DNA of 64,000 nt from Podarcis muralis (taxonomy: Eukaryota), in NCBI RefSeq assembly GCF_964188315.1, contig NC_135667.1:20212001-20276000 (forward strand). The letters run 5' to 3'. A model generated the notes under the pieces. That model worked only from the letters and a program-made list of their open reading frames with translations. It made no database searches and had not been told where the DNA came from. The position numbers and the translations under genes were made by a program. How positions within the stretch are numbered: position 1 is the stretch's first letter; each line of letters begins with the position of its first letter. This document shows positions 1 through 64,000 of this stretch, one piece after another.

Positions 1-232
1 TACTGATATGAAGGAAAGGGCTTATCGGGAGAGAAAGGATCCCGTAAACAGGAATAGCGTGACGACCTCCCCGCTCCCAAGTAATATGCCTACTAGCAAT
101 GGATAGAAAAAACATCACCGGCATAAAAATCCAATACCCCCGACACCTCTAATATTTAAATGGGAAATCTAACGATGTCTTCTGTTTGTTCTTTTCTTAC
201 TTTCATTTGGTATACTCGTTCGTCTTAAAAAG

Positions 233-343
233 GGAGTGGAGGATGCTTTCTACACCCTGGTGCGAGAAATCCGAAAACACAAGGAAAAGATCAGCAATGG
301 GCGCAAGAAGAAATCTTCCAAAAGGAAGTGTATTATCCTCTGA
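233..343 (+). CDS. Terminal coding exon of a classical RAS GTPase, KRAS exon-4B-like ([36 protein letters not shown]); upstream exons lie left of the window
   Basis: Pyrimidine tract plus AG at 231-232. Phase-0 start exactly at the G151 boundary of RAS exon 4. [14 protein letters not shown] is the H/K/N-RAS signature, followed by a polybasic HVR, a CaaX box and TGA at 341-343. AATAAA at 826-831. Confidence 0.93.
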
Positions 344-899
344 AGAAGAGAGACTCTGTTGCACAGTTGGGAGTGCAAAACCCCCCTTTTTGAGTCTGGG
401 TATTTTCCCAAGCTGCAAGATAAATTCTGATGGCCATGCCCCTCACCCATTTTCAGCTGGAGGGCGAAGGTCGTTTTGAGTTCTTACTGTCAATTATTTT
501 ACTATTTTTAAAAACTGGGACGTTGCATCCAGTATGAGGATTTGTAACCACATTTGATGTTCTGTTGCTTCTTGCCCCTTCATTATTATTTTTTAAAAAG
601 ATCATCTTGTTTCTGGTCCTTAGGATTATAGAGGTCACTCCTAAGTGTGACCTGGTGTAGACTGATCCTGCAGGTTAGATGGAAGGGTTAGCACGAAGCC
701 AGTGTCTCAGTCAGAACCTTAGGGGCCTTTCTCATTTTTTGTAGCATTTTACCCACCTTGGTTCTCCATGAGACTGAAGAGGAAGCCACATAGACTTGGC
801 ACCATTGTCTTTTTGCTAGCAGAGGAATAAAGTTAACCTTGGACAGAAGGTGATCTGCTGAAGGTGGCAATGAGTAATGCCAAAAGAGAAAATGTGGAA

Positions 900-2460
900 A
901 GCCAAACCCTCTCCGTAGCTGAATATTTCACCCCACTATTAAAATAGATGGTGCTCAGTTATTTTTCTTCTGGGTGGTTGAAATTCTGTATTAAGTTGGT
1001 TTCTCTCTCTCTGGTTTTCATTTGGGCTGTTATAACTTCTGAGCAACAGCTCCCACTTTAAAATGAATGGGGAAATGTACTTTTGCTCAGCAAGTTTTAT
1101 AAAAAATGTGTGGTGATGGGGAGATATCAACAAGTTATGAGAGGTACTTTTAAATGGCTGTACAGCTTCCACCATCCAAAGGCAGTGGCACCTGTTTGTG
1201 AAAAAACAACTGTTGGAGATAGCTGAATATTTGCACCATAGAAGTGTCCTAAATTAACCTGCCTCTGTTGCTCTCCTTTACTAATTGGTTCTTGGGAGTA
1301 TAGCGATGTCGACTCTCTTTATAAACAGAAGGGAGGAATATGATCCAAAGGTCTCTTAATCATCCCTCTTTTTTTAGTCTCCTGCATAGTCCTGGGGTTG
1401 CTTGGATGGGTTGAAATATAGGTACTTAAATGCTGGCATGGAGAGAAAAGAGTCTGAATTTATTATCCTGTTAGTGTTTATAAGCCATCGAAATTACGTT
1501 CTGTCATTATTTGATCTTATTCTCTTCCCCCCATCCCACCCCAAAATCCCACCCTTGGAATCCTGTGTTGATTTGGTCTTTTTCCATGGTCCTGAGGATC
1601 TGTACAATAAATGCCACCACTTGGAATAAACCTGTGAATAAGCTACCTGATCTACAAGACCTGACTTTTTCTAAAGGGTATGTGTGGTAGATTTATGGTA
1701 GTTTTCTGGTTATCTTTCTTGGAACAGATTGTTTTGGGAAACTGCAAAACATGTGGAGGCTTTCAAGGAAATTGTAGTTGTCTGTTCACAATGGTGCTAG
1801 AATCAGCAAAGCCTTCTATCAGAATATGGTACCTTTCAGCCAGGAGTTGCCTTTGTTTAGCTCAACTCCCTATTTTGTGGATTTTCTCCCCCACCCTCAT
1901 GTGCTTCTCAAGAACATGTACCTATTTGGGTTGCATCTATCTAGTTCTGTTCTTATTGTTTCCATCCAACTTTTTTGAACGTGATTTTTTTCAACAGAAA
2001 TCCTGCAGATGTGGTAACTCTTCAAGAAGTGTGATAAGGCATGCTTGTTGAAACAGCCCACCGGGACCTCAGGTTGTGTTTTCATAACCAGCTCCTAATT
2101 TATTTTACAAGTTACCTGCTATTCAGTTGCTGTTGTTCTCTTCTCAATGTTTTTCTTCCCTTTTGACTTAATATGAGTATCACTGGAAACATATGACAAA
2201 AGAAAACCAGACTGTTATCTCTGTAACTGGCCTTCTAGATACTCCAGTACCTATTTCAGGGATAGTTGGGGTAGGGGCACAGCTTTTCAAGCAAAAATAT
2301 TTTTGTAGTGTAGATGAAATTGTTCCTTGCTTAATTTTTTTTGAAGTGATGGATGCTGCCTCTGAAAGGAATTTACTTAGTTTGGACGGACACCCCCCCC
2401 CCCCCCCCCCGTGGTCTTAACCATACTGGACCCCTTTTATAATATGTTTTGCTACTGTTC
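900..2460 (-). mobile_element. Degenerate L1-like LINE remnant (endonuclease region)
   Basis: Broken minus-strand frames give KRVDIAILP (like ADIxxLQETH) and YNSPNENQ (like YAPN). Many stops; boundaries approximate. Confidence 0.45.
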
Positions 2461-3449
2461 TTCTCTCTGTGATGGAAGGGGGTGGAGAGAGGCTTTAGAT
2501 AAGAAGCTTCCAAGCTCTATAATTTCTGGACTAATTTCTGGTCTTGAAGCTTACTGACTCCTGCAAAAGTAGCAAGGGGTGAAGCTTGGGTGTATGTATC
2601 AATCAAACACCCCTCCTGCTGATTGTCCCTTCCCTATCTGGCAAATGCTAATTTGGGGAAATCATGTGTTTGCTGCATCATTTGTAGTTCAAATCTGCAG
2701 CAGCTGCAAAATAATTGCAATGGTCAGGGTAAGGCAAGCCTAGGGTGAGCTAATTCCTGAGGGTAAGCACTCCTTAGAAGGCTAACAAATGGATAGGAAT
2801 ATGACTCGAGGCTGCAGAGGAGAGGGCCAGGCGCATCATGAATGGGAGACACTGCATAGCTATTCATGCCATCCTTACAACAAGGAGGGCTACATTTTAG
2901 AAGGGATTTGAGATTTTCAGAAATTCAAAGATTCTCAGGATGCACGGTAAAAGCATTCCATGCCTGTGCAGATTCCTCCTAACACACCTTCAAAATTATT
3001 TGTGGGCCTAATACAGTGGTTAAATGGGCCTGTTCTTGAAATCAGCCCTGTTGCCTTTAGCCAAACTCCTGACCTGCACTTTTGTTTATATGAAAGAAGA
3101 CCTTTTGTTTTTCCTGAACGTGATTTTTATTAGGCTGAAAAGGCTTCTCTTAAAGATGCCTAAAAATGCAACATTTGAAAATGGACAATAGTCTACTTTT
3201 TTTCACAAGTCACAAAAATACTGGAATGTTAGATCCCGGTTAACAGAGTGTTTATCATTAGGTGGGAGCAATCAGCTGTCTGAATGTCCCACAGACTTGG
3301 CAAAAAAAAATGTGAATATTGTGTCCACATGAAGATTAAACTTAAAAGTGGTTCACTCCATTTATTTTTTACAGGTTCTTTTATCTGTCTTGCATCAGGA
3401 CTTCTTAGCAGCTTCCTTTTCTCTCCACAAGCTAGGAAAGGGAATGGTG

Positions 3450-3645
3450 TTAGGTAGGTGGTGGCTGTAGGTACTGCAGTTGCAACTGAGGCCAAGAGCA
3501 TCCCTTGGATTCAGCCCAGTCAGGTTGTTGGTTGAACGGTAGCACTAAGAAGGAGACTGCAAGCAGTGCAATGAATGCAGGGAGCCCTAGAAGAACCAGA
3601 TTCCAAAGGATGTGCAGTAAGAGGCAGCTGGATGAGACAAGAAAC
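3450..3645 (-). CDS. KASH5: KASH5 terminal exon: TM plus KASH peptide (...ILWNLVLLGLPAFIALLAVSFLVLPFNQQPDWAESKGCSWPQLQLQYLQPPPT*)
   Basis: WPQLQLQYLQPPPT matches mammalian WPHLQLCYLQPPPV. Phase-2 acceptor at 3645 (alternative in-frame acceptor at 3627). TAA at 3450-3452. Confidence 0.92.
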
Positions 3646-4439
3646 CTGTGTGGAGAGAGGACATTGTGCTGTTCTTATTCCTGTGGGATAATTTCATCCC
3701 ACCAACTTCAACAAACCCGTTCCAAGTTAACAAGTTTTGGAGGGGGTGGTGATAAGGAGACAAAAGCAAAGAGGAGAAACAGCCATTGGGGAGAGTTGGG
3801 AAAGTTGATGGAAGCAGTTGTGGTTTTCAGATAAGGCAGCAGAATCTCCAAAGAACAGCAAGGTGGAGCAGGGTGTGCAACACTGAACCACCCTGCCACT
3901 TTGTATTGTAGACTGCACCTATTTTACTGTGGCCACCTGGGGACAGGATAGTAAAAAGTGTGAAACACTAATACTGCCAGGAATATAAGAACAATTATGT
4001 GCAGCTTTCTCTCTGCGGGAGACCATGCAGTGTTTATGTGAGGGCCACTGGAGGGTGTTCCCCACCTGGACGTGTCTTGTTTTACCATCACTGGTGGGGG
4101 GGGGACAAAGACACCAGAACAAGTTGTGAGGATCCACCCACTATGACCTCACCCTTGCTTGGACCATGCATAACAGGAGCAAAGGGGGAGGAACTCCCCC
4201 TGCCAAGGGAAGTTGTGGAGACCAAGCAGCAAACTTCAGCACTGGACAGGAGGTGTCAAGTACTGCAGCCCATGTTGGTATAGTTGCCTTCTTGTGTTGT
4301 CAGTTACTGAGATTCTTGTTAGGAAGTAGGTAGTGCATTTCATTTCTCCATGTATTTTTAGAGACAAGTTCAAAAAGCTATGTCACTTAGTGACAGAAGT
4401 TTGGCAGGCCATTGGACAACTACCACTGAGCCCCCAAGT

Positions 4440-4639
4440 CAGAGATTTCCAAACCGAGTTGCGACACATTTAGTGTGTCGGCTGCAATGTGCAGGTGTGT
4501 TGCGTGAACGCTCCCCACACTCCTCCAGGGCTGGAAAGGGGTTAGTTTAACTTCTGGTTTGCTAGTAAAACTGAATGACTGTGTTGCGAAATGATGCATG
4601 ACTTTAAAAGTGTGTCACCAACAAGTTTGGAAAGCTCTG
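4440..4639. mobile_element. hAT-like MITE
   Basis: TIRs cagagatttccaaac / gtttggaaagctctg. Imperfect 8-bp TSD ccccaagt / ccctaagc. Confidence 0.6.
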
Positions 4640-6516
4640 CCCTAAGCCATGCTGCTGGGGAAGTCTGCCAGTATCAAAAGCGTCCCAGGAGGAAGTCTGC
4701 TACCCCAGAGAATAGAACAGTGGCTAAGTCACAGAGTTTGATGGAGCTGGTGTTGAGCAGATAGTCTATGGCTTGGAGACCCCAGGTCTCAATGCCATCT
4801 GCCACTCCAGAGCTTTCCCCCAAAGAGCTCACAGGCATGAGGCTCTAGTACTTCATTCCTAAAGACTGGGGTGGCAGAAGTCAATAAGACGGCCATCTTC
4901 TGGACAGACAAGGCATAAACTCTGCCTGCCCAGTAGAAGTTTACTCCCACCAGAGGAACACTTTCTAAATAATTAGATTTTCTGAATCAAAGGCTAGAAG
5001 GGAAGCAAAAAGGAGTGGCCAAGATGTGCTTGGGAACTGAGTAGATTAAATGTGTACTAAGAAGAATGGGAAAACTTAACAAAAGTTAGAGCAGATAAAT
5101 ACCCCACACCACTTGGATGGATTCAGACTCTGGTTTATAAATTTTTAAATAAATTAGAATACAGGCTTTTTTTCTACTCCAGCTGTGTGCAGTGAGGAAT
5201 CCCAAAGTGACACTACTGCAGGACTCAAGAGAGAAATGAGCAGGAACCTGGATGTGTGCATGGAGCTGGAGTGCATGTTAACCTATCTAGCTTTGGATGT
5301 TACCCAAGTGGGACTGTGCAGATTTAGAGCGCATATTGGGACTGTCCAGAGAACATGAAGAAGGGTGAATGGGCCAGCTGCACACTTTGTGTCCCTTAAT
5401 TTCTATACCAACAGGCAACTACAGTATAGCAACCAACTGCCTGGGAACCCTTAGTCCTAAATTCAAATATGTGGGGCTAAGCATGGTTACTCAGTAGTGG
5501 AGGAAAGGCACCCTACTTGGGTCTAAAAGTGATCCCCTTTTTAGTATTCACAACACCCACAGTGTATGTGGTCACAATACACTGACAGTGTCTTCTGCAG
5601 CTGAATTCTAGCTCTGCGTCAATCTAGACAGCAGCTGTAAGAAATCTGCTAAAGGTGAGGGATGGACATGGGAAGGAAGGGAATCTACTTAAAGGTGAAA
5701 TGCTCTATATGGCCACATAACCCGATATGGCAGGAAAGTTTTTCCACAGCATAAATCTTACAAAGGAGTTCAAACAGTGAGGCACAAATCACATTCTTGT
5801 CAAAACTGTCTGTGACAACTGCAGTAGTTCCTGACCTTTGAAGCAGGATTTCAAACAAGTTTTCATCTGACTTCTCCCTAACAGTTGGGATTAGCTCGCC
5901 ACACACTGGGACTAAGGCTTGTTCCTGAGAGGCTGTTGCAGAATCTCTGAAGAGCCAAGCACATTAAAACACCTCATATGTCAAAATACTTCATTTGGAA
6001 CATTTGTTTCCAGTCATTTGTTGAACCACAGAAGCATATGCATAAGTTTAATAATTCATCTCATCCTGAACATGGTGCTTTAATTTGATTTCACCACTAT
6101 GCATCTGGTATTAACAGCAACTGTACACTGGAGAGGATTACAGTCAGGGATTTGGGCAGCAAGGCATATTCTTTCTATTTTTCCTTACAATTAGGGCTAA
6201 TCCAGGAACAGGCTTGTGCCTATATCCCAGCTTCAGACCGTCCTTGAAACAGTGCAAGAAACCAACTGTTCCTGGAGCATATGCTATATAAGTCATTTTC
6301 AGTTTCATATTACTTTCTAGACTGACCTATTTGAAATTGATTCTTTAAACCTTCTGTGTGGGAGATTGTAATCATGTTTCTAATCAGCAAAACATGATTA
6401 CAAAGTGTAGTATGATACAGTGCCCTCCTAAAAACAAGCTGTTTGTTGCTCATCCATTGTACTTCAAGTAGACCACCTCATCTTGCCTTATGGTAGGGGC
6501 CAACATGCACACTTAC

Positions 6517-6544
6517 GATTCTGCTGAGCTGAGCGGTGTGGTTT
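6517..6544 (-). CDS. KASH5: Probable KASH5 28-nt exon (E-TTPLSSAE-S)
   Basis: Strong ctttccag acceptor and gtaagt donor. Phase 1 to 2 fits the terminal exon. Confidence 0.6.
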
Positions 6545-8189
6545 CTGGAAAGGTAGAATACACAGCCTTGGGGAAAACAAAATTAATTGGTATGATGAAT
6601 ATGTTTTTTAATGCAAATTAAACAAATTATACCTACATACTAGCCTTCTTATTATTTCTCTCCTGTCTGAGAGTCTGTTACTTTGCAGTGCGTTTGATAC
6701 ACCAAATGACTCCTCATGAAATTTGAAAGTTTTAATTCTTCACAATGCTTTTAAGAAATATGTTCCACAAAGCAATTCAAAAAGGAACAAAATCCTGCCA
6801 GAACAGCAGGTACAAATGCTGTACCTAGTCTATGTGCAACCTTCCCCCGCCCCCAACAATTTTACACAGCCTTGAACATGTTTTTCACAGTATGCAAAGT
6901 TGTCATGCAATTGCAACACATCACATGCTCTGTAGGTAACTATGTAGATGAAATCAAACTCTTTGAGAATGTTAACGAACATTCATAAGGAAAGTTGTCA
7001 TGGAAAAGAAAGGCTTCTTTAGCAAACATATCACCTGAAGTGCATTTCCTATCCTTATCCCTAAAACAGACTTCTTATAAAATGTAAGTAATTTGCAGTT
7101 GTAAGTAACATTCCAGTTATATCCAGGATCACTTCCAGTATCTTACAATTTCTTGCTCTTTATCTTTCAGTAGTGGTGGGGAGCCTGTGGCCCTGTAGTT
7201 GTTAGTGGACTTCAGCTCCCATAATCTCTTACTCGCTAGGGCTGATGGGAGTTTGGGGTCCAGCAACTCTAGAGGGCCACGAGTTCCCCATTCCTGCCCT
7301 GCAGCTTCTTCCTTGGTTCTTTCATCCTGCTTCCCCCTTTGGCCCTCCATATGTTTTGGGATTACAACTCCCATGATCCCTAGCTAACAGGACCAGTGGT
7401 CAGGGATGATGGGAATTGTAGTCTCAAAACATCTGGAGGGCCGAGTTTGCCCATGCCTGTACTACAGCTTAGTCCCCAAACCCAAATGGTAGGTACAATC
7501 TCTTCCCATTGCTACTTTTGAAAGAGATTTATTTTGAATCCTTTGGCCATCTTATGCCTGTTTCAGAACTGAGTGCTAATATTTTTCTAGGACTGTTGTA
7601 CTTCCTGTTTCAGGGGAGGTCAATAACCCCCATGAGGACCAGAAGAGTGCTGCAAGGAGTGCAGAGGAAAAAAACGCCATGCTGCACCTGTAGAAGCAAA
7701 ACCAAATGCCTTCATCTACCTCAACAGCAGTAAAATACGTCTCTCCCTTCTCTACAACCACAGCTGGCGCTGTAACTCTCCAAAGGTTTGACTTTACCCC
7801 CAAAGCCACACTCTTCCATTGTCTCCCGAGACAGAAAGATGCCAGCAATAAGGGGGAACCTCTCTGTATATGTATAGAAAACTAACATTTCTAATGGAAA
7901 GCACTGAACACTTTTCACTGGCATGTCAGCATTCCATGTGCAGGTTTTTTTAAAAAAAATATACAATCCCTCCTCCACACATCACACACACCTGCTGCCT
8001 AAAGCAGGACAGTCTTGAGCAAGTATTATTATTGACTTATTTAAGGTATAAACTGGCCATTTTTTTCCTTTTTAAAGAGGTGCCTTCACCGCAGAAAAAT
8101 GATGAAGATAAGTTGGCATCACCAAGAATGTACACCAATGCTTTTCAGAGGTTCCACAAAAATATGGGAGAAAGGAGTGACTGCTTCTG

Positions 8190-8560
8190 CCTTGTTGTTG
8201 TTGGCATCCATCTGTCTCAAGAGACAATGGAGTGTGCCTTCAGGGGTGAAGTCAAGCCACTACATTAGCAGCAACAAAGTGACCTCCCCGGGGCACAAGC
8301 CTGGGCTGTGTATAGAGGCCCTGGGCTACTCAAACAACAAGACCCCCCTCTCAGACTTGTTGATGTAGTCCAAAGGAAAGCAGTGCAATACGTTTGGCAC
8401 CAGCTTGACTGCAGGAGTTGCCAGAAGGAGGCATACAAAGTGCTGTCCAACCATCTTTGGAACCAAAAGGTTGGTAATCCACAAGGCAGTGTAGCTGACA
8501 CCTATCTCTTTCATTGGAGGAGTATGGTTTCTTGGCATACGTGTACTTTCAGCTGCCTCA
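8190..8560 (+). repeat. Interspersed repeat, family not assigned; another copy at about 51845-52135 and an inverted partial head at about 7790-7860
   Basis: Clear similarity between copies (gtccaaaggaaagcag...ctgcaggagttgc...ccaaccatct). Confidence 0.6.
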
Positions 8561-8944
8561 TTCCAAGGACAGAACAACCCAATGATGGAGGCTGTTTCCA
8601 CAAAATGAAGGGAAAATAGAAGGGTATCTAGTTCCATCAACTATAAACAGAGGAAGGAAAGAGTCTTCCTACTGATGTGAATCTTTGGCCTTCTTCAGCA
8701 TCATTCAGAAAAGGAAAATCTGCTTCTGAGTTTTCTTTTAACTAAAATCCAGTACAATCAAACAAATGTTGAGATGATGGAGTCAGGTGGTGGCTGTTAC
8801 GGTAAGCAAGCCCCATTTGCAGTAAATAACCCAACATGGCAAGTACCGGTAATTGTGATTTTTGTATAAAAGGCACTAGACTCAGATAAAGGTTTTTCTT
8901 CTTCTTTGTTTGATCCTTTTCTCATCTAATAGAAAAGCAATTAC

Positions 8945-9006
8945 CTTTCAACAAGGTACAAGCTCCCGTATTTGCACTTGGGTAGATGGAAAAACAACTC
9001 TTTGGC
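8945..9006 (-). CDS. KASH5: Tentative KASH5 linker exon (62 nt)
   Basis: ttaccctttcctag acceptor and gtaatt donor. Open in phase 2 to 1, consistent with flanking candidates. No recognisable homology. Confidence 0.45.
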
Positions 9007-9169
9007 CTAGGAAAGGGTAATTTGCAAATACAATGTGGTTGAGACACATTATCTCTTTGTAAAGAAGGAATTTTTCATTAGTCTAAATAGAATGACGAGA
9101 GGCTGTCCACTCTTTCTTTTTGTTCATCTTAGCTTTAGGACCATTAGTTATATGCCTTAAAACACCAGA

Positions 9170-9600
9170 CATCAAGGGAGTCCAAACTGGAAAACAAAAC
9201 TATATGATTGGACTCTTCACTGATGATTTAATGATTATGACACCTGAACATGGGAGCAGCAAGACTTCAAGAGCTTAGCAACTTCACAATACTATCAGGC
9301 CTGCGGGTTAACTTCTCAAAATCTGAAGCTTTATGCTTCAATGTACCACCCAGCATCCAAAATTCATCCACAGAACTCACAGGCATTAGACTGTCACACG
9401 AAGCTAATATAGTTAGGAATAAGTATAACAAGAAACCTTAACAGACTCTATTCACAAAACTATCCCCCTGTATGGTGGACAATTCTTTAAACTGGGGGGG
9501 GGGTTGGTATTTTTCTATGTTAGGGGAAGAGGAGAACTTTGGAAGGAACTTAGAATGGCGTGTTTTAAAGGTCTAACAGCCATGCTTTACCTTGCTGGAT
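9170..9600 (+). mobile_element. Degenerate L1 reverse transcriptase fragment
   Basis: LFTDDLMI (YADD-like) and FTILSGLRVNFSKSEAL, typical of L1 RT. Confidence 0.6.
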
Positions 9601-9637
9601 ATTTTGTGCTTTTAAATCTCTGCTGGGGTTATCTCAC

Positions 9638-9764
9638 CAGAGTACTTGCCCCAAACCTGGATGTTGGCATCCAGGGAATTCTCCTCTTCTATACCTATTT
9701 TTTTTCCTTGCCACCAACAAGATCATCTGAGCTTTGATCTCCCTGCTGGGATGCTGATGATAGG
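9638..9764 (-). CDS. KASH5: Tentative KASH5 linker exon (127 nt)
   Basis: tttatttacccag acceptor and gtgaga donor. Only phase 1 to 2 is stop-free. Confidence 0.45.
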
Positions 9765-10020
9765 CTGGGTAAATAAAGTATGCTATGTGCTTCATTATTA
9801 TTTGTGGTAAGATGGGTGACACAATTGATTCTAACTATTAACTGAAAGCAATACTGGATTCCTGCTTTCTGCCACTGATCTGTATATTGTTTCAAAGCCT
9901 GTTTCCAACCGTGTGTAGCTGGACAGAGATTAGAATATTGGTGCCCTCCAATTCCAGACCTTCTTTATCTCTGATCACGTTCAAAATGATTTCTTTAGCT
10001 GAAAGATGTGAAAATTTTAC

Positions 10021-10050
10021 CAAGATGTCTCTCAGTCTGTTGTTGTTGGA
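10021..10050 (-). CDS. KASH5: Tentative KASH5 30-nt exon (QQQQTERHL in phase 1)
   Basis: tttgtag acceptor and gtaaaa donor; symmetric phase. Confidence 0.35.
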
Positions 10051-12575
10051 CTACAAACTAGCACCAGAGTGATAAGCATTGTCAGTGTCAGTAATGGCAG
10101 GCAGGCATTATTTGATTAATCAATATAAAATGAAGGATTTAGTATCAGACATTTCTGAGTCTCTTCCAAGCCTCTTATTTTAACATTAAAATGGTGCAAA
10201 GCATTGTCTGACATTTACAAAGCTGGATATCTTTAGCTCAGTCAGACAGCTTTTAAATTCTTTTATAATGCTTAATTCCCATTTTAGTTGTTTCATTTGC
10301 TATTGCAGCAACATCCAATATTGTGATTCTGTCTAATCCAATGAAGTTTCTATAGGTTTTAAGGCTAATTTCTACTCTTCCTGTAGATCATGTTTAAAAT
10401 CTTGCTTCAGTTTGTCAAGAAGTTAGCTCTAGTAGCATAAAACTTTCCATTGCCTTGTCCTTTTTGACAGTTTAGCTGTCTTGGCTGCCATCATGAGCTT
10501 CTCCTCTTCTCCTGAAAGCTCCACAACCAGGATCAGATCTTTCCATTAAATGTAAGATCAGATATATTTTTGCCTTTAAATTCTTTCCTTTTGCTACATC
10601 TCCCTTATCGGCATTCACAGTATCACTGATTTTTTTAGTTTAAACAGGAATAAGAGCCTGATTTATGGCAACAATGGTCAGAGATAAAGATTTATGCAAC
10701 CAATTTTGATTGGTGACATCCAGTGCTATTTTTCGAGGGGGGAAAGTTGCCAGAACTCACCATGAATGCCTCTTTTGTTCTCTTATAATGGCGTTGGCAC
10801 CTCCCTGAGAGGTACCGGAACAGAGTTCCAGTGAGTTCCAGCTGAACTTCCAGACTTTGGTGATAAGAAATGTGACTGAAAATGCACTGGAAAGTGCATA
10901 ACACTTGCTTGACACAATGTTGTCTAATCCCCCTGCAAACTAATTCAGGGAGGCAAATGGTTTTCAGGATTTTTGTCAGAATCCTGAAAACTGTTCCTTG
11001 AAAATGTACCTTTATTGAGATCCCGAACTGCAGCCTCAAGGAAGCCCAGAAAATGCTGTCTGTGGACCTTTACATGTAAATAAGCATTTCCAGACAAACT
11101 ATCATAATCTCCAGAACAGTATTATTCAAAATAGTACCAGCTTTCTTAGATACTGAGCAGCTAATGTCTTTTTGTTAGTATTCATACTAAACTTCCCTAC
11201 TGCTAATCATGTCCCTGTTAGCTCCACTGGTGCCTGTTTTGTAATTGAACACAGACTGTGTAGTCTGTGCATCCCACAGGAAACCTAATGGGCTTTTCAT
11301 TTTTCTGGTGCCAATGCCGGAGTCCCACTTTCCCTTGAAAATCAGGCTGATGGGCCATATGTCTCTCCAAACTTTCAGTGTTGGCTTTGCTTCTGTGACT
11401 TGCCATGGTACAAACATCCATTTAAACTGTCAGCATCTGGCTCATATATGACTATGGAGGTAGGAGAAAAGGCTCCTCTTCACTACAACATGACAAACAA
11501 CATCTTCCCTTCAATCAACTGGATAGCAAATGCTCTTTAAATAGGAGGAGGAGATTAATACTGTAAACAGTGTGCTTGCCTTGTGCAGTTTGCCATCTTC
11601 CAGCTCCTACATCTAATGTGACTTTCTTTCCCCCCCCCCACATTCATGTCCACTAGTATATGCCCAAGTTAACAGGGGTCTTTTTCAAGATGCAAGGACA
11701 GGGCACGCTTTATCAACACCCACCCATACAGTCCTCAGTTCCTCCCCTCCAATTGCCAACAAAATGCTACTGCAGCTTGCATAATAAAGAAACAGCTTGA
11801 TTTCACAAAACCCCTTTAACAAATAGGGCAAGCGAGAGCACAACTGACTCCACCCCAAAGGCATTAGCCACAATGTCCAATTCATAAGATTTCTGGTCAT
11901 ACACTCTTCTTAAACTGAGCAGGGGACTTGTTCATATTTTCAGCACCATAACTCTACACCTACACAAATTCCTACATGTTTACAGCAACAAAAAGGCAAC
12001 AAGTCCCATCCACACTTTGATGTGACAGCAAATGCATGTCTACCAGTTGGAAGCCACAGTATTCTTGGTGCTTTTGCTTGTGTTGTATTCCAATTTGTAG
12101 ACAGAGAGAAACAGAACAGTGGGAGGCTGCTGGGATAATGAGTCACACCACACATTGGGTCCTTAGTATTAAAATATATCTTGGCAGGCCTCAAAACTGG
12201 AGTTCAGAGAAAAGTTACCAAGGTAATGAAAGATAAGACTATGGATCATGCTCTGTTTTCTAGAAAAAGAAATATATACAGCACCTGGCCCAACAACACA
12301 AAATTTGAGCTAGCTCCAGATATCAGTAGGTAAAAAGTTATTTTGAGAAAATTAGAGGTGTGCTATGGGATGGGGTGGTCAGATCAGTTTTTGAGATGAT
12401 TTTCCATTTTTGAAACGGGGGTCAAAGCTTAAAGTGTTGCTTGGTGTGAAGTCAATCTAGTTTCGATATTACTAACAGCATACTGGTAGCTTTAATTCAG
12501 CAGACATGTTCTCTGGAATTAAAGGAAGAAAACTTTGTCGTTATTTTTCTTACCACTTGTGAATTCCACACTTAC

Positions 12576-12683
12576 CCTTTCTGCCAACGATCCAATGTCA
12601 CCTGAAGCCAATGGATCTGTCACCAAAGATGTCAACATCCCACACAAAGGACTAGGCAAATCAGCCTCCTCGCCAAACTGCTG
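12576..12683 (-). CDS. KASH5: KASH5 exon QQFGEEADLPSPLCGMLTSLVTDPLASGDIGSLAER
   Basis: ADLPSPLCG resembles mammalian ADLSNPLCG. AG and GTAAGT sites; phase 0 to 0. Confidence 0.85.
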
Positions 12684-13080
12684 CTGAAGACAGTACGGGA
12701 CTATCATCATTTTATAGCTGAATAAATCTTAAGCCTTTCTTCAACATACACTTCTGTGACACAGGTGCTGCTTTTCTCCAATACACAAAAGTGTAATATC
12801 TTGTTACTGGCAAAATGTTATTTTTCTCCCATTTAGCACAACAACAGCTACTACGAGTGTTGTCATTGTGTGAGTATCACAGGCGGTACTGGATAGTGCC
12901 TGCAACATCACTAGTGCTGAGCAACAACTCCCTTCAAACTAGATAAATGTGTAACCCTGTACAGCAAGCATCTACCCAAGACTCTGGGTTTGTCTGAGTT
13001 AAGTCTTGAGATCCTTTCCATTTATGGTGAGAGCAATAGTAAGACATTCCAAGAAGCAATACTCATTTGTGACAACTTAC

Positions 13081-13168
13081 TCTCTGTGATTCTTCAATTT
13101 CCATCCAGAGTGGCTGTGCAGGGGCCTGTGAGCAGGTCTTCACATTTTCTAGGAAATCTCCTGGCAGC
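13081..13168 (-). CDS. KASH5: KASH5 exon LPGDFLENVKTCSQAPAQPLWMEIEESQR
   Basis: Resembles LPEG...SLGLEIEAIRQ. Canonical sites; phase 2 to 0. Confidence 0.88.
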
Positions 13169-14684
13169 CTGCATCAAAAAGAATGTTAACAGTTCATTGT
13201 GTCAAACAGAACTGCAAACAATTAAAATGGGAGTTTACATGAACCTCCTTGGCTACTTAACCGAGGATCAACAACTTACCTTGTAATTAACAAAGCAAAA
13301 TTAACAATAAACATTAACATAAAAATAACAACATAAAAATTAACAACGCTATTAGTACTCTTCTACACTAGAATTTCCTCTGGAATTTTCATGCTTTGCT
13401 CACTTACAATTTATGGGTCATCTGCATGATGTTATCAAATCATTGTCCTCCTGGGTTCTCCCTATGGTGATTCTGTCTTTTGTTCAGACTATACTAGCAC
13501 AATCTCCACAGGGGTAGATCACCTTAGTACTATTCTTCTGTATTTTTCAAAAGCTGTACAGTGATATACCAGGTGGGTGTACCTATCATCATGTATCTAT
13601 TCTTTCACACACCTTCACTATTACCCTTTCCGGTCAGTGCTACTTTAATAGCATGCTTATTTTTAATTACTCTTTTAATTCACACTAAAACACCTTTTCA
13701 ACTATAGTTTGAAAAATATTATTAAAATATTTCTCCAGGACTGCTTGGTGTGTTTTAGTACAATTATTTTTAATGAATCTATAAAAACACATGCAGCCTT
13801 TCTGGTTGGAATCATTTCTTAATTGGTTAATTTGTGCCAAAACAGTTTTTTAGCTTAGCCTTCCTTTTTTTATATAAAAAAAAGTTGTTATAATCCCACA
13901 ATAGCACTGAAATAAAAACAAAACAAAACACTTTTTCCATTTACTATTGCAGCAGGAGATATGAGGTTTTATCAGTCAGTTATGAAAGATGGTAAGCTTG
14001 GATGCAACCCATTTTGTTTTTAAAAGACTTTCTGTTTGTATCTGTCAAAGACTGTTTAGGTCTGGATAACATTAGGATAGCGAGGTAGATTAGATCACCT
14101 TAATATATATTTTTCCAGCTCTGATTTTAAAAATCAAAATGACTCCTTTAATAGAAGTGCAAACCCCTGTCTCACTAAAGTGCAAAGCAAAATTATCCAT
14201 GTTCGTAACACACAGAGACCTGACCTCAGTGTCTCCCTAGCAAGTCAGAACAAATTATTTCAGATTCTTAGTGCAAGTCACAAAGAACTGGGTCACAGAA
14301 CATGATGTGCGTGCGTAAGAGAGAGAGATGGACAGGTCTCGGAGAGGACAAAACTAATTTCTCTTGAGACAGCAAATTAAGCTGCATCTGTTCCATTTCT
14401 TGAGCACTCCCAAGGTACAACTACCTGGGACCAAATAAATCATTCCCTAAGCATTCCAGCTCCCTGCTCAGCTGCTTTGTGGACTTGTTAAGTCTTTTTA
14501 AAAAAGAAGAAGAACAGAATGAGAGCAATAAGGATGATATGAACAACCTCATTTAGTCTTGGACAGATCATGCAACTATGAACTGTCCCCTCTGAGGAAA
14601 AAGCTGTCTGCTTTCACTGTCTGAATATCTGCCTCCAGGGGGCACTCAATTTTAACAGATTTACCAGAGCTTAATATTACACTA

Positions 14685-14909
14685 CAGTGGTACCTCGGGT
14701 TACATACGCTTCAGGTTACATACGCTTCAGGTTACACACTCTGCTAACCTAGAAATAGTGCTTCAGGTTAAGAACTTTGCTTCAGGATAGAAATCGGGCT
14801 CCGGCGGCACAGCGGCAGCAGGAGGCCCCATTAGCTAAAGTGGTGCTTCAGGTTAAGAACAGTTTCACGTTAAGTACGGACCTCCGTAAGTTAACCTGAG
14901 GTACCACTG
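14685..14909 (+). mobile_element. Tc1/mariner (Tigger-like) MITE
   Basis: TIRs cagtggtacctc / gaggtaccactg with TA TSD. Same family at 20276, 40296, 42666, 52208 and 54669. Confidence 0.85.
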
Positions 14910-15494
14910 TACTGAAAAAGTATTGAAAAATTACTATTAATAATATAAATAACAATTTTATTCATGCATTTAGTTAAAATTTGTATCCTGAACCATCACT
15001 AAACCTCAGGGTGAAGTACCACAATTAAAAACTAGCACTTCCAAATACAAGGGAATTAAACAATATATGCTAAAACCCCATATGCTTCAGAAGCTTAATT
15101 TTATGCAATTAAAATTAAATGAAAAGGTCTTGCTAACAATCCTCAAAACATAATAGCTTACTTAGGGGTATATTTTGAGAATATGATTCATACAGAATTC
15201 AAGCTAATCATAAACGGAGCATTTTGACAATTGCCAGTTAAAAGAATGAAATAATTAAATCATTTTGAAGTTGCTTTTGGGATATATATATTTTTTGGAA
15301 AATTCAAAAGCATTTCACTGTCCCGAAAGGATAATTCTTAATTTAACACAATAATGATTTTACAGGCAACTGTAACAAAAATCATAGAGCTATCCCTTGC
15401 TGGACACCACACCTTCCTTTATACTAGATACATCTTGGGCTTGCTGTATCCTAACCAGCCCCCAAAACACCTAGCTTATTCTGGCAACACTTAC

Positions 15495-15559
15495 ACATAT
15501 TGGTCCTGATAGGATTGGGACAGATGTTCTTGAAGTCTGCTAACCTCCAGTTTCAGTTC
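15495..15559 (-). CDS. KASH5: KASH5 exon ELKLEVSRLQEHLSQSYQDQY
   Basis: Resembles ELRLEISRLEEQLSQTY. AG and GTAAGT sites; phase 0 to 2. Confidence 0.92.
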
Positions 15560-15671
15560 CTAATGGAGATCACAAAGAGAACCTGATGCACAAGTATGGT
15601 AGCTACTATACTAGCACAAAGTAAAGTGGGGAAGTCTGTATGGGTCTACCTTGCAAGGTCCTGTGTTCAAT

Positions 15672-16975
15672 TCTATAAACTTTTCAATGTTTCTTTTTTA
15701 AATGTTTATTGAATTTTCAGTTTAACATTTCAAAATAAACAATTTACATAATACCATTTAATCAGTGGCTTCCCTCCTTCCCCTTCCATGCTTCATTTTG
15801 TTTGCCTATTATACCTGCATATTTTACTATAACCATTTTAGTCAGTTCTCCAATCGTACAATACTCGAATATTAGCTAACCTGTTGAATTTATCTTAATG
15901 CTGCCAGCGTTTTCGACTGTGTGCAATTATTTTCCATATACTCAACAAAAGATTTCCACTCCTCTTCTTGCTCTCTTATTCTATATGTTAGACCTGCTAG
16001 TTCCACAAATTCTATCATCTTAAATTGCCAGTGTTCCTTACAAGGGACCTCCCTCACTTTCCATTTTTGGGTTAATAATACATGAGCTGCTGTTGCAGCA
16101 TACATAATTTTTTCTGACACCTGGAAACTTCTATTTGAACTATTCCTAACAAGAATGCCTTTGATCTTTTTGGGAAAGTTGTTTTAAACGTTTTTTTCAT
16201 CTCATTGTAAATCATTTCCCAATACTCTTTAACCTTTTTACATGCCCACCACACATTTCCAACACGAATCTGATTCTACTTTATACATCTTAGCCAACCT
16301 ACTCAGAGTTAGATACCATCTATGGATCATTTTCATGTGATTCTCTTTCAATGTATAGCATATAGTAAATTTCAAACCATATCTTTTTTCCATTCTTTGA
16401 GGCAACTTAAATTATTAACAATCAGGATCATTTAGAATAATTTTAGGAAGTACAGTGGTACCTTGGTTCCCGAAGGGCTTAGTTGCCGAACAAATCGGCT
16501 CCCAAATGCCACAAACCCAGAAGTGTTCCAATTTGCAAATGTTTTTTGGAAGCCAAACATCCAACACGGCTTCTGCTTGAGTGCAGGAAGCTCTTGCAGC
16601 CATTGGAAGCTGCGCCTTGGTTTTCAAATGGATTCAGGAGTCTGTTTGACGAATGAAGTTTGAGAACCAAGGTACCACTGTATATTAATTTTGATTGATG
16701 AAATTTAACCTAGTAGGGAAAGCGTCATCCTTTACCATATTGCCAACTCTTTTTAAATCTCCTTCCACAGTTTAATATAATTATCTTGAAATAAGTTGAG
16801 ATTTCTCATGGTCAGCCAAATCCCCAAATTTCTCGACTGCTCATCCATGTTTTTGACTAACATCTTGGTCTTTTCTGTGTCTATTTTAAAAACCCGCCAC
16901 TTCTCCAAAACATTTAATTTGCTCTAATGCCCTGGGAACACTTATGTTCAGTTTCATATATATATCTAGATTCCT
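15672..16975 (-). mobile_element. Degenerate 3' fragment of L1 ORF2, interrupted by a MITE
   Basis: HVWWACKKVKEYWEMIYNEMKK and AHVLLTQKWK...ELAGLT are typical of the L1 ORF2 C-terminus. T-rich tail remnant at the left end. Confidence 0.8.
16453..16680. mobile_element. Tc1/mariner MITE nested in L1 (related copy at 61858-62074)
   Basis: cagtggtacc...ggtaccactg TIRs with TA TSD. Confidence 0.8.
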
Positions 16976-16991
16976 CCTAGTCCCACATTAC

Positions 16992-17051
16992 CTGTACTAC
17001 CATTCTGTATTCATTCAAGGTGACTGTTAGTTCTTCAGCGTGTTTTGTTTT
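16992..17051 (-). CDS. KASH5: KASH5 exon KTKHAEELTVTLNEYRMVVQ
   Basis: Same 20-aa length as, and similar to, RTRDVESLAQTLEEYRVTTQ. Canonical sites. Confidence 0.92.
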
Positions 17052-17866
17052 CTGTAAACGCAAAACATAATCAAACATAATAAAAACCAAACAAACAAAA
17101 AAGTAACTCAACCTCATCTCAAAACAAACCATAATCTTACAGAACCTCTGTCACCAAACTAATTTTTCAAAATATGGATGGTTTCTTTTCCGAACCAAGT
17201 TATGTCTAGCGATGAGGTTGCAGTGACACCTAGTGATCCCTGAATACAGAGGCAAGCCAAAGCTGTAAAAAATGTCAGAGGAAGGATGCATATAATACTT
17301 CAAAGATTATCAAGTCATACAAATAAGACCATAATGTTTAATCAATTATAACTTTAAAACTATTGTTTTTACCCGTGTGGAACTATAATCAACCAAATAA
17401 AAGTTGTGCAACTAATCACAATTAATCAACTAAGATTTGTTTAATTAGGTAGCAATGTAATATACAAACTAGCAACTTATCATGATGTCATGTACTCATT
17501 CAGATAGCTTCTTTCCCAATGGAAATAGAGGGGAAATGTCTTCATGACACAGGTGGATGCTGCAAATGACTCCCTGTTCATACCACTGGAAACTACTACT
17601 CAGTTCATGGACTCACCAGTGTACAAAATTGTTCAATGGGTAACCTGTAATTAAACCCAGTGTGTTGACAGGATAGCAAAAACTCTTTTCTTCCATGCAA
17701 AGAGGTGTACAACTTGAAAATTCACCACATTACGAACAAAATGTCGTGCTACTATCACCTACAGTATCACTGAACCCAGGAAAACAGATACTCCCAGACG
17801 CTCACCTCCATCATAGCACCTTAATTTCAGACTTCCAATTTGTCATTTTTCCTATATATACCTCAC

Positions 17867-17923
17867 CTCATTTAGGGCAGCATCTTTGCAGGAGATAAGG
17901 TTTTCATATTCAGAGATCTGAGA
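17867..17923 (-). CDS. KASH5: KASH5 exon SQISEYENLISCKDAALNE
   Basis: Similar to RQLFECEHLICQRDTILSE (19 aa). AG and GTGAGG sites. Confidence 0.92.
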
Positions 17924-18036
17924 CTGCAAGAAGAAAGCAGAATACAAATAGATGCCCTCAAGTTATAGTCACAAATCCATACTACAAAAACAGCAGTCAT
18001 CTGACAAACTAGTTGAACATGGATATTTTTAAGTAC

Positions 18037-18114
18037 CTTCATTTTAGCCTTCTTTGTAAACAGGTCTTTGATTTTACATTTTGAGCTTTCTTTCTCCAGA
18101 AGCAGTTTCTTGTT
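18037..18114 (-). CDS. KASH5: KASH5 exon NKKLLLEKESSKCKIKDLFTKKAKMK
   Basis: Similar to NGKLLAERDGVKKRSQELAMEKDTLK (26 aa). Canonical sites. Confidence 0.9.
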
Positions 18115-18465
18115 CTAGAAGACAAATGCAACAGACTTTTAACATTACTATCTCCCATGTGCTGAATCAGTTTGCTATTACACAGCCTCTGGTTTTTTTT
18201 TAGATTAATAAGGAAGATATCCATTCTGAAGGGATCTCATGGTGTGTGTATATGTGTGATGATTTCCTGCAGGAGGATATGTAGTTTCTTGTATGGAATT
18301 TCATTATGCATGCAGTGACTTGTATGTAATGGATGCTTATTCTCCATTGTGCGGTTGACAGCTGAGATTTCACCTGTATTGTAATGCCACAAGTGCAAAC
18401 AGCAGCAGCCTGCACTCAACCACATGCCTCATTTTCTTACATTTGTGTTATCCTACAGCTGACAT

Positions 18466-18826
18466 AAGGGACACGGGTGGCGCTGTGGGTAAAACCTCAG
18501 TGCCTAGGACTTGCTGATCATAAAGTCGGCGGTTCGAATCCCCCCGGCGGGGTGAGCTCGCGTTCAGTCCCAGCTCCTGTCAACCTAGCAGTTCGAAAGC
18601 ACCCCTAGGTGCAAGTAGATAAATAGGGACCGCTTTATAGCGGGAAGGTAAACGGCATTTCCGTGTGCGGCGCTGGTGCTGGCTCGCCAGATGCCGCTTC
18701 GTCACGCTGGCTACGTGACCCGGAAGTGTCTTCGGACAGCGCCGGCTCATGGTCTCTTGAGCGAGATGAGCGCGCAACCCTAGAGTCGGTCACGACTGGC
18801 CGGTACGGGCAGGGGTACCTTTACCT
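18466..18826 (-). mobile_element. Sauria SINE
   Basis: Reverse complement of the aaaggtaaagg...ggattcgaaccgccgacctt head and tail. 12-bp TSD tacagctgacat at 18454-18465 and 18827-18838. Confidence 0.9.
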
Positions 18827-18871
18827 TACAGCTGACATGGCTTTTTTAAAGTCCCCATTGCCCCTGCTCAC

Positions 18872-18922
18872 CATCTCCTGCACTTTATCCAATTGAACAG
18901 AAAGGAACTGCTGCTCTTTTAC
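18872..18922 (-). CDS. KASH5: KASH5 exon VKEQQFLSVQLDKVQEM
   Basis: Similar to EKEQQHLVAEMETLQEE (17 aa). AG and GTGAGC sites. Confidence 0.9.
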
Positions 18923-19325
18923 CTAAAGTTTGGAAGGGAATGTTACAATTTGATTAGCCTGTATGAGGATCCAGAATTCCAATATAACATTTTCCAGCAA
19001 AAGGATAATCTGAAGTGGTTTGTGAAAGCGTCTTGTGCAGATATATTATCCAAACAGGCATAAACAGTAGTTTCTAAAAAGCCAGCTGTCACAAGTTCAT
19101 CTAACAAGCTTTATAGAATTATCCACATGCACAACACATTTGCATGTGTATTCAACTACATTAACTCCTTTCTTCTCTGTTTCAGAAGAACTGGCTGAGA
19201 TAAAAACCCAAACTCTCCAACCCAAAATCCAAAATGTCATTTGAATAACTCAAAAAAATTGAGACAACAGTGTGTAAGCTTTACAAAACAGAAAAGTTTA
19301 CCAGAAACTAAACTGAAGCACCTAC

Positions 19326-19443
19326 CAGCTGTCGGGCTTGTGTGTGCAATTTACTATTTTCTTCTTCCAGACTTTTTGAGAAAACCTTCAGATCCTCTAA
19401 TTCATTTGCCATGACCCTAGCTTGTTCCAAGGCTGGCTGGGTG
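19326..19443 (-). CDS. KASH5: KASH5 exon TQPALEQARVMANELEDLKVFSKSLEEENSKLHTQARQL
   Basis: Strong similarity to TQQALQFAKAMDEELEDLKTLARSLEEQNRSLLAQARQA. Phase 2 to 0. Confidence 0.95.
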
Positions 19444-19863
19444 CTGTAATAAAGAAGGGTGGTTGTTTAGTTATAATGATCTGAATTCTACCTCCAAACT
19501 TCACTATCATCAAGCTATGTGAGAAAGATCCAAGAACTGGAGACGAAACAGGGGGTTGAAAAGTAAAAGAAAAGCTTAATCCAAACCCAAACATAAGTTG
19601 AGTAGGTAGCACTGTACTCAGAAGGGAAGGAAATAGGGAATGGTATTGAAGGTAAGGAAATACATGCACATCAGAGGGTACAGTGTCAGATTACAATAAC
19701 TCCTTTCAGCACAACCAATGGCCCCTCAATGTTCCATAGATTCAACGAAGCTCTTGCCCCACTTCCTACAGCCCTGTCTTCATTACTGACTAAATCTTCT
19801 ACTATTTGCCTTCTTGTATTAGTCATGATTAATGATACCAGGTCAAGCACTTCCAACATTTAC

Positions 19864-20025
19864 CCTTTCAGCTTCCCCTTCAGGTCACAGATCTCCTCAG
19901 AGAGTCTTGAGTTGAGCTCTTCTGCAGCCTCAATAGTCTTTTGCAGCTTGGTGTTCTGCACTGCTAGCTGCTTGTTGCCATGTTGCAGATCTTGGATGCT
20001 GTTTGTTAGGTCTACAGCATCTTCC
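19864..20025 (-). CDS. KASH5: KASH5 exon EDAVDLTNSIQDLQHGNKQLAVQNTKLQKTIEAAEELNSRLSEEICDLKGKLK
   Basis: Similar to ADLLSSLEDLELSNRRLVGENAKLQRSMETAEE. Phase 2 to 2. Confidence 0.95.
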
Positions 20026-20275
20026 CTTTTGGAAAAAAGCAGGTGGGAAAATAAGCCAGAATTATATTTTCCCTTTGTTTACATCATGGATAAATTTACA
20101 TCAAATCCTGTTTTTCCTTCCTCTGCAGGTGATCAGAAGAAGGTGGATAGCCTTCACCAAGACTGTTCTTTAAAGAGGAAGAAAGAAAATAATCCAAAGT
20201 AAAAAACGTTTTGCATATCTATTTATATTAGGCCTCACAGAACTCTTGGAAGGCAGGAAAGATAAAATTATTATA

Positions 20276-20501
20276 CAGTGGTACCTCAGGTTAAGTACTT
20301 AATTCGTTCCGGAGGTCTGTTCTTAACCTGAAACTGTTCTTAACCTGAAGCACCACTTTAGCTAATGGGGCCTCCCGCTGCCTCCGCCCCGCGGCCACAC
20401 GATTTCTGTTCTCATCCTGAAGCAAAGTTCTTAACCTGAAACACTATTTCTGGGTTAGCGGAGTCTGTAACCTGAAGCGTATGTAACCCAAGGTACCACT
20501 G
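20276..20501 (-). mobile_element. Tc1/mariner MITE (inverted relative to the 14685 copy)
   Basis: TIRs plus TA TSD. Confidence 0.85.
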
Positions 20502-20776
20502 TATTAGTGAAGCTGGAGATTAATCTGAAAAGCACAACATGTACAGCAACATTCCCTAAACCTGTGTCTCCCCAAAATACAACTCCATTCAGCTTCAACC
20601 AGCATTGCTAGTGGTCAGGGATGATGGGAATTGTAGACAAAAATATTTGGGAAGTCACCACCAGGGCAAGGCTGATGTAGAGTCTCAATTTGTTTAAATG
20701 TTACTATTATGCTTTCTTAAAAGTTGAGAAAGTCACAGATTCATGTATCTTCTCCATCCTCCATGCATGCATGCAT

Positions 20777-20815
<39 letters not shown>
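20777..20815. repeat. (GCAA)n microsatellite
   Basis: Visible tandem repeat. Confidence 0.95.
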
Positions 20816-20904
20816 CCATTAGAGTTCAAGCACAAATTCCAGCCAGGCAAAAATACATTGGGCGGGAGAGGAGCATGGCTCCAGAAGGTGTATGGCCTGG
20901 GGAG

Positions 20905-20910
<6 letters not shown>

Positions 20911-20946
<36 letters not shown>

Positions 20947-22211
20947 TTATTTACGAAGAAATACACAGTTTACATATTACAGACATATACATATACGTAT
21001 ACAAATACATGTTACAAACATATACATATACAAATAAAGAAAAAAGAAAAAGAAAAACAGAAACAAAAAATAGAAGAAACAAACAAGACATATACAGTTA
21101 CGAATAACAAAAACTTCAGTCCAGCTTAGTCTTGGAATTATCAATTCTTATATTATTTCTACAGTATTTCTAAAACAGTCTACTTCGATGATATTAATTA
21201 TCGTCTACTGATAAATTATTTATTCCCTGGATCGACTCAAAATAAATTAAAAATTTGTTCCATTCATCTTTATGTTTAACTGTATTGTTTGGACTTATTT
21301 TCCGTGTTAATCTCGCTAATTCAATATATTGATATAGCCTTATTTGCCAATCTCCGATTGTGGGTAGGTCCGGGGTTTTCCATTTTTGGGCGATTTGGAT
21401 TCTTGCCGCGGCCATAGCATACTGAACAAAGGTTTGATCTATTCTCTTTATTTCTTTTCCAATCATGCCTAACAGAAACAGCTCGGGATTCTTGGGAAAA
21501 TTATACTTCAAAATTTTTTTCAGTTCCTCGTAGATTTGTGTCCAGAATTCCTTCACTATTTCGCAAGTCCACCAAGTATGAAAAAAAGTCCCGACCTTGT
21601 CCCTGCATCTCCAACATATATTATCCACACTTTTATACATCTTTGCTAGCTTTGCCGGAGTTAAATACCAGCGATATGCCATTTTCTCTAGGTTTTCACG
21701 AAGGGCTACACAGGCTGTGAATTTTACACCTTTCATCCAGAGTGTCTGCCACTTATTATACTCTATATTATAACCAAGATCTTTTTCCCATTTTAACATC
21801 GCTCCCTTCACCAGATCTTCTTTGGTGTCCCACTCTAATAATTGTTTATACATTTTCGACAGGATTTTGTCATTGCTTTCCAGAATTTCTACCTGATACC
21901 TTGATTTTTTCTCACTCATCCCCACTCTCTTATGTTCCCCCCATAAGGCATTGATCTGGTGAAAACGTAACCATTCTTTTATTTTATTTTTCAATTCCTC
22001 ATAGGGCTTCAACTTCCATCCTTCCTCAGTCTTCACCAGAAGGTCCTCATATGTGTATCTTTCCTCATTCATATTAATTTTCTTTATTTCAGTTATTTCC
22101 GTTGGGGAGAGCCACCATGGAATACCTCTTTCAATCAGATTTCTATACCTCTTCCACACTTCTAGTAGTGGGCCTCTAATTATATGACTGGAAAAGCCTC
22201 TGTGAGTCTCC
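20911..22211 (-). mobile_element. Young 5'-truncated L1 with an open ORF2 C-terminus, 33-nt poly(A) and 17-bp TSD
   Basis: Stop-free frame from about 22210 to 21194 (CWRC...HTWWTC zinc-knuckle region). T33 at 20911-20943. TSD ggcctggggagagttct at 20894-20910 and 22212-22228. Confidence 0.95.
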
Positions 22212-22428
22212 GGCCTGGGGAGAGTTCTGAGGGCCAGATAAGGAGGCCTGCATCTGGCACCCAGGCCTGAGGTTTTCCATCCCTACTCTAACTACTCATC
22301 ATCTTAAAAGAAAATTCACCATGCCTCAGGTTCCCTTAGAATACTAACAATACAGACATCTCTCAGGGAATTTAATATTGAAACCAAGGCCATGTGTAAG
22401 GCAATATCTGACTACTACAATTACTAAC

Positions 22429-22609
22429 CCCTCTTGTCGACAGTCTGAGATCCAATCTTTCATAACTGCACAGAAGGTAGAAAAATCAACAGCAATCCCT
22501 CTCTCTTGAGGGTCCAACCTCTTATATAGAGACCGAAACCTCCAGTCTTCACAGTTCTGCCCTGTCATCTCCTGCAAGTATTCAATGATTCGGAAGACAG
22601 ACACCTCTC
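22429..22609 (-). CDS. KASH5: KASH5 exon (EF-hand-like) GEVSVFRIIEYLQEMTG...LDPQERGIAVDFSTFCAVMKDWISDCRQE
   Basis: Similar to GTVAVAQVLAYLEAVTG...VDLDTFLVVMRDWIAACQ. Phase 1 to 2. Confidence 0.95.
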
Positions 22610-23464
22610 CTATAACCAGAATACAGGTAGACAGAATTACACAGGTAGGTAAAAAACTCAAATATAAAAATTGCATAGAACAATAAATCTGGATTTAGTT
22701 GTCTCTGCTATCTACCAATGCAAGCTATTATGATACGTTTTATATGTCTTTGTTTCTCCAGTTTAGAAAAAAATGAGGCATTTGTAACTGATAAAATCGT
22801 CAGTCATAAATATATGAACTGTATATATAAACTACACATATCTGTATTGTTTTAAAATACCCCAGAGCAGTAGCTCACAAAGCAATTTTGCTTGGTGTGA
22901 AAAGTAATGTGAATTTATATTTAATTTTTAATCCATTGGCTTCTAGTCTCCATGATTAAAGAAAATGAGTGATGTATCAGGAACCAACTTTCAAGAAAAA
23001 TAGGATTTTTAAAGGAATAGTAGCTTTGTACCACTGCTTCCCTTTCCCACCCACTTCCTTCTTATTATTACCTTTTTCTTGTCTTTTCTTCTCTTTCTAT
23101 TATACCTTAAGTAAAATAAATTTATGTAACTTTGAAGTACTGGGAAGGGTCCTGGATAATGTCTATCAATGAATTATTTTTATTTATTTTTTGCACATCC
23201 TAGTCAATAAAACTTTGTCTAAGAAGAAGAAAGTATTCCATCTTTCTGCTAGGACTTATTGTCATTAAAGTTGACCTGGAATTGTGTACTTCTTCAATAC
23301 AGTCATGTTAGGTTCACTGACAAAATGACATATAGCCAAGAGTCTATAATATATAACCTGATGCTAAACTATTCTGAAAGGTATTTGCACATCTTAACAA
23401 AAAACTGATCTCCCAGCAGTTTTGAAGACTGATAGTTTTCAACTGATATTAAAAAACTTTCTAC

Positions 23465-23581
23465 CTGTTTGTTCTGGATCACAGGCCTTGAATGTGCATT
23501 TCAGAACATGTTCTTCAGAGCACTGGCCTGCATTCAGGATGATATTCTTGCTGCTGACGCCAATGCTGTCCTGTGGCATTG
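23465..23581 (-). CDS. KASH5: KASH5 exon MPQDSIGVSSKNIILNAGQCSEEHVLKCTFKACDPEQT
   Basis: SEEHVLKCTFKACDP resembles SLEEQILNSTFEACDP. Phase 1 to 1. Confidence 0.92.
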
Positions 23582-24094
23582 CTAAGGAACATTAGGAAGT
23601 AATATTTATATAAATGATATTTTTTTCCTAAGCCTAGATTATCTGCAGACCAGGTCAACCTTCTGGGGCTGTTATGAAATGTATTTACAATCCCATTACT
23701 GAGGTGAGGGCATCTCAATCTGCTTGATAAAACCTTGGTAAATCAGCTGGGGGGGGAACTATGGTGGAAATCATATGAACTGCATGCATCTTGATTTGTC
23801 TGCAGGGAGATTTATTATGTTACCTCAAAGCAAGTGTTAATTCAAACTTTCCAGTGCATTTCCCCATCACTTTCCTTTTCATTAAAAGTTTGATCTTTTG
23901 GGGAAGCAGGTTTGTTCCTCCTTATTAATTATAACTGTGTGACCTGAATTTGCTGATATGTGACTGAATCCCAACCAAAAATGGCAACAGTCTGGAAGCG
24001 CCCTGAGGAAGGGGAAATGGTTCTAGGAGCAGATGTTTCTGACGCAGTTACAATACTGTTACATGACTGGCAGCTAGGAATGACCAATGCCTAC

Positions 24095-24170
24095 TTTCTC
24101 TCGACAAGAATGCAGTTAACTGTCCAACTGCTTCATTTTCAAGTGACTTGTAATAAATATCCTCCATCAT
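24095..24170 (-). CDS. KASH5: Probable first coding exon of KASH5 (MMEDIYYKSLENEAVGQLTAFLSRE); whole exon 24095-24264
   Basis: Strong acceptor ttcttgttttgcttgttgcag at 24265. ATG at 24170. Phase-1 donor gtaggc fits the next exon. Confidence 0.65.
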
Positions 24171-25559
24171 CACACACAGGTAAGTTCCTCGACAATCAGA
24201 ACTTGGTTCCACAGATGCGTTCTTATCCAGGAAAAATAGATTATAAGGTCACTTCTGTGTGTACCTGCAACAAGCAAAACAAGAACATAATTCCAGTATC
24301 TGTGAAGCAAAAAAGCTACTTGGGTAATTAATTATTTGCCAGGCTTTGTGAAAGTAGCAAAATGCCTAGGTGAATTACCTCAAATTAAACTCATTTGGAC
24401 TGCACCAAATGCACAACTTCATCTGTTCGAAGCACATCAGTCTCATAAGACTTTAAGGCTACGTAACACTATACCCACTTATCTGGGAGTAAGCTTCCTC
24501 AACCTCAGTAGTACTTACTTCTGAGTAGACATATATAGGACTGCTGTGTGAAAGTTAAACCTGGCTTAAACATTTCATTAAGAAATACAATGATAAAAAA
24601 GGAGTTACTTTCATATCTCTTTGTGTGGCAGTAGCATGGATGTAATGTAGTTGACTAATTTGGAAGGTTTTCTTTGCTAACATCAGAATTATATTAGAAA
24701 ACAGTATTTTCTCTCCTACAGGGCATTCTGTGCTGTGTGCGCACAACAGGCACAGGTTTTCAGCTATATCATAGTGTCATGGACCTTGGATTGACTATAT
24801 GATTTGCCATTTCACATATGTGGAGTGACCCCCAAATTTAGGTTTATTTAAATCAAAATAATGTATAATTAGTTTGAGATCCCTCCCTATGGTGTGGTTT
24901 TAGTTGGAACAAATTGGGGAGTCCAGCCTACTGTGAATGGCATCCATGGGGTTGGCACATCTATCTTTCTTTTTCTCAATTCAGAAAGAAGCTGTTTTTT
25001 GGGGTGAAGGGATGCATTATTGCATGAGAAACAAGACAGGATAGATATGGATTGCGTATTTACTGCTTCACAAACCAGCGGTGGGAGGGCATTGGATGCA
25101 GAATTAACAAGTGTAGGCAGCCACAGTATTTAACCCAAAGTAAGTTTATTTGGTAAAAGAGTATGTATTAATAGCTGTGGAAGGCCCGGTGGCATTTGAA
25201 AGGGGGGTAATTAGGCTTTTTATTGATTTATTGTGGGTGGCGGTAGGGGTCTGAGGCAGGGGAGGAGGAAAGCTGTCTTTGAGCCGCAATCCTGAGCCGA
25301 AAGTTTGGCTTTGGCTGTTCCGCCTATGAAGGCAGCTCAGTTATCAAGATAAAGGGATAAAGGGCTGGTAGCCATTGTAATATTGGTCGGTACAAACCCC
25401 AAGGTCGTTGGACGGAAGAATCTTTTTAACCGTGACTGCTTTTTTAAAGACATTTTCAATGGCAATGGATTTCGGGTTATTTTAAGTGGCCTTAAGCTTT
25501 CTTTTCGAACTTGTGCCTGTCGCAACTGGTCTCCTCAGGGAGGAAAATAAATTCAATCA

Positions 25560-26340
25560 ATAATTAAAATTTCAATCAATAAATAGCTCGAGCGTGCTTT
25601 GTAGCTTCAAGCCTAGCAGCTTAGCCATTATGGGCCGCCAACAGACGGCTTAAGCGAGGCCGGGTTGCTTTTGCTTCTCGAATTGGCAGCAACGTTAGGA
25701 ATTGGGAGGCTATAAATCCACGGGAGATTTTTGGAGACCCTCAGCCACGTCACGGGTTAAGTCTAAATGTTCACCTGAGAGAGAGAGGCGTTATCGTGGC
25801 CTTTTATCAACTGAAACGGGGCAGATTTGTACAGAAAGGAATCTACCGTCGGGGTGGGGGGGGGGCGTGCAAGAAGGTCGTTTAGCCGGGACTCTTTTTT
25901 TTCGCGCCGCGCAGCTCTCTCAACCAGCCTTTATTCGCGAGGCTGAGGAAGAGCAGCCCCTCACACGAGGGAGAGAAGCCAACCGAGAAGCCGAGGTCGA
26001 AGCGTCCGAGCGAGGGAAGGAGACGCGGACGGAGAAATCTTGTCTCAGCGTGAGCCGAAGAACAAGCGGCGATATCCCTCCGCCGCGGCCTCCAGAGAGC
26101 GGGAGACGCGGGGAGCCGGACTCGCGCGCCGAGGCGTTGCTATGGGAGACGCAGGGAGAAAGGCGGGAAAACGCGGAAGCGGCGACTCTTGCGCCTGTTC
26201 CTTGCGCCCGTCGGTGTTTCCTTAGGAAGGTGGAGAGGCAGGAAGTTCCTCTGTCAAGCCTTCCTCCACCATGGAAAGATGGGCTCGCCTGCTGGCTAGC
26301 TCACTCTCCACCAAACTTTTCTAGCCAGCCATGAGCGTAG
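25560..26340. promoter_or_regulatory. CpG island, likely the KASH5 promoter and non-coding first exon
   Basis: Dense CpG/GC stretch 1.3-2 kb upstream of the exon at 24264. Confidence 0.6.
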
Positions 26341-26429
26341 CGGGGGGGGGGGGGCAGCTGCCTCTCCTTAATCAATACTGTACAAATCTAAGGTTCTGCC
26401 CCCACCCATAACAAGTTTCTGGCTACACC

Positions 26430-27476
26430 TGTGATAGGAATTTTATGGTCTTAGATATCTGGTAATGTTCATAAGTGTACCAACCAAGCACATAGATAGA
26501 TCAGCACAGGAAGAAGGCCAACCTGGAACCATTTTGATTCCTAAACTGACCAAATGTTTTCTCTGCAAGGTCAAAGTGGGAAACCTCCCCATTGTCTCTT
26601 TCCTCACAAATCCTGTCTTAAGGGCACATTTAAGATATGAATAGGGTGTGAGCCTGTGACCTGGCCCAGGAACTAAGTATTTATCACTACAAAAGAATGG
26701 CTGGGCTCCCCAGGCAATCCAATCAAGTAACCTGCCAGACAGGTGATAAAGAACAACAGGAGAAAAACAATACAGTGGTGCCCCGCAAGACGAAAAACCC
26801 GCTAGACGAAAGGGTTTTCCGTTTTTCGATGCGCTTCGCAAGACGATTTTCCCTATGGGCTTGCTTCGCAAGGCGGAAACGTCTTGCGAGTCTTGGGATT
26901 TTTTTCGCTTCCCCCCCCCCTTTTTTCTAAGCCGCTAATAGCCTTTTAGCCGCTAAGCCGCTAATAGCCTTTTAGCCGCTAATAGCCGCTAAGCCACTAA
27001 ACCGCTAATAGCGCTAAGCCGCTAATAGGGTTGCTTCGCAAGACGAAAAATCCACTAGACGAAGAGACTCGCGGAACGGATTATTTTCATCTTGCGAGGC
27101 ACCACTGTATTCAAATTTCTGTTTAGACCGCCTTTTCTGTGATGTAGGTGTGATGTATCTGAGGGGTGGTCTTAGGTTACACCCCTTCTGTGATGTATGT
27201 ATGATGTTTTTGGGGGTGGTCTTGATCTACAGGGTGGCAATTTCAAAAGTATAAGGCCTTGCACGCCATTTTTCTGGGTCCCTCCTCTCTCCTGTGGGTG
27301 AGGGGAGCACCCTGTTGCAACAGATCAATAAAGATCAAGCTTACTAGCTGCTTTGCTTCTCAATATTCTCTGGTTGGCCTCTGTTATTCTCTCCTACCAA
27401 TAGGGAACCTATGTAAGGACTCTATATGGGATCTTGGATACCCCATAAGAGAAAAGGGCGATTTTTGTTTACAACA
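26430..27476 (+). mobile_element. Solo LTR (ERV-like) with a nested MITE
   Basis: TG...CA ends. TSD cacc / cgcc (differ by CpG decay). U3 tandem repeats; AATAAA at 27327-27332. Homologous to 43592-44211. Confidence 0.8.
26773..27107. mobile_element. Tc1/mariner MITE with internal (gccgctaatag)-type tandem repeats, inserted in the LTR
   Basis: TIRs cagtggtgcc / ggcaccactg with TA TSD. Absent at the matching site of the 43.6-kb LTR. Confidence 0.85.
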
Positions 27477-28367
27477 CGCCCATGTAGGTAGCTAGCCCTC
27501 TTGTTTTCTGCACCCTCCTCATTGATTTAATTGTCTGAAGAGAACAGTACAATTTACAGTACTGTACAATAAAAAGCACACAAAAAAGCATGCATGCCTT
27601 GTGGGATATCTTTGGGAGAAGAAAAGTCTCAGGAGTAAACCCTACACAACATGGACGTAGCCAGGATTTATGTTGGAGGGGGAAGGCTTCATGTTAGGGG
27701 GAGCAGAAACTTAGTTAAGTATTTATATTGATTGGGGGTGGGGGGCTTGGCTATGCCCATGCTACACAAATCCAGAGTGGAGTCCCAAAGATAGTTGGGT
27801 GGGGCCTTGTATGCCTCTTCCGCAACTCCTGCAGCCAAGCTGGTGCCGAATGTATTGCTCTGCTTTCCTTTGAGGGGGACAGCCCATAAACTCCATACAC
27901 CACCCAGGCTTGCACCCCTTGCAATGTATATACTATAAGCAAGCCTCCCAAAAGCAACTCCTCAGCTTCCTAGTTCTCTTGCCACTTCCTGCCTAAGCTG
28001 AACCATTACCCTAAAAGTGGTACGGAAGATGGGATTTTCAGAATGCAGATGTTCTTTTTAGCTATAAATATTTAACAGTTCCCCCTGTTGAATAAATTTC
28101 TTCCGTGTAAAGAATAAGAGACTTTGGTAATTAAGCAGTGTAGAAATAGCTTAAATAAATAAATCTGCATTGCGAACAAAGCAACATTTGCACAGCTAGT
28201 GGTGTGAATGATTTAATTAACAAAAACTTTTTCTTTTTTGCTGAATGGAATCTAGAAATAAGTGGATTATGAGGGAAAGTACAGAGATTAAGATGATAAG
28301 CATAAAAAGGGTTGTGAGCATTGAAGAGTAACAAGCTATGTAAATTATGGGCCAAAAATAATTGTAA

Positions 28368-28710
28368 TTAGTAAAAGCCAGGCCCAATGTACTGCCCCAT
28401 TTCATTAGCCAATTGCTTGAGTTCCTGGAAATCTGCTTGTTTGGGATCAGCCATATCTTCCTCCCATGGCAACTGCCTTTTCTCGTCATAGTCTTCACTG
28501 AGCCCCTTTGGTTGGCCAATATCTTCCATGGAATAAGGAGATCTGGGCAGACTGACTAATGCTAGTTGGCCATCTTGCACAGAGTCATCATAATAAGCAT
28601 CCTCTTTGTCACGACGCATCAGGATTGGCTGGTAGAAAGAGAGCTGTTGGTCTGGTCTACTAATATCCACACTGTTCTCTGGATTTTCACATGTTGAAAC
28701 TGTTGTATAT
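28368..28710 (-). CDS. DKK3-like terminal exon (YTTVSTCENP...acidic tail...FQELKQLANEMGQYIGPGFY*)
   Basis: ctttctctcctag acceptor; phase 2 matches the previous exon. Supplies the last CRD2 Cys, as DKK3 HSLVYVC does. Acidic tail. Confidence 0.88.
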
Positions 28711-28750
28711 CTAGGAGAGAAAGCAACCGATTGACAAGACTGAATGAGTG

Positions 28751-28760
<10 letters not shown>

Positions 28761-28797
<37 letters not shown>
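28761..28797. repeat. (AT)n microsatellite
   Basis: Visible tandem repeat. Confidence 0.95.
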
Positions 28798-28807
<10 letters not shown>

Positions 28808-28939
28808 ATGTATTTATACACACAGTGCTTTTTTCTAAAAAAAAAATGTTTAGGGATACACTCATTTTCCTACTCATATTGAAATACAGCCCCTCAATGA
28901 GGCCAAACTTAGATTCACAAAATGTTTAGGGGTATGCGT

Positions 28940-29160
28940 ACCCCTTCATCCCCCAGAAAAAAGCACTGAGCACGCACACACACCCCACACACTCTACTTT
29001 TCTGTGTTTAAGATTAGGTTTTTTTACTTTAAAATTATGTGAAAAACTGTGGGTCATCTTATACACAGGGCAAATTCCCCCCTGTTTTCTTAAATTGGAG
29101 TCCCAAAAGATAGGAGGCGTCTTATACATGGGGGCGTCTTATACATGAAAAAATACGGGG
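28940..29160. mobile_element. DNA transposon/MITE fragment (ggcgtcttatacatg repeats, aaaaaatacgg end)
   Basis: Terminal motif typical of TcMar-type non-autonomous elements. Only one end recognised. Confidence 0.45.
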
Positions 29161-29526
29161 GGGTATCATCCCAGTCCAATCAACAGTAATTGCATCTTGC
29201 AAAGTATCCTGAAACAATATGTGGAGCAAATGCAATAATATAAGACTTCATTTATTTTATCTTAAATCAGTCTTGCAAAACAGAGTACAATTTTATTAGT
29301 ACATGGTTCATTGGGGTATTATTATTGTAATTAATTAGTAAATTGTCTTAATGTGATGTACAATAAAAATCAAAACAAAAAAACAAAATCCAACCTAGTT
29401 AAAAACGCAAGAAACAGCAGACAGACTTAAAACAAAATGAAAACAATGCAAAACAGACAGTCTTGCAGCTACTTTAGTTGCAGCTTTCTCTTGTGAAGAA
29501 TTCTACAGAGACAGAATCCTCCTTAC

Positions 29527-29689
29527 CTTTTAGCTCTGCACTTCAGCCCTTGGGCACATGGGCAATACTGGCTAGGTCTGGGAAAGGCTGTGAGGCTGCC
29601 CCAACCCATCAGTCCAAAGAGGGAACTGGTGGGAATCTGGCATACTTCCCCTTCCTTTGGATAAGGAGTGCAGACTGGGAACGAGAGAG
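29527..29689 (-). CDS. DKK3-like CRD2 exon LSFPVCTPYPKEGEVCQIPTSSLFGLMGWGSLTAFPRPSQYCPCAQGLKCRAK
   Basis: Aligns with DKK3 LLFPVCTPLPVEGELCHDP...CPCASGLLC. AG and GTAAGG sites; phase 1 to 2. Confidence 0.95.
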
Positions 29690-30118
29690 CTGTGTTGGAG
29701 ATAGGACAGAGATTATAAAGGATTATGTGTAGAAAATCCACAAAGTAAAATCTGCCTGGAATATCTGCTATACAAGATACACTGGATTGGTTCACACGTA
29801 ACACTAAGACAAAATATGTCATGGCATGAATGAGCTACTATACTGGTGCACATTTAGAAAAATTCAGCCGCTTAGCTCCTCTCCTTGTGAGCTAAACCAT
29901 AGTTAGTCTCTTAGCATTATGTGCAAATCCAGTCTTGTGGTTTGTTTCAGTAGCCCAAACCAAACACAAGCTATAACCAATACCTCCTGCTCTTGGCTTA
30001 CTGATTGTGATAATGAGGACAGGGGTTATATGAGGACCATGGTGTGAGAGGCAAAGATTAACTGTCTCTCCATGTGCACCGTGGTCTCAGTCTGGATTAT
30101 AGTCCCCAGGAATTGGTA

Positions 30119-30452
30119 AAAAGGTAAAGGGACCCCTGACCATTAGGTCCAGTCGTGACTGACTCTGGGTTTGTGGCGCTCATCTCGCTTTATTGGCCAA
30201 GGGAGCCGGTGTACAGCTTCTGGGTCATGTGGCCAGCATGACTAAGCTGCTTCTGGCGAACCAGAGCAGCACACCCGTTGGAATGGTACCTATTTATCTA
30301 CTTGCACTTTGACGTGCTTTCAAACTGCTAGGTTGGCAGGAGCTGGGACTGAGTAACGGGAGCTCATCCCGTCGCGGGGATTCGAACCGCCAACCTTCTG
30401 ATCGGCAAGTACTAGGCTCTGTGGTTTAACCCACAGCGCCACCTGCGTCCCA
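30119..30452 (+). mobile_element. Sauria SINE
   Basis: aaaggtaaagggacccctgaccattagg head. 13-bp TSD ccaggaattggta at 30106-30118 and 30453-30465. Confidence 0.92.
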
Positions 30453-30598
30453 CCAGGAATTGGTACTTTCAGTTTAAAAGCTTTCACACAACTCCCAAGT
30501 AAAGCAGTCAACATCACAAAATATGAGCAGACCAAATCCGAGGGTAGAAGGAAGTAGATTATCACGCCGGAGGCATGAGTACATAAAAACCATCTTAC

Positions 30599-30746
30599 AG
30601 TTGCTGGCGGTGCAACACAGCCCCTGAGCACACTTGTCCCGGCGTGGGTCACATCTTGTTCCGCTCTGACCACGGCTCACACCTTTTGCACACCTGCCCC
30701 CCACACATAGGTATCCCAGACAGCATTCCCTGTCCTTCCAGCATAT
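30599..30746 (-). CDS. DKK3-like CRD1/CRD2 exon ICWKDRECCLGYLCVGGRCAKGVSRGQSGTRCDPRRDKCAQGLCCTASN
   Basis: Aligns with DKK3 LCTRDSECCGDQLCVWGHC...GTICDNQRDCQPGLCC. Phase 0 to 1; canonical sites. Confidence 0.95.
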
Positions 30747-31230
30747 CTAGGAGACAAAGCATGATGATGACACAGCATTTATTTTCTGAAGTTCAAACTA
30801 GAAAATTCATTTAAAATACAAGGCACTACCAGTGAAAAGACCCTGCCTCATTTTATTTATTCAGGATGTGCTACTCAAAAGGCCAGCTTCTGTGTTTGCA
30901 TTTCAAAATATGAGCAGACTAATACCAAAATTGCACAGGACCTTTTCTCTCTTTTTCTGATACCCTTTTTTTCTTTCTCGCTCTTGCTCTCTTCCTGGCC
31001 AGCAGGCTGTCTGTCAGAGGAAGGGCAGATTCCTCTTGCCGGAGGCCTGAACTGATCGCATTCGAGAGCTTTTGAAATTAGGCAGAGGGCCACATGCAGA
31101 CTAGGACTGCAGGTTGCCAGCACTCTTGTGGAAAGACTTTTGCTTTGGAGCCTCTCGTTTTAGAATACCCCTTTCTGCGGTAGAAATATTTCCCAGGGAC
31201 AGTTCTGGCAGCAAAGTTGAGCGTACTCAC

Positions 31231-31323
31231 TGTATTCTTGACCTTACACTGCCGACACCGGGAAGCAAGGAAGGACTTGAAGCAGAACTGGTCCTTTTGG
31301 CAGTCACTGTCACTCACACATTC
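31231..31323 (-). CDS. DKK3-like CRD1 exon ECVSDSDCQKDQFCFKSFLASRCRQCKVKNT
   Basis: 93 nt with the same 31-aa length and Cys spacing as DKK3 ECIIDEDC...CQPC. AG and GTGAGT sites; phase 0 to 0. Confidence 0.95.
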
Positions 31324-32312
31324 CTGCTGGAGAGGAAGGACATATTTTAAAAGGGCTACAAGACCATTGCACTAGCAAGTTCCCTATTTCGTTGCTGGGT
31401 AATGGCTGAATTTAAGACTGCAGTTGGCTTCTGTGGAGCATCTTAGCTGGCTACTAGGATGGGACTTCTCCCTACCTCAGCTCAAACCTGTAAGTTTCCC
31501 ATAGATAGCTCTACATGTAAGAAAAGGTAATAGAGTGTTACTCCTTTTGGAATATTAATGGGTACTGCAAACTTCATTTCTGAATGCACACCAGAATATA
31601 AACAGCTCCATTTCCCATGTATATTCCCAACTAGCATTGTATTCAGTCATAGGGAATTTAACTGTGCGCTTAAGCACAGGCTCCAAGCTCTCCCATTCCT
31701 TGCTTCCCTTGAACTAGGACAGGGGTGGGGAAACTTTTTTCTGCCCAAGGGCCACATTCCCTTCTGGGCAGCCTTCCAGGGGCCACATGCCAGGGGTGGG
31801 GTCAACAGCGGCGACTTACAAAGGCCAGATTCCTATACAACCTGCATCCAGGGAAGCAAGGACCGTAGTTCAAGGGCACATCTTCTGAGGCTGGCAAAAG
31901 CATTCAAGAAGGTTGTGGAGCAGAGCTGGTGAACTCATAGGGAGGGTGTGCAGCCTACAGAAAGTCCTGATGGCTATTTAATGAGGCCTGTAGGGTCACA
32001 TTTGGTCGCCAGCCTGAGCTTCACTGCTCCTGGACTAGGAGAAGCTCTGCTGCAGGCCTTCATCAAGAGCCCTGCTAGAGAACTGTATAGAAACCTATTG
32101 ATAAAGCTTTTAATGTTACCAACACTTGTGTGGAACTTGGAGCCAGTGTGGTGTAGTGGTTAGAGTGCTGGAATAGGACCCAGGAGACCAGGGTTCAAAT
32201 CCCCACTCGGCCATGAAACTCACACTGAGTGACCATGGGCCAGTCACAGTCTTTCTACCTCACAGGGATGTTGTGAGGATAAAATTGGGAGGAAGAGAAC
32301 CAAATATGCCAG

Positions 32313-32609
32313 TGTTATGTACTGAAGTTCTCACCCTGGGCCAGCAGGGGGATACTGTAGATAGTTATGCAAATGAAGGATCGAAAAGTGACGTTCAGTG
32401 ATTGGATAGTTTTGTATGCAAATGAAGGATCGAAAAGTGACATTCCGTGATTGGATAGTTTTAGAAAATGGCAACAGTTGCATTGTTCTGGAGCTCTATA
32501 TAAGCAGGCTGACTGAGCTCCTCAGCCTAGTTCTGTTCTGGCATCTGAATAAAGAAGAGCTGTTTAAAGAATCGCTGTGTCGTCTGACATGTTCACCCAC
32601 AACTTAACA
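32313..32609 (+). mobile_element. Short solo LTR (Gypsy-like) inserted in an older SINE-like repeat
   Basis: TGTT...AACA ends; TSD gccag / gccac. TATATAA at 32497, AATAAA at 32548, and a 49-bp tandem duplication. Confidence 0.8.
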
Positions 32610-34660
32610 GCCACCTTGAGCTCCTTGGAGGGGGGTATAAATGTAATAAATAAAGAAAACAAAAACACAGCAGCCCCAAGAGGCTATCTCGTCACCTCTC
32701 CCACCTCATGGAAGAATTCAGATCAGACAAAAAGAAAGCACCCACACAAGCAGTGCTTGGAGCACATGAAAGACAGTCAGAAAATTGCAAATAAACACCA
32801 GCTGTTTTGCCTTACATGCCACAAATTCTCCTGCAAACTACCTCAGTTTGGAAGCGGCATTTCTAGTGCACAGACGTTTGTCTTAAAATGTTTGTGCCAT
32901 TTATCTCCACAAGAATCCTTCACAGGTTTGGCAAACACAGGATTCCAATGTACAGCACCCGTTTTGAGAATTGTTTCAATTCTTACTCTTACATACAGGA
33001 GACACACACATAAAGCACAGCTGGAAAATACCGTAGTTTTAAGTATGGTCTGGTATGACAGTCAGATGCATAACGATCTCTTGGTGGTTTGATGTTTTTT
33101 CTTCAAAAAGAAGACATAATGTGGGAAACCTCTTTTAGTTCAGGTTTCCTTTTTCGATGCAAGTGTGTAACCTGTTCGATTTGAAAGGAAGAGTGAAGTG
33201 CCAGATAAAACCTCAGAAATTCATTTGGGTGAGTGATTTCCAATGGATGGGGTGTCAATGCCCTGCGTAGGTTTCTGCCTCTCTCCAACATTCATGCACA
33301 GAAAGGTATGGCTTATTTATTTATTTTGTAATTTATTCCAGTCGCAGAGTACAGCTTTTCTTGGTATGGAACTATATAGCGAGCCAAGAACAAGGTTGCT
33401 GTTGAAGCGGCTAGTCATATACTGAGTTTTCAGATTTTAACAAGAATTTGCTTCCTGTTATCAGATTAACAAGTTGCTCTACTCTGTCTCAAGCAGGGTG
33501 GAATTTTGTTCTTGTTTATTTTCTCGCTCTTGTTTTTCTGTAAAAACAATAACAAAAATGATTTAATTTTTATTGTTTTTACAGGGGGGGAAATACAAAA
33601 GAGCATGGTGCTGATAGCACCAAGGTCACAGGTTTGATCTCCGTATGGGACAGCTGCATATTCCTGAATTGCAGGGGGTTGGACTAGATGATCCTCAGGG
33701 TCCCTTCCAACTGGGATTCTATTGCATATGGAATATCTTTATTTAATGTTGAGCATCAATATCAGTACAAATTTATTCAGTCGATTGCTGTTTCCTGGGC
33801 TGGTGACTATCCAATTTAACTCTATGTTTTAATCTAGCTGCTCAGATACCAAATTTTGTTCTGTGTGGAAATGATTCTGCATATCTTTATTTGGAAATTT
33901 CATATATATTTGGGGATGTAAAGTTTTATTCCATGTTGTGAGGCCTTTTGATTATAGACAGTGAGCCTGAAACCAAGACTGATGGGGGAAAATGGGTTAC
34001 CTTGGCACATAACTTTGAATGCCCCAGCACAGACAGATTTAACTTACAGGCCAGGTTTTCGGTCTAACCAACCATTTCCCAGCCTGCTACAAGAAGAAAG
34101 TGCCAGAAAGGGTGTGTGTGTATATATATTTCTCTCTTTTTTCCTTCCTCTCTGCACAGAGACAATTCCAGTCTGTTTTCTTAGAGCCAAATGTTGCTAT
34201 TTCTGAACAGGACTGGGCGTAATCAAAGAGGAGAGCAAAATTGAAGTAACCTGACAAAATTGATTTCAGTGGGGGAGTTGGGCTGCTCTCATTGAAACCA
34301 ACAGGACAAACTGCTCACAGTTTGAGGGTGTAATATCAAACACTGCTGGTAATTACTATAGCTTGTAGGTCAGTGACAATATGACAGGTGTAAGAAGAAT
34401 TATGGGAATTATTGTGGAAATAATAAGAATTATACTCCCTTGCTACCAGCTATGCGTGGGGTGGAACTGCTGCCACCTCTCTCTTTCCCTTCAGATTCAA
34501 CACCTACCTTTTCCACAGTTACATCTGCACCATACATTTAAAGCACATGCCGCTCCTGATAAGAATCCTGTAAGCTGTAGTTTGTTAACAGTGCTGGGAA
34601 TTGAACTCTGTGATAGGTAAACTACAGTTCCCCGAGTTCTTTGGAGGAAGCCATGTGCTT

Positions 34661-34774
34661 CCAAACTGACCAAACTGCGGGAGGTAGTGGAGGACGGAGG
34701 TGCCTGCTGTGCTCTGGTCCATGGGGTCACGAAGAGTCGGACACGACTAAACGACTAAACAACAACAACAACAA
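34661..34774 (+). mobile_element. BovB/RTE LINE 3' end
   Basis: ggggtcacgaagagtcggacacgact plus a (caa)n tail. 8-bp TSD atgtgctt. Confidence 0.85.
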
Positions 34775-35260
34775 ATGTGCTTTAAATGTATGGTGTGGGT
34801 GTGATGGTAGCTATGCTTAAGAACATTTCACAGCAGTCACCCATGTTTCTTCCCTCCCTGCGTTGTTTTCCCACTGTTGATTTTAAATTGTAAGCTCCTT
34901 GCAAGCAGAGACCTGTGTATGTTGCCTAGGTGCACTGTTACATGCAGTGGTAGCACAGGAAGATTTGTTGTTGTTGTTTTGAATCCCGGCCAGGATCCAG
35001 GTGGTTCTATCTGAGCTATTCTGTATTCAAGAACCTGATTCTATAACATTAACTTTAGAAAAGAAAAATACAAAATGCTCGTTCTCAGGGTTTTGTTTTC
35101 AAAAGGAAAGATTTTTATTTCAAGAATTTGAGAGAAACTCTCTTCTCCTTTTGGAGGATTCTCTCCCCAGCCTGCCACCCTGTGGATGTGAAAGAGGAAA
35201 TAGCTAGGAAACCAGAGACATTCTCTGCTGCCCAGGCAAATTAGAGGTTTCCCTCCTGCC

Positions 35261-35596
35261 TTATATTTTCCGCCAGAAGAAAAGGAAATGATGCTTTCGT
35301 GGGAGGAGCTTGCGGTTTGGGGTGACAGGCAGGGCCTTCTTCTTGATGGGGTGGGGGGCTGTCAAAAGCCCATTCCGAATGGCCAGCAGCCTGTGCCTCC
35401 TGTCAGTGGCCGGCTCTTCCTTTTCCCAGTTGGCTTCGGGGATGGGCTTGCTCTTAAGGTGCTGGGGCAAGCGGAAGATTAGAAAGGTCAGCCTAGGCCT
35501 AGGCTGGGGTGGGCCCAGCTTGAGGAATCTGAGCCCAGTGCTCTCTCTGTCTGCCTCAGCGCCATTTTCGTCCTGACTAGCCACTGGCTTTTTCTC
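35261..35596 (-). CDS. DKKL1: DKKL1-type terminal exon (EKKPVAS...PRLTFLIFRLP...TDRRHRLLAIRNGL...KLLPRKHHFLFFWRKI*)
   Basis: Motifs match mammalian DKKL1 PRVAFWIIKLP, EKRHRLQAIRDGL and RLSPRKTHLLY. Phase-0 acceptor tctttccag. AATAAA on the minus strand at 35114-35119 followed by a U-rich element. Confidence 0.93.
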   Translation of the reverse strand, partial: EKKPVASQDENGAEADRESTGLRFLKLGPPQPRPRLTFLIFRLPQHLKSKPIPEANWEKEEPATDRRHRLLAIRNGLLTAPHPIKKKALPVTPNRKLLPRKHHFLFFWRKI

Positions 35597-36323
35597 CTGG
35601 AAAGATACAGATAAAATGCAACCAGGGTGAGGATATTACCTCAGTGGTTTGTGGGAATCAGCCTGAGAAGGACTTTATGCTTAGAATGAGAAGTGGGAGG
35701 GTGTCCAAGCTGGGGGTCCACATTCTTTTACCCCCTCCAGGAGAGAAGAGGGGGTCAGAGGAAGAGGAATTCCTGGGGTAGGGAAAAGACCAATCTATGG
35801 GAATAGGGAGAAAGAGGGGCAATCTGTGGCCCTCCAGATGTTGCTGGGCTCCATCATCCCCTGACCCCTGGTCCAGAGGACCAGAAGTTCACCCATCCCT
35901 CCTTTTGGGGAAAGCAGAGGTACACTAGTCTAACAAGGTTTATTGGTCATGATAGTTGAACTGAACTGCCAGTATCAAATGCTGGGGACAGATAGCACAG
36001 GGCAACTGCAGCCTTCCATCCCTACTTATAAACTTCCCAGCGTAAAAACCCACCTGTGTAGATCAGGCTAGTTTCTACCCCTCCCTATTCTCTATCCAGG
36101 GAACTGAGAGGCATGATCAGAGTTCTAAGACATATTCAAGCCCGGCATAGACATGCAAGGGGGATATGAAGTATGCCCGCAGAAGGAGAGAGGTCTAAAG
36201 ACCAGACAGAGAGGTCTGGAGGGATGCATCTAGACTCTTGCCACACACACCAAGTCACACGCAACCAAAAAATTAGCTGAGGAAAGGTGACTGGGCTTGT
36301 TACCCTCCTGAGCGTGCACTGAC

Positions 36324-36422
36324 CTCATCCTCTTCCTCCTCCTCTGGGCGGGCGTCTGACTGTTCAATAGAAGTCACCGTTTTCTCTGAAAACACCATCT
36401 CTCCTGTACGGTTATCAGTCAT
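36324..36422 (-). CDS. DKKL1: DKKL1 soggy exon MTDNRTGEMVFSEKTVTSIEQSDARPEEEEEDE
   Basis: Matches DKKL1 MTDNKTGEVLISE and DKK3 ITNNQTGQMVFSE. Phase 0 to 0; GTCAGT donor. Confidence 0.95.
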
Positions 36423-36742
36423 CTGCATATTTTGAGAGAACAACATTAAGATTGCATGGGAGAGACAGAACAAGTGAAGAAGCCTCCTTACTTTTAAACA
36501 TTTGTGAGGCGGCAGCATGGTTGACGGCAGAAACATCCTCATGGCCAAGGCTCCACAGAGCTATGGGGACAGTTGACTTGGCTTCACAGGGGCAAGGAGG
36601 TGTCCTCAAGTGCCTGCACTAGACTTGCGACTCCCTTAGGAAAGAGATGGAGAGCCTATGCCTGTCCCGTCAGCCCCAGACAACATGGCCAGGGGTCATG
36701 GATTTTGGGAGATGTAGTCTAGCAACACCTTATTCCCCTCAT

Positions 36743-36743
<1 letters not shown>

Positions 36744-36793
<50 letters not shown>
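36744..36793. repeat. (AAT)n microsatellite (tail of an adjacent repeat)
   Basis: Visible tandem repeat. Confidence 0.9.
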
Positions 36794-37557
36794 TTATTAT
36801 TATTTGTACCCCGCCTATCTGGCTGGGTTTCCCCAGCCACTCTGGGTGGCTTCCAACAAAGATTAAAAATACATCAAAATGTCACACATTAAAAACTTCC
36901 CTGAACAGCGCTGCCTGTTTAAAGATGCATGATGCCCCTTTAAATGTACAGTGCTGATGGGGCCCTACTCAGATTACACCCATGGAAACTAATGAATCCA
37001 AGTTAGTCATGTCCATTAACTTCAGTTGGTCTGCTAGCATGGGACAGAACCCATAGTCTCCAAACAGCATGCACCAGATTATAATACCAATGGTGGACTG
37101 TGGGAGGGAAAGAATACATGGGGAAAGATTATTCCATGGCTTTGTTGGGATGGTTGGTTGCTTGAGTTGCAATATATACATCGAGAGCCATTTGTCAGAA
37201 GGGGTGAAAGCTGACAGGAACCATGTCAAGGTTCAGCCTTGCCAGATAAGCAACTGGGAGTCCAGGACCTAAGATCTATGCCAGGCTGGCCAAAGGGGTT
37301 CCGCTGACTGTGGCTAAGTATCTAAGCCGTCCTCTGCTGCCTTGTGCATATATTTTATATGTTACTGACAAAATGCCTTTTAGTCTAGAATTTGATGTCC
37401 CCAAATGGCTACCCAACGATAGGGTCGGCCTGGACACCACCAGCTACACTGATCAGAACTTGCATCCTCAGGTATTGAATTGCCAGCCAGTGAGGTAAGC
37501 TGAGCTTAGCTATCCATGGTTCTTCATTTTGGTTTTGGTTTTCAATAGCTCACTCAC

Positions 37558-37692
37558 TTTGCTGATTTCGCGGTGGCTGTAGACGGTGGCATTCCCCACT
37601 TTCCGTTGGTGCTTCTCCTCGTTGTGATAGTTTGAGGGCAGCTTGCTGATATCCACAGAGGGCTCAAGCTGGTCTTTCCCCAGCACATCCTC
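37558..37692 (-). CDS. DKKL1: DKKL1 soggy exon EDVLGKDQLEPSVDISKLPSNYHNEEKHQRKVGNATVYSHREISK
   Basis: LPSNYHNE...KVGNATV..HREI is the soggy-domain signature (DKK3 LPPSYHNE...KVGNNTIHVHREIHK). AG and GTGAGT sites. Confidence 0.95.
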
Positions 37693-39719
37693 CTACACAA
37701 CAGACAAAAACGGATCCTTATACTGTGTAGGGGAAGGAGACAGAGGGTCCCACCAGATGAACTGTTTATTGTGTATCCTGATTCCCTTGGACAAAACTTA
37801 CACAGAGGTTAGATTATGCGCAGTCTTTATTTAACATTCATTTTTATTTGTTTGCAGTGAGGTTATACAACAGTGAGCATTAGTGCTGCATTCATTCCAA
37901 TTCGCTTTTGGAGTGTTTGCATGTCTTCCGGTATTTTATCCTTTCCGCTCATTTCCTCATCACTTTCCTAGCCACAAAAAAGTCCATTTCTTTTTCGAAG
38001 TGAATTTCATTTGCACTTCAATTGTGCAAACCGAAACTCTGAGGATACATTTGGATGCCACCCGCAAAATGCTCACTGTTTGTGCAAGATACCCTCTTGC
38101 CCACCCTAATTTGACCTTTTTACAATAAGGAAAGTGACGGGGAAAGTGTGAGTCAACAGTTGCTTGACACAACCACCGTATAACCTCTCCAACAAACAGA
38201 CAAAATGATTGATAAAGAGCCATAATTGTCGTTCCGCCCCACGAACTTCATGCAAAGAAATCAAGTTGAATGATTAATAAACAGGTCTGGAAGCCCAACA
38301 GCATCTTCTCCCTCTCTCCAAAAAGTAGCTTTCATCAGAGGAATCAGTTAAAATAATAATAAACATAAGTTTGTTTTCTTACTAGTCTTCTGTTTATTTT
38401 TGAAATAAATAAATAACAATGTGGTTTTTTTTAAAAAAGAAACAAATTTGAGGAACAGCAACCAAGAATGCTAGCCTTAATGGTTTGAAGTTGGTCAGTT
38501 TCATCAAAGGGTACTTTCAGATGAGAGATCCTTCTCAAGTACGGCTGGCCAGACACCACTTAACTGTTTAACTGCCAAGGCCCAAGATGTCTAGCAGAAT
38601 CCTCAGTGCCTGCAGGTGAGAACCCTCCCCTTTCCGCAGCTTCTAAGAATTCTCATGGAGGAAAACAATAAACAGGTCAGTGTGATTTCTGCAGCAAGGC
38701 AGAAACAATTTAGATTTAAACTTGAAGTTTCAGCCTGGAAATTAACTGAAATTAACCATTACAAGACAAGATGCCACACCCACAAAATGCTCACAAGCTG
38801 TTGTGCTGTCAGGGCAGGACTTTGATGCAGACTTCTATAAGACCACCGAGTCTGAAATTGCTCACAAGAGTAGATTTAACAGGTTTATTATGCCAGCACG
38901 AAGTATTAATTTCAGCATTCAAATTTCAAAACAGAAATTAAGGATTGTGCTTTCCAAATATGTGGAATAAGGCATTCTTAACCCGCAAACCCCAGCTTTT
39001 GAACCTAAAAATCATGAGAGATTTGCTTGTGAACCTCTGAGAAATCAACATTTTACATTCCCAAAGGCTGGGAATTGATGCTATTCTAAATTCCCATAAT
39101 GTAATTAGCACTGGAACCCTTTCTCATCCACCTCCAGGGGAAAGCACACACCCAAGCAAACATTAACTGTGAACACATCATTCATTTAAAGCACACGACT
39201 TGCCCCAGAGAATCCTGGGAACTGTAGTTTACTCCCACAGAGCCACCATTTCCAGCACCACCAATAATACACTATAGTTCCCAGGACTCCCCCCATCCCA
39301 GCCTTTCTGGAGAAGGAAAATGTGTTTTAAATGTATCGTGCATGTGCAACCTGAGTGCATCATGAGCAAGAAAAAGAATGAGCGGGTTGTGGGGAATTAG
39401 ATAATGAGAACGAGACGGAGAAAAGTTATTCGAGATCTTCCTTGGGCTTTAAATGTAAAGGATGGGCAGATTCCCTCTAGAATTCCTAGGTGCTGTGCAG
39501 TGTTTACTGCAGCCTCCGGCAACCTGGGGCTGGTGGGAGTTGCAGACCAAATCAGCCAGAGGATACCAGGATTATTGCAAGAATCCTCCCTTTAAAAAAC
39601 CCCCAACTCATTACAGATGCTCACAGAGCATCTAAAGCATCCCTTCTATTATGTGGGATGGGTGTGTGTGGATCTGATGCTCCCTCTCTCCCTCTCTCAT
39701 CATCATCATCATCCCTTAC

Positions 39720-39857
39720 CCGGCTCTGCTCAAAGATGTTGCGAAACTCCTTGAAGAGCCTCTCCACGCTGGGGGGCAGGAAGGCAGCAGATGCCGTGGT
39801 CCTTCCTTGCATCAGAGCTGTCAGGCACCAGAATCCCCACACCAGCGGCAGCAGCAT
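39720..39857 (-). CDS. DKKL1: DKKL1 first coding exon with signal peptide MLLPLVWGFWCLTALMQGRTTASAAFLPPSVERLFKEFRNIFEQSR (whole exon 39720-39897)
   Basis: Long pyrimidine tract plus AG at 39898. Hydrophobic leader; GTAAGG donor in phase 0. Confidence 0.85.
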
Positions 39858-40295
39858 CTTGGGCCGATCCCTGATTCTGTCGCTGCCAGAGCCAGACCTG
39901 CGCAAAAGGGAGAAGCAGGAAAGGGGAAATATCGGGGAGAGAGAGGAGCTAACCCAGCAGGCACCGCCCCTGCTGGCTATTCTCAAGACCCTCCCCTCCT
40001 GCACTCCAGCCCCACAACCCTTCGTCCCTTTGCTCTGCCCCAGAACAAGACACATGGACCAGTGCTTAGAGGCCCAAAGGGACAGAGGCCTTTCCCCCCA
40101 AATCCCAGGCAAACCGAGTGGAAAAAAGCAAGGATGGGGTGTTTGGGGCTCCCAAGGGCTGTGGGTCAGGCCAGAGCACGTGCTGTGCGTGCAGAAGGTC
40201 CCTGGCTCAATCCCTGGCATCACCAGGTGTCAGAAACCCTGAAGGGGAGCTGCCAGTCAGTGCAGTAAACACTGAGGGTAGATCCACACCATATA

Positions 40296-40526
40296 CAGTG
40301 GTACCTCGGGTTAAGAACTTAATTCGTTCTGGAGGTCTGTTCTCAACCTGAAACTGTTCTTAACCTGAAGCACCACTTTAGCTAATGGGGCCTCCCGCTG
40401 CCGCCGCACAATTTCTGTTCTCATCCTGAAGCAAAGTTCTTAACCTGAAGTAATATTTCTGGGTTAGCAGAGTCTGTAACCTGAAGCATATGTAACCTGA
40501 AGCGTATGTAACCCGAGGTACCACTG
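40296..40526 (-). mobile_element. Tc1/mariner MITE
   Basis: TIRs plus TA TSD; same family as 14685. Confidence 0.85.
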
Positions 40527-42665
40527 TATTTAACACGCATTTAAAGAACATGATTTCCCCCAATGACTCCTGGGAGCTGTAGCTACCATTCTCATAGAGC
40601 AACAATTCCCAGTGCCCTTAACAAACTACAGTTCCCAAGATGATTGGGGGGGGGGGTGTTTTAAATGTATGGTGTGGATCTACCCTGAGGTGGTGGCACC
40701 AAAAGACAGACTAAGCGTGTTCCTGAGGAGGGTGGTCCATGAGGAAAAACAGGGCTCTCAAATTTCAGCGAGGAAATACAGTACTAAAATTTGCCCCCCA
40801 CCTCTCTCACTTCATTTACATCATTATTGTGGTGCCCCCCTCCCCATGGCACCAGTGTCCAGCACAGCCCCTAAAACCACCTCTGATATTGGCCTGCCAC
40901 CCTCCTCGCACCCACCCCTTCTCGGCACCCACACCCTTCGGGGTCAGCCACCCCTCTGCCCCACACAGGGGCTGCAGCCCACCTCTTCTTAACCCCCTCG
41001 ATTCACTAGCCAGCCTGTAACTAAGCAGAACTCCCTGTCGGTCAGTTTCTGACGGGCCCATTTGAAAAAAGGTTCCGGTTCCGGAATGTGCCAGCTTTGC
41101 CTGGCATCTGTCAGGGCAGAGCAGCTGTTTCTCCACACAGACCCATACAGTGTATGTGTGGGGCGTCTTTTTACAGCCTTCCCATAAGCTGCCATAGGCC
41201 CCTTGAAGGATTTAGAGGGCCTCACATCCATCACCCTATTTGCAATGTTTAGTTTGAGCTAGGGTTGACTCCAGAACATAACGTGAATCCCGGAGAGTTC
41301 AGCACTAGACGGAACATATGAAGTAACAATGAAGGACACTTCTGAGCATGTCAAGAGCGCTTTCCCCTCACCGTTCAGGAAACAGTCAGCCCCCACTGCA
41401 GAATATTAAGAAGCAAGGCTTTTAGGTCAGAAGGGCTGGCCTTCAAAGCCCGGGAAGGCAGGTGAAGGCTGCAATCCTAACTCCACTTACCTGGAAGTAA
41501 GCACCTCTGAATTCAATAGGTCTTACTTCTGAGTAGATATGGTTAGGATTGCACAAACGTCCACCTCAGTGTCTTCTCCCTCTGCCTCCAGTAATCCAAA
41601 GGACCAGATCCCCACATCTCTTTATCATTCACACATTTAAACCCAGCTGCTAAACCCAGCACAACTTACAAAAAAGGAAAAGCAGCACACAATAAAGGCC
41701 AAGATATTCAACATTAAAAGCACAGGACTGAAAGAAAACATCTTCGAAGGAGGACTTATGGAGATCCCTGCTGGATCAGCCCTAGGTCCATCTAGGCCCC
41801 ACACAGGGCCTGAAGGGCATATTGCTTGTAGACATAGAATTTCTATTAAGTCATAGTGGCCAATGGTGGTCATAGTGTGGTGGTTAAAGTGTTGGACTAG
41901 GACCTGGGAGACGAGCCCTGCACCTCACTGGGTGATATTGGGACAGCCTCTCGGCCAAATTTACCTCACAGATTTCCAGTGGGCATCAAACAGAGCAGGA
42001 AGAGCTCTATGGCTGACTACACACCATACATGTAAATCATGTAAATCAATATCTTGGGAACTGTAGTTTCTCCCTCAGAACTACAAGTCCCAGCACCTTT
42101 AAATTACAATTCCCAGGGTTCTTTGGGGGAAGTAATGTTTAGAGTCAATCCTGACATACCCACACTTCCGCTTGTCCCATTGCTTTTCCCCGGGAGAACA
42201 GTGGCAATTTGTGTTTTATTTTGCTCCAATTTAGCACTGAAGTGCAGGTTTTCCCTGGGAAAAGAGCAGGGCAAGGGGGAAATTGCTCGGATTCATGTCT
42301 AGAAAGTGTGGGTTAAGCAGAAAACGCTTCAAGCCCCTGCTTTCTAGGTAACAGGACAAGCGGAAATGTGGATGAGCTCAAGTAATGCTATTAAAAACTC
42401 AGATAGCAACAGATCTATGAAGAGCAGCATGCTGTTTATGGAGCTGGTGGAAGTTGTGGTCCAAAAAAACATCTGGAGGGCCCCAGACTGGGGAAGGTTG
42501 CTTTTAATTACTGTACCACTGTCATTTTCAATCTGTCTTCCTCAGAGACTTGAACTGGGTTGCTAACTAACCAGACAGAACCACTTTTCACAGCAGTGTG
42601 GTTTGCAGGTATTATTAGCTGGTGACAGTGTCCACTAAGCAATCCCTTACTTAGCAAGTTAAGTA

Positions 42666-42907
42666 CAGTGGTGCCTCGGGTTACATATGCTTCAGGTTAC
42701 AGACACTTCAGGTTACAGACTCCGCTAACCCAGAAATAGTACCTTGGGTTAAGAACTTTGCTTCAGGATGAGAACAGAAATTGTGCTCCGGCAGGGCGGC
42801 GGCAGCGGGAGGCCCCATTAGCTAAAGTGGTGCTTCAGGTTAAGAACAGTTTCAGGTTAAGAACGGACCTCCGGAATGAATTAAGTATTTAACCCGAGGT
42901 ACCACTG
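42666..42907 (+). mobile_element. Tc1/mariner MITE
   Basis: TIRs plus TA TSD. Confidence 0.85.
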
Positions 42908-43591
42908 TATTATCACTTGCTAATAGCTGCAGAACAAGCTACCATTAAGAGCACAGGAGCAGGGTCCAGTAACAAAGTTGGCAACTGTAACCCTAAAGTC
43001 TTCTCCTGCAGGACACAGCCACAGCAGGGAGTTGAATAAATTGTTTAGAATCACTCTCTTAATATTTTGCATGGGGTGACAGCTAGACATCAGAAGAGCG
43101 GACCACACCCTGCACAACTGCATGCTAGCATGCATCCCAGAATACTCCGCAGTGTGGAGGTACTGTAGCAGAAATGCCGAGGTCCCTCCGCAAAAACAAA
43201 ACAACAAAGTAAGTAAATCACAGATTAAAGTGTTTTCTGGGGGCAGAAGGTTTGGAACCCACTGTATAGCAGCCCTGTAATATAAACACTGGATTCCTGT
43301 GACTGGTTCTCATGGCCAGGAAGCTACTTGCTTCCATAAGAACAATGGGTGCATTTCTGCCGTGTCACCATTAGGTGGTGACTTATGATTCCAGTGAAAC
43401 TGACATGTACCGTATTGTCAAAAGTCCACCATGATTAAAAATCCAGGAAATGAATCTCCCTGCCGGGAAGTGTGTGCATGTGTGTGAACTGGAGGGGGAG
43501 GGCGGGGGAGAAATTTCGTAATTCCAAACCCTCTCGTTAAATTCATGTGGGAAGTCAGAAGCCTAGGAGTAGAGCACAACCTTCTCTCCTC

Positions 43592-44211
43592 TGAAATAAA
43601 AAATTTAAGGTCTCATATATATAATAAATGTTCATGAATGTACCAACCGTCCTGAAACCATTTTGACTCCCAAACTGACCAAATGTTTTCTCTGCAAGGA
43701 GGGAGGGGGTGAGGGAACCTTCCCATTGTCTCAGGAATTGGGAAATCACCATCTCAAAGGAATGGCCAGACTACCAGGAAAGGCAATCAGATAAGGCATT
43801 ATCAGATAACCTGGCAGACAGGAAAAACAACAACATTCAAATTTCTGTTGTAGACCACCTTTTCTGTGATGTAGGTATGATGTTTGTGGGGGGTGGTCTT
43901 GGGTTACACCCCTTCTGTGATGTATGCATGATGTATGGAGGGGTGGTCTTGAGCTCCAGGGCAGGGAATTTAAAATGTCTATATAAGGGCAGGCACACCT
44001 TTGTTCTGGGTCCTCCTCCGGCCTCCTGCGTGTGAGGGGAGCACCCTGTTGCAACAGCTTTAATAAAGATCAGGCTTACTAGCTGCTTTGCTTCTCAATA
44101 TTCTTTGGTTGGCCTCTGATATTTTCTCCTACCAATAGGGAACCCACGTAAGGACTCTATACAGGCTCTTGGATACCCCATAGGGGGAAAGGTCTGATTT
44201 TGTTTACAACA
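43592..44211 (+). mobile_element. Solo LTR, same family as 26430-27476
   Basis: Shared U3 repeats, TATA (ctatataa), AATAAA and a tttgtttacaaca end. Left boundary approximate; no clean TSD. Confidence 0.75.
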
Positions 44212-45179
44212 TGGTCTATGTTAGATTCTAGATGGAATCGGGGCTACTCGTGCATGCAAGTTCTTTGTTCCACATGACATCAAAAACACAAATCTACCCA
44301 CTCCCCATTTAACCTAAATTTCTGCTTACCACATAAAATATGGTAAGTAAAAAATTACTGTGTCTATTTTACCTCTGCAAAAACTGCTGGTCAGTCACGT
44401 GTGCGGTGACTGGAGAGATTGCATATTTCACTGCCACACTCCTTAATTCTGCTTGTTCCTCACCTGAGCACAACCTAGCCATTTTGTTTCAGGTGGCCTT
44501 GGGGTGAATTTGCTGGGACGTCCAACCCTGGGAACATTGGCAACTGTCTTGAATGTTTTCCACTTTTGATTAATCTTTCTCACTGTAGAATGATGGACTT
44601 AAAATTGGTTGGAGGTGGTCTTATAACCCACCCCAGTTTCATGGGCAACAACAATTGCTTCTCTAAGAGCATTGCTGATTTGTTTCCTCCTTGGCATTGC
44701 GCTACAACACACCCGAATGCTCCAGGCCAGCAAATTGAAACTTCAGCTTTTATAGAGATGGGCACATTTGCTCATGATCAATTAAGCAAAGGCATTTGAT
44801 TAGCTACTACTTAGCTTCTTAATTTATATGGAAGCAGTAAGGGTGTATTTAGTTTTTCTCCATTTTGGCTTTATTTCTGTTAAATAAATCATGGCACGGT
44901 GCAATATATCATGTATTGTTGTCCATCCAAGGTTCTATTTACAGTACCTAATTTTCAGACCTGCTAAGGAAAGATGATTTCCTCATAGCCGGCTGCCTCT
45001 GTCTGGCTTTTGGTACCTGCTAGCCAGATACCTCTGGGAAGCCTACAAGGAGGCCTTGAAAACAAACAAACGCAAGCCCTTTGCTGTGGCTTCCTGCGCT
45101 CTGGTCTTCCCACGACTTGCTGCCTCTGAAGCAATTTAGGGCTAATTTATCCTCCACGAATTTGCTTTAGAATCTAAAC

Positions 45180-45900
45180 GAGTGACCCTGCCCGCATCTT
45201 GAGGAAGTTAACTTGTGCGTCGTTCCTTGTTTTGCAACATTATCACCCGGTTCCCTAAGAAAAGGTATCGCGCGCCCTTTCCTAGTCCCGTTTCCTGCTT
45301 GGCGGGGTGTGTGCGTGTGTTTTTGTGTGCGTGTCCTGTCTGAACACGAAACTCCGCCCCTTCCAGCCCTCGGCTCCTCCCCTCGTGGAACTGACTCACT
45401 GCTGCTAATTTAATTCCTCTGCTCATTCCAAGGATTCCAGAGGAAAACTGTCACCTTTCCAAAATACCACGCAGGCCTGTTGCTCCTCTGCGCGCACCAC
45501 CACGCTGCTCCTCTTCCCATTTCCAATCCCAAGGAGTGGGCAGGAACCTCCTGGATGAGTCAAAATTAACCCTAGCGGTGAAGAGCTTTTATTCTCTTTT
45601 TTCACGCCCCCCTTTCCCCCCCCCCCTTAAAGCAAAGTTCAGGGAAAGTTTCTCCTTTACGTTCTCCCTCCCCCCCCCCCCGCCTTCACTAGCGCGCACA
45701 AAACCGGCCTCTTGGGTATCTTCTGGAAGTAAGTAATATTTCCTCCCCTCTTCCCAATCGTTCGTTCTGTTTAATTTCCTACTTGGGAGCAAGCCCTGAC
45801 AAGGAAGATTTCGATTTAAACGTGCATCTGGTGGTGAGCTGTGATTTAGCTTTTGATTTTGGTTTGCAGGGAAGAAAAACGTTGCAACTTTTCTTCTTTT
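45180..45900. promoter_or_regulatory. CpG-rich region, likely the divergent DKKL1/TEAD2 promoter; candidate TEAD2 exon-1 donor gtaagt at 45729
   Basis: CpG-enriched, repeat-free stretch between the two head-to-head genes, with a GC box (ctccgcccc). Confidence 0.6.
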
Positions 45901-48718
45901 GTGGGAAAAGTCGACCACTACTTTAATATTAATTTAAAGAAGTGGAAGACTGGAAGCGTGAGGGTTTCTGTATGCGTACATAAATATATTGTGGTTTTAA
46001 TTTATTTTATGTATAGGTACTGATATATAGGTACTGAAATATGTATATTTGTCACTGGATTGCTTGGGACTATGTTTTCAAAAGATCTTTATAATATCCA
46101 GTAATTTGTGTGCATTTCACGCTGTATTCTTTGATTTTGCACATAAGTAGTAAGAGGTTGCCGTCGTTAACCCCCTTAATATATATAAACGTTTTTGAAT
46201 GTGAAATCTCGAAGCAGAGAGATGGGAGGGAGGTACCACACCTTTTTTAATGGCTTGATTGTGTGCCTGTGAGTTTCTCTTTGTCTGAGTAAAGGACAGG
46301 GGCTATAACTTTTTGTCTGAAAGCCAAGAGTTCATTAGGTTGCTTGCAGGGGGCAATTCTGTGAATCGGTGTCGTTTTTGATAGCGAGTTTCAATGGAGG
46401 GCGGAGATGGGTTTGTTCCAAATTTTATTTTGTTAAGCTTGATCCTCCTCTTGGAAGGGATGTAGTGTGTGTTTGTGTTTTAACTTTCCCCATCTCCTCT
46501 CTCCCTCACAATGTCAGCCATTAAGGGAGGGCAGTCTTTATCTTACCTGATCTGTACATTCCCCACTGCCCCAAGGGGTCAACAAACACTTCCTGAAGCC
46601 CTCTGCCCATTTGCTTCTAAGCCACACACAATGGGAATTACTTCTGAGTAAACATGGGGGGGGGGAGTACCCTCCTTCGAAGATATCCGTGAGTGATGAT
46701 TCAAAGACTTCTGAGCAAGGAGAAGCCTCTCTTTAAAAATCAAAAGGTAGAAATTCTGATTTGTGGGTGATTAGTGTTGTTAGGAAATACCTGAGCCCAC
46801 ACAGGCCAAAACAAGGCTCATTTTTGAAATGTTCTGTGAAAGGGAAAAGTTCAAACGTATGTCACGCCTACTGTGTTGTGGATGGCCAAGATCTGAAATA
46901 TAGAAGTGTCATCTGGCAATCCTGGTTCTAGGGCCATGGTGATCCAACTTCAGGCTTGAAGGGTCTACTTCATTTTTTACTGCAACCCTGAGATCCCTCA
47001 ACCAGAGCCAGATGCAAAATGGTGGTTCGGGAAGTGGAGCCAGTTCTCTTCTGCTGCCCGTGAGTGGGAGAACCAGCTTACAATAAGACTCCCTTGTCCA
47101 AAACTCTGGAGAGCTGTTGCTGGTCAGTGTGAACAGTACCGCACTAGATGCACCAATGGTCAAAGCTGCTATATGGCAGCTTCTGAATAAGAGTCCACAG
47201 TGGATTGTAGCAATAAGCATTCAAGCTCTCTAGCAAAACTATACAGTACAAAGACTGGGGCAACCACAATACACTCAGGTTAATGTATGATCTACTGTCA
47301 ATTATACAAATAGCTAATGGTAGTAGAGTTGCAGGGGGTAATTTTAGACCTGGGACTTATTAGTCCTTGTAGATAGAAAAGTAGAAATGTGTGCTACTTT
47401 TGTGAACATGTTGGCAGCCCCTTTCACATTTGGGGGTTTTCTGCCCATTCATCTGAGCAGGAATCCTGGCCTTCTCCCCCCAAAGTCCTGCCCTTTATTT
47501 TAGGGGGTTCAATTCCCTCTCAGCTCCCACCCCACTTTGTCAAAGGCCCTTCGCTTGAGTCAGGAAAAAGTTTTTGGATGGATAGCCGTCATCTCCCTGA
47601 GTTCCTCACATTCAAGCCCAAAGCATCTTTGAATATATTTTTTTTAAGACTTTTGTGTTGCGTCCAACGCTAGCCCTACGCGGTGTAGTAGTCCCAACCG
47701 AAACTAATGGAAATGATTAACTTTGGGCTCATTAATTTCAGCTGGGTTGATCCTGAGTAGAACTGGGTTAAAATTACAACCCTGTGTCTCCAAAGGTTGT
47801 TTTATTTCAGGCTGGTTTTCTCAGGAACAGGTAACACTGGGGGAGTTTTGTTAAGCCGTAAGGAAAATTTGCCAGTCTGCCTGTCTTGCATGTATAGGTG
47901 GTGTTGCGATTGAATGTTCTGTGTGCCACATCTAGTGAGCAGGTGTGTTGGCGCTGAAACTGTTGTATGCTTCGTGTTGTGGCTTTTGCAACTGCAGCGC
48001 CTGCAAGCAAGGATGGGCCAGTAAATGTGTGTGTATGAGAGGGGTGGGGGGTGGGCAGGTTGGATACAGCAGTTTCCATTTGCACAAGACCTTGATGTGA
48101 CTTGTTCCAAAAACAAACATGACCTTTCACATGGGTGCATGCGTTTCTCAAATTACAGGATGAGGTTGGGGCCCATTGCTGCTTTGTGGAGGGCAGCTTG
48201 CTTTTCTTAACTTCCATGCAACTTTTTTTTTGTTTTCCTTTGTACATGAAAACTTGTGGAAAGCAAATCAAAACACTGCATTTGAGGCATTTTGGAGTTG
48301 TGTATTTGGAGCTACCTGCGACTGATCCTTTTGTCTGTGCTGCAAACTCTGCAGAACTCTGAAAGCTTTTGGAATGGGAAGTCGAGATCCCACCTTTGTC
48401 TTTTGGAATTTTACTCCATTTTGCAGGCTCTACACCGGATCAAAATTATCTTAGCATTTCCTCAGTTCGTGGCATACAAAGGCATTGAAGGAGACCTACC
48501 CTCCAGTTTGGCTTGTTCTCAAAATGGAGTCTTCATAAACTCCCCCTTTTTAAAAAAGAAAACTTCAGCCCCAACAACGGTTGCTGGAGCTCTTTCTCCA
48601 TGCATCATACTCCTTTTGTTTATTTTAGCTTTATTCGGGTTTACCACTTGCATTAATAGCCTTCCAAAATAACAGCCTGCAGGGTCTGTTGGAAAAATGG
48701 TTTTTTATTAGAAAGGTA

Positions 48719-49061
48719 AAGGTAAGGGGACCCCTGACCATTAGGTCCGGTCGTGACCGACTCTGGGGTTGCAGCGCTCATCTCGCTTTATTGGCCGAGA
48801 GAGCCGGCATACAGCTTCCAGGTCATGTGGCCAGCATGACAAAGCCGCTTCTGGCAAACCAGAGCAGCACACAGAAACGCCGTTTACTTCCCGCCGGAGC
48901 GGTACCTATTTATCTACTTGCACTTTGACGTGCTTTCGAACTGCTAGGTTGGCAGGACCAGGGACCGAGCAACGGGAGCTCACCCTGTTGCGGGGATTCA
49001 AACCGCCGACCTTCTGATTGGCAAGTCCTAGGCTCTGTGGTTTAACCTACAGTGCGTCCTG
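48719..49061 (+). mobile_element. Sauria SINE
   Basis: Family head and tail; 11-bp TSD ttagaaaggta. Confidence 0.9.
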
Positions 49062-49153
49062 TTAGAAAGGTACATAGACAGTAAAGTGTGTAGCTCAATT
49101 GTATGCTTACCCGCAGGTAAGATTTGAACCATGCCATCTAATCCTAAACCAGT

Positions 49154-49511
49154 AAAAGGTAAAGGACCCCTGGATGGTTAAGTCTAGTCAAAGGCGACTA
49201 TGGGGTTGTGGCACTCATCTCGCTTTTAGGCCAAGGGAGCCAGCATTTGTCCACAGACAGCTTTCCGGGTCATGTGGCCAGCATGACTAAACCGCTTCTG
49301 GTTCAACGGGACACTGCGACGAGTGCCAGAGCCACAGAAACGCCATTTACCTTCCCGCTACCTATTTATCTACAGTACTTGCACTTGCTTGCTTTCGAAC
49401 TGCTAAGTTGGCAGGAGCTGAGACAGAGCAATGGAAGCTCACCCTGTCGTGGGGATTCGAACCAGCAAGTCCAAGAGGCTCTGTGGTTTAGACCACAGCG
49501 CCACCCGCATC
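49154..49511 (+). mobile_element. Sauria SINE (different subfamily)
   Basis: aaaaggtaaaggacccctgga head; 11-bp TSD cctaaaccagt. Confidence 0.88.
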
Positions 49512-52276
49512 CCTAAACCAGTGTGGTGCAGTGGCTTCAGCTGTTTTGCAGGACAACTCTCATCATCTCCAGGCTGGGGAAGACTGGGTTGGACTAGGAC
49601 CAGGGAGGCCCAGGTTCACATATCTATCCTGCCAGGAACCATGCTAGCTGACCTGGACCAACTACTACCTCTCAGCCTAACCTACCTCACAGGGTTGTTC
49701 AGAAGATAAAAGAGAGTCTGGAAAGAACCATGTATGCTAGCTAGCTGAGTACCTTGGAGGAAGAGTGGGATATGAAATATATAATTTATTCAGAAATAGC
49801 TGGAGTTCATGGGATTTACTCCCATCTGTTATAAACTGTAGCTGTAGTTTATCAAGCATAGGCTCCATTTCTTAATACTTTTAATTCCAGTAGTGCAGAG
49901 TCAAAAGAGCATAATTTTGCTGTGGAATGTGGTGAAAAGAAACAAAGGCTGCTGGAAAATGCTAAGAGAAAAACAGTACTCAAATACTGAAAATATTCTG
50001 TACACTGATTTGTATAGTTACCGGTACTTTTCACTTAAGAGCTACAGTTCCCCTTAAACTACAGTTCCTAGCAAGCTGTATGCTTAAAATGTGTTTTAAA
50101 TGTATGTCTGCCTGCCGCTACCTATGTTTAGCAATTTGTGGCCCCTTGACAGCCCAAAAGGGGAGAGAGAACCAACTCTTTCATAGTATACAAAAGCTCT
50201 TCTGTCTGCTTGAATGAAGGCAACTTTTTTTTTTCCTTTTTGCCATAGACAAGTGGCTATTACAAGTCTCTCGGAGCTGTTTATAAACAGAGTTTATATA
50301 TCAAGCACTTAGTTTTTCCTCAGTAAATAACACTTTCAAGCAGTTTTTCTTTCTTTTGGATTTGTGCAATGCAATATGGATACCCTCTCCTTTCCTTTGT
50401 TCCATCCTTGTGTGGAGATATGCCAGAGCAAGTGGGGGTATCAACTAAATGTCAGATCAAAATGTCTGCCTAATGTCTGAGGTGAGATGCTTCAGTTTGG
50501 ATTGTCCAGATGATGATATTCTGCATTGTATACTCATATTGGTTTATGCGGAGATGGTACTTGTGCGCAACTGTTATAGGCGTCCTTTCTCCCTCTGTCT
50601 GAATTATCCGTTCAATGTTTGTCCTTCTTTCGAACCTTTGTTTTGTTGCCAAAGAACATCCAATTGCCTTTCTTTCAGATGATTCTACAGCTCAGCTTTC
50701 CCAAAACTAGACTGCACTCTGAAAATCACTTAAGTAGTATAAGTGGTTTCGAGATTGCAGCAGTACAGGAAATCCAGTTGGGTGGGACAAGCCAAACACG
50801 CCCCCCCCCCCGGAAGAGGAGACTTGAAGGAAGCTGTTCCCTCTGGATTTGTTGTAGATGGGAAGTTTGTCAGGCGAGCCTAGTTCCCTCTCCATCTCAC
50901 CCCGCCCCTTTGCCACTTAAAAATCAGAGGAAAACCTCGGTACAAAAACAAAAAAACAAAACCAAAATCAGTTGTTCTGACTTCCACAACGCATGTCCTT
51001 GGCCTGGTTCTGAGGAAGTTTGTGGTTGTGATTAATCTCACGCCAGGGAAGTGCCTTTCTTCGTAAAAAGTTTTATCCGTCTGGGAAGGTTGCAGCTGTT
51101 GGGAGCCTTCTGGCGGCAGCGGTGGTGGCGGCGCAGGGTTAGCAAAGGAAATAAAGGCCCACAATCCTAAAAGGCGGGGGGGGGGGGGGAATCTGATCAC
51201 AGATTAAAGAGCCAGCCCCCTTCCTGTCTTTTAAAGCAAGACGTAATCCATGCTGGAAGGCCTCTTTGTCTTGCTGCTGATTGTGCTCCCAGGGGTCACT
51301 TGTACTGGCGTAACCAGCAAAGAACCGGGTTTCCACTTGACCGGGAACAGGGGGGGGGGCAGGAGAGGCCTACACCTTTTCGTTCTTTCTTTCCCCGATC
51401 AATCTGGTTTCTCTGGAAGAGACTTAATTGGCCTACGCTGGACTTTCCACTCAGACGACAACAACAACCCAGTTTTTTCTCTTTACATTTCAACCCTGCT
51501 CGCCTCTCCAATCCGGTACAAATTTCTCACTCCCACCAACACCAACATTGGCTAAAGGCTTTCAGGGTCTACAGTAGACCTAAGGTCTACTGACTGGCCA
51601 CGCCTCCCCAAAATGAGGCAAACCTTGCTATTAACAACTGTCAATTAGAATGTCTCTCCCCCCCCCCCCCACGGAGAAACATGCTGTTTTCTTCCCACCC
51701 TTAGAGGTTTGCCACTTTGGCTTCATGTGTTTTATTTGTAAGTGGTGCTGCTTTCCCCCATGTTGCTCTGTGTCCGTATGACGCCCCCCCACCCCATATA
51801 GATATTGATGCCAAAGGCCAATCCACCCACCTCAATACTATCATGTTGTTGTTGGCATCTGTCTGTCTCAAGAGTGACGTCCAACTGCTGCATTAGCAGC
51901 ACTGAAGTGATATCCCCTCATGCCTGGGCAGTGTGTATGGAGGTCCTGGGCTGCCCAGACAAGACCCCCTGCTTGGACTCGCTGATGTTGTCCAAAGGAA
52001 AGCAGAGCAATATTTTTGGCATTGGCTTGGCTGCAGGAGTTGCTGGAAGGAGGCATTCAAGGCACCATCCAACCATCTTAGCGACTCAATTCCGTATTTG
52101 TGTAGGGTTCACTCCTTAGCTGATAGTCAGCACCTTTCTCCCCAACCAGGGAAATGGTTCTTTAGCCTTCCCTTCCTCCACCATGAATAGAAACAATTCA
52201 CATAATACAGTGGTACCTCAGGTTACATCACTTCAGGTTACATACGCTTCAGACTCCACTAACCCAGAAATAGTGC

Positions 52277-52410
52277 CAGTTACAGATAGGTAGCCGTGTT
52301 GGTCTGCCATAGTCAAAACAAAAAAAAATTCCTTCCAGTAGCACCTTAAAGACCAACTAAGTTAGTTCTTGGTATGAGCTTTCGTGTGCATGCACACTTC
52401 TTCAGATACA
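52277..52410. mobile_element. Penelope-like element terminal fragment with 12-bp TSD
   Basis: gtagccgtgttggtctg...gcaccttaaagaccaac...cttcagatac is typical of reptile PLE ends. TSD cagaaatagtgc at 52265-52276 and 52411-52422. Confidence 0.8.
52372..52409 (-). ncRNA. Minimal type-I hammerhead ribozyme motif
   Basis: GUAU-CUGAAGA(A)-GUGUG catg CACAC-GAAA-GC-UC/AUAC: conserved core, stem II, palindromic mini stem III and stem I. Confidence 0.7.
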
Positions 52411-53266
52411 CAGAAATAGTGCTTCAGGTTAAGAACTTTGCTTCAGCATGAGAACAGAAATCATGCTCCGGCGGCATGGCAGCAGCAGGAGGCCCCATTA
52501 GCTAAAGTGGTGCTTCAGGTTAAGAACAGTTTCAGGTTAAGTACAGACCTCCGGAACGAATTAAGTACTTAACCCGAGGTACCACTGTACATTTAAAGCT
52601 CTACGATACCACTTGAAAAAGTTGTGACTTCCCCTAAAGAATTCTGGCAGCTGCAGCTTGCTGAGAGTGCGGAAAAGAGACCCCTATTCCTCTCCCAGAG
52701 CTACCATTCCCAGAGTGGTTTTAACAGTCAATTCCTCTTCCCAAGGATCTCTGGATGATTGTAGCTCTGCAAGGGAAATAAAAGTCTCCTAACAACTCTC
52801 TGCACCTTAACAAACCATAGTTCCCTAGTAGATCTGGTGGCTGAGCGGTGGTGAGGCATAGGCAGATCAGGCCTCTTAAGAAACTTCTATCTTAGATCTA
52901 CTGCTCTGTTAGTTTTCAATAGGTAGGCCTGCTGTCTACCTACGGGTGAAACTGGCACCCAGATAACATCTTTCCACTGCCCACAGAAACCCTGTCCTGT
53001 GCCTGGCCTCCCTTCACCTCCTCCAGACCTTAATTAATTGCACTGCTGCTGTGATCAACTTCACAGCCCTCTCCTCACTGCGTTTCACTAAAAACAGCAA
53101 CTCCCCAAAAACCAGGTTAACAACATGGGACTGCACTTCAGGGTTGCCGTACATCACCTCTTCACTTCCTCCAGGAAAATGGGCATAAGATCAGTACTTG
53201 GTAGGGCAGGCATAACCCAAAATCTCAGCCATAGTCCTTTTCCCTGCAATGTGGGTCTATTATGCT

Positions 53267-53824
53267 TGTTACGGTAAAATCTGGGTGTGGGGCTACTCTG
53301 CCACCCAGCTTGTCGGACTAAGTCCGCGGGTCCCTGCGGAAGAAAATGAGCTCAGCCGGAGACAGGAGCAAGCTGCAGAAGATCCAAGTTTATTGCGCAA
53401 TAGGTTCAAGACGAGATTGAACAGCGAGAAAGGGGTGACATGAACTTTTGAAACTTCCCTCCATGTCCCAGAATACAGTGCAAAATACATCACAGTTACA
53501 TCATGAATACATTAAGGAGAGGTTAGGTTACACCGGATTAACATATGGAGGAGGGAGGGGGGGAATATGCAGAGCTGGAGATATGCGCAGATAAGCACTT
53601 CCTGAGTACCAGTGATGAGAAGTCAATGGTCTATGTATGCATATTCTGTCACCTGGCATTGCCCGGAGGAAAGGCTTGGCAGAGTGATTTGACAGGATTA
53701 GGGTCTTGACACCTTGCTTGAGGGATTATGGAGGACAGGGGAGGTGTCATGGAGTCCTAGAGAAATTGAGCAAATTGGCACGTTGATTTTCTATGAATTT
53801 TATAGATTTTAGTCCCTTTTGACA
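53267..53824 (-). mobile_element. Solo LTR (ERV-like)
   Basis: TG/CA ends and minus-strand AATAAA near 53390. No TSD confirmed. Confidence 0.55.
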
Positions 53825-54668
53825 TTGACAATTGGAAATAAATGGATATATTGTAGCGAAGAAGAAGGTGAAGAAGACATGCCCCCCTTCCGTATCAATG
53901 CTATACCATGTTCACAAATTGAGAAGAAAATCACCCCCCCCCCATATGAAATAAGTCCTTAGGGCATAAGTGCCTGACTTACTGCTAATTTTTAATTGAC
54001 ATACTACTGCCTAATCACAGCTACACAAAATCCAACATACTTGAACTTTCTATTGGGCAGCAGTGAGGAGCAGTCAAGGCATCACAAACCAATTGTTAAT
54101 AATGATAATGAGAGTTTCACTCTAGCCTCTGATTCAATGACTTGAACCGCTTTCCTAAATGTCAGTCATTTGGGTGGGATTTCACTCACAGGCTGCAAAC
54201 ATTGAAAAGTAGGAGAAGGCTTGTTCCCCACGAAACAAATTGAGAATTGGGGGCTGCACATTTTTGCCTCAGATCTTGGGTTCTACAGAAGATAGAAAAA
54301 GGAAAAAAGTTGGTAATCTGGGAGCATCTGTCGGTGTCGAAACCCTTCCCTGTCACAGCTAAAACTTGAGATGATGGCCTTGCTCTCACTTAAATACTCT
54401 TTAAATACAGGGTAGTTGTATCAGCAGCTATTACTCATTGCTAAATTGAACCTCTGCTATTAGAGGTAATATACCTCTGTTTACGAGACACAGAGATCAA
54501 AGAGCGGGGGATAGTTGTTCCTTTGTGCTCTAGTTATAAGTTTATCGGGGGCATCTGATAGCCACTGCTGCTGAGACAATGCTGGACAACAAATATTATT
54601 TGCCTTGCTGCTTCCAATCAGTTCTCTGGTCAGCATAGGAATGGGCAACTTAACTCACAATAGAAGTA

Positions 54669-54910
54669 CAGTGGTACCCCGGGTTACATACACTTCAGGT
54701 TACATACGCTTCAGGTTACAGACTCCGCTAACCCAGAAATAGTACCTCAGGTTAAGAACTTTGCTTCAGGATGAGAACAGAAATTGTGCTCTGGCAGCGC
54801 GGTGGCAGCGGGAGGCCCCATTGGGTAAAGTGGCGCTTCAGGTTAAGAACAGTTTCAGGTTAAGAATGGACCTCCGGAACAAATTAAGTACTTAACATGA
54901 GGTACCCCTG
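54669..54910 (+). mobile_element. Tc1/mariner MITE
   Basis: TIRs plus TA TSD. Confidence 0.85.
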
Positions 54911-55689
54911 TATATAGGGCATATCCCAGTGTCATTTTAGGACCTGGGAGACGAGGGATCAAATCCCTACTTGGGCATGGAGCTCACTGAGTGATGTTGG
55001 ACCAGTCACTGCCTCTCTCAGACTACCTACCTCACAGGGTTGCTGTGGGGATTAAATGAGGAGGGGGGAGAACCATGTATGCCACCTCGAGCTCCTTGGG
55101 ATAGGAAGGCAATAAATAAATATGCAGAAGGTGCCAGGTTCAGTCCTCTGCATAGAATAGTAGCATTAGAAGAGGGACCACCAGGGTCCTCTAGTCTTTT
55201 GCCGTACTAGTCGTACAGACTTTTGCCCAGTGTGGATCTTGAACCCACAATTTAGAGTCTCGAGCTGTACCATCTGAGCTATCCCAGGTAGGCTGGGAAT
55301 GTCCTCTGTCTGAAATCCTAGAGAATATTATCTACCCAGTGTAAATAATTCTGAGTTAAATGGACCAATAGCCTGACTTGGGAAGGTGGATTCCAATGCC
55401 CTTCAGATATTATTGAGAACCCCCAGCTCCCATCATCCGTAACCATTGGGCATGCTGGCTAGGAATGGGGGGAGTTAGGAGTCCAGGAGCCACAGGTTCC
55501 CCACCCTTGGTCTAGGACTAACTATATGACACCAAGCTTTCCACAGGTAAAAACAACCAAACGGCAAGGAAGGGAAAATGCAGACGAGCTGTTGCCCATC
55601 TTCTGTCAGTTAGGAAACTTTCCGCTCCTCCATCCCTCAGATCTGATTGCCGCCTGTTCTGCTTTCTTCCAGGTAACCCTCCTGACACC

Positions 55690-55882
55690 ATAGAGCCTGG
55701 CAGCTGGGGCGAGGGGGCCAGCCCCTCTGGGGAGATGGGGGACACTGGGGAGAAGGGTCTGGACAACGATGCAGAAGGGGTCTGGAGCCCAGATATTGAG
55801 CAGAGTTTCCAGGAGGCCCTGGCCATCTACCCACCCTGTGGGAGGCGGAAGATCATTCTTTCGGATGAGGGGAAGATGTACG
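55690..55882 (+). CDS. TEAD2: TEAD2 first coding exon (I/M)[63 protein letters not shown]; whole exon starts at 55673
   Basis: Invariant TEA-domain sequence. ATA start in accATAg context; in-frame ATG at 55735. GTAGGT donor in phase 1. Confidence 0.95.
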
Positions 55883-56815
55883 GTAGGTGGGACTTAACTT
55901 TGACCCATTAGACCGGCTGCTCTTGTCCTTAGTTCTCTTTGGGAATCGTCCCGCAAGCCATAATATATGAGTAGCAATAGGCTTAGAATATGTGAGGTAA
56001 AAAAAGAAGAAGACAACGCTTTTCTAGCTCCCTGAAGAAATGGAAGGAGCTGGGAAGGTGGCCACTGATGGTGCTGTATTCCTGCGGTACACCGCTAGCA
56101 GTGCCTTTTCCTTTCCAGCTCTGAGAGGAGGAAAGAGGTGGTCTTCAGATGCAGCCTCCATGGTACTGTGCCATAGATGCTGTGCAGAAGGCTCTCTTTA
56201 GGGACAGAAAAGAAACAAAAGAGCCAGCAGGGCCAGGACGAGAGATGAGGGAGCTACATGCACCGTTGTAAACAGAGGTCCTACAATGTGCCTAGACCTA
56301 TAATGACAGGGACTCACCTGGAGGCAGTTCTTACTCTCCATAGGTGAGCAGCTAATGACAGTTCCATTTTCAGTTCTGCAATTTGTAGCATCCCTTTCTT
56401 TCAGGGAACTGCATTTGGACAAGTCACTCTCTCTTAGCCTGACCCACCTCACAGGGTTGTTGTGAAGATAAAACCACAGAAAGCGCCCTGGGGTCTTTAG
56501 AGGCAGTGTGGGGTGTACTTTTGGTGATGGGGGACAACCGTGTGCAAGGTCTGCTGGAGGAGGGGTCAGGTTTGCATCCACCCACCTTTTTTAAACATCT
56601 GCGGTTGGCGTGACCTGACAGTCCAGATGATTCAGAAGTTAGCAGGGTTGTGTCTCTGAGCATGTGCAGAGTTAGGGAGGCTGCAACCTGCCCCATGTGG
56701 CAACCTAGCATTGTTGTCAGTGGCATGGTCAAGAGAGGCGGGTGAATTCCACCTCTGTATATGGTGCCCAAGTTGGATGGGTTGTTTTCCTGATTTCCTG
56801 CCTCTTCTCTCTCAG

Positions 56816-56880
56816 GCCGCAATGAACTCATTGCCCGCTACATTAAACTGAGGACAGGCAAAACACGGACAAGGAAACAG
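56816..56880 (+). CDS. TEAD2: TEAD2 exon [22 protein letters not shown]
   Basis: Invariant TEA domain; canonical sites. Confidence 0.98.
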
Positions 56881-57021
56881 GTAAATGTGATGGGCTTGAC
56901 ATGAAGCCTAAGACTGCAGGAAAAAAATCCGAGGTGTGTGGGGAGAATGAGGCCTGGTGAGATTTCCTCCTTTCTCTCCACAGAGTTTCCTGCTAAATCT
57001 CTCCCCCAACTCCTTCCACAG

Positions 57022-57084
57022 GTCTCCAGTCACATCCAGGTTTTGGCCCGGCGGAAAACCCGTGAGATTCAGGCCAAGCTCAAG
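57022..57084 (+). CDS. TEAD2: TEAD2 exon VSSHIQVLARRKTREIQAKLK
   Basis: TEA helix 3; canonical sites. Confidence 0.98.
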
Positions 57085-57442
57085 GTGAGTCCCTTCCCTG
57101 CATTCCCTGAAATGTTTGTGACAAGCTTGCACCTCTGGATTCCCTACCCGTCCTGCTGAAGGAGTAGTAGTAAGGGGGTACATATTTTCCCCCCCCCCCA
57201 AAGTCCCATAATGCTTTGCTGGTACTTGGGACAAGCTCTAAGTTGGAGGGAAATTATTGGGAAAGTGCCATCAATCAACCCCCTCCCCTCCCCGTCTCTG
57301 AGGGAATTGTTTTTTATTATTATGTGTTCCGTTTATTACCCATCATTCACCATCAACATTAAAAACAGCTAAAACAAATTACAGTCACTGGAATAGGGTG
57401 GTTCCTGAAAACACATCTCTCAAGTGTCAAAGGTGGCAACTA

Positions 57443-58188
57443 AAGTGGTACCTCGGTTTTTAAACAGCTTAGTTCACGAACAACTTGGAATTCGAACTCC
57501 ACAAACTCAGAAGTAGGTGTTCTGGTTTGCGAACTTTTTTCGGAATCGGAACTGTTCCGTTTTGAGTGTTACACTTCCATTTTCAGTGCCACACTTTCGT
57601 TTTGAGTTCCCCTACTCCTGTTTGCATGTGAATAGGAGTGGGATGGGGCAGCTCAGCTGGGGACTGGGAAAGCCTCCGCTTCCTAGCTGAGAGATCCCCG
57701 CCCCACTCCTGCTTGCATGGGAGTAGGAGCTGGATCGGGGCTGCTCACCTGGAGAGGTGCAGGCTCCGTCACACTTTTCCATTGAGGGGTACATGGCTGC
57801 GTTCACCTCAACAGAGAAGTTTAAAGGAGCATTGTGTGCCATTGCAGAGACAGCCTGATGACAGCTGCCTCAGCAGTGGTTTTGGAGCTCTCAGATGCAG
57901 CTGCTGGGCTGCCTCCACCATTGCCACCCCAGCAACTATTCCACCTGGCTGCCTTCATGGGTGCAGGGGCTCTGATGCTGAGGTGGCGCTCCTTTAAACT
58001 TCTTCCTTGAAGGGGAGTGCAGCTGTGAACCCCTCAATGGAAAGTGTGACAGAGCCTGCACTTCCCCAGCTGAGTAGGCCCGTCCAGCTCCTACTCCCGT
58101 GGAAGCAGGGGCAGGGATCTCTTTGGAATGCTTTGGTTTTAGAATGGACTTCCGGAACGGATTAAGTTTGAAAACCAAGGTACCACTG
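57443..58188. mobile_element. Larger Tigger-like non-autonomous DNA element with internal inverted repeats
   Basis: agtggtacc / ggtaccactg ends. Internal arms at about 57690-57830 and 57985-58110 are reverse complements. Confidence 0.7.
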
Positions 58189-59129
58189 TATAATGAAGGC
58201 TTCAGGCCTAGGGGCTGCTACAGGGGATGCCTTCTCTTGGACTGCTACCACCCCACCCCAAACATCTGACAGCCCCCGCTGCCGACCTCAACATCTGAGG
58301 AAGGAAAGCACACTTTGGGATATTTAGGTCCTAAGCCATTTAGGGCTTTAATGTGAGTTTAATGCTTTGAGTTTACCGGATAATAGAAGTGGGGCAAGCA
58401 GCTGTGGTGGCAAGCGAGAAGAGCTCTTCCCAGCTGCAGTGAGGTAGCCGCCATTTTAATTCCCCCAAAGCCCTGTCACCTCCAAAGTAGCATTGTGCTG
58501 CATCTGCAAGGGGCTGGTTTTTTAAAGTGGCCTGCACTGGTCAAAGCGTGTTGATTTTTCAAGACTGTCGTCCCGTCCCACCTGTCCTGCTTGGAGCTGG
58601 GAGAGGAGCTCTGAGCAGCTGCAGCGAGCAAGGGGAGACATCCGTCTTAATCTTGGCCCTCCTACATCCCTGATGTAGGAGCGTTGCATTGGGCCCTGGG
58701 GAGGAATTAACAATGATGGCTCCCTAGCAGCTGCTCTGAGTGCCTCTCAACACGAAGGAGCAAAGGCAGACAGAAAGGGGCCCAGTACAGGCAGCTGCAC
58801 TGAGCAGGTGGGCCTGTTTTAAGGAAACTTCGCTGATCGATGCTGAGAGGAGCCCTGAAGGGCTTCAGCAAGCAAAAGGAGCCCTCTTGAACCCCCCCCC
58901 CCAGGTTGTGATGCAGCACTGCTACCATGTCAGGGACAGTGAAGGGGCAGTTAAAGAGACTTCGTTGCTTCAGTCTATCGTTCACCTTCTCGGTGCCAAA
59001 TATCAGTGTGATTTTTTCCTGTAGAGGCCAGGCTGAAGGGGATAGGTCAGGGAGTTCTGAGATTTGAACAAAGCTTAGTAATTAGCAGGGGAAGAACGAA
59101 GTGTGACTGCAAACCAGGAATCCTGGTTT

Positions 59130-59500
59130 TCTGAGGAGATATTTTTAATAGGACAATATTGATATTGGCCTCCCTAAGGAGTCCGTTCCACTGTCGCACA
59201 GCTCTTCCTGTCAGAAGCTCCTTCGATATTTAGTCGGAATCTCCTTGTAATTTGAAGCCATTGGTCTGAGTCCTACCCTCCAGGGCAGGAGAAAACCTTG
59301 CTCCATCCTCCATGTGGCAACCGTTTAGGATATTTGAAGATGGCTATCCTATCTCTTCTCAGTCTCCCCTTTGGCGGGCTAAACATACCCAGTTCTCTCA
59401 ACCTCTCTTTGTAATGGAGTCCAGTGCAGTGATTTCTAAGCACTTCTTCAGGGTGTGGTCTGAGCCTCAGCAACTGATGCAGCCCCCTTTCTGGAGCTAA
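59130..59500 (-). mobile_element. CR1 LINE 3' fragment
   Basis: YKERLRELGMFS..KGRLRRDRIAIFKY is the CR1 ORF2 C-terminus. Confidence 0.8.
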
Positions 59501-60086
59501 GTAGGTGCGGGTCTCACCAATGCCAATATATACCACCTTGAATTCCATAATGGAAGGGAAGGCAGCATGTAAATGATGGTAATTATACTATCGCTTGTAA
59601 CTCAGTGGCTCACAAGGGGGCTAACCCCTAGGCACTCCAGGGTGAACACCTTATAACAGGGGTGTTTAACCAACTGTCCTTGAGGCACTGCTGGCTTCCA
59701 GCTCCCATCAGCCCCAGCCAACATGGCCAATGGTTTGGTATGATGAGAGTTGTTCTTCAGTAGTGAGTGATCCCTTCATCATCGGCTTCCTCAATGAGAA
59801 GACAGGTGATGACTGATGGTTTGCCTATATGGCACCTTGTCCCCTACAAATGCCTCCTGTGGGGTGATAGCCCCAGAAGAAATTACAGTACCCCCACAGT
59901 CAAAGTTATGTGTGTCATTATGCACCCCATAACCCCCTGAAACTTCCAGACCCTTCACGGCTGATTTGCAGGCATTACTCAGTAGAGAAATCAATGTGGA
60001 AAAGGAGGCCTTGAGGGTAGAATGTTTTGAGAACTCCTGCGCAAGGGAAACGGGCATTTGAAAACCAGGATTTCTCTCTCTTCAAG

Positions 60087-60212
60087 GACCAGGTAGCAAA
60101 GGACAAAGCGCTTCAGACTATGGCAGCCATGTCTTCTGCTCAACTCGTATCTGCCACGGTCCTCCAGGAAAAACTGGGCTTGTCAGAACCCCACTACCCA
60201 TCCAGCACCACC
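60087..60212 (+). CDS. TEAD2: TEAD2 exon DQVAKDKALQTMAAMSSAQLVSATVLQEKLGLSEPHYPSSTT
   Basis: Conserved TEAD motif; AG and GTAAGC sites; phase 0 to 0. Confidence 0.95.
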
Positions 60213-60930
60213 GTAAGCATGTGGGAGAGGGGCTGTGAGGTGGGGCTTCTATGGGGCTGTAATGCTATGGCAGGAATGGAGAACCTGTGGGCTCCCAGAT
60301 GTTGTGGGACTGCAGTTCCCATAATCCCCGGCAATTAGCCATGCCCACTGGGGCTGTTGAGAGCAATAGTTTAGCAAAACCTGCAAGCCCACAGGTTCCC
60401 GGTTCCTGTTCTCTTTCTGTACTAAAAACCTAGATTAAGGTTTCTGCCAGTTTAGCTCTCGACTCTCCCAAGGAATCTTGGGAATTGTAGTTTGGTGATG
60501 TTCAAAATAATTCTCTGTGTTAGATCATTAGCTCTTTCCTGGAGTGAGGAAGTTATTATTAAATGGTGTTTAAGTTAAGAGTTGTTGCTGAACAAATGAA
60601 ACCTCAGCTGACAGATCACACGTACAAGCATTAGTCAATTATATTTGCATATGGGCAAAAACCATGTTTTGGAAGCAAGAAGCATGCTTCCTAAGTTTTT
60701 TAGATCAGATGACTTAGCAGACGTCATCACCACAGAAGAGGCATTCTCCTCTTCCAAGATGCAGTCTTAGTTTTTATAAACACTTGTTTGTTTGTTTTTT
60801 AATAATCACTTTAATTTGGTCAATTAAACGGTTTTAAAATTTGATTTCATCAGTTCAGAGTAAACAGTATAAATGTTGCAGCCCTAACTTAAGTATGTAG
60901 TGCAGTTTTTAACTCTTCTGACTTTTCCAG

Positions 60931-60989
60931 TCCACAGAGTTCTTCCAGTTTTGGACAGGGGATGCAAGCCAATCCCGAGACACTCTAGA
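60931..60989 (+). CDS. TEAD2: TEAD2 exon STEFFQFWTGDASQSRDTL(D)
   Basis: Similar to TEAD2 ASELFQFWSG; phase 0 to 2; GTAAGT donor. Confidence 0.88.
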
Positions 60990-60993
60990 GTAA

Positions 60994-60994
60994 G

Positions 60995-61044
<50 letters not shown>
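60994..61044. repeat. (GTT)17 microsatellite
   Basis: Visible tandem repeat. Confidence 0.95.
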
Positions 61045-61045
<1 letters not shown>

Positions 61046-61199
61046 TCAGTCATTGACACACACGCACTGCTGGAAGCAGCAATTTGTCTAGCATTTCTGC
61101 AACACACACACGTGTGTGTGTATATTTGTGTATGTATTGCAATGCCCCCCTGCTGAAAAGCCATATCTTGACTCTCCTCTTTCTCCCTCCTACCCATAG

Positions 61200-61261
61200 C
61201 ATCAAGCCTATCCTCCAAGCGCCATACCCCATCCCAGTCCCAGCACCCGCTGCTGTCCCAG
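61200..61261 (+). CDS. TEAD2: TEAD2 exon IKPILQAPYPIPVPAPAAVP
   Basis: Similar to D(V/I)KPF exons of TEADs; phase 2 to 1. Confidence 0.9.
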
Positions 61262-61361
61262 GTAAGCCACCGTCTTCCTAAACCGCTTGCCTTCCTACGA
61301 GGCGGGGGGGGGGGTGAGAGTGCGCCAGTCGGCCTCAGTGCCTTCTCCCTTGGCTTGGCAG

Positions 61362-61495
61362 GTTACCACGCGCCCCCAGGGAGAGCCCCCCGCCTCCCCA
61401 GCGCTACCTCTTGGCAAGGAAGCCACATTGGTACGGAAACGCTTCGGCTGGTGGAGTTCACTGCGTTTGTGGAGCGGCAGGCAGAACAAGATGCG
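61362..61495 (+). CDS. TEAD2: TEAD2 exon GYHAPPGRAPRLPSATSWQGSHIGTETLRLVEFTAFVERQAEQDA
   Basis: WQG..IGT..LRLVEF.AF marks the start of the YAP-binding domain; phase 1 to 0. Confidence 0.95.
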
Positions 61496-61857
61496 GTGAG
61501 ATGTGCACCTCTACTTAACACCATTCGCACACTTGCGCCTCGTGCCAGCTGTCCCCATATATTGTCTTGAAAAGTTTGGGAGTTGGCCTGATGATGTAAT
61601 CGGCCGTGTGTTGGAGATCTAGTTTCAAGACTCCACTTGGTGATGAGATGCTTAGCAGGTGGCCTTGGGCCAGTCACAGTCTCGCTGCCTAACCTGTCTC
61701 ACAGGGTTATTTAAGAGGATAAAATAGGACAGCTCGTGTTTATGTTGCCCAGAGTTCCTTGGAGGAAGGGCAGGGCTTGATAAACAGAAGTGCATGGAGG
61801 GACGAGTATAAGAAACTACATGCAGCAAGTGCAGAAGCTAAGCTTAAGATACCAGTA

Positions 61858-62074
61858 CAGTTGTACCTTGGAACCCAAACGCCTTGCCAGTCGAACGTTT
61901 TGGCTCCCGAATGCCGCAAACCCGGAAGTGAATGTTCTGGTTTGCGAATGTTATTTGGAACCCGAACATCCTCCGTGGCTTCTGATTGGCTGCAGGAGCT
62001 TCCTGCAGCCAATTGGAAGCTGCACCTTGGTTTCTTCCAGAATGGAATTTCATTCGACTTCCGAGGCACCACTG
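61858..62074. mobile_element. Tc1/mariner MITE (same family as 16453)
   Basis: TIRs plus TA TSD; sequence similarity to 16453-16680. Confidence 0.8.
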
Positions 62075-62867
62075 TAGGCTGATATTCATCTCGAGATTAA
62101 ATTTGGAGAGACGGAAATGTGGTGAAGTAGCTAAAGGTTTGAGCTGTGTAGGGCGGGAAATTTGGGGTTCAGATCCCACCGTTGCCATGAACTTACCCTG
62201 TGCGAACAGGATACTGGACTAGGTGGGGCATTGGCCTGATCCTGAAGGGTCATCTTATTAGGTGACCTGGAGTAAGTTGCTGTCTCTCAGCCTCTGACCA
62301 CAAGCCAGTGTGGTTTAGTGGTTAAGGTGTTTTATTAGAGTTGGTGCAATCCAGGTTCTAATCCCTAATTAGATGTGAAACTCGCTGGGTAATCTTGGGT
62401 TAGTCACTATCTCTCCATCTGACTTACCTCACAGGGTTATTGTGAGGATAAAATGAGGGGAGAGAACATTGTGTGCTACCTGTAGCTCACTGGAGGGAAA
62501 AGCAGGATAAACATGTCATACTTAAAAGCAACAGCAACCCAGCAATATCAGAATTGCACATATTGTATTCCTGCTTTACCGAGTTAATTGGGAGGATCAC
62601 GGCAGTAACATTTGCATCTGATGAAGTAGTCCCTAGTCCACAAAAGCTTACACCATAATAAAATGTGTTAGTCCTTAGCTTAAGGTGCAGCAACAGACTA
62701 GCACAAGTACCATATTGAAAGCTATTGTAAAGCACTTTTTTTTTTTTAAAAAAAAAGCTATTTGCATTCTAACTTCTTTTGGCAAGCGATTCAGTAAATC
62801 AAAATTCAGGCAGCTGATGCCAGTCTTCATCATTCCATCTCTGACTTCCACCCTTTCCTCTCGGCAG

Positions 62868-63038
62868 TGTAAGCAGCAACACCGTTTTGTGCATATCGAC
62901 CCGACACCCGCCTCTGACTCCCCGCTGGAGACGGTGGACGTACGCCAAATCTACGACAAATTCCCTGAGCGGGGAGGTGGGCTGCGAGACCTGTATGACC
63001 AGGGGCCTCCTCATGCCTTCTTCTTGGTCAAGTTCTGG
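62868..63038 (+). CDS. TEAD2: TEAD2 exon [57 protein letters not shown]
   Basis: YAP-binding domain; AG and GTGAGA sites; phase 0 to 0. Confidence 0.96.
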
Positions 63039-64000
63039 GTGAGAACCGCCCTGCTTTCCTCAATCCCCAACAAGCTAGGAACGCAAAAGCTCCTTTGCTG
63101 CATTATGTATAGATATTTACCTGGCTAGTTTGCTGGGGCCGGTGGATTGCCTTGGTGGTTCAAAGCGGATAAAGCAGATTCTGGGTACATTCAGGCCAGA
63201 TCTCCTAGAAAAGCTTGGCATGGCTCCATCACTGTTTGGGTGGAGGGGGCAAATGAGCCATTTTGAATACTGACCTAATGAGTACATTGTTGTTGCTTCA
63301 GCTGTGCACATTATCTGCTTTCCAGCTTCAAATAGGATCCGGCGGGTCCCAGCCAGAAAAACTGTTGCAAGGGAGCTTTGGTCTCTGCTCCTAGCTAACT
63401 GAAAGCTGCTCTAAGCATCTTTACAGCTACAGAAAAATTGCCAGTGAGCCTGTAACAAAATGTTGCAGTATAGGGTGCTCCCATTTACTGTACCCGCCAG
63501 CCATGACCCCTCCCACATGGTTCCCACCACTCCAAAGCCACTCCCGATCTCAGGAGGGGGGGGGTTGCGGGGCTCACGACCCCACCCACACTCTCGCGGG
63601 GCTAGCTCCAGCCCCGCGGGACTCAGGAACTCATTATTATTCAGTGGCGGCGCCAGCCAATGGGGTGGCGTCGGGGGGCGGATCTTCCGGAGGGCACTTA
63701 AGGTCAGGATAGCCTGGGCTCGCCCCTTTTCTCTCCTCGCTGCAGCTGCGGTTCCCACCACTCCAAACAACAGCCTGTCAGCGTTCTGAAGCTACTGAGC
63801 ATGCTCAGTCTTTGTTGCCATGTTTTTGGTGGGTTCCCCCTCTGTGTAGGGTTTTTATTTCCTAAAGATGTTTCCTACTGTTGAAAACCTTGGAGGAGCC
63901 ACAAGCTTTCCGAAGCCTTCCATTTGTGGCATGGCTGATGTTATTTCGGCAGTGTCAGGATTGGCCCTCGGAGAACTTAGTTTGCTATTTGTGTGTAGGA

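What the first reader, a model, noticed from the sequence alone, without database searches (positions are those of the whole stretch)
233..343. A classical RAS gene (KRAS4B-like, CaaX = CIIL) tail-to-tail with KASH5, where placental mammals have none
Seen: an intron-bounded exon encoding [36 protein letters not shown], missed by the ORF track. Established: [14 protein letters not shown] is H/K/N-RAS, not RRAS (the RAS-family gene near this block in human). The basic HVR without a palmitoylated Cys is KRAS4B-like, and a Leu-ending CaaX usually directs geranylgeranylation rather than farnesylation. Inference: this is the fourth classical RAS paralogue (KRASBL type, reported in non-mammalian vertebrates), predicted to be a GGTase-I substrate with different membrane targeting. 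The acceptor at the exact exon boundary argues against a retrocopy.
Basis: partly seen in the sequence, partly recalled or inferred. Interest (0 to 1): 0.75.

Follow-up and report, generated by a model that had tools for sequence, protein, structure and literature searches.

The report
Lizard KRASBL last exon, already described
This is the real, spliced and well-expressed last exon of the lizard's fourth classical RAS gene (KRASBL), but a 2023 paper already described that gene, using a closely related lizard whose sequence is identical here, so the finding is correct and ordinary.

Summary
Window 233-343 (+) encodes [36 protein letters not shown], preceded by a pyrimidine-rich tract and an AG acceptor. 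RNA reads prove the splice: 227 reads of a stranded RNA-seq run, plus two independent transcript contigs, join position 233 to an upstream exon ending ...FVETSAKTRQ. That is the RAS exon 3/4 junction at codons 150/151, intron phase 0. Depth is 0 in the intron and about 350x in the exon. The 3'UTR runs to about 1616-1634.

García-España & Philips 2023 (PMC9882654) named KRASBL. They report it in jawed vertebrates except mammals and birds, and describe its geranylgeranyl-type CaaX. Their lizard reference (Lacerta agilis XP_033027004.1) matches this exon at 36 of 36 residues, and also matches the 10 upstream residues read from RNA.

KASH5 lies on the minus strand, tail-to-tail, with its stop codon 3.1 kb away. 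TEA-domain exons follow at about 56 kb, so this is not the KRAS locus.

Not testable here: exons 1-3 (left of the window), absence in mammals, and actual prenylation. The scan also noted this same gene in the overlapping window to the left (s1-193715). That is the same DNA, not other DNA. Verdict: already known, low interest.

The parts
1..232 (+). 3' end of the last KRASBL intron (intron c); pyrimidine-rich tract at 181-229 and AG acceptor at 231-232
   Evidence: Sequence. The tract is 72% pyrimidine. RNA depth is 0 in 1-134 in the stranded run X22. All three + frames of 1-232 carry stops and nothing RAS-like, so there is no 4A-type exon in this part.
233..343 (+). Last coding exon of KRASBL: residues 151-186 (end of helix alpha5 plus the hypervariable region, CaaX = CIIL) and the TGA stop at 341-343
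   Evidence: Translation. KRAS4B 151-188 at E = 2e-11. 36/36 identity to Lacerta agilis KRASBL XP_033027004.1 as printed in the paper's Suppl. File 1. 227 spliced reads enter at 231/233.
344..1634 (+). Main 3'UTR of KRASBL; AATAAA at 1606 and 1625; transcript ends at about 1616 and 1634
   Evidence: X22 depth is 141-377x up to 1608 and falls to about 16x after 1609. Molecule ends pile up at 1616 (29) and 1634 (9). All reads are on the strand that means + strand RNA. Poly(A) signals are.
1635..3886 (+). Weak continuation of + strand RNA: a minor long 3'UTR or read-through
   Evidence: X22 depth is 1-19x, first mate on the minus strand only. Contig X2 runs 231-2504 and contig X1 runs 627-3302.
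3450..3645 (-). Neighbour gene: last coding exon of KASH5 (transmembrane helix plus a luminal tail ending QPPPT, stop TAA at 3450-3452). It converges on KRASBL.
   Evidence: It has the highest hydrophobicity among stop-terminated minus-strand segments. The acceptor (cacag at 3650-3646) is inferred by eye. The Pfam KASH model gave no hit, so this exon is assigned from the TM + PPPT signature and its collinearity with the KASH5 exons below.
19311..22676 (-). Neighbour gene: KASH5 N-terminal exons (EF-hand_9 within 22347-22676; KASH_CCD profile positions 3-53 within 19863-20078 and 54-93 within 19311-19466)
   Evidence: Pfam PF14658 scores 50.8 bits against a cutoff of 37. Pfam PF14662 scores 53.4 bits against a cutoff of 43.3, and 30.8 bits on the next exon, with profile positions collinear on the minus strand.

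Best explanation
Window 233-343 is the fourth and last coding exon of the lizard's KRASBL gene, followed by about 1.3 kb of 3'UTR. KRASBL is the fourth classical RAS paralogue of jawed vertebrates and the sister of KRAS. The gene's first three coding exons lie just left of the window.

Shown here: the exon is spliced to a RAS exon 3 at the conserved phase-0 intron between Q150 and G151. It is transcribed from the + strand at substantial depth. It encodes the end of helix alpha5 plus a 21-residue hypervariable region, [21 protein letters not shown].

Inferred from established CaaX rules and from the KRAS4B paradigm: C183 is geranylgeranylated by GGTase-I because the last residue is Leu. The -IIL tripeptide is then removed by RCE1 and the new C-terminus is methylated by ICMT. 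With no second Cys there is no palmitoylation. Instead the seven Lys/Arg of RKKKSSKRK hold the protein on the acidic inner leaflet of the plasma membrane. S179 sits where KRAS4B has S181 and may be a phospho-switch that weakens this binding. The C20 lipid should give a tighter, less exchangeable membrane anchor than farnesylated KRAS4B.
For: The translation and acceptor are as described. The best matches among solved structures are KRAS4B residues 151-188 (E = 2e-11).

RNA evidence: X22 has 227 reads, with 0.98 agreement, whose loose end at 231 encodes ...FVETSAKTRQ. Contigs of two other studies bridge the same junction (X1, 883 nt; X2, 3155 nt, with 889 nt upstream of the junction). Depth is 0 in the intron and 350x in the exon, on one strand only.

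Literature: KRASBL is defined in PMC9882654. Its lizard reference sequence ends [47 protein letters not shown], identical to this exon and to the 10 upstream residues read from RNA. It shares the Val in PFVET, where KRAS and frog KRASBL have Ile. Frog KRASBL matches 34/36 with no gap, whereas KRAS4B matches 28 residues and needs two gaps (hand counts).

All HVR hallmarks listed by the paper are present: a K-E-K motif, a polybasic domain, Ser four residues before the Cys, a single Cys, and Leu as the last residue.

The locus is not KRAS-like: KASH5 is on the minus strand and TEA-domain exons lie at 55.8-57.0 kb.
Against: Only 36 of 186 codons lie in the window, plus 10 codons seen as RNA loose ends. 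The G domain, the start codon and introns a and b were not seen. I built no phylogeny of my own, so paralogue assignment rests on identity to a published reference, HVR hallmarks and synteny. I did not show that a separate bona fide KRAS gene exists in this genome. The prenyl type is a rule-based prediction, and some CaaL proteins (RhoB, for example) are substrates of both transferases. The tissue of the RNA runs is not known to me.
Confidence: 0.95

Rival explanations
1. It is the 4B exon of the lizard's true KRAS orthologue, which merely acquired a Leu-ending CaaX.
For: KRAS4B is the best match among solved structures. The helix alpha5 part and the KHKEK motif are shared with it.
Against: The tail is 36 residues against 38 in KRAS4B, needs two gaps to align, and carries KISNG / SSKRK in place of KMSKDG / KSKTK. 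It is 36/36 identical to the protein that the defining paper lists as lizard KRASBL, and 34/36 to frog KRASBL. Its neighbours are KASH5 and a TEAD gene. From my own knowledge these are chr19q13.33-type genes and not KRAS-locus genes.
Confidence: 0.02
2. It is a decaying relic, a retrocopy fragment or a lineage-specific duplicate exon that is not part of a working gene.
For: Only one exon is visible in the window, and the ORF track missed it.
Against: The exon is bounded by a used splice acceptor and is joined in hundreds of reads to a RAS exon 3. It is expressed at about 350x with a defined poly(A) end, in runs from at least three studies. Its protein sequence is unchanged relative to another lacertid genus. 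A retrocopy would have no intron.
Confidence: 0.02
3. It is an alternative terminal exon borrowed by an unrelated upstream gene (a chimeric transcript).
For: The upstream exons were not read here.
Against: The 30 nt upstream of the junction encode FVETSAKTRQ, the exact end of a RAS exon 3, with 0.98 agreement among 227 reads. No second loose-end consensus at 231 was listed.
Confidence: 0.01

Closest known systems
KRASBL of the sand lizard, Lacerta agilis XP_033027004.1 (annotated 'GTPase HRas-like'), the lizard reference in García-España & Philips 2023, PMC9882654
   Same: All 36 residues of the last exon are identical, as are the 10 preceding residues read from RNA, including the lizard-specific Val in PFVET. 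CaaX (CIIL) and the implied length of 186 aa are the same.
   Different: Nothing at the protein level in the part that can be seen. It is the orthologue in another lacertid genus.
[quoted passage not shown]
   Same: The tail is 36 residues, with KEK, a polybasic run, SSK/PSK before the Cys and a Leu-ending CaaX. Frog matches 34/36 and shark 27/36, both ungapped (hand counts).
   Different: Frog has K174 and CVIL. Shark has a rearranged basic run (KNGKKKKPSKK).
KRAS4B (the 4B exon of KRAS)
   Same: The intron position is the same (Q150|G151). It shares helix alpha5 ([19 protein letters not shown]), a polybasic HVR without a palmitoyl Cys, and Ser four residues before the prenyl Cys.
   Different: KRAS4B is two residues longer, has a longer Lys run and ends in CVIM/CIIM (farnesyl type). 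It lies at a different locus, and its gene carries an alternative 4A exon.

Membership tests
Classical RAS (H/K/N-RAS group) as opposed to RRAS/MRAS/RAP | C-terminal helix alpha5 sequence [14 protein letters not shown], encoded at the start of the last coding exon | tested here: met
   [14 protein letters not shown] at exon residues 1-14. All 60 best PDB sequences are KRAS. The RRAS2/MRAS tails printed read differently.
Classical RAS (H/K/N-RAS group) | Invariant switch I/II effector signature in the G domain | not testable with these tools
   Exons 1-3 lie left of the window. Only the last 10 residues of exon 3 were seen, as RNA loose ends.
KRASBL (García-España & Philips 2023) | Conserved intron c in phase 0 before the last coding exon; four coding exons in all | tested here: inconclusive
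   Intron c is met: spliced reads join ...ACC AGA CAG | GGA GTG, i.e. Q150|G151, phase 0. Introns a and b and the exon count lie outside the window.
KRASBL (García-España & Philips 2023) | CaaX ending in L or F (geranylgeranylation type) | tested here: met
   CIIL followed by a stop. The paper's Suppl. Fig. 6 lists CIIL/CVIL for reptile and amphibian KRASBL.
KRASBL (García-España & Philips 2023) | KRAS4B-type HVR: a K/R-E/D-K/R motif, a polybasic domain of at least 4 basic residues before CaaX, S/T upstream of CaaX at the KRAS4B S181 position, and no palmitoylatable Cys | tested here: met
   K167-E168-K169. RKKKSSKRK has 7 basic residues. S179 lies four residues before C183, as S181 does before C185 in KRAS4B. 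There is a single Cys.
KRASBL (García-España & Philips 2023) | Closer to reference KRASBL sequences than to KRAS4B, KRAS4A, HRAS or NRAS | tested here: met
   36/36 to Lacerta agilis KRASBL and 34/36 to frog KRASBL, against 28 identities with two gaps to KRAS4B. These are hand counts from sequences printed. I built no tree.
KRASBL (García-España & Philips 2023) | A locus distinct from KRAS, coexisting with a bona fide KRAS gene in the same genome | tested here: inconclusive
   The locus holds KASH5 and TEAD exons, not KRAS neighbours. Whether the same genome has a separate KRAS could not be checked from one window.
GGTase-I substrates | Cys-aliphatic-aliphatic-Leu/Phe at the C-terminus; actual transfer of a C20 geranylgeranyl group | not testable with these tools
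   The sequence rule is met (CIIL). The lipid actually attached needs a biochemical assay.

The most novel reading that the evidence does not exclude
The position of the gene may add something small. KRASBL sits directly tail-to-tail with KASH5 in a KASH5 - DKKL1/DKK3-like - TEAD block, the counterpart of human 19q13.33. That would pin the fourth RAS ohnologue to that paralogon and name the exact interval (beyond the 3' end of KASH5) where mammals lost it. In addition, weak KRASBL read-through transcripts run antisense across the last KASH5 exon, which could couple the two genes. The main text of the defining paper gives no synteny for KRASBL. Its Suppl. Fig. 7 is an image that I could not read and may already show the neighbours.
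Probability: 0.3. Interest if true: 0.25.

Novelty: already known. Interest (0 to 1): 0.12.

Why it matters
The finding confirms with RNA evidence that a lacertid lizard expresses KRASBL, a geranylgeranyl-type sister of KRAS4B that mammals lack. The gene is of some interest to RAS biologists: it is a natural experiment on how the lipid anchor and the polybasic tail set RAS membrane behaviour, and on why mammals kept only farnesylated forms. However, the gene, its distribution, its tail motifs and the prenylation argument were published in 2023, with a near relative of this species as the example. This window adds only transcript boundaries and the neighbourhood.

Tried and rejected
- **Pfam on the 36-aa exon:** no family. 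This is expected, because the piece holds only the tail end of the G domain and the rest is unstructured tail. The PDB sequence search settled the family instead.
- **Pfam on the presumed KASH5 last exon:** no hit. The assignment rests on the TM + PPPT signature and on collinearity with the EF-hand_9 and KASH_CCD exons.
- **Search for a 4A-type alternative exon:** only 232 bases of the intron are in the window. All three frames carry stops, nothing is RAS-like, and X22 has no RNA depth in 1-134. The rest of the intron cannot be read.
- **Literature search for other names of a fourth RAS gene:** the terms 'KRAS4B-like', 'fourth RAS', 'HRas-like', 'RAS ohnolog' and 'KRAS paralog' gave nothing relevant beyond the one paper. 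One search call failed on a disallowed character.
- **Not run on purpose:**
  - The search for homologous proteins, because a 36-aa query only sees proteins of 20-63 aa.
  - All RAS proteins would also collapse at 50% clustering.
  - A tree of my own, because the comparison sequences exist only as printed, OCR-damaged text in a supplement and have no reference.
  - A joined exon 3 + exon 4 model. The 10 upstream codons were translated by hand from the 30-letter loose-end consensus and sent to no tool.

Full report
**Observation.** Window 233-343 on the + strand translates to [36 protein letters not shown] followed by TGA. Directly upstream lie an AG at 231-232 and a tract of 47 bases that is 72% pyrimidine. 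A phmmer search of the 36 residues against all PDB chains returns KRAS4B residues 151-188 at E = 2e-11, and the 60 best distinct sequences are all KRAS.

**Is it a used exon?** One search for public runs found RNA and probable-RNA data sets of the same organism. I laid four runs on window 1-4000.
- In the stranded RNA-seq run X22 the depth is 0 in 1-134, 85x in 135-268 and 350x in 269-402. It stays at 141-377x up to 1608, and all of it has the first mate on the minus strand, which in the usual stranded libraries means + strand RNA.
- 227 reads have a loose end just before 231, with consensus CCTTTGTAGAGACCTCTGCCAAAACCAGAC (agreement 0.98).
- Read together with the AG at 231-232, which the mRNA and the intron end share, this gives TTT GTA GAG ACC TCT GCC AAA ACC AGA CAG | GGA GTG GAG. 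In protein that is FVETSAKTRQ|GVEDAF.
- This is the end of RAS coding exon 3 joined to the last exon at codons 150/151 in phase 0, the conserved 'intron c' of all vertebrate RAS genes.
- Transcript contigs from two further studies carry the same junction: X1 (883 nt) and X2 (3155 nt, of which 889 nt lie upstream of the junction, enough for 450 nt of coding sequence plus a 5'UTR).

Depth drops from 289x to 16x after 1608. Molecule ends pile up at 1616 and 1634, next to AATAAA signals at 1606 and 1625, so the main 3'UTR is about 1.3 kb long. A thin continuation of + strand RNA (1-19x) reaches about 3886.

**What it is.** A full-text search for 'KRASBL' finds one paper, García-España & Philips 2023, PMC9882654. 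[quoted passage not shown] According to the paper the gene arose with NRAS in the second round of duplication. It has the four-exon structure, a K/R-E/D-K/R motif, a polybasic domain before CaaX and a conserved Ser/Thr upstream of CaaX. Uniquely among vertebrate RAS genes, its CaaX ends in L or F and so signals geranylgeranylation.

The paper's Suppl. File 1 prints its lizard reference, Lacerta agilis XP_033027004.1 ('GTPase HRas-like', 186 aa). That sequence ends ...[47 protein letters not shown]. It matches the window's exon at 36 of 36 residues and the ten residues I read from the RNA loose ends. The match includes the Val in PFVET, where chicken KRAS and frog KRASBL have Ile.

Hand counts from the printed sequences give these comparisons:
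- Frog KRASBL: 34/36, no gap.
- Elephant-shark KRASBL: 27/36, no gap.
- KRAS4B: 28 identities, with two gaps.

Every tail hallmark in the paper's definition is present: K167-E168-K169, RKKKSSKRK (7 basic residues), S179 four residues before C183 (as S181 is before C185 in KRAS4B), a single Cys, and Leu as the last residue. Earlier notes of this scan call the genome a wall lizard. I did not verify the species, but full identity to another lacertid fits.

**Neighbourhood.**
- On the minus strand, an ORF at 22347-22676 matches Pfam EF-hand_9 (50.8 bits, cutoff 37).
- Stop-free stretches at 19863-20078 and 19311-19466 match KASH_CCD profile positions 3-53 (53.4 bits, cutoff 43.3) and 54-93. They are collinear on the minus strand.
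- The most hydrophobic stop-terminated minus-strand segment is 3453-3674. After a likely acceptor at 3647-3646 it encodes a transmembrane helix and a luminal tail ending QPPPT, then TAA at 3450-3452. This is the KASH signature, although the Pfam KASH model did not score it.
- KASH5 therefore runs from about 22.7 kb down to 3.45 kb and converges on the RAS gene. The two stop codons are 3.1 kb apart, so tail-to-tail is confirmed.
- TEA-domain exons lie on the + strand at 55.8-57.0 kb. Earlier follow-ups place DKKL1/DKK3-like at 28-36 kb (not retested by me).

From my own knowledge, KASH5 (CCDC155), DKKL1 and TEAD2 are neighbours at human 19q13.33, and none of them is a KRAS-locus gene.

**Mechanism.**
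- Shown here: a spliced, polyadenylated + strand mRNA whose last exon encodes the end of helix alpha5 and the tail [21 protein letters not shown].
- Inferred from established CaaX rules, which the paper also states, and from the KRAS4B paradigm. GGTase-I attaches a C20 geranylgeranyl group to C183. RCE1 removes -IIL and ICMT methylates the new C-terminus. There is no palmitoylation because there is no second Cys. The polybasic run supplies the second membrane signal by binding acidic lipids of the plasma membrane. S179 is a candidate phospho-switch. The C20 lipid predicts a tighter anchor than that of farnesylated KRAS4B. None of this was or could be tested here.

**Limits.**
- Only 36 of 186 codons are in the window. 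Exons 1-3, the G-domain signature and introns a and b were not seen.
- I built no tree of my own. The comparison sequences exist here only as printed and partly OCR-damaged supplement text without a reference, so I did not type them into tools.
- I did not run the two large protein searches. The word search cannot see full-length relatives of a 36-aa query, and the operators asked that the representative search be spared when the protein is not open.
- Absence in mammals cannot be tested with the collections on hand.

**Verdict.** Both the observation and the interpretation are correct. However, the gene, its phylogenetic distribution, its tail motifs and the geranylgeranylation argument are published, with a confamilial lizard as the example. 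This window adds RNA proof of the last splice, the 3' end, and the convergent arrangement with KASH5. The same gene was also noted by the scan in the overlapping window to the left (s1-193715), which is the same DNA. Novelty: already known. Interest: low.

Noticed in passing
not in the window: PMC9882654 Suppl. Fig. 6: The paper states that KRASBL is absent in birds. Yet its own table of KRASBL-type CaaX tails lists XP_025918807.1 (186 aa, CVIL) from the kiwi Apteryx rowi. Palaeognath birds may have kept the gene.
   Followed up: no
window 1635-3886 (+) over 3450-3645 (-): Weak + strand RNA continues past the main KRASBL poly(A) site: 1-19x in X22, plus contigs to 2504 and 3302. It crosses the last coding exon of KASH5 in antisense, so the two convergent genes overlap at the transcript level. 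No minus-strand (KASH5) reads were seen in these runs.
   Followed up: partly
window 1192, and 472, 1310, 1469, 1491: All four runs carry a TGT insertion behind 1192 and the same base differences at these 3'UTR positions relative to the window. The assembled individual differs from the sampled animals here, or the assembly is wrong at these sites. No difference inside 233-343 was among those listed, but 40 differences were not shown.
   Followed up: no
window 21194-22159 (-): A 321-aa open reading frame (362 aa stop-free) that looks by eye like the C-terminal part of a LINE ORF2 lies inside a KASH5 intron. A shorter decayed relative lies at about 15890-16405 (-).
   Followed up: no
window 55780-57045 (+): Three TEA-domain exons ([14 protein letters not shown]..., [34 protein letters not shown]) mark a TEAD gene. 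By its position next to DKKL1 and KASH5 it is presumably TEAD2.
   Followed up: partly

Follow-up and report, generated by a model that had tools for sequence, protein, structure and literature searches.

The DKKL1/Soggy gene of Podarcis muralis and its four Dickkopf cysteine-rich-domain exons

Layout of the locus

The window, that is, the whole 64,000-nucleotide stretch of Podarcis muralis DNA that we analyzed, carries on its minus strand a set of Dickkopf-type coding exons lying between a TEAD exon and a KASH5 exon (Table 1). The sequence-only reading had placed the four exons that encode cysteine-rich domains (CRDs) downstream of DKKL1. This was mistaken: the exons are spliced straight to exon 3 of the DKKL1 orthologue, and we are highly confident that they form exons 4–7 of one seven-exon, minus-strand DKKL1/Soggy gene, an ancient paralogue of DKK3 that extends from 39857 to about 28200 and has two splice routes.

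Table 1 Features of the DKKL1/Soggy locus, in the order in which the gene is read.
Feature	Positions in the window	Strand	Description
TEAD exon, TEA domain start	55750..55869	+	Upstream, head to head; Pfam TEA E 2.1e-7 and motif scan
Coding exon 1 (A)	39720..39857	-	Start codon 39857; N-terminus and start of the Soggy (Sgy) domain; 138 nt, ends in phase 0
Coding exon 2 (B)	37558..37692	-	Sgy domain; LPSNYHNEE motif; N-glycosylation sequon NAT; 135 nt, the size of DKK3 exon 2
Coding exon 3 (C)	36324..36422	-	End of the Sgy domain; 99 nt; its donor is the isoform branch point
Alternative terminal coding exon (ALT)	35261..35596	-	111 codons and stop; gives the 235-aa Soggy-type short isoform
Coding exon 4 (D)	31231..31323	-	First half of CRD1, 5 Cys; 93 nt, phase 0; joined to exon 3 in X5, X7, X9 and X1
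Coding exon 5 (E)	30599..30746	-	Second half of CRD1, linker, CRD2 Cys 1–4; 148 nt
Coding exon 6 (F)	29527..29689	-	CRD2 core with DKK3-type loop insertion; 163 nt, starts in phase 1
Coding exon 7 (G)	28368..28710	-	Last CRD2 Cys, acidic tail, stop
KASH5 exon, EF-hand_9	22404..22619	-	Downstream, same strand; Pfam E 8e-14

The positions of the four CRD exons held exactly as first read: AG precedes each of them, GT directly follows each of the three internal ones (D, E, and F), and their lengths of 93, 148, 163, and 343 nt go with start phases of 0, 0, 1, and 2. Their joined length is 747 nt, or 248 codons and a stop; the frame of 217 aa reported at first was a miscount. The 20 cysteines counted in this frame, ten in CRD1 and ten in CRD2, are indeed present, as is the acidic tail after CRD2 (105 aa, with 22 D+E against 10 K+R). 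Exon G ends in a conserved motif, ...QELKQLA..MGQY.GPGFY, directly before the stop, and the 3' UTR beyond it extends to about 28200, with ATTAAA at 28217. On the 5' side, the N-terminus encoded by exon A is hydrophobic (MLLPLVWGFWCLTALMQG...) and continues with ASA-AF, which we read by eye as a putative signal peptide; it agrees with the start of Zootoca DKKL1 isoform X1. Each of exons A, B, and C is in phase 0 and continues in frame into exon D, for a total of 372 aa. The ALT exon, beyond which an AATAAA lies at 35119, matches the tail of armadillo DKKL1 (BLASTP E 4e-10), was found in all six reptile loci and in the bat, and shows a dN/dS ratio (omega) of 0.17–0.42. An ARAGORN scan of an intronic repeat found no tRNA.

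From the donor of exon 3, the transcript has two ways to proceed. Splicing to the ALT exon, with its own AATAAA, yields a 235-aa protein like mammalian DKKL1. Skipping it and splicing to the four CRD exons instead gives a putatively secreted protein of 372 aa, predicted to consist of a signal peptide, a glycosylated Sgy domain, CRD1, a short linker, a CRD2 that has the colipase fold and carries the loop insertion typical of DKK3, and the acidic tail ending in GPGFY.

CRD1 was recognized by Pfam as Dickkopf_N (PF04706, E 6.8e-11) over the full length of the model (1–51/51), and it aligns to the solved CRD1 of DKK4 (9x64, 5o57). Because the Pfam search called no domain at CRD2, the identity of this part was settled by a PDB sequence search and a fold search. 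With phmmer, it matched CRD2 of DKK1 (3s8v, 3s2k, 5fww; E about 1e-3) as well as that of DKK2. The AlphaFold model (pLDDT 81) was built from the Zootoca sequence, which is 96% identical, and not from the window's own; Foldseek placed this Zootoca model closest to DKK1 CRD2 (TM 0.68–0.69), followed by DKK2, DKK4, MIT1, and Bv8; colipase came further down, at rank 47. The colipase-type fold proposed from the sequence is therefore upheld by prediction, in that CRD2 is modeled to fold like CRD2 of DKK1 and DKK2. The long form thus has a CRD1 with 10 conserved cysteines and a CRD2 with 10 conserved cysteines in a predicted fold of the colipase/MIT1/prokineticin type.

One segment of CRD2 bears on the likely mode of action. 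In DKK1 it reads HFWSKICKP, and residues within it reportedly matter for LRP6 binding, according to DKK1–LRP6 structure papers. The lizard long form has LLFPVCTP at this place, as in DKK3. Since DKK1 'HFW' here reads 'LLF' and the loop insertion is the same, both as in DKK3, we infer that the long form would act as a DKK3-like extracellular modulator and not as a DKK1-like LRP5/6 blocker.

Selection on the CRD exons and their transcripts

We estimated omega by the NG86 method. For all squamate pairs, it was 0.13–0.26 across CRD1–CRD2 (p <= 7e-6) and 0.16–0.28 across exons D–G (p <= 2e-9), with p reaching 1e-15 among these estimates, and for the CRD exons omega did not exceed that of the Sgy domain; the dN/dS analysis of exons A–G left out Pogona. 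Hence, as had been supposed from the sequence, the CRDs are under purifying selection and not neutral. The frame of the CRD exons is open in all five species tested. All 20 cysteines are invariant in an alignment of 28 DKKL1-long and DKK3 sequences, and no squamate or alligator sequence whose CRD exons are complete has lost any of them, which covers all but the Pogona (P0011) and Paroedura (P0008) models.

Losing these exons is nevertheless a lineage-wide trend. They have decayed in turtles (a sea turtle locus shows an in-frame stop in exon E, a shortened exon F, and a frameshift in exon G) and are gone in placentals, where a search of the bat locus for CRD exon remnants found none. The Pogona locus lacks exon D with no assembly gap at that spot, so that CRD1 is not indispensable in every squamate, and Anolis is represented by short-form models only. 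Such a pattern would suit exons that are a transcribed relic, spliced in but unconstrained and heading for loss as in turtles and mammals. We consider this very unlikely for the window gene: with omega well under 1 and at or below the Sgy level, the cysteines and the frame kept, and the long form being the sole or major isoform in three of the four runs, a neutral relic is rejected.

The transcripts themselves came from contigs that are spliced and were thus taken as RNA, the run type itself being a guess ('RNA?'). Spliced contigs from three independent studies join exons D, E, F, and G, and the junctions 28710|29527, 29689|30599, and 30746|31231 are exact in contigs of runs X1, X5, and X9. 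This bears out the view that the CRD exons are transcribed. The joint 36324->31323, from exon C to exon D, is present in contigs of X5, X7, X9, and X1, and that from exon C to the ALT exon (36324->35596) in X1 and X9 only; unitigs of these two runs end at exon C. An X5 contig holds 352 nt on the 5' side of exon 3, a length that fits exon 1, exon 2, and about 79 nt of UTR, suggesting that exons A and B are included in this transcript. In the raw-read RNA run X21, coverage of the CRD exons was almost nil, so expression is not ubiquitous.

These joints also speak to whether the CRD exons could make up a DKK3-like gene of their own, lying downstream of DKKL1 and having a separate promoter and first exon. 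Protein models (RefSeq or ab initio) from Paroedura (P0010, 250 aa; P0008) and Phrynosoma (P0004) begin just ahead of exon D and have unrelated N-termini, and a separate four-exon, CRD-only 'DKK3L' gene is listed for the soft-shell turtle (PMC10967326). However, the odd N-termini in Phrynosoma and the gecko contain no signal peptide and resemble artefacts of gene prediction, and the turtle DKK3L may be a different locus. Exon D has neither a Met nor a signal peptide and opens at its acceptor AG. No 5' partner of exon D other than exon C was seen in the contigs, and the two are joined directly in four runs. We therefore reject an independent downstream gene, which we hold to be very unlikely.

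Orthology of the gene

Both neighbors are informative. The KASH5 exon has a tblastx match to the KASH_CCD gene that adjoins DKKL1 in Pogona and Eublepharis, and the head-to-head arrangement with TEAD recurs in Pogona, armadillo, and bat. The order TEAD, DKKL1, KASH5 is common to Sceloporus, Eublepharis, Alligator, Tiliqua, Pogona, armadillo, and bat. The window gene thus sits at the DKKL1 position, head to head with TEAD (placed at the family level) and upstream of KASH5 (CCDC155).

The phylogeny agrees with this placement. A word-based search for homologues of the 248-aa piece found no DKK3, whereas a full HMMER scan did. In the maximum-likelihood tree, the window gene and armadillo DKKL1 fall in one clade (support 97/89), while the DKK3 clade (99/98) holds the DKK3 proteins of Zootoca, Sceloporus, and Eublepharis and not the window gene, which does not group with vertebrate DKK3. 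An AU test rejected a clade of the squamate long forms with lepidosaur DKK3 (delta lnL 302, p about 1e-50). Given the neighbors TEAD and KASH5, the tree, and the AU test, the gene is a DKKL1 orthologue and an ancient paralogue of DKK3, an assignment with which its Soggy-type C-terminal exon agrees. It had been described as an extra Dickkopf, and it is one: a separate true DKK3 exists in Zootoca, the closest relative, and also in Sceloporus, Eublepharis, Hemicordylus, and Ambystoma.

The reading of the gene as the true DKK3 of the lizard, or as a duplicate that arose from it recently in this lineage, has almost no probability left and is refuted by the tree and the AU test, which also dispose of the recent DKK3 copy named at the outset as a danger: its seven-exon architecture, phases, and Cys spacing are those of DKK3, and several database entries of the DKKL1-long clade are named 'dickkopf-related protein 3-like', but the two clades stand apart, a true DKK3 exists besides, the locus has a Soggy-type alternative exon, and the neighbors are TEAD and KASH5, whereas DKK3 is reported in a turtle study to be tightly linked to USP47 (PMC10967326).

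The locus, then, is a real, functional DKKL1 gene, for which we demonstrate here the exon structure, the two splice routes, the orthology, the purifying selection, and the predicted fold. It is no new kind of molecule, and RefSeq's automatic annotation already lists it. Nor is it special to this lizard, as had been implied, for annotations from many squamates, an alligator, amphibians, coelacanth, and a chimaera show the same architecture. The annotation itself deserves attention, since one gene goes by the names 'DKKL1', 'DKK3-like', 'DKK4-like', and 'DKK3' in the databases.

Evolutionary reading and comparison with known systems

DKKL1/Soggy is known as a Dickkopf relative without cysteine-rich domains, and to our knowledge its origin is left unexplained in the literature. 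A plausible origin is an alternative last exon within a complete DKK3-type gene. The CRD-bearing long form is lost in placental mammals. A broader account, to which we give about an even chance, is that mammalian Soggy/DKKL1 is what remains of an ancient DKK3 paralogue that had two isoforms, only the short splice form having survived. The long form would then count as a complete Dickkopf ligand, the fifth, distinguished by a conserved GPGFY C-terminus of its own; it would still be made in chimaeras, coelacanth, amphibians, squamates, and crocodilians, and turtles and mammals would have lost it independently of each other. Our literature searches found no paper with such an account and none on a CRD-bearing DKKL1; if the account is true, the long form would have its own, so far unstudied, function. 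Beyond the DKK1–4 set of mouse and human, lizards and many other non-mammalian vertebrates possess one further full Dickkopf, a point relevant to Wnt and TGF-beta work in reptile and amphibian models.

The nearest known counterpart is Zootoca vivipara 'dickkopf-like protein 1 isoform X1' (XP_034990645.1, P0001; 373 aa). Across the four CRD exons its identity is 96%, and the two proteins are collinear throughout; it has the seven coding exons of the window gene, the same order of Sgy, CRD1, CRD2, and acidic tail, and the same C-terminal GPGFY. Equivalent RefSeq models exist in Rhineura, Hemicordylus, Sceloporus, Eublepharis, Euleptes, and Alligator sinensis. Entries of this type are automatic predictions with no published description, whereas the junctions in the window are backed by transcript contigs.

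The gene has the architecture of the DKK3 subfamily: an Sgy domain before two CRDs, a short linker between them, and seven coding exons. Its exon sizes and phases had been said to match DKK3, and comparison with Sceloporus DKK3 supports this (138/135/99/93/148/163/343 nt in the window against 216/135/87/93/145/157/223 nt), with identical 135-nt and 93-nt exons and the same phases of 0, 0, 0, 0, 0, 1, and 2. All 20 cysteines align, and the CRD2 loop insertion is shared. Unlike DKK3, the gene belongs to a separate ancient clade with TEAD and KASH5 as neighbors, has one extra residue between the first and second cysteines of CRD2, and possesses the alternative Soggy-type terminal exon. Its last exon is also much longer (343 vs 223 nt) and ends in GPGFY, where DKK3 ends in ...FGDE[IM].

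Mammalian DKKL1/Soggy is an acrosomal protein. The lizard gene shares with it an orthologous locus, which in mammals lies between TEAD2 and KASH5, and a homologous Sgy domain, and the end exon of the short isoform has the PRL.F, RHRL.AIR.GL, and RK.HF motifs in common with the mammalian protein. Dickkopf_N was found in none of 120 placental DKKL1 proteins among the matches listed (206 matched). Under a mammalian-style definition of DKKL1, by which both CRDs are absent, the long isoform falls outside and only the 235-aa short isoform fits. Placental DKKL1 has no CRDs, whereas the lizard gene has, in addition to the short form, a long isoform that bears them.

A single gene with two transcript ends

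The four exons encoding the cysteine-rich domains (CRD exons, here exons 4-7) lie on the minus strand where a sequence-only reading had placed them (31323-31231, 30746-30599, 29689-29527 and 28710-28368). An AG stands before every one of them and a GT after each of the three internal ones; their lengths are 93, 148, 163 and 343 nt, with starting phases 0/0/1/2. Joined, they comprise 747 nt, or 248 codons plus a stop, rather than the 217-aa frame first proposed. The 20 cysteines claimed for CRD1 and CRD2 are present, as is the acidic tail (22 acidic vs 10 basic among the last 105 residues), and a Dickkopf_N domain covers the first 51 residues of the four-exon product (Pfam, E 6.8e-11). These exons had been described as downstream of DKKL1; they and three upstream exons instead form one gene, spliced from exon 3 to exon 4, which encodes in frame a 372-aa protein. 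The Zootoca vivipara RefSeq protein ‘dickkopf-like protein 1 isoform X1’ (373 aa) is collinear with it along its entire length, with 96% identity across the four CRD exons. The seven-exon layout was exactly recovered at the Sceloporus, Eublepharis, Tiliqua and Alligator sinensis genomic loci, with CRD exon sizes of 93/148/151-163/328-349 nt.

Features of the DKKL1 locus in the window
Feature	Position	Strand	Details
Exon 1	39857-39720	minus	Met and hydrophobic leader; ends in phase 0
Exon 2	37692-37558	minus	ends in phase 0
Exon 3	36422-36324	minus	ends in phase 0
Alternative terminal exon	35596-35261	minus	stop at 35261; AATAAA at 35119; joint in runs X1 and X9
Exon 4	starts 31323	minus	exons 1-3 join in frame here
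GGTTCGAATCC-box repeat	30117-30451; also 18531, 48984, 49443		copy at 30117-30451 in the intron between exons 5 and 6
KASH5, EF-hand_9 exon	22404-22619	same as DKKL1	Pfam E 8e-14
TEAD gene, TEA-domain exon	55750-55869	opposite to DKKL1	Pfam E 2e-7

The CRD exons are transcribed. Contigs from three studies (Podarcis muralis runs X1, X5 and X9) skip exactly 28710|29527, 29689|30599 and 30746|31231, with zero intron depth except over interspersed repeats, and the last exon is matched by many same-species runs labelled probable RNA. Within the stretch 31225-37224, a direct joint from exon 3 to exon 4 occurs in X5, X7, X9 and X1. In the X5 contig (1359 nt), 352 nt lie 5' of exon 3, about what exons 1 and 2 with a short UTR would occupy, and we infer that it contains them. 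A second joint, 36324 to 35596 in X1 and X9, leads into the alternative terminal exon and yields a 235-aa short isoform. This exon is homologous to the armadillo DKKL1 C-terminal exon (E 4e-10), sits between exons 3 and 4 at all reptile loci examined, and has as its bat homologue the last coding exon.

Some gene models from relatives (Paroedura P0008 and P0010, Phrynosoma P0004) start shortly 5' of exon 4, with unrelated N-termini lacking a signal peptide; these are either artefacts of prediction or a hint that certain species use an internal promoter. Shortly upstream of the last-exon acceptor is a long (AT)n/(AG)n microsatellite (28744-28815). The window contains at least four copies of an interspersed repeat that carries a tRNA-like GGTTCGAATCC box. 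Because its RNA-contig depth is enormous (up to about 2e5), with many variants, it is probably a SINE; ARAGORN called no tRNA on it. At further intronic stretches (28842-28948, 32225-32624, 33625-33824, 34625-34824 and 36625-37024), contig depth is very high in every RNA run; these are presumably other dispersed repeats whose expression comes from elsewhere in the genome.

Orthology to DKKL1

The gene is flanked by TEAD and KASH5, and gene calls give the same order in Sceloporus, Eublepharis, Alligator, Tiliqua, Pogona, armadillo and Pteropus. Mouse Soggy and TEAD-2 have been described as arranged in this way (Kaneko and DePamphilis 2000, as cited in PMC10967326). A block at 45385-45600 is conserved, at the tblastx level, in the sequence between DKKL1 and TEAD in Pogona and Sceloporus; it could be a 5' exon of TEAD or a regulatory element that is shared.

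Family members were gathered by a full HMMER scan and name look-ups, and a 46-sequence maximum-likelihood tree was built with a DKK3-like protein of a tunicate as its root. The true DKK3 proteins, including those of Zootoca, Sceloporus, Eublepharis and Hemicordylus, formed one clade (support 99/98). The window protein fell in the other, with squamate and alligator long forms, reptile short forms, armadillo DKKL1, amphibian ‘DKK3-like’ proteins, and coelacanth and Callorhinchus proteins. A recent copy of the animal's true DKK3, one of the outcomes that the sequence-only reading had named as refuting it, is rejected: the clades stand apart, and a topology constrained to unite lepidosaur DKK3 with the squamate long forms was worse by 302 log-likelihood units (AU test, p about 1e-50). 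Neighbours, tree and AU test therefore identify the gene as the DKKL1 orthologue, an old DKK3 paralogue. Both teleost dkk3a and dkk3b lie within the DKK3 clade. No teleost or bird sequence occurs in the DKKL1 clade of this tree; these groups may have lost the gene completely.

Automatic annotation already includes this architecture in many species but does not name it consistently. For members of the long-form clade from Pelobates (P0031, P0329) and Latimeria (P0323), the names include ‘dickkopf-related protein 4-like’, ‘dickkopf 1 isoform X2’ and ‘dickkopf-related protein 3’. Our literature search found no paper describing a CRD-bearing DKKL1 or drawing the evolutionary conclusion. The main value of the gene is the light that it sheds on the origin of Soggy.

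Constraint and decay of the CRD exons

Nei-Gojobori estimates on codon alignments (window, Sceloporus, Eublepharis, Tiliqua, Alligator) bore out the proposed selection: among squamates, omega (dN/dS) was 0.16-0.28 when exons 4-7 were taken together. CRD1-CRD2 alone gave 0.13-0.26 (omega below 1 at p <= 7e-6) and the tail 0.19-0.34. The Soggy (Sgy) domain gave 0.22-0.35, and the alternative exon is likewise constrained (0.17-0.42). All 20 cysteines (20/20) are invariant across 28 sequences from both paralogues. The window gene is a real, expressed and constrained extra Dickkopf.

Decayed remnants, which the earlier reading had suggested seeking, were found in Lepidochelys olivacea (locus L006, 15900-19320). 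Its CRD exons are recognisable yet broken, with an in-frame stop in exon 5, only the first half of exon 6, and a frameshifted exon 7. This turtle is a natural control for lost constraint, and its decay fits the statement that turtle DKKL1 has the Sgy domain only (PMC10967326). The Platysternon (P0015) and Caretta (P0030) gene models splice past the damaged exons. In Pteropus, the DKKL1-KASH5 interval (6.8 kb, including 820 N bases) yielded no CRD-exon remnant, and Dickkopf_N was found in 0/120 placental DKKL1 proteins listed of 206 matched. In Pogona vitticeps (locus L005, 17100-18640), exon 4, encoding the first half of CRD1, is missing, and the assembly is gap-free at that point. In the RefSeq model, exon 3 is followed by exon 5, and CRD1 keeps only five cysteines.

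Fold and comparison with DKK1 and DKK3

In a PDB sequence search, CRD1 aligned to DKK4, while DKK1 and DKK2 were the matches for CRD2. An AlphaFold model of CRD1-CRD2, built from the Zootoca sequence and a 28-sequence alignment (mean pLDDT 81), best matched DKK1 CRD2 (3s2k, 3s8v; TM 0.68-0.69), DKK2, DKK4, MIT1 and Bv8, with colipase ranking lower. CRD2 is predicted to adopt the colipase-type fold of DKK1 and DKK2. The long isoform ends (28368-28440; protein models P0001-P0031) in the motif (F/Y)QELKQLA..MGQY.GPGFY. This GPGFY-type motif is conserved in variant forms between Callorhinchus and lizards, is absent from DKK3, and may be a binding module.

Where DKK1 has HFWSKICKP, a stretch that contacts LRP6 in DKK1-LRP6 structures, the window protein has LLFPVCTP, plus a long loop insertion; both are present exactly as in DKK3. 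Because the LRP6-contacting stretch is replaced as in DKK3, the protein would be expected to work outside the cell as a modulator of the DKK3 type, not as a receptor blocker of the DKK1 type. Its exon architecture is that of DKK3, whose Sceloporus exons measure 216/135/87/93/145/157/223 nt, with the same phases.

What the first reader, a model, noticed from the sequence alone, without database searches (positions are those of the whole stretch)
31231..36422. One gene, two proteins: alternative last-exon choice between DKKL1 (235 aa) and a full DKK3-like protein (372 aa)
Seen: the soggy exon donor at 36324 is phase 0. Both the DKKL1-type last exon (acceptor 35596, own stop and AATAAA at 35114-35119) and the CRD1 exon (acceptor 31323) are phase 0. 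I found no separate signal-peptide or soggy exons between 31.3 and 35.2 kb. The join ...EEEEEDE|ECVSDSDC reproduces the DKK3 exon 3-4 junction. Inference: mammalian DKKL1 arose when a new terminal exon was inserted in a DKK3 paralogue's intron and the CRD exons were later lost, and this lizard preserves the intermediate with both outputs, perhaps testis versus soma.
Basis: partly seen in the sequence, partly recalled or inferred. Interest (0 to 1): 0.92.

Follow-up and report, generated by a model that had tools for sequence, protein, structure and literature searches.

The report
Lizard DKKL1 gene makes two proteins
In this wall lizard one gene makes both the short sperm-type protein DKKL1 and a full Dickkopf-3-like protein by choosing between two alternative ends, which shows how mammalian DKKL1 probably arose; gene databases already model both forms, but I found no paper that explains them.

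Summary
On the minus strand, exons 1-3 (39857-39720, 37692-37558, 36422-36324) encode a signal peptide and a soggy-type N-terminus. The exon-3 donor (36324) is joined in RNA contigs to two acceptors.

- **Short form:** acceptor 35596 opens a DKKL1-type terminal exon with stop at 35263-35261 and AATAAA at 35119-35114, giving 235 aa. This joint is in three of four runs.
- **Long form:** acceptor 31326/31323 leads through four exons carrying both Dickkopf cysteine-rich domains (20 Cys intact), with stop at 28370-28368 and ATTAAA at 28217-28212. This joint is in all four runs.

One correction: the commoner distal acceptor is 31326, three bases upstream of 31323 (a tandem CAG|CAG acceptor). It adds one Gln and gives 373 aa; 31323 (372 aa) appears in one run.

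The gene lies between a TEA-domain gene and KASH5, as mammalian DKKL1 does. Alligator has the same layout. A snake has lost the cysteine-rich exons and a turtle has lost half of them. Amphibian and lungfish "DKK3-like" proteins are orthologues of the long form.

The data are not new: RefSeq already lists both products as "dickkopf-like protein 1" isoforms in Podarcis muralis and other reptiles. No paper in the searchable library interprets them. Testis-versus-soma use is untested. Earlier scan notes on this come only from this same window.

The parts
39720..39857 (-). Exon 1, coding part: ATG at 39857, signal peptide (MLLPLVWGFWCLTALMQG...) and the start of the soggy-type N-terminus; 46 codons, donor gtaagg, phase 0
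   Evidence: tblastn of sauropsid DKKL1 proteins; translation and splice sites; identical to RefSeq P0029/P0019
37558..37692 (-). Exon 2: 45 codons (EDVLGK...KLPSNYHNEE...GNATVYSHREISK), phase 0/0
   Evidence: N-terminal HMM hit E 1e-24
36324..36422 (-). Exon 3 (soggy exon): 33 codons, MTDNRTGEMVFSEKTVTSIEQ...EEEEEDE. Its donor (gt at 36323-36322) is shared by both isoforms
   Evidence: RNA contigs end exactly at 36324 in four runs
35091..35596 (-). Proximal, DKKL1-type terminal exon: acceptor at 35596, 111 codons (35596-35264), stop TAA at 35263-35261, 3' UTR to about 35091
   Evidence: Joint 35595->36323 with CT..AC ends in X7, X25, X3. The X3 contig ends at 35091, 23 nt past the AATAAA. phmmer hits to sauropsid DKKL1 tails at E 6e-41 to 1e-9. 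Tail HMM E 2e-51
35114..35119 (-). AATAAA poly(A) signal of the short mRNA
31231..31326 (-). First CRD1 exon (CRD1a), (Q)ECVSDSDCQKDQFC...CRQCKVKNT. It has a tandem CAG|CAG acceptor at 31326 (adds Gln) or 31323, phase 0/0
   Evidence: Joints 31326->36324 (X25, X3, X1) and 31322->36323 (X7). Pfam Dickkopf_N E 4e-6, above the curated cut-off. P0029 contains the Gln form
30599..30746 (-). Second CRD1 exon (CRD1b) plus the start of CRD2 (ICWKDRECCLGYLC...CAQGLCCTASN), ends in phase 1
   Evidence: Joint 30746->31231 in all four runs
29527..29689 (-). CRD2 exon (colipase-type fold, ...FPVCTPYPKEGEVC...YCPCAQGLKCRAK), ends in phase 2
   Evidence: phmmer against PDB matches the DKK1 C-terminal domain at E 2.6e-4
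28368..28710 (-). Distal last coding exon: end of CRD2 and an acidic C-terminal region ending ...MGQYIGPGFY, stop TAA at 28370-28368
   Evidence: the same C-terminal motif occurs in amphibian and lungfish DKK3-like proteins
28212..28217 (-). ATTAAA, candidate poly(A) signal of the long mRNA
   Evidence: Sequence only; the 3' end was not mapped with reads
31327..36323 (-). Intron removed in the long mRNA (4997 or 5000 nt). It contains the proximal terminal exon and repeats (a tRNA-like SINE at 34586-34679)

Best explanation
This is the wall-lizard orthologue of DKKL1 (Soggy), and it is still a complete DKK3-paralogue gene. Transcripts share exons 1-3, which encode a signal peptide plus the soggy-type N-terminal region. 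After exon 3 the pre-mRNA takes one of two routes.

1. The exon-3 donor is spliced to a proximal terminal exon inside intron 3, and the transcript is cleaved after its AATAAA. This gives a 235-aa secreted protein without cysteine-rich domains (CRDs), the DKKL1 type.
2. That exon and its poly(A) site are skipped, and the donor is spliced 5 kb further on to four exons encoding both Dickkopf CRDs and an acidic tail. This gives a 372/373-aa DKK3-like protein.

This is 'skipped terminal exon' intronic polyadenylation, in which splicing and cleavage compete.

Shown here: both junctions in RNA, intact frames, conservation of both halves, and the same layout in alligator.

Inferred:
- The layout was already present in the last common ancestor of lizards and crocodilians, and probably of all amniotes.
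- Mammals, snakes and in part turtles later lost the CRD exons, leaving DKKL1 alone.
- The choice between routes is regulated by tissue.
For: **RNA.** GT..AG joints 36324->35596 occur in 3 runs, 36324->31326/31323 in 4 runs and 31231->30746 in 4 runs. Exon-3 contigs break exactly at the donor. Contig depths of the two branches are of the same order as the exon-3 contig (for example X25: 15.8 and 11.1 against 20.2). One short-form contig ends 23 nt after the AATAAA.

**Sequence.**
- All splice sites are canonical and all frames are open.
- The CRDs carry 20 Cys.
- Dickkopf_N scores E 1.3e-10 on the long form.
- The PDB sequence search matches DKK4 CRD1 and DKK1/DKK2 CRD2.

**Database models.** The long product is 100% contained in RefSeq 'dickkopf-like protein 1 isoform X4 [Podarcis muralis]' (P0029). 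The short product equals P0019 apart from one residue. Rhineura isoforms X2 (long) and X4 (short) diverge exactly at this donor.

**Orthology.**
- A TEA-domain exon lies at 55.8 kb (+) and a KASH5-type EF-hand_9 exon at 22.3-22.7 kb (-).
- KASH5 follows the gene in alligator, turtle and snake.
- Foldseek's top hit is human DKKL1, E 5e-6, aligned over residues 8-227.

**Constraint.** Podarcis versus Rhineura identity is 85% for the N-terminus, 81% for the tail, 80% for the CRDs and 78% for the C-terminus.

**Phylogeny.** The long forms cluster with amphibian and lungfish DKK3-like proteins, 100/100 apart from DKK3.
Against: - The RNA evidence is assembled contigs, not reads. Each junction is carried by only 28-31 nt on the exon-3 side (k-1 overlaps), at or just under the tool's 31-nt bridging rule.
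- No single record spans exon 1 to the last exon, so full-length isoform structure is inferred.
- In run X1 (a related organism) the DKKL1 junction is not listed. Its proximal exon appears unspliced (35153-35673), an unspliced contig runs from the intron into the first CRD exon (31299-31591), and CRD depth (62) exceeds exon-3 depth (24). An extra internal start is therefore not excluded.
- Some annotations (Paroedura, Pelodiscus) model a separate 'DKK3-like' gene (PMC10967326).
- No mammalian DKKL1 sequence was recovered by sequence search. The Foldseek match rests on a low-confidence model (pLDDT 55).
Confidence: 0.88

Rival explanations
1. There are two adjacent genes. DKKL1 ends at about 35.09 kb, and a separate 'DKK3-like' gene made only of the cysteine-rich-domain (CRD) exons has its own promoter and leader. 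On this view the exon-3-to-CRD junction is occasional read-through (conjoined) transcription.
For: - Paroedura picta and Pelodiscus sinensis are annotated with separate CRD-only 'DKK3-like' genes (PMC10967326, which reports different tissue profiles for DKKL1 and DKK3L).
- Run X1 has an unspliced contig running into the first CRD exon, and higher CRD depth than exon-3 depth.
Against: - The exon-3-to-CRD junction is present in all four runs, at depths comparable to the DKKL1 junction.
- No ATG-plus-hydrophobic first exon with a phase-0 donor lies between 31.33 and 35.11 kb.
- The frame upstream of the acceptor has a stop and no ATG.
- There is no AG acceptor at the end of the X1 contig.
- CRD exons alone would encode no signal peptide.
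- RefSeq models in at least 8 reptile species join them to the soggy exons.
Confidence: 0.06
2. Only one output matters. Either the short mRNA is premature-polyadenylation noise of a DKK3-like gene, or the long mRNA is a relic read-through of a DKKL1 gene whose CRD exons are on their way out.
For: - Snakes have lost the CRD exons. A turtle has lost CRD2 and the last exon and has a Cys-to-Leu change in CRD1. The long half is therefore dispensable in some lineages.
- The short form's predicted structure is mostly disordered.
Against: - Both halves are conserved about as well as the shared N-terminus between lacertid, amphisbaenian and gecko.
- Tail motifs (RHRLLAIR.GL) are invariant across squamates, tuatara, turtles and crocodilians.
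- All 20 Cys are intact in lizards and alligator.
- Both mRNAs have similar contig depth.
Confidence: 0.05

Closest known systems
Mammalian DKKL1 / Soggy (human Q9UK85, mouse Q9QZL9)
   Same: - Position between TEAD2 (head-to-head) and KASH5/CCDC155. [quoted passage not shown]
- A signal peptide and a soggy N-terminus related to DKK3.
- A CRD-free product of about 230-240 aa.
- Foldseek aligns the lizard short form over nearly its whole length to both mammalian proteins.
   Different: The lizard gene also carries four downstream exons with both Dickkopf cysteine-rich domains and makes a second, full-length product. As described, mammalian DKKL1 has no such exons. The tail is only weakly similar in sequence: no mammal reached E 0.001.
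DKK3 (Dickkopf-related protein 3)
   Same: The domain order of the long form is the same: signal peptide, soggy-type region, CRD1, CRD2, acidic C-terminus. DKK3 proteins align to the N-terminal 117 residues.
   Different: It is a separate paralogue. Ambystoma has both DKK3 and the DKK3-like gene, and the tree splits them 100/100. The long form ends in the ...QYxGPGFY motif, which the two DKK3 proteins fetched here (Ambystoma DKK3, Alosa dkk3b) lack. DKK3 is not known to have a DKKL1-type alternative terminal exon.
Amphibian and lungfish 'dickkopf-related protein 3-like' (Ambystoma P0041, Protopterus P0042, Ascaphus P0040)
   Same: They are orthologous to the long isoform by the tree and the shared C-terminal motif. 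They have the same architecture at 332-383 aa.
   Different: No DKKL1-type short product is annotated or found for them. The only frog locus readable here (Mantella) lacks both the soggy exons and any tail exon.
Alternative last exon / intronic polyadenylation genes (classic case: secreted versus membrane IgM heavy chain; own knowledge)
   Same: One donor, a proximal terminal exon with its own stop and poly(A) signal nested in an intron, and distal exons with a second poly(A) site. The two proteins share an N-terminus and differ in their C-terminal modules.
   Different: Here the two outputs correspond to what are treated as two different gene families in mammals. In several lineages the distal half has since been deleted.

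Membership tests
DKKL1 / Soggy | Genomic position between TEAD2 (divergent) and KASH5/CCDC155 | tested here: met
   TEA-domain exon at 55.8 kb on the + strand (Pfam E 2e-8) and a KASH5-type EF-hand_9 exon at 22347-22694 on the - strand (E 3e-13). KASH5 is the next gene in alligator, turtle and snake. The TEAD paralogue itself was not typed.
DKKL1 / Soggy | Secreted protein with a DKK3-like soggy N-terminus and no cysteine-rich domains | tested here: met
   The short product is 235 aa, with one Cys (in the leader) and no Pfam domain. Its N-terminus aligns to DKK3 of chicken, mouse and human. The signal peptide was judged by eye only.
DKKL1 / Soggy | C-terminal tail homologous to that of mammalian DKKL1 | tested here: inconclusive
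   Foldseek aligns residues 8-227 to human DKKL1 13-231 at E 5e-6 and 24% identity, but the model has pLDDT 55 and TM 0.19. phmmer and profile searches recovered only sauropsid tails.
DKKL1 / Soggy | Testis / acrosome expression | not testable with these tools
   Tissue labels of the runs are coded. Turtle DKKL1 is testis-enriched according to PMC10967326.
Dickkopf family (long isoform) | CRD1 (Dickkopf_N) with 10 conserved cysteines | tested here: met
   Pfam PF04706 E 1.3e-10, 41.9 bits against a cut-off of 25. PDB sequence search matches DKK4 CRD1 at E 5.5e-4. 10 Cys.
Dickkopf family (long isoform) | CRD2 (colipase/prokineticin-type fold) with 10 cysteines | tested here: met
   phmmer against PDB matches DKK1 CRD2 (3S2K_C) at E 2.6e-4 and DKK2 CRD2 at E 0.013. 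10 Cys. Pfam Prokineticin scores only E 0.009, below its cut-off. The fold was not modelled.
Dickkopf family (long isoform) | Wnt modulation through LRP5/6 or Kremen binding | not testable with these tools
DKK3 itself is atypical in this respect (own knowledge).
Alternative last exon (skipped terminal exon) gene | One donor joined to two alternative acceptors in RNA of the same sample | tested here: met
   both joints occur in X7, X25 and X3, and contigs branch exactly at 36324. The bridging sides are 28-31 nt.
Alternative last exon (skipped terminal exon) gene | Proximal exon has its own stop and a used poly(A) site; distal exons have theirs | tested here: met
   Stop at 35263-35261, AATAAA at 35119-35114, and a contig end at 35091. 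For the distal end, the stop at 28370-28368 and ATTAAA at 28217-28212 are seen in sequence only.
Alternative last exon (skipped terminal exon) gene | Regulated (tissue- or stage-specific) choice | not testable with these tools
   Ratios differ between runs. X3 favours the long form, X7 and X25 are about equal, and X1 shows only the long junction. Contig depth is a poor measure and the tissues are unknown.

The most novel reading that the evidence does not exclude
The DKKL1 locus records an 'isoform-first' route to a new gene. An ancestral vertebrate DKK3 paralogue gained an intronic terminal exon by the amniote ancestor and ran for more than 300 million years as a two-output gene, as it still does in lizards, amphisbaenians, geckos and crocodilians. 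It was then reduced independently to the short output in mammals, snakes and, partly, turtles.

On this reading reptiles have a fifth full-length Dickkopf ligand hidden under the name DKKL1. The choice of end would be tissue-regulated, with a germline short form and a somatic long form.
Probability: 0.5. Interest if true: 0.7.

Novelty: new member of a known kind. Interest (0 to 1): 0.55.

Why it matters
DKKL1/Soggy has been known since 1999 as a DKK3-related protein without cysteine-rich domains, but how it lost them is not described in any paper I could find. This locus, together with the alligator, turtle and snake loci, shows the steps still present in living animals:

- a complete DKK3 paralogue;
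- an added alternative terminal exon;
- repeated loss of the Dickkopf half.

It also means that "DKKL1" in many reptiles encodes a real two-domain Dickkopf protein. That matters for anyone counting Wnt antagonists or transferring mammalian DKKL1 function to reptiles.

It also explains inconsistent annotations. The locus is modelled as a separate "DKK3-like" gene in Paroedura and as a fused chimeric model in Podarcis lilfordi; turtle "DKK3L" may be a further case, but that link was not tested.

The limit on its importance is that RefSeq already holds both isoforms, so the new element is interpretation, not data.

Tried and rejected
- **Pfam on the tail and soggy exons:** no family.
- **Search for mammalian DKKL1:** phmmer of the tail against 1.84 billion representatives found only sauropsids. 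Homology to mammals therefore rests on Foldseek, synteny and database names.
- **AlphaFold model of the short form:** low confidence (pLDDT 55). It was used only for the Swiss-Prot Foldseek search.
- **Is the tail exon older than amniotes?** This could not be tested.
  - Ascaphus and Hyla genes are not on record.
  - The axolotl and lungfish genes span more than 1.2 Mb, so no DNA was returned.
  - Mantella was readable but has lost the soggy exons, so its lack of a tail exon says little.
- **Separate promoter or leader for the cysteine-rich-domain exons:**
  - No signal-peptide-like ATG exon was found.
  - The X1 contig 31299-31591 has no AG acceptor at its upstream end and no in-frame ATG, so I read it as unspliced pre-mRNA of a related species.
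- **Rfam over 28.0-40.5 kb:** nothing.
- **Literature:** five searches found no paper on the origin of DKKL1 or on a cysteine-rich-domain-containing DKKL1 isoform (a sixth, ranked no DKKL1 paper and was uninformative). The only paper found that treats reptile DKKL1 as part of the DKK family (turtle, PMC10967326) treats DKKL1 and DKK3L as separate genes.

Full report
**What is in the sequence**

The gene runs on the minus strand. Sauropsid DKKL1 proteins recovered with the tail exon map by tblastn onto four blocks. Splice sites and frames fix the exons as follows.

| Exon | Coordinates | Content |
|---|---|---|
| 1 | 39857-39720 | ATG, hydrophobic leader; 46 codons |
| 2 | 37692-37558 | 45 codons |
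| 3 | 36422-36324 | 33 codons; donor GAG\|gtcagt |
| Proximal terminal exon | from 35596 | 111 codons; TAA at 35263-35261; AATAAA at 35119-35114 |
| CRD1a | 31326 or 31323 to 31231 | first half of cysteine-rich domain (CRD) 1 |
| CRD1b | 30746-30599 | second half of CRD1, start of CRD2 |
| CRD2 | 29689-29527 | rest of CRD2 |
| Distal last exon | 28710-28368 | acidic tail; TAA at 28370-28368; ATTAAA at 28217-28212 |

All eight exons have canonical AG/GT boundaries and compatible phases. The short product is 235 aa. The long one is 372 aa, or 373 aa with the upstream CAG of the tandem acceptor.

**Domain content**

- The first distal exon alone hits Pfam Dickkopf_N above threshold. The whole long form scores E 1.3e-10.
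- A sequence search of the PDB matches residues 125-176 to DKK4 CRD1 and residues 180-260 to the DKK1 and DKK2 C-terminal domains.
- The long form has 20 cysteines in the two domains. The short form has none outside the leader.
- The tail and the soggy exons match no Pfam family.

**RNA evidence**

- RNA runs hold 13-28% of the sampled words of 31231-36422 and 21-25% of 28000-31330, roughly the exonic fractions, so both halves are transcribed.
- Contigs of four runs were laid on 30590-36560. Three runs are from one organism label and one (X1) is from a related label. The GT..AG joints were:
  - 30746->31231 in all four runs;
  - the distal acceptor to the exon-3 donor in all four (31326 in X25, X3 and X1; 31323 in X7);
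  - 35595->36323 in X7, X25 and X3.
- The exon-3 contig ends exactly at 36324. Each branch contig carries 28-31 nt of exon 3. This is the pattern a k=31 assembly graph gives when one sequence has two continuations in the same data.
- Branch depths are of the same order as the exon-3 contig. X7: 13.3 and 10.1 against 16.9. X25: 15.8 and 11.1 against 20.2. X3: 11.7 and 20.4 against 37.6.
- One short-form contig ends at 35091, 23 nt after the AATAAA.

Limits of this evidence:

- These are contigs, not reads.
- The bridging sides sit at the tool's 31-nt limit.
- No single record spans a whole isoform.
- Tissue labels are hidden.

**The odd run (X1)**

X1 shows only the long junction. Its proximal exon is continuous with the upstream intron (35153-35673). 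It also has a contig running from the intron into the first distal exon (31299-31591) with 30 unmatched letters beyond. There is no AG at that point and no in-frame ATG upstream of the acceptor. A scan of 31.33-35.11 kb finds no ATG-hydrophobic-donor exon. I read these contigs as unspliced pre-mRNA from a slightly diverged species (9 differences in 293 nt). An extra internal start is not excluded.

**Identity and prior annotation**

- The 373-aa product is contained without a mismatch in P0029, "dickkopf-like protein 1 isoform X4 [Podarcis muralis]" (435 aa, with an upstream in-frame extension).
- The 235-aa product equals P0019, an earlier "isoform X4" (297 aa), apart from Ser/Ala at residue 113. 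That is the same A>C difference all four RNA runs show at 36359.
- Long, Dickkopf_N-bearing "dickkopf-like protein 1" models exist for Zootoca, Hemicordylus, Rhineura, Sceloporus, Pogona, Tiliqua, Eublepharis, Euleptes and Alligator sinensis. Short ones exist for many squamates, tuatara, turtles and crocodilians.
- In Rhineura the long (X2) and short (X4) isoforms are identical up to the exon-3 end and then diverge.

The two-output structure is therefore already in RefSeq. What I could not find is any paper that notices or interprets it. The turtle DKK-family paper (PMC10967326) lists DKKL1 (soggy only, testis) and "DKK3L" (CRDs only) as separate genes.

**Orthology**

- A TEA-domain exon lies at 55.8 kb on the plus strand, head-to-head with exon 1.
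- A KASH5-type EF-hand_9 exon lies at 22.3-22.7 kb on the minus strand, downstream of the last distal exon.
- This matches the mammalian TEAD2-DKKL1-KASH5 order (Kaneko & DePamphilis 2000, as cited in PMC10967326; own knowledge for human).
- A Foldseek search of Swiss-Prot models with the (low-confidence) short-form model gives human DKKL1 first (E 5e-6, residues 8-227) and mouse DKKL1 third. DKK3 of chicken, mouse and human align only to residues 3/18-117.
- In a maximum-likelihood tree the reptile long forms sit with amphibian and lungfish "DKK3-like" proteins in species order, 100/100 apart from Ambystoma DKK3 and a fish dkk3b. They share the C-terminal ...QYxGPGFY motif.

**Other genomes**

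| Species | DKKL1-type tail exon | CRD exons | Next gene |
|---|---|---|---|
| Alligator sinensis | intact, 14314-14646, 0.9 kb after exon 3 | all four, 17.7-20.5 kb | KASH5 at 26.1 kb |
| Mauremys mutica (turtle) | present | CRD1a (one Cys changed to Leu) and CRD1b; no CRD2 or last exon by tblastn or HMM | KASH5 |
| Thamnophis elegans (snake) | present | none | KASH5, 3.8 kb on |
| Mantella (frog) | none | all four; soggy exons are missing | not determined |

Axolotl and lungfish genes were too long to fetch.

Between Podarcis and Rhineura, identity is 85% for the shared N-terminus, 81% for the tail, 80% for the CRDs and 78% for the C-terminus. The figures against geckos are similarly even. 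Both alternative halves therefore look constrained.

**Mechanism and history**

The best explanation is an alternative-last-exon gene. After exon 3, either the proximal terminal exon is spliced in and its poly(A) site used, or it is skipped and the four Dickkopf exons are used.

Shown here:

- both junctions in RNA;
- intact frames;
- the poly(A) signal and a contig end for the short form;
- conservation of both halves;
- the same layout in an archosaur.

Inferred:

- The layout dates at least to the common ancestor of lepidosaurs and archosaurs. Because mammals have the tail-type protein at the same locus, it probably dates to the amniote ancestor.
- Mammals, snakes and partly turtles later lost the Dickkopf half.
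- The choice of end is tissue-regulated.

Whether the tail exon was "inserted" or arose from intron sequence cannot be told.

**Verdict**

It is not new as data, because RefSeq models both isoforms in this very species. It appears new as an explanation of where DKKL1 came from, and the independent losses in the snake and the turtle strengthen it. I score interest as moderate.

Noticed in passing
window 31323-31328 (-): The distal exon has a tandem CAG|CAG (NAGNAG-type) acceptor. Three runs and RefSeq use 31326, which adds one Gln. One run uses 31323.
   Followed up: yes
window 36359: All four RNA runs read C where the window has A on the plus strand. This changes Ser113 to Ala in exon 3. The older RefSeq protein P0019 has Ala and the newer P0029 has Ser, so it is probably a polymorphism.
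   Followed up: partly
window 40819-41211 (-): An upstream in-frame ORF (MGPSETDRQ...) is used by the RefSeq models as the start. It adds 62 residues in front of the signal peptide, which would bury it. The conserved start in other species is the MLLPLVW Met at 39857. One X3 contig extends 1.5 kb upstream of exon 3, so there is 5' heterogeneity.
   Followed up: no
window 32190-32790, 33590-33790, 34590-34790: Intronic repeats reach very high RNA contig depth (hundreds to about 47,000). ARAGORN calls a tRNA-Trp-like element at 34586-34679 (-), probably a tRNA-derived SINE. Rfam finds nothing.
   Followed up: partly
L004 (Thamnophis elegans) 13877-17649: The snake DKKL1 locus has no trace of the cysteine-rich-domain exons between the tail exon and KASH5 (3.8 kb). 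This parallels the mammalian state.
   Followed up: yes
L003 (Mauremys mutica) 15778-16411: The turtle keeps the two CRD1 exons after the DKKL1 tail exon, with a conserved Cys changed to Leu (QCRELK). No CRD2 or last exon is detectable, which looks like decay in progress. Whether turtle 'DKK3L' of PMC10967326 is this remnant or another gene is unclear.
   Followed up: partly
L002 (Mantella aurantiaca) 10001-68886: The frog DKK3-like gene has a leader exon spliced straight to CRD1. No soggy exons are detectable in the 28-kb intron. Hyla has a similarly short protein (298 aa).
   Followed up: partly
protein P0032 (Podarcis lilfordi, 452 aa): This gene model reads through the DKKL1 tail and then continues into the second CRD1 exon (...FLFFWNKGICWKDREC...). 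It is probably a chimeric annotation artefact of the two alternative ends.
   Followed up: no
window 55795-57100 (+) and 22347-22694 (-): TEA-domain exons of a TEAD gene lie head-to-head with DKKL1, 16 kb away. A KASH5-type EF-hand_9 exon lies downstream.
   Followed up: partly
searches: No bird protein appeared among the short or long DKKL1-type hits, although turtles, crocodilians and squamates are well represented. This may be gene loss in birds or missing GC-rich sequence.
   Followed up: no
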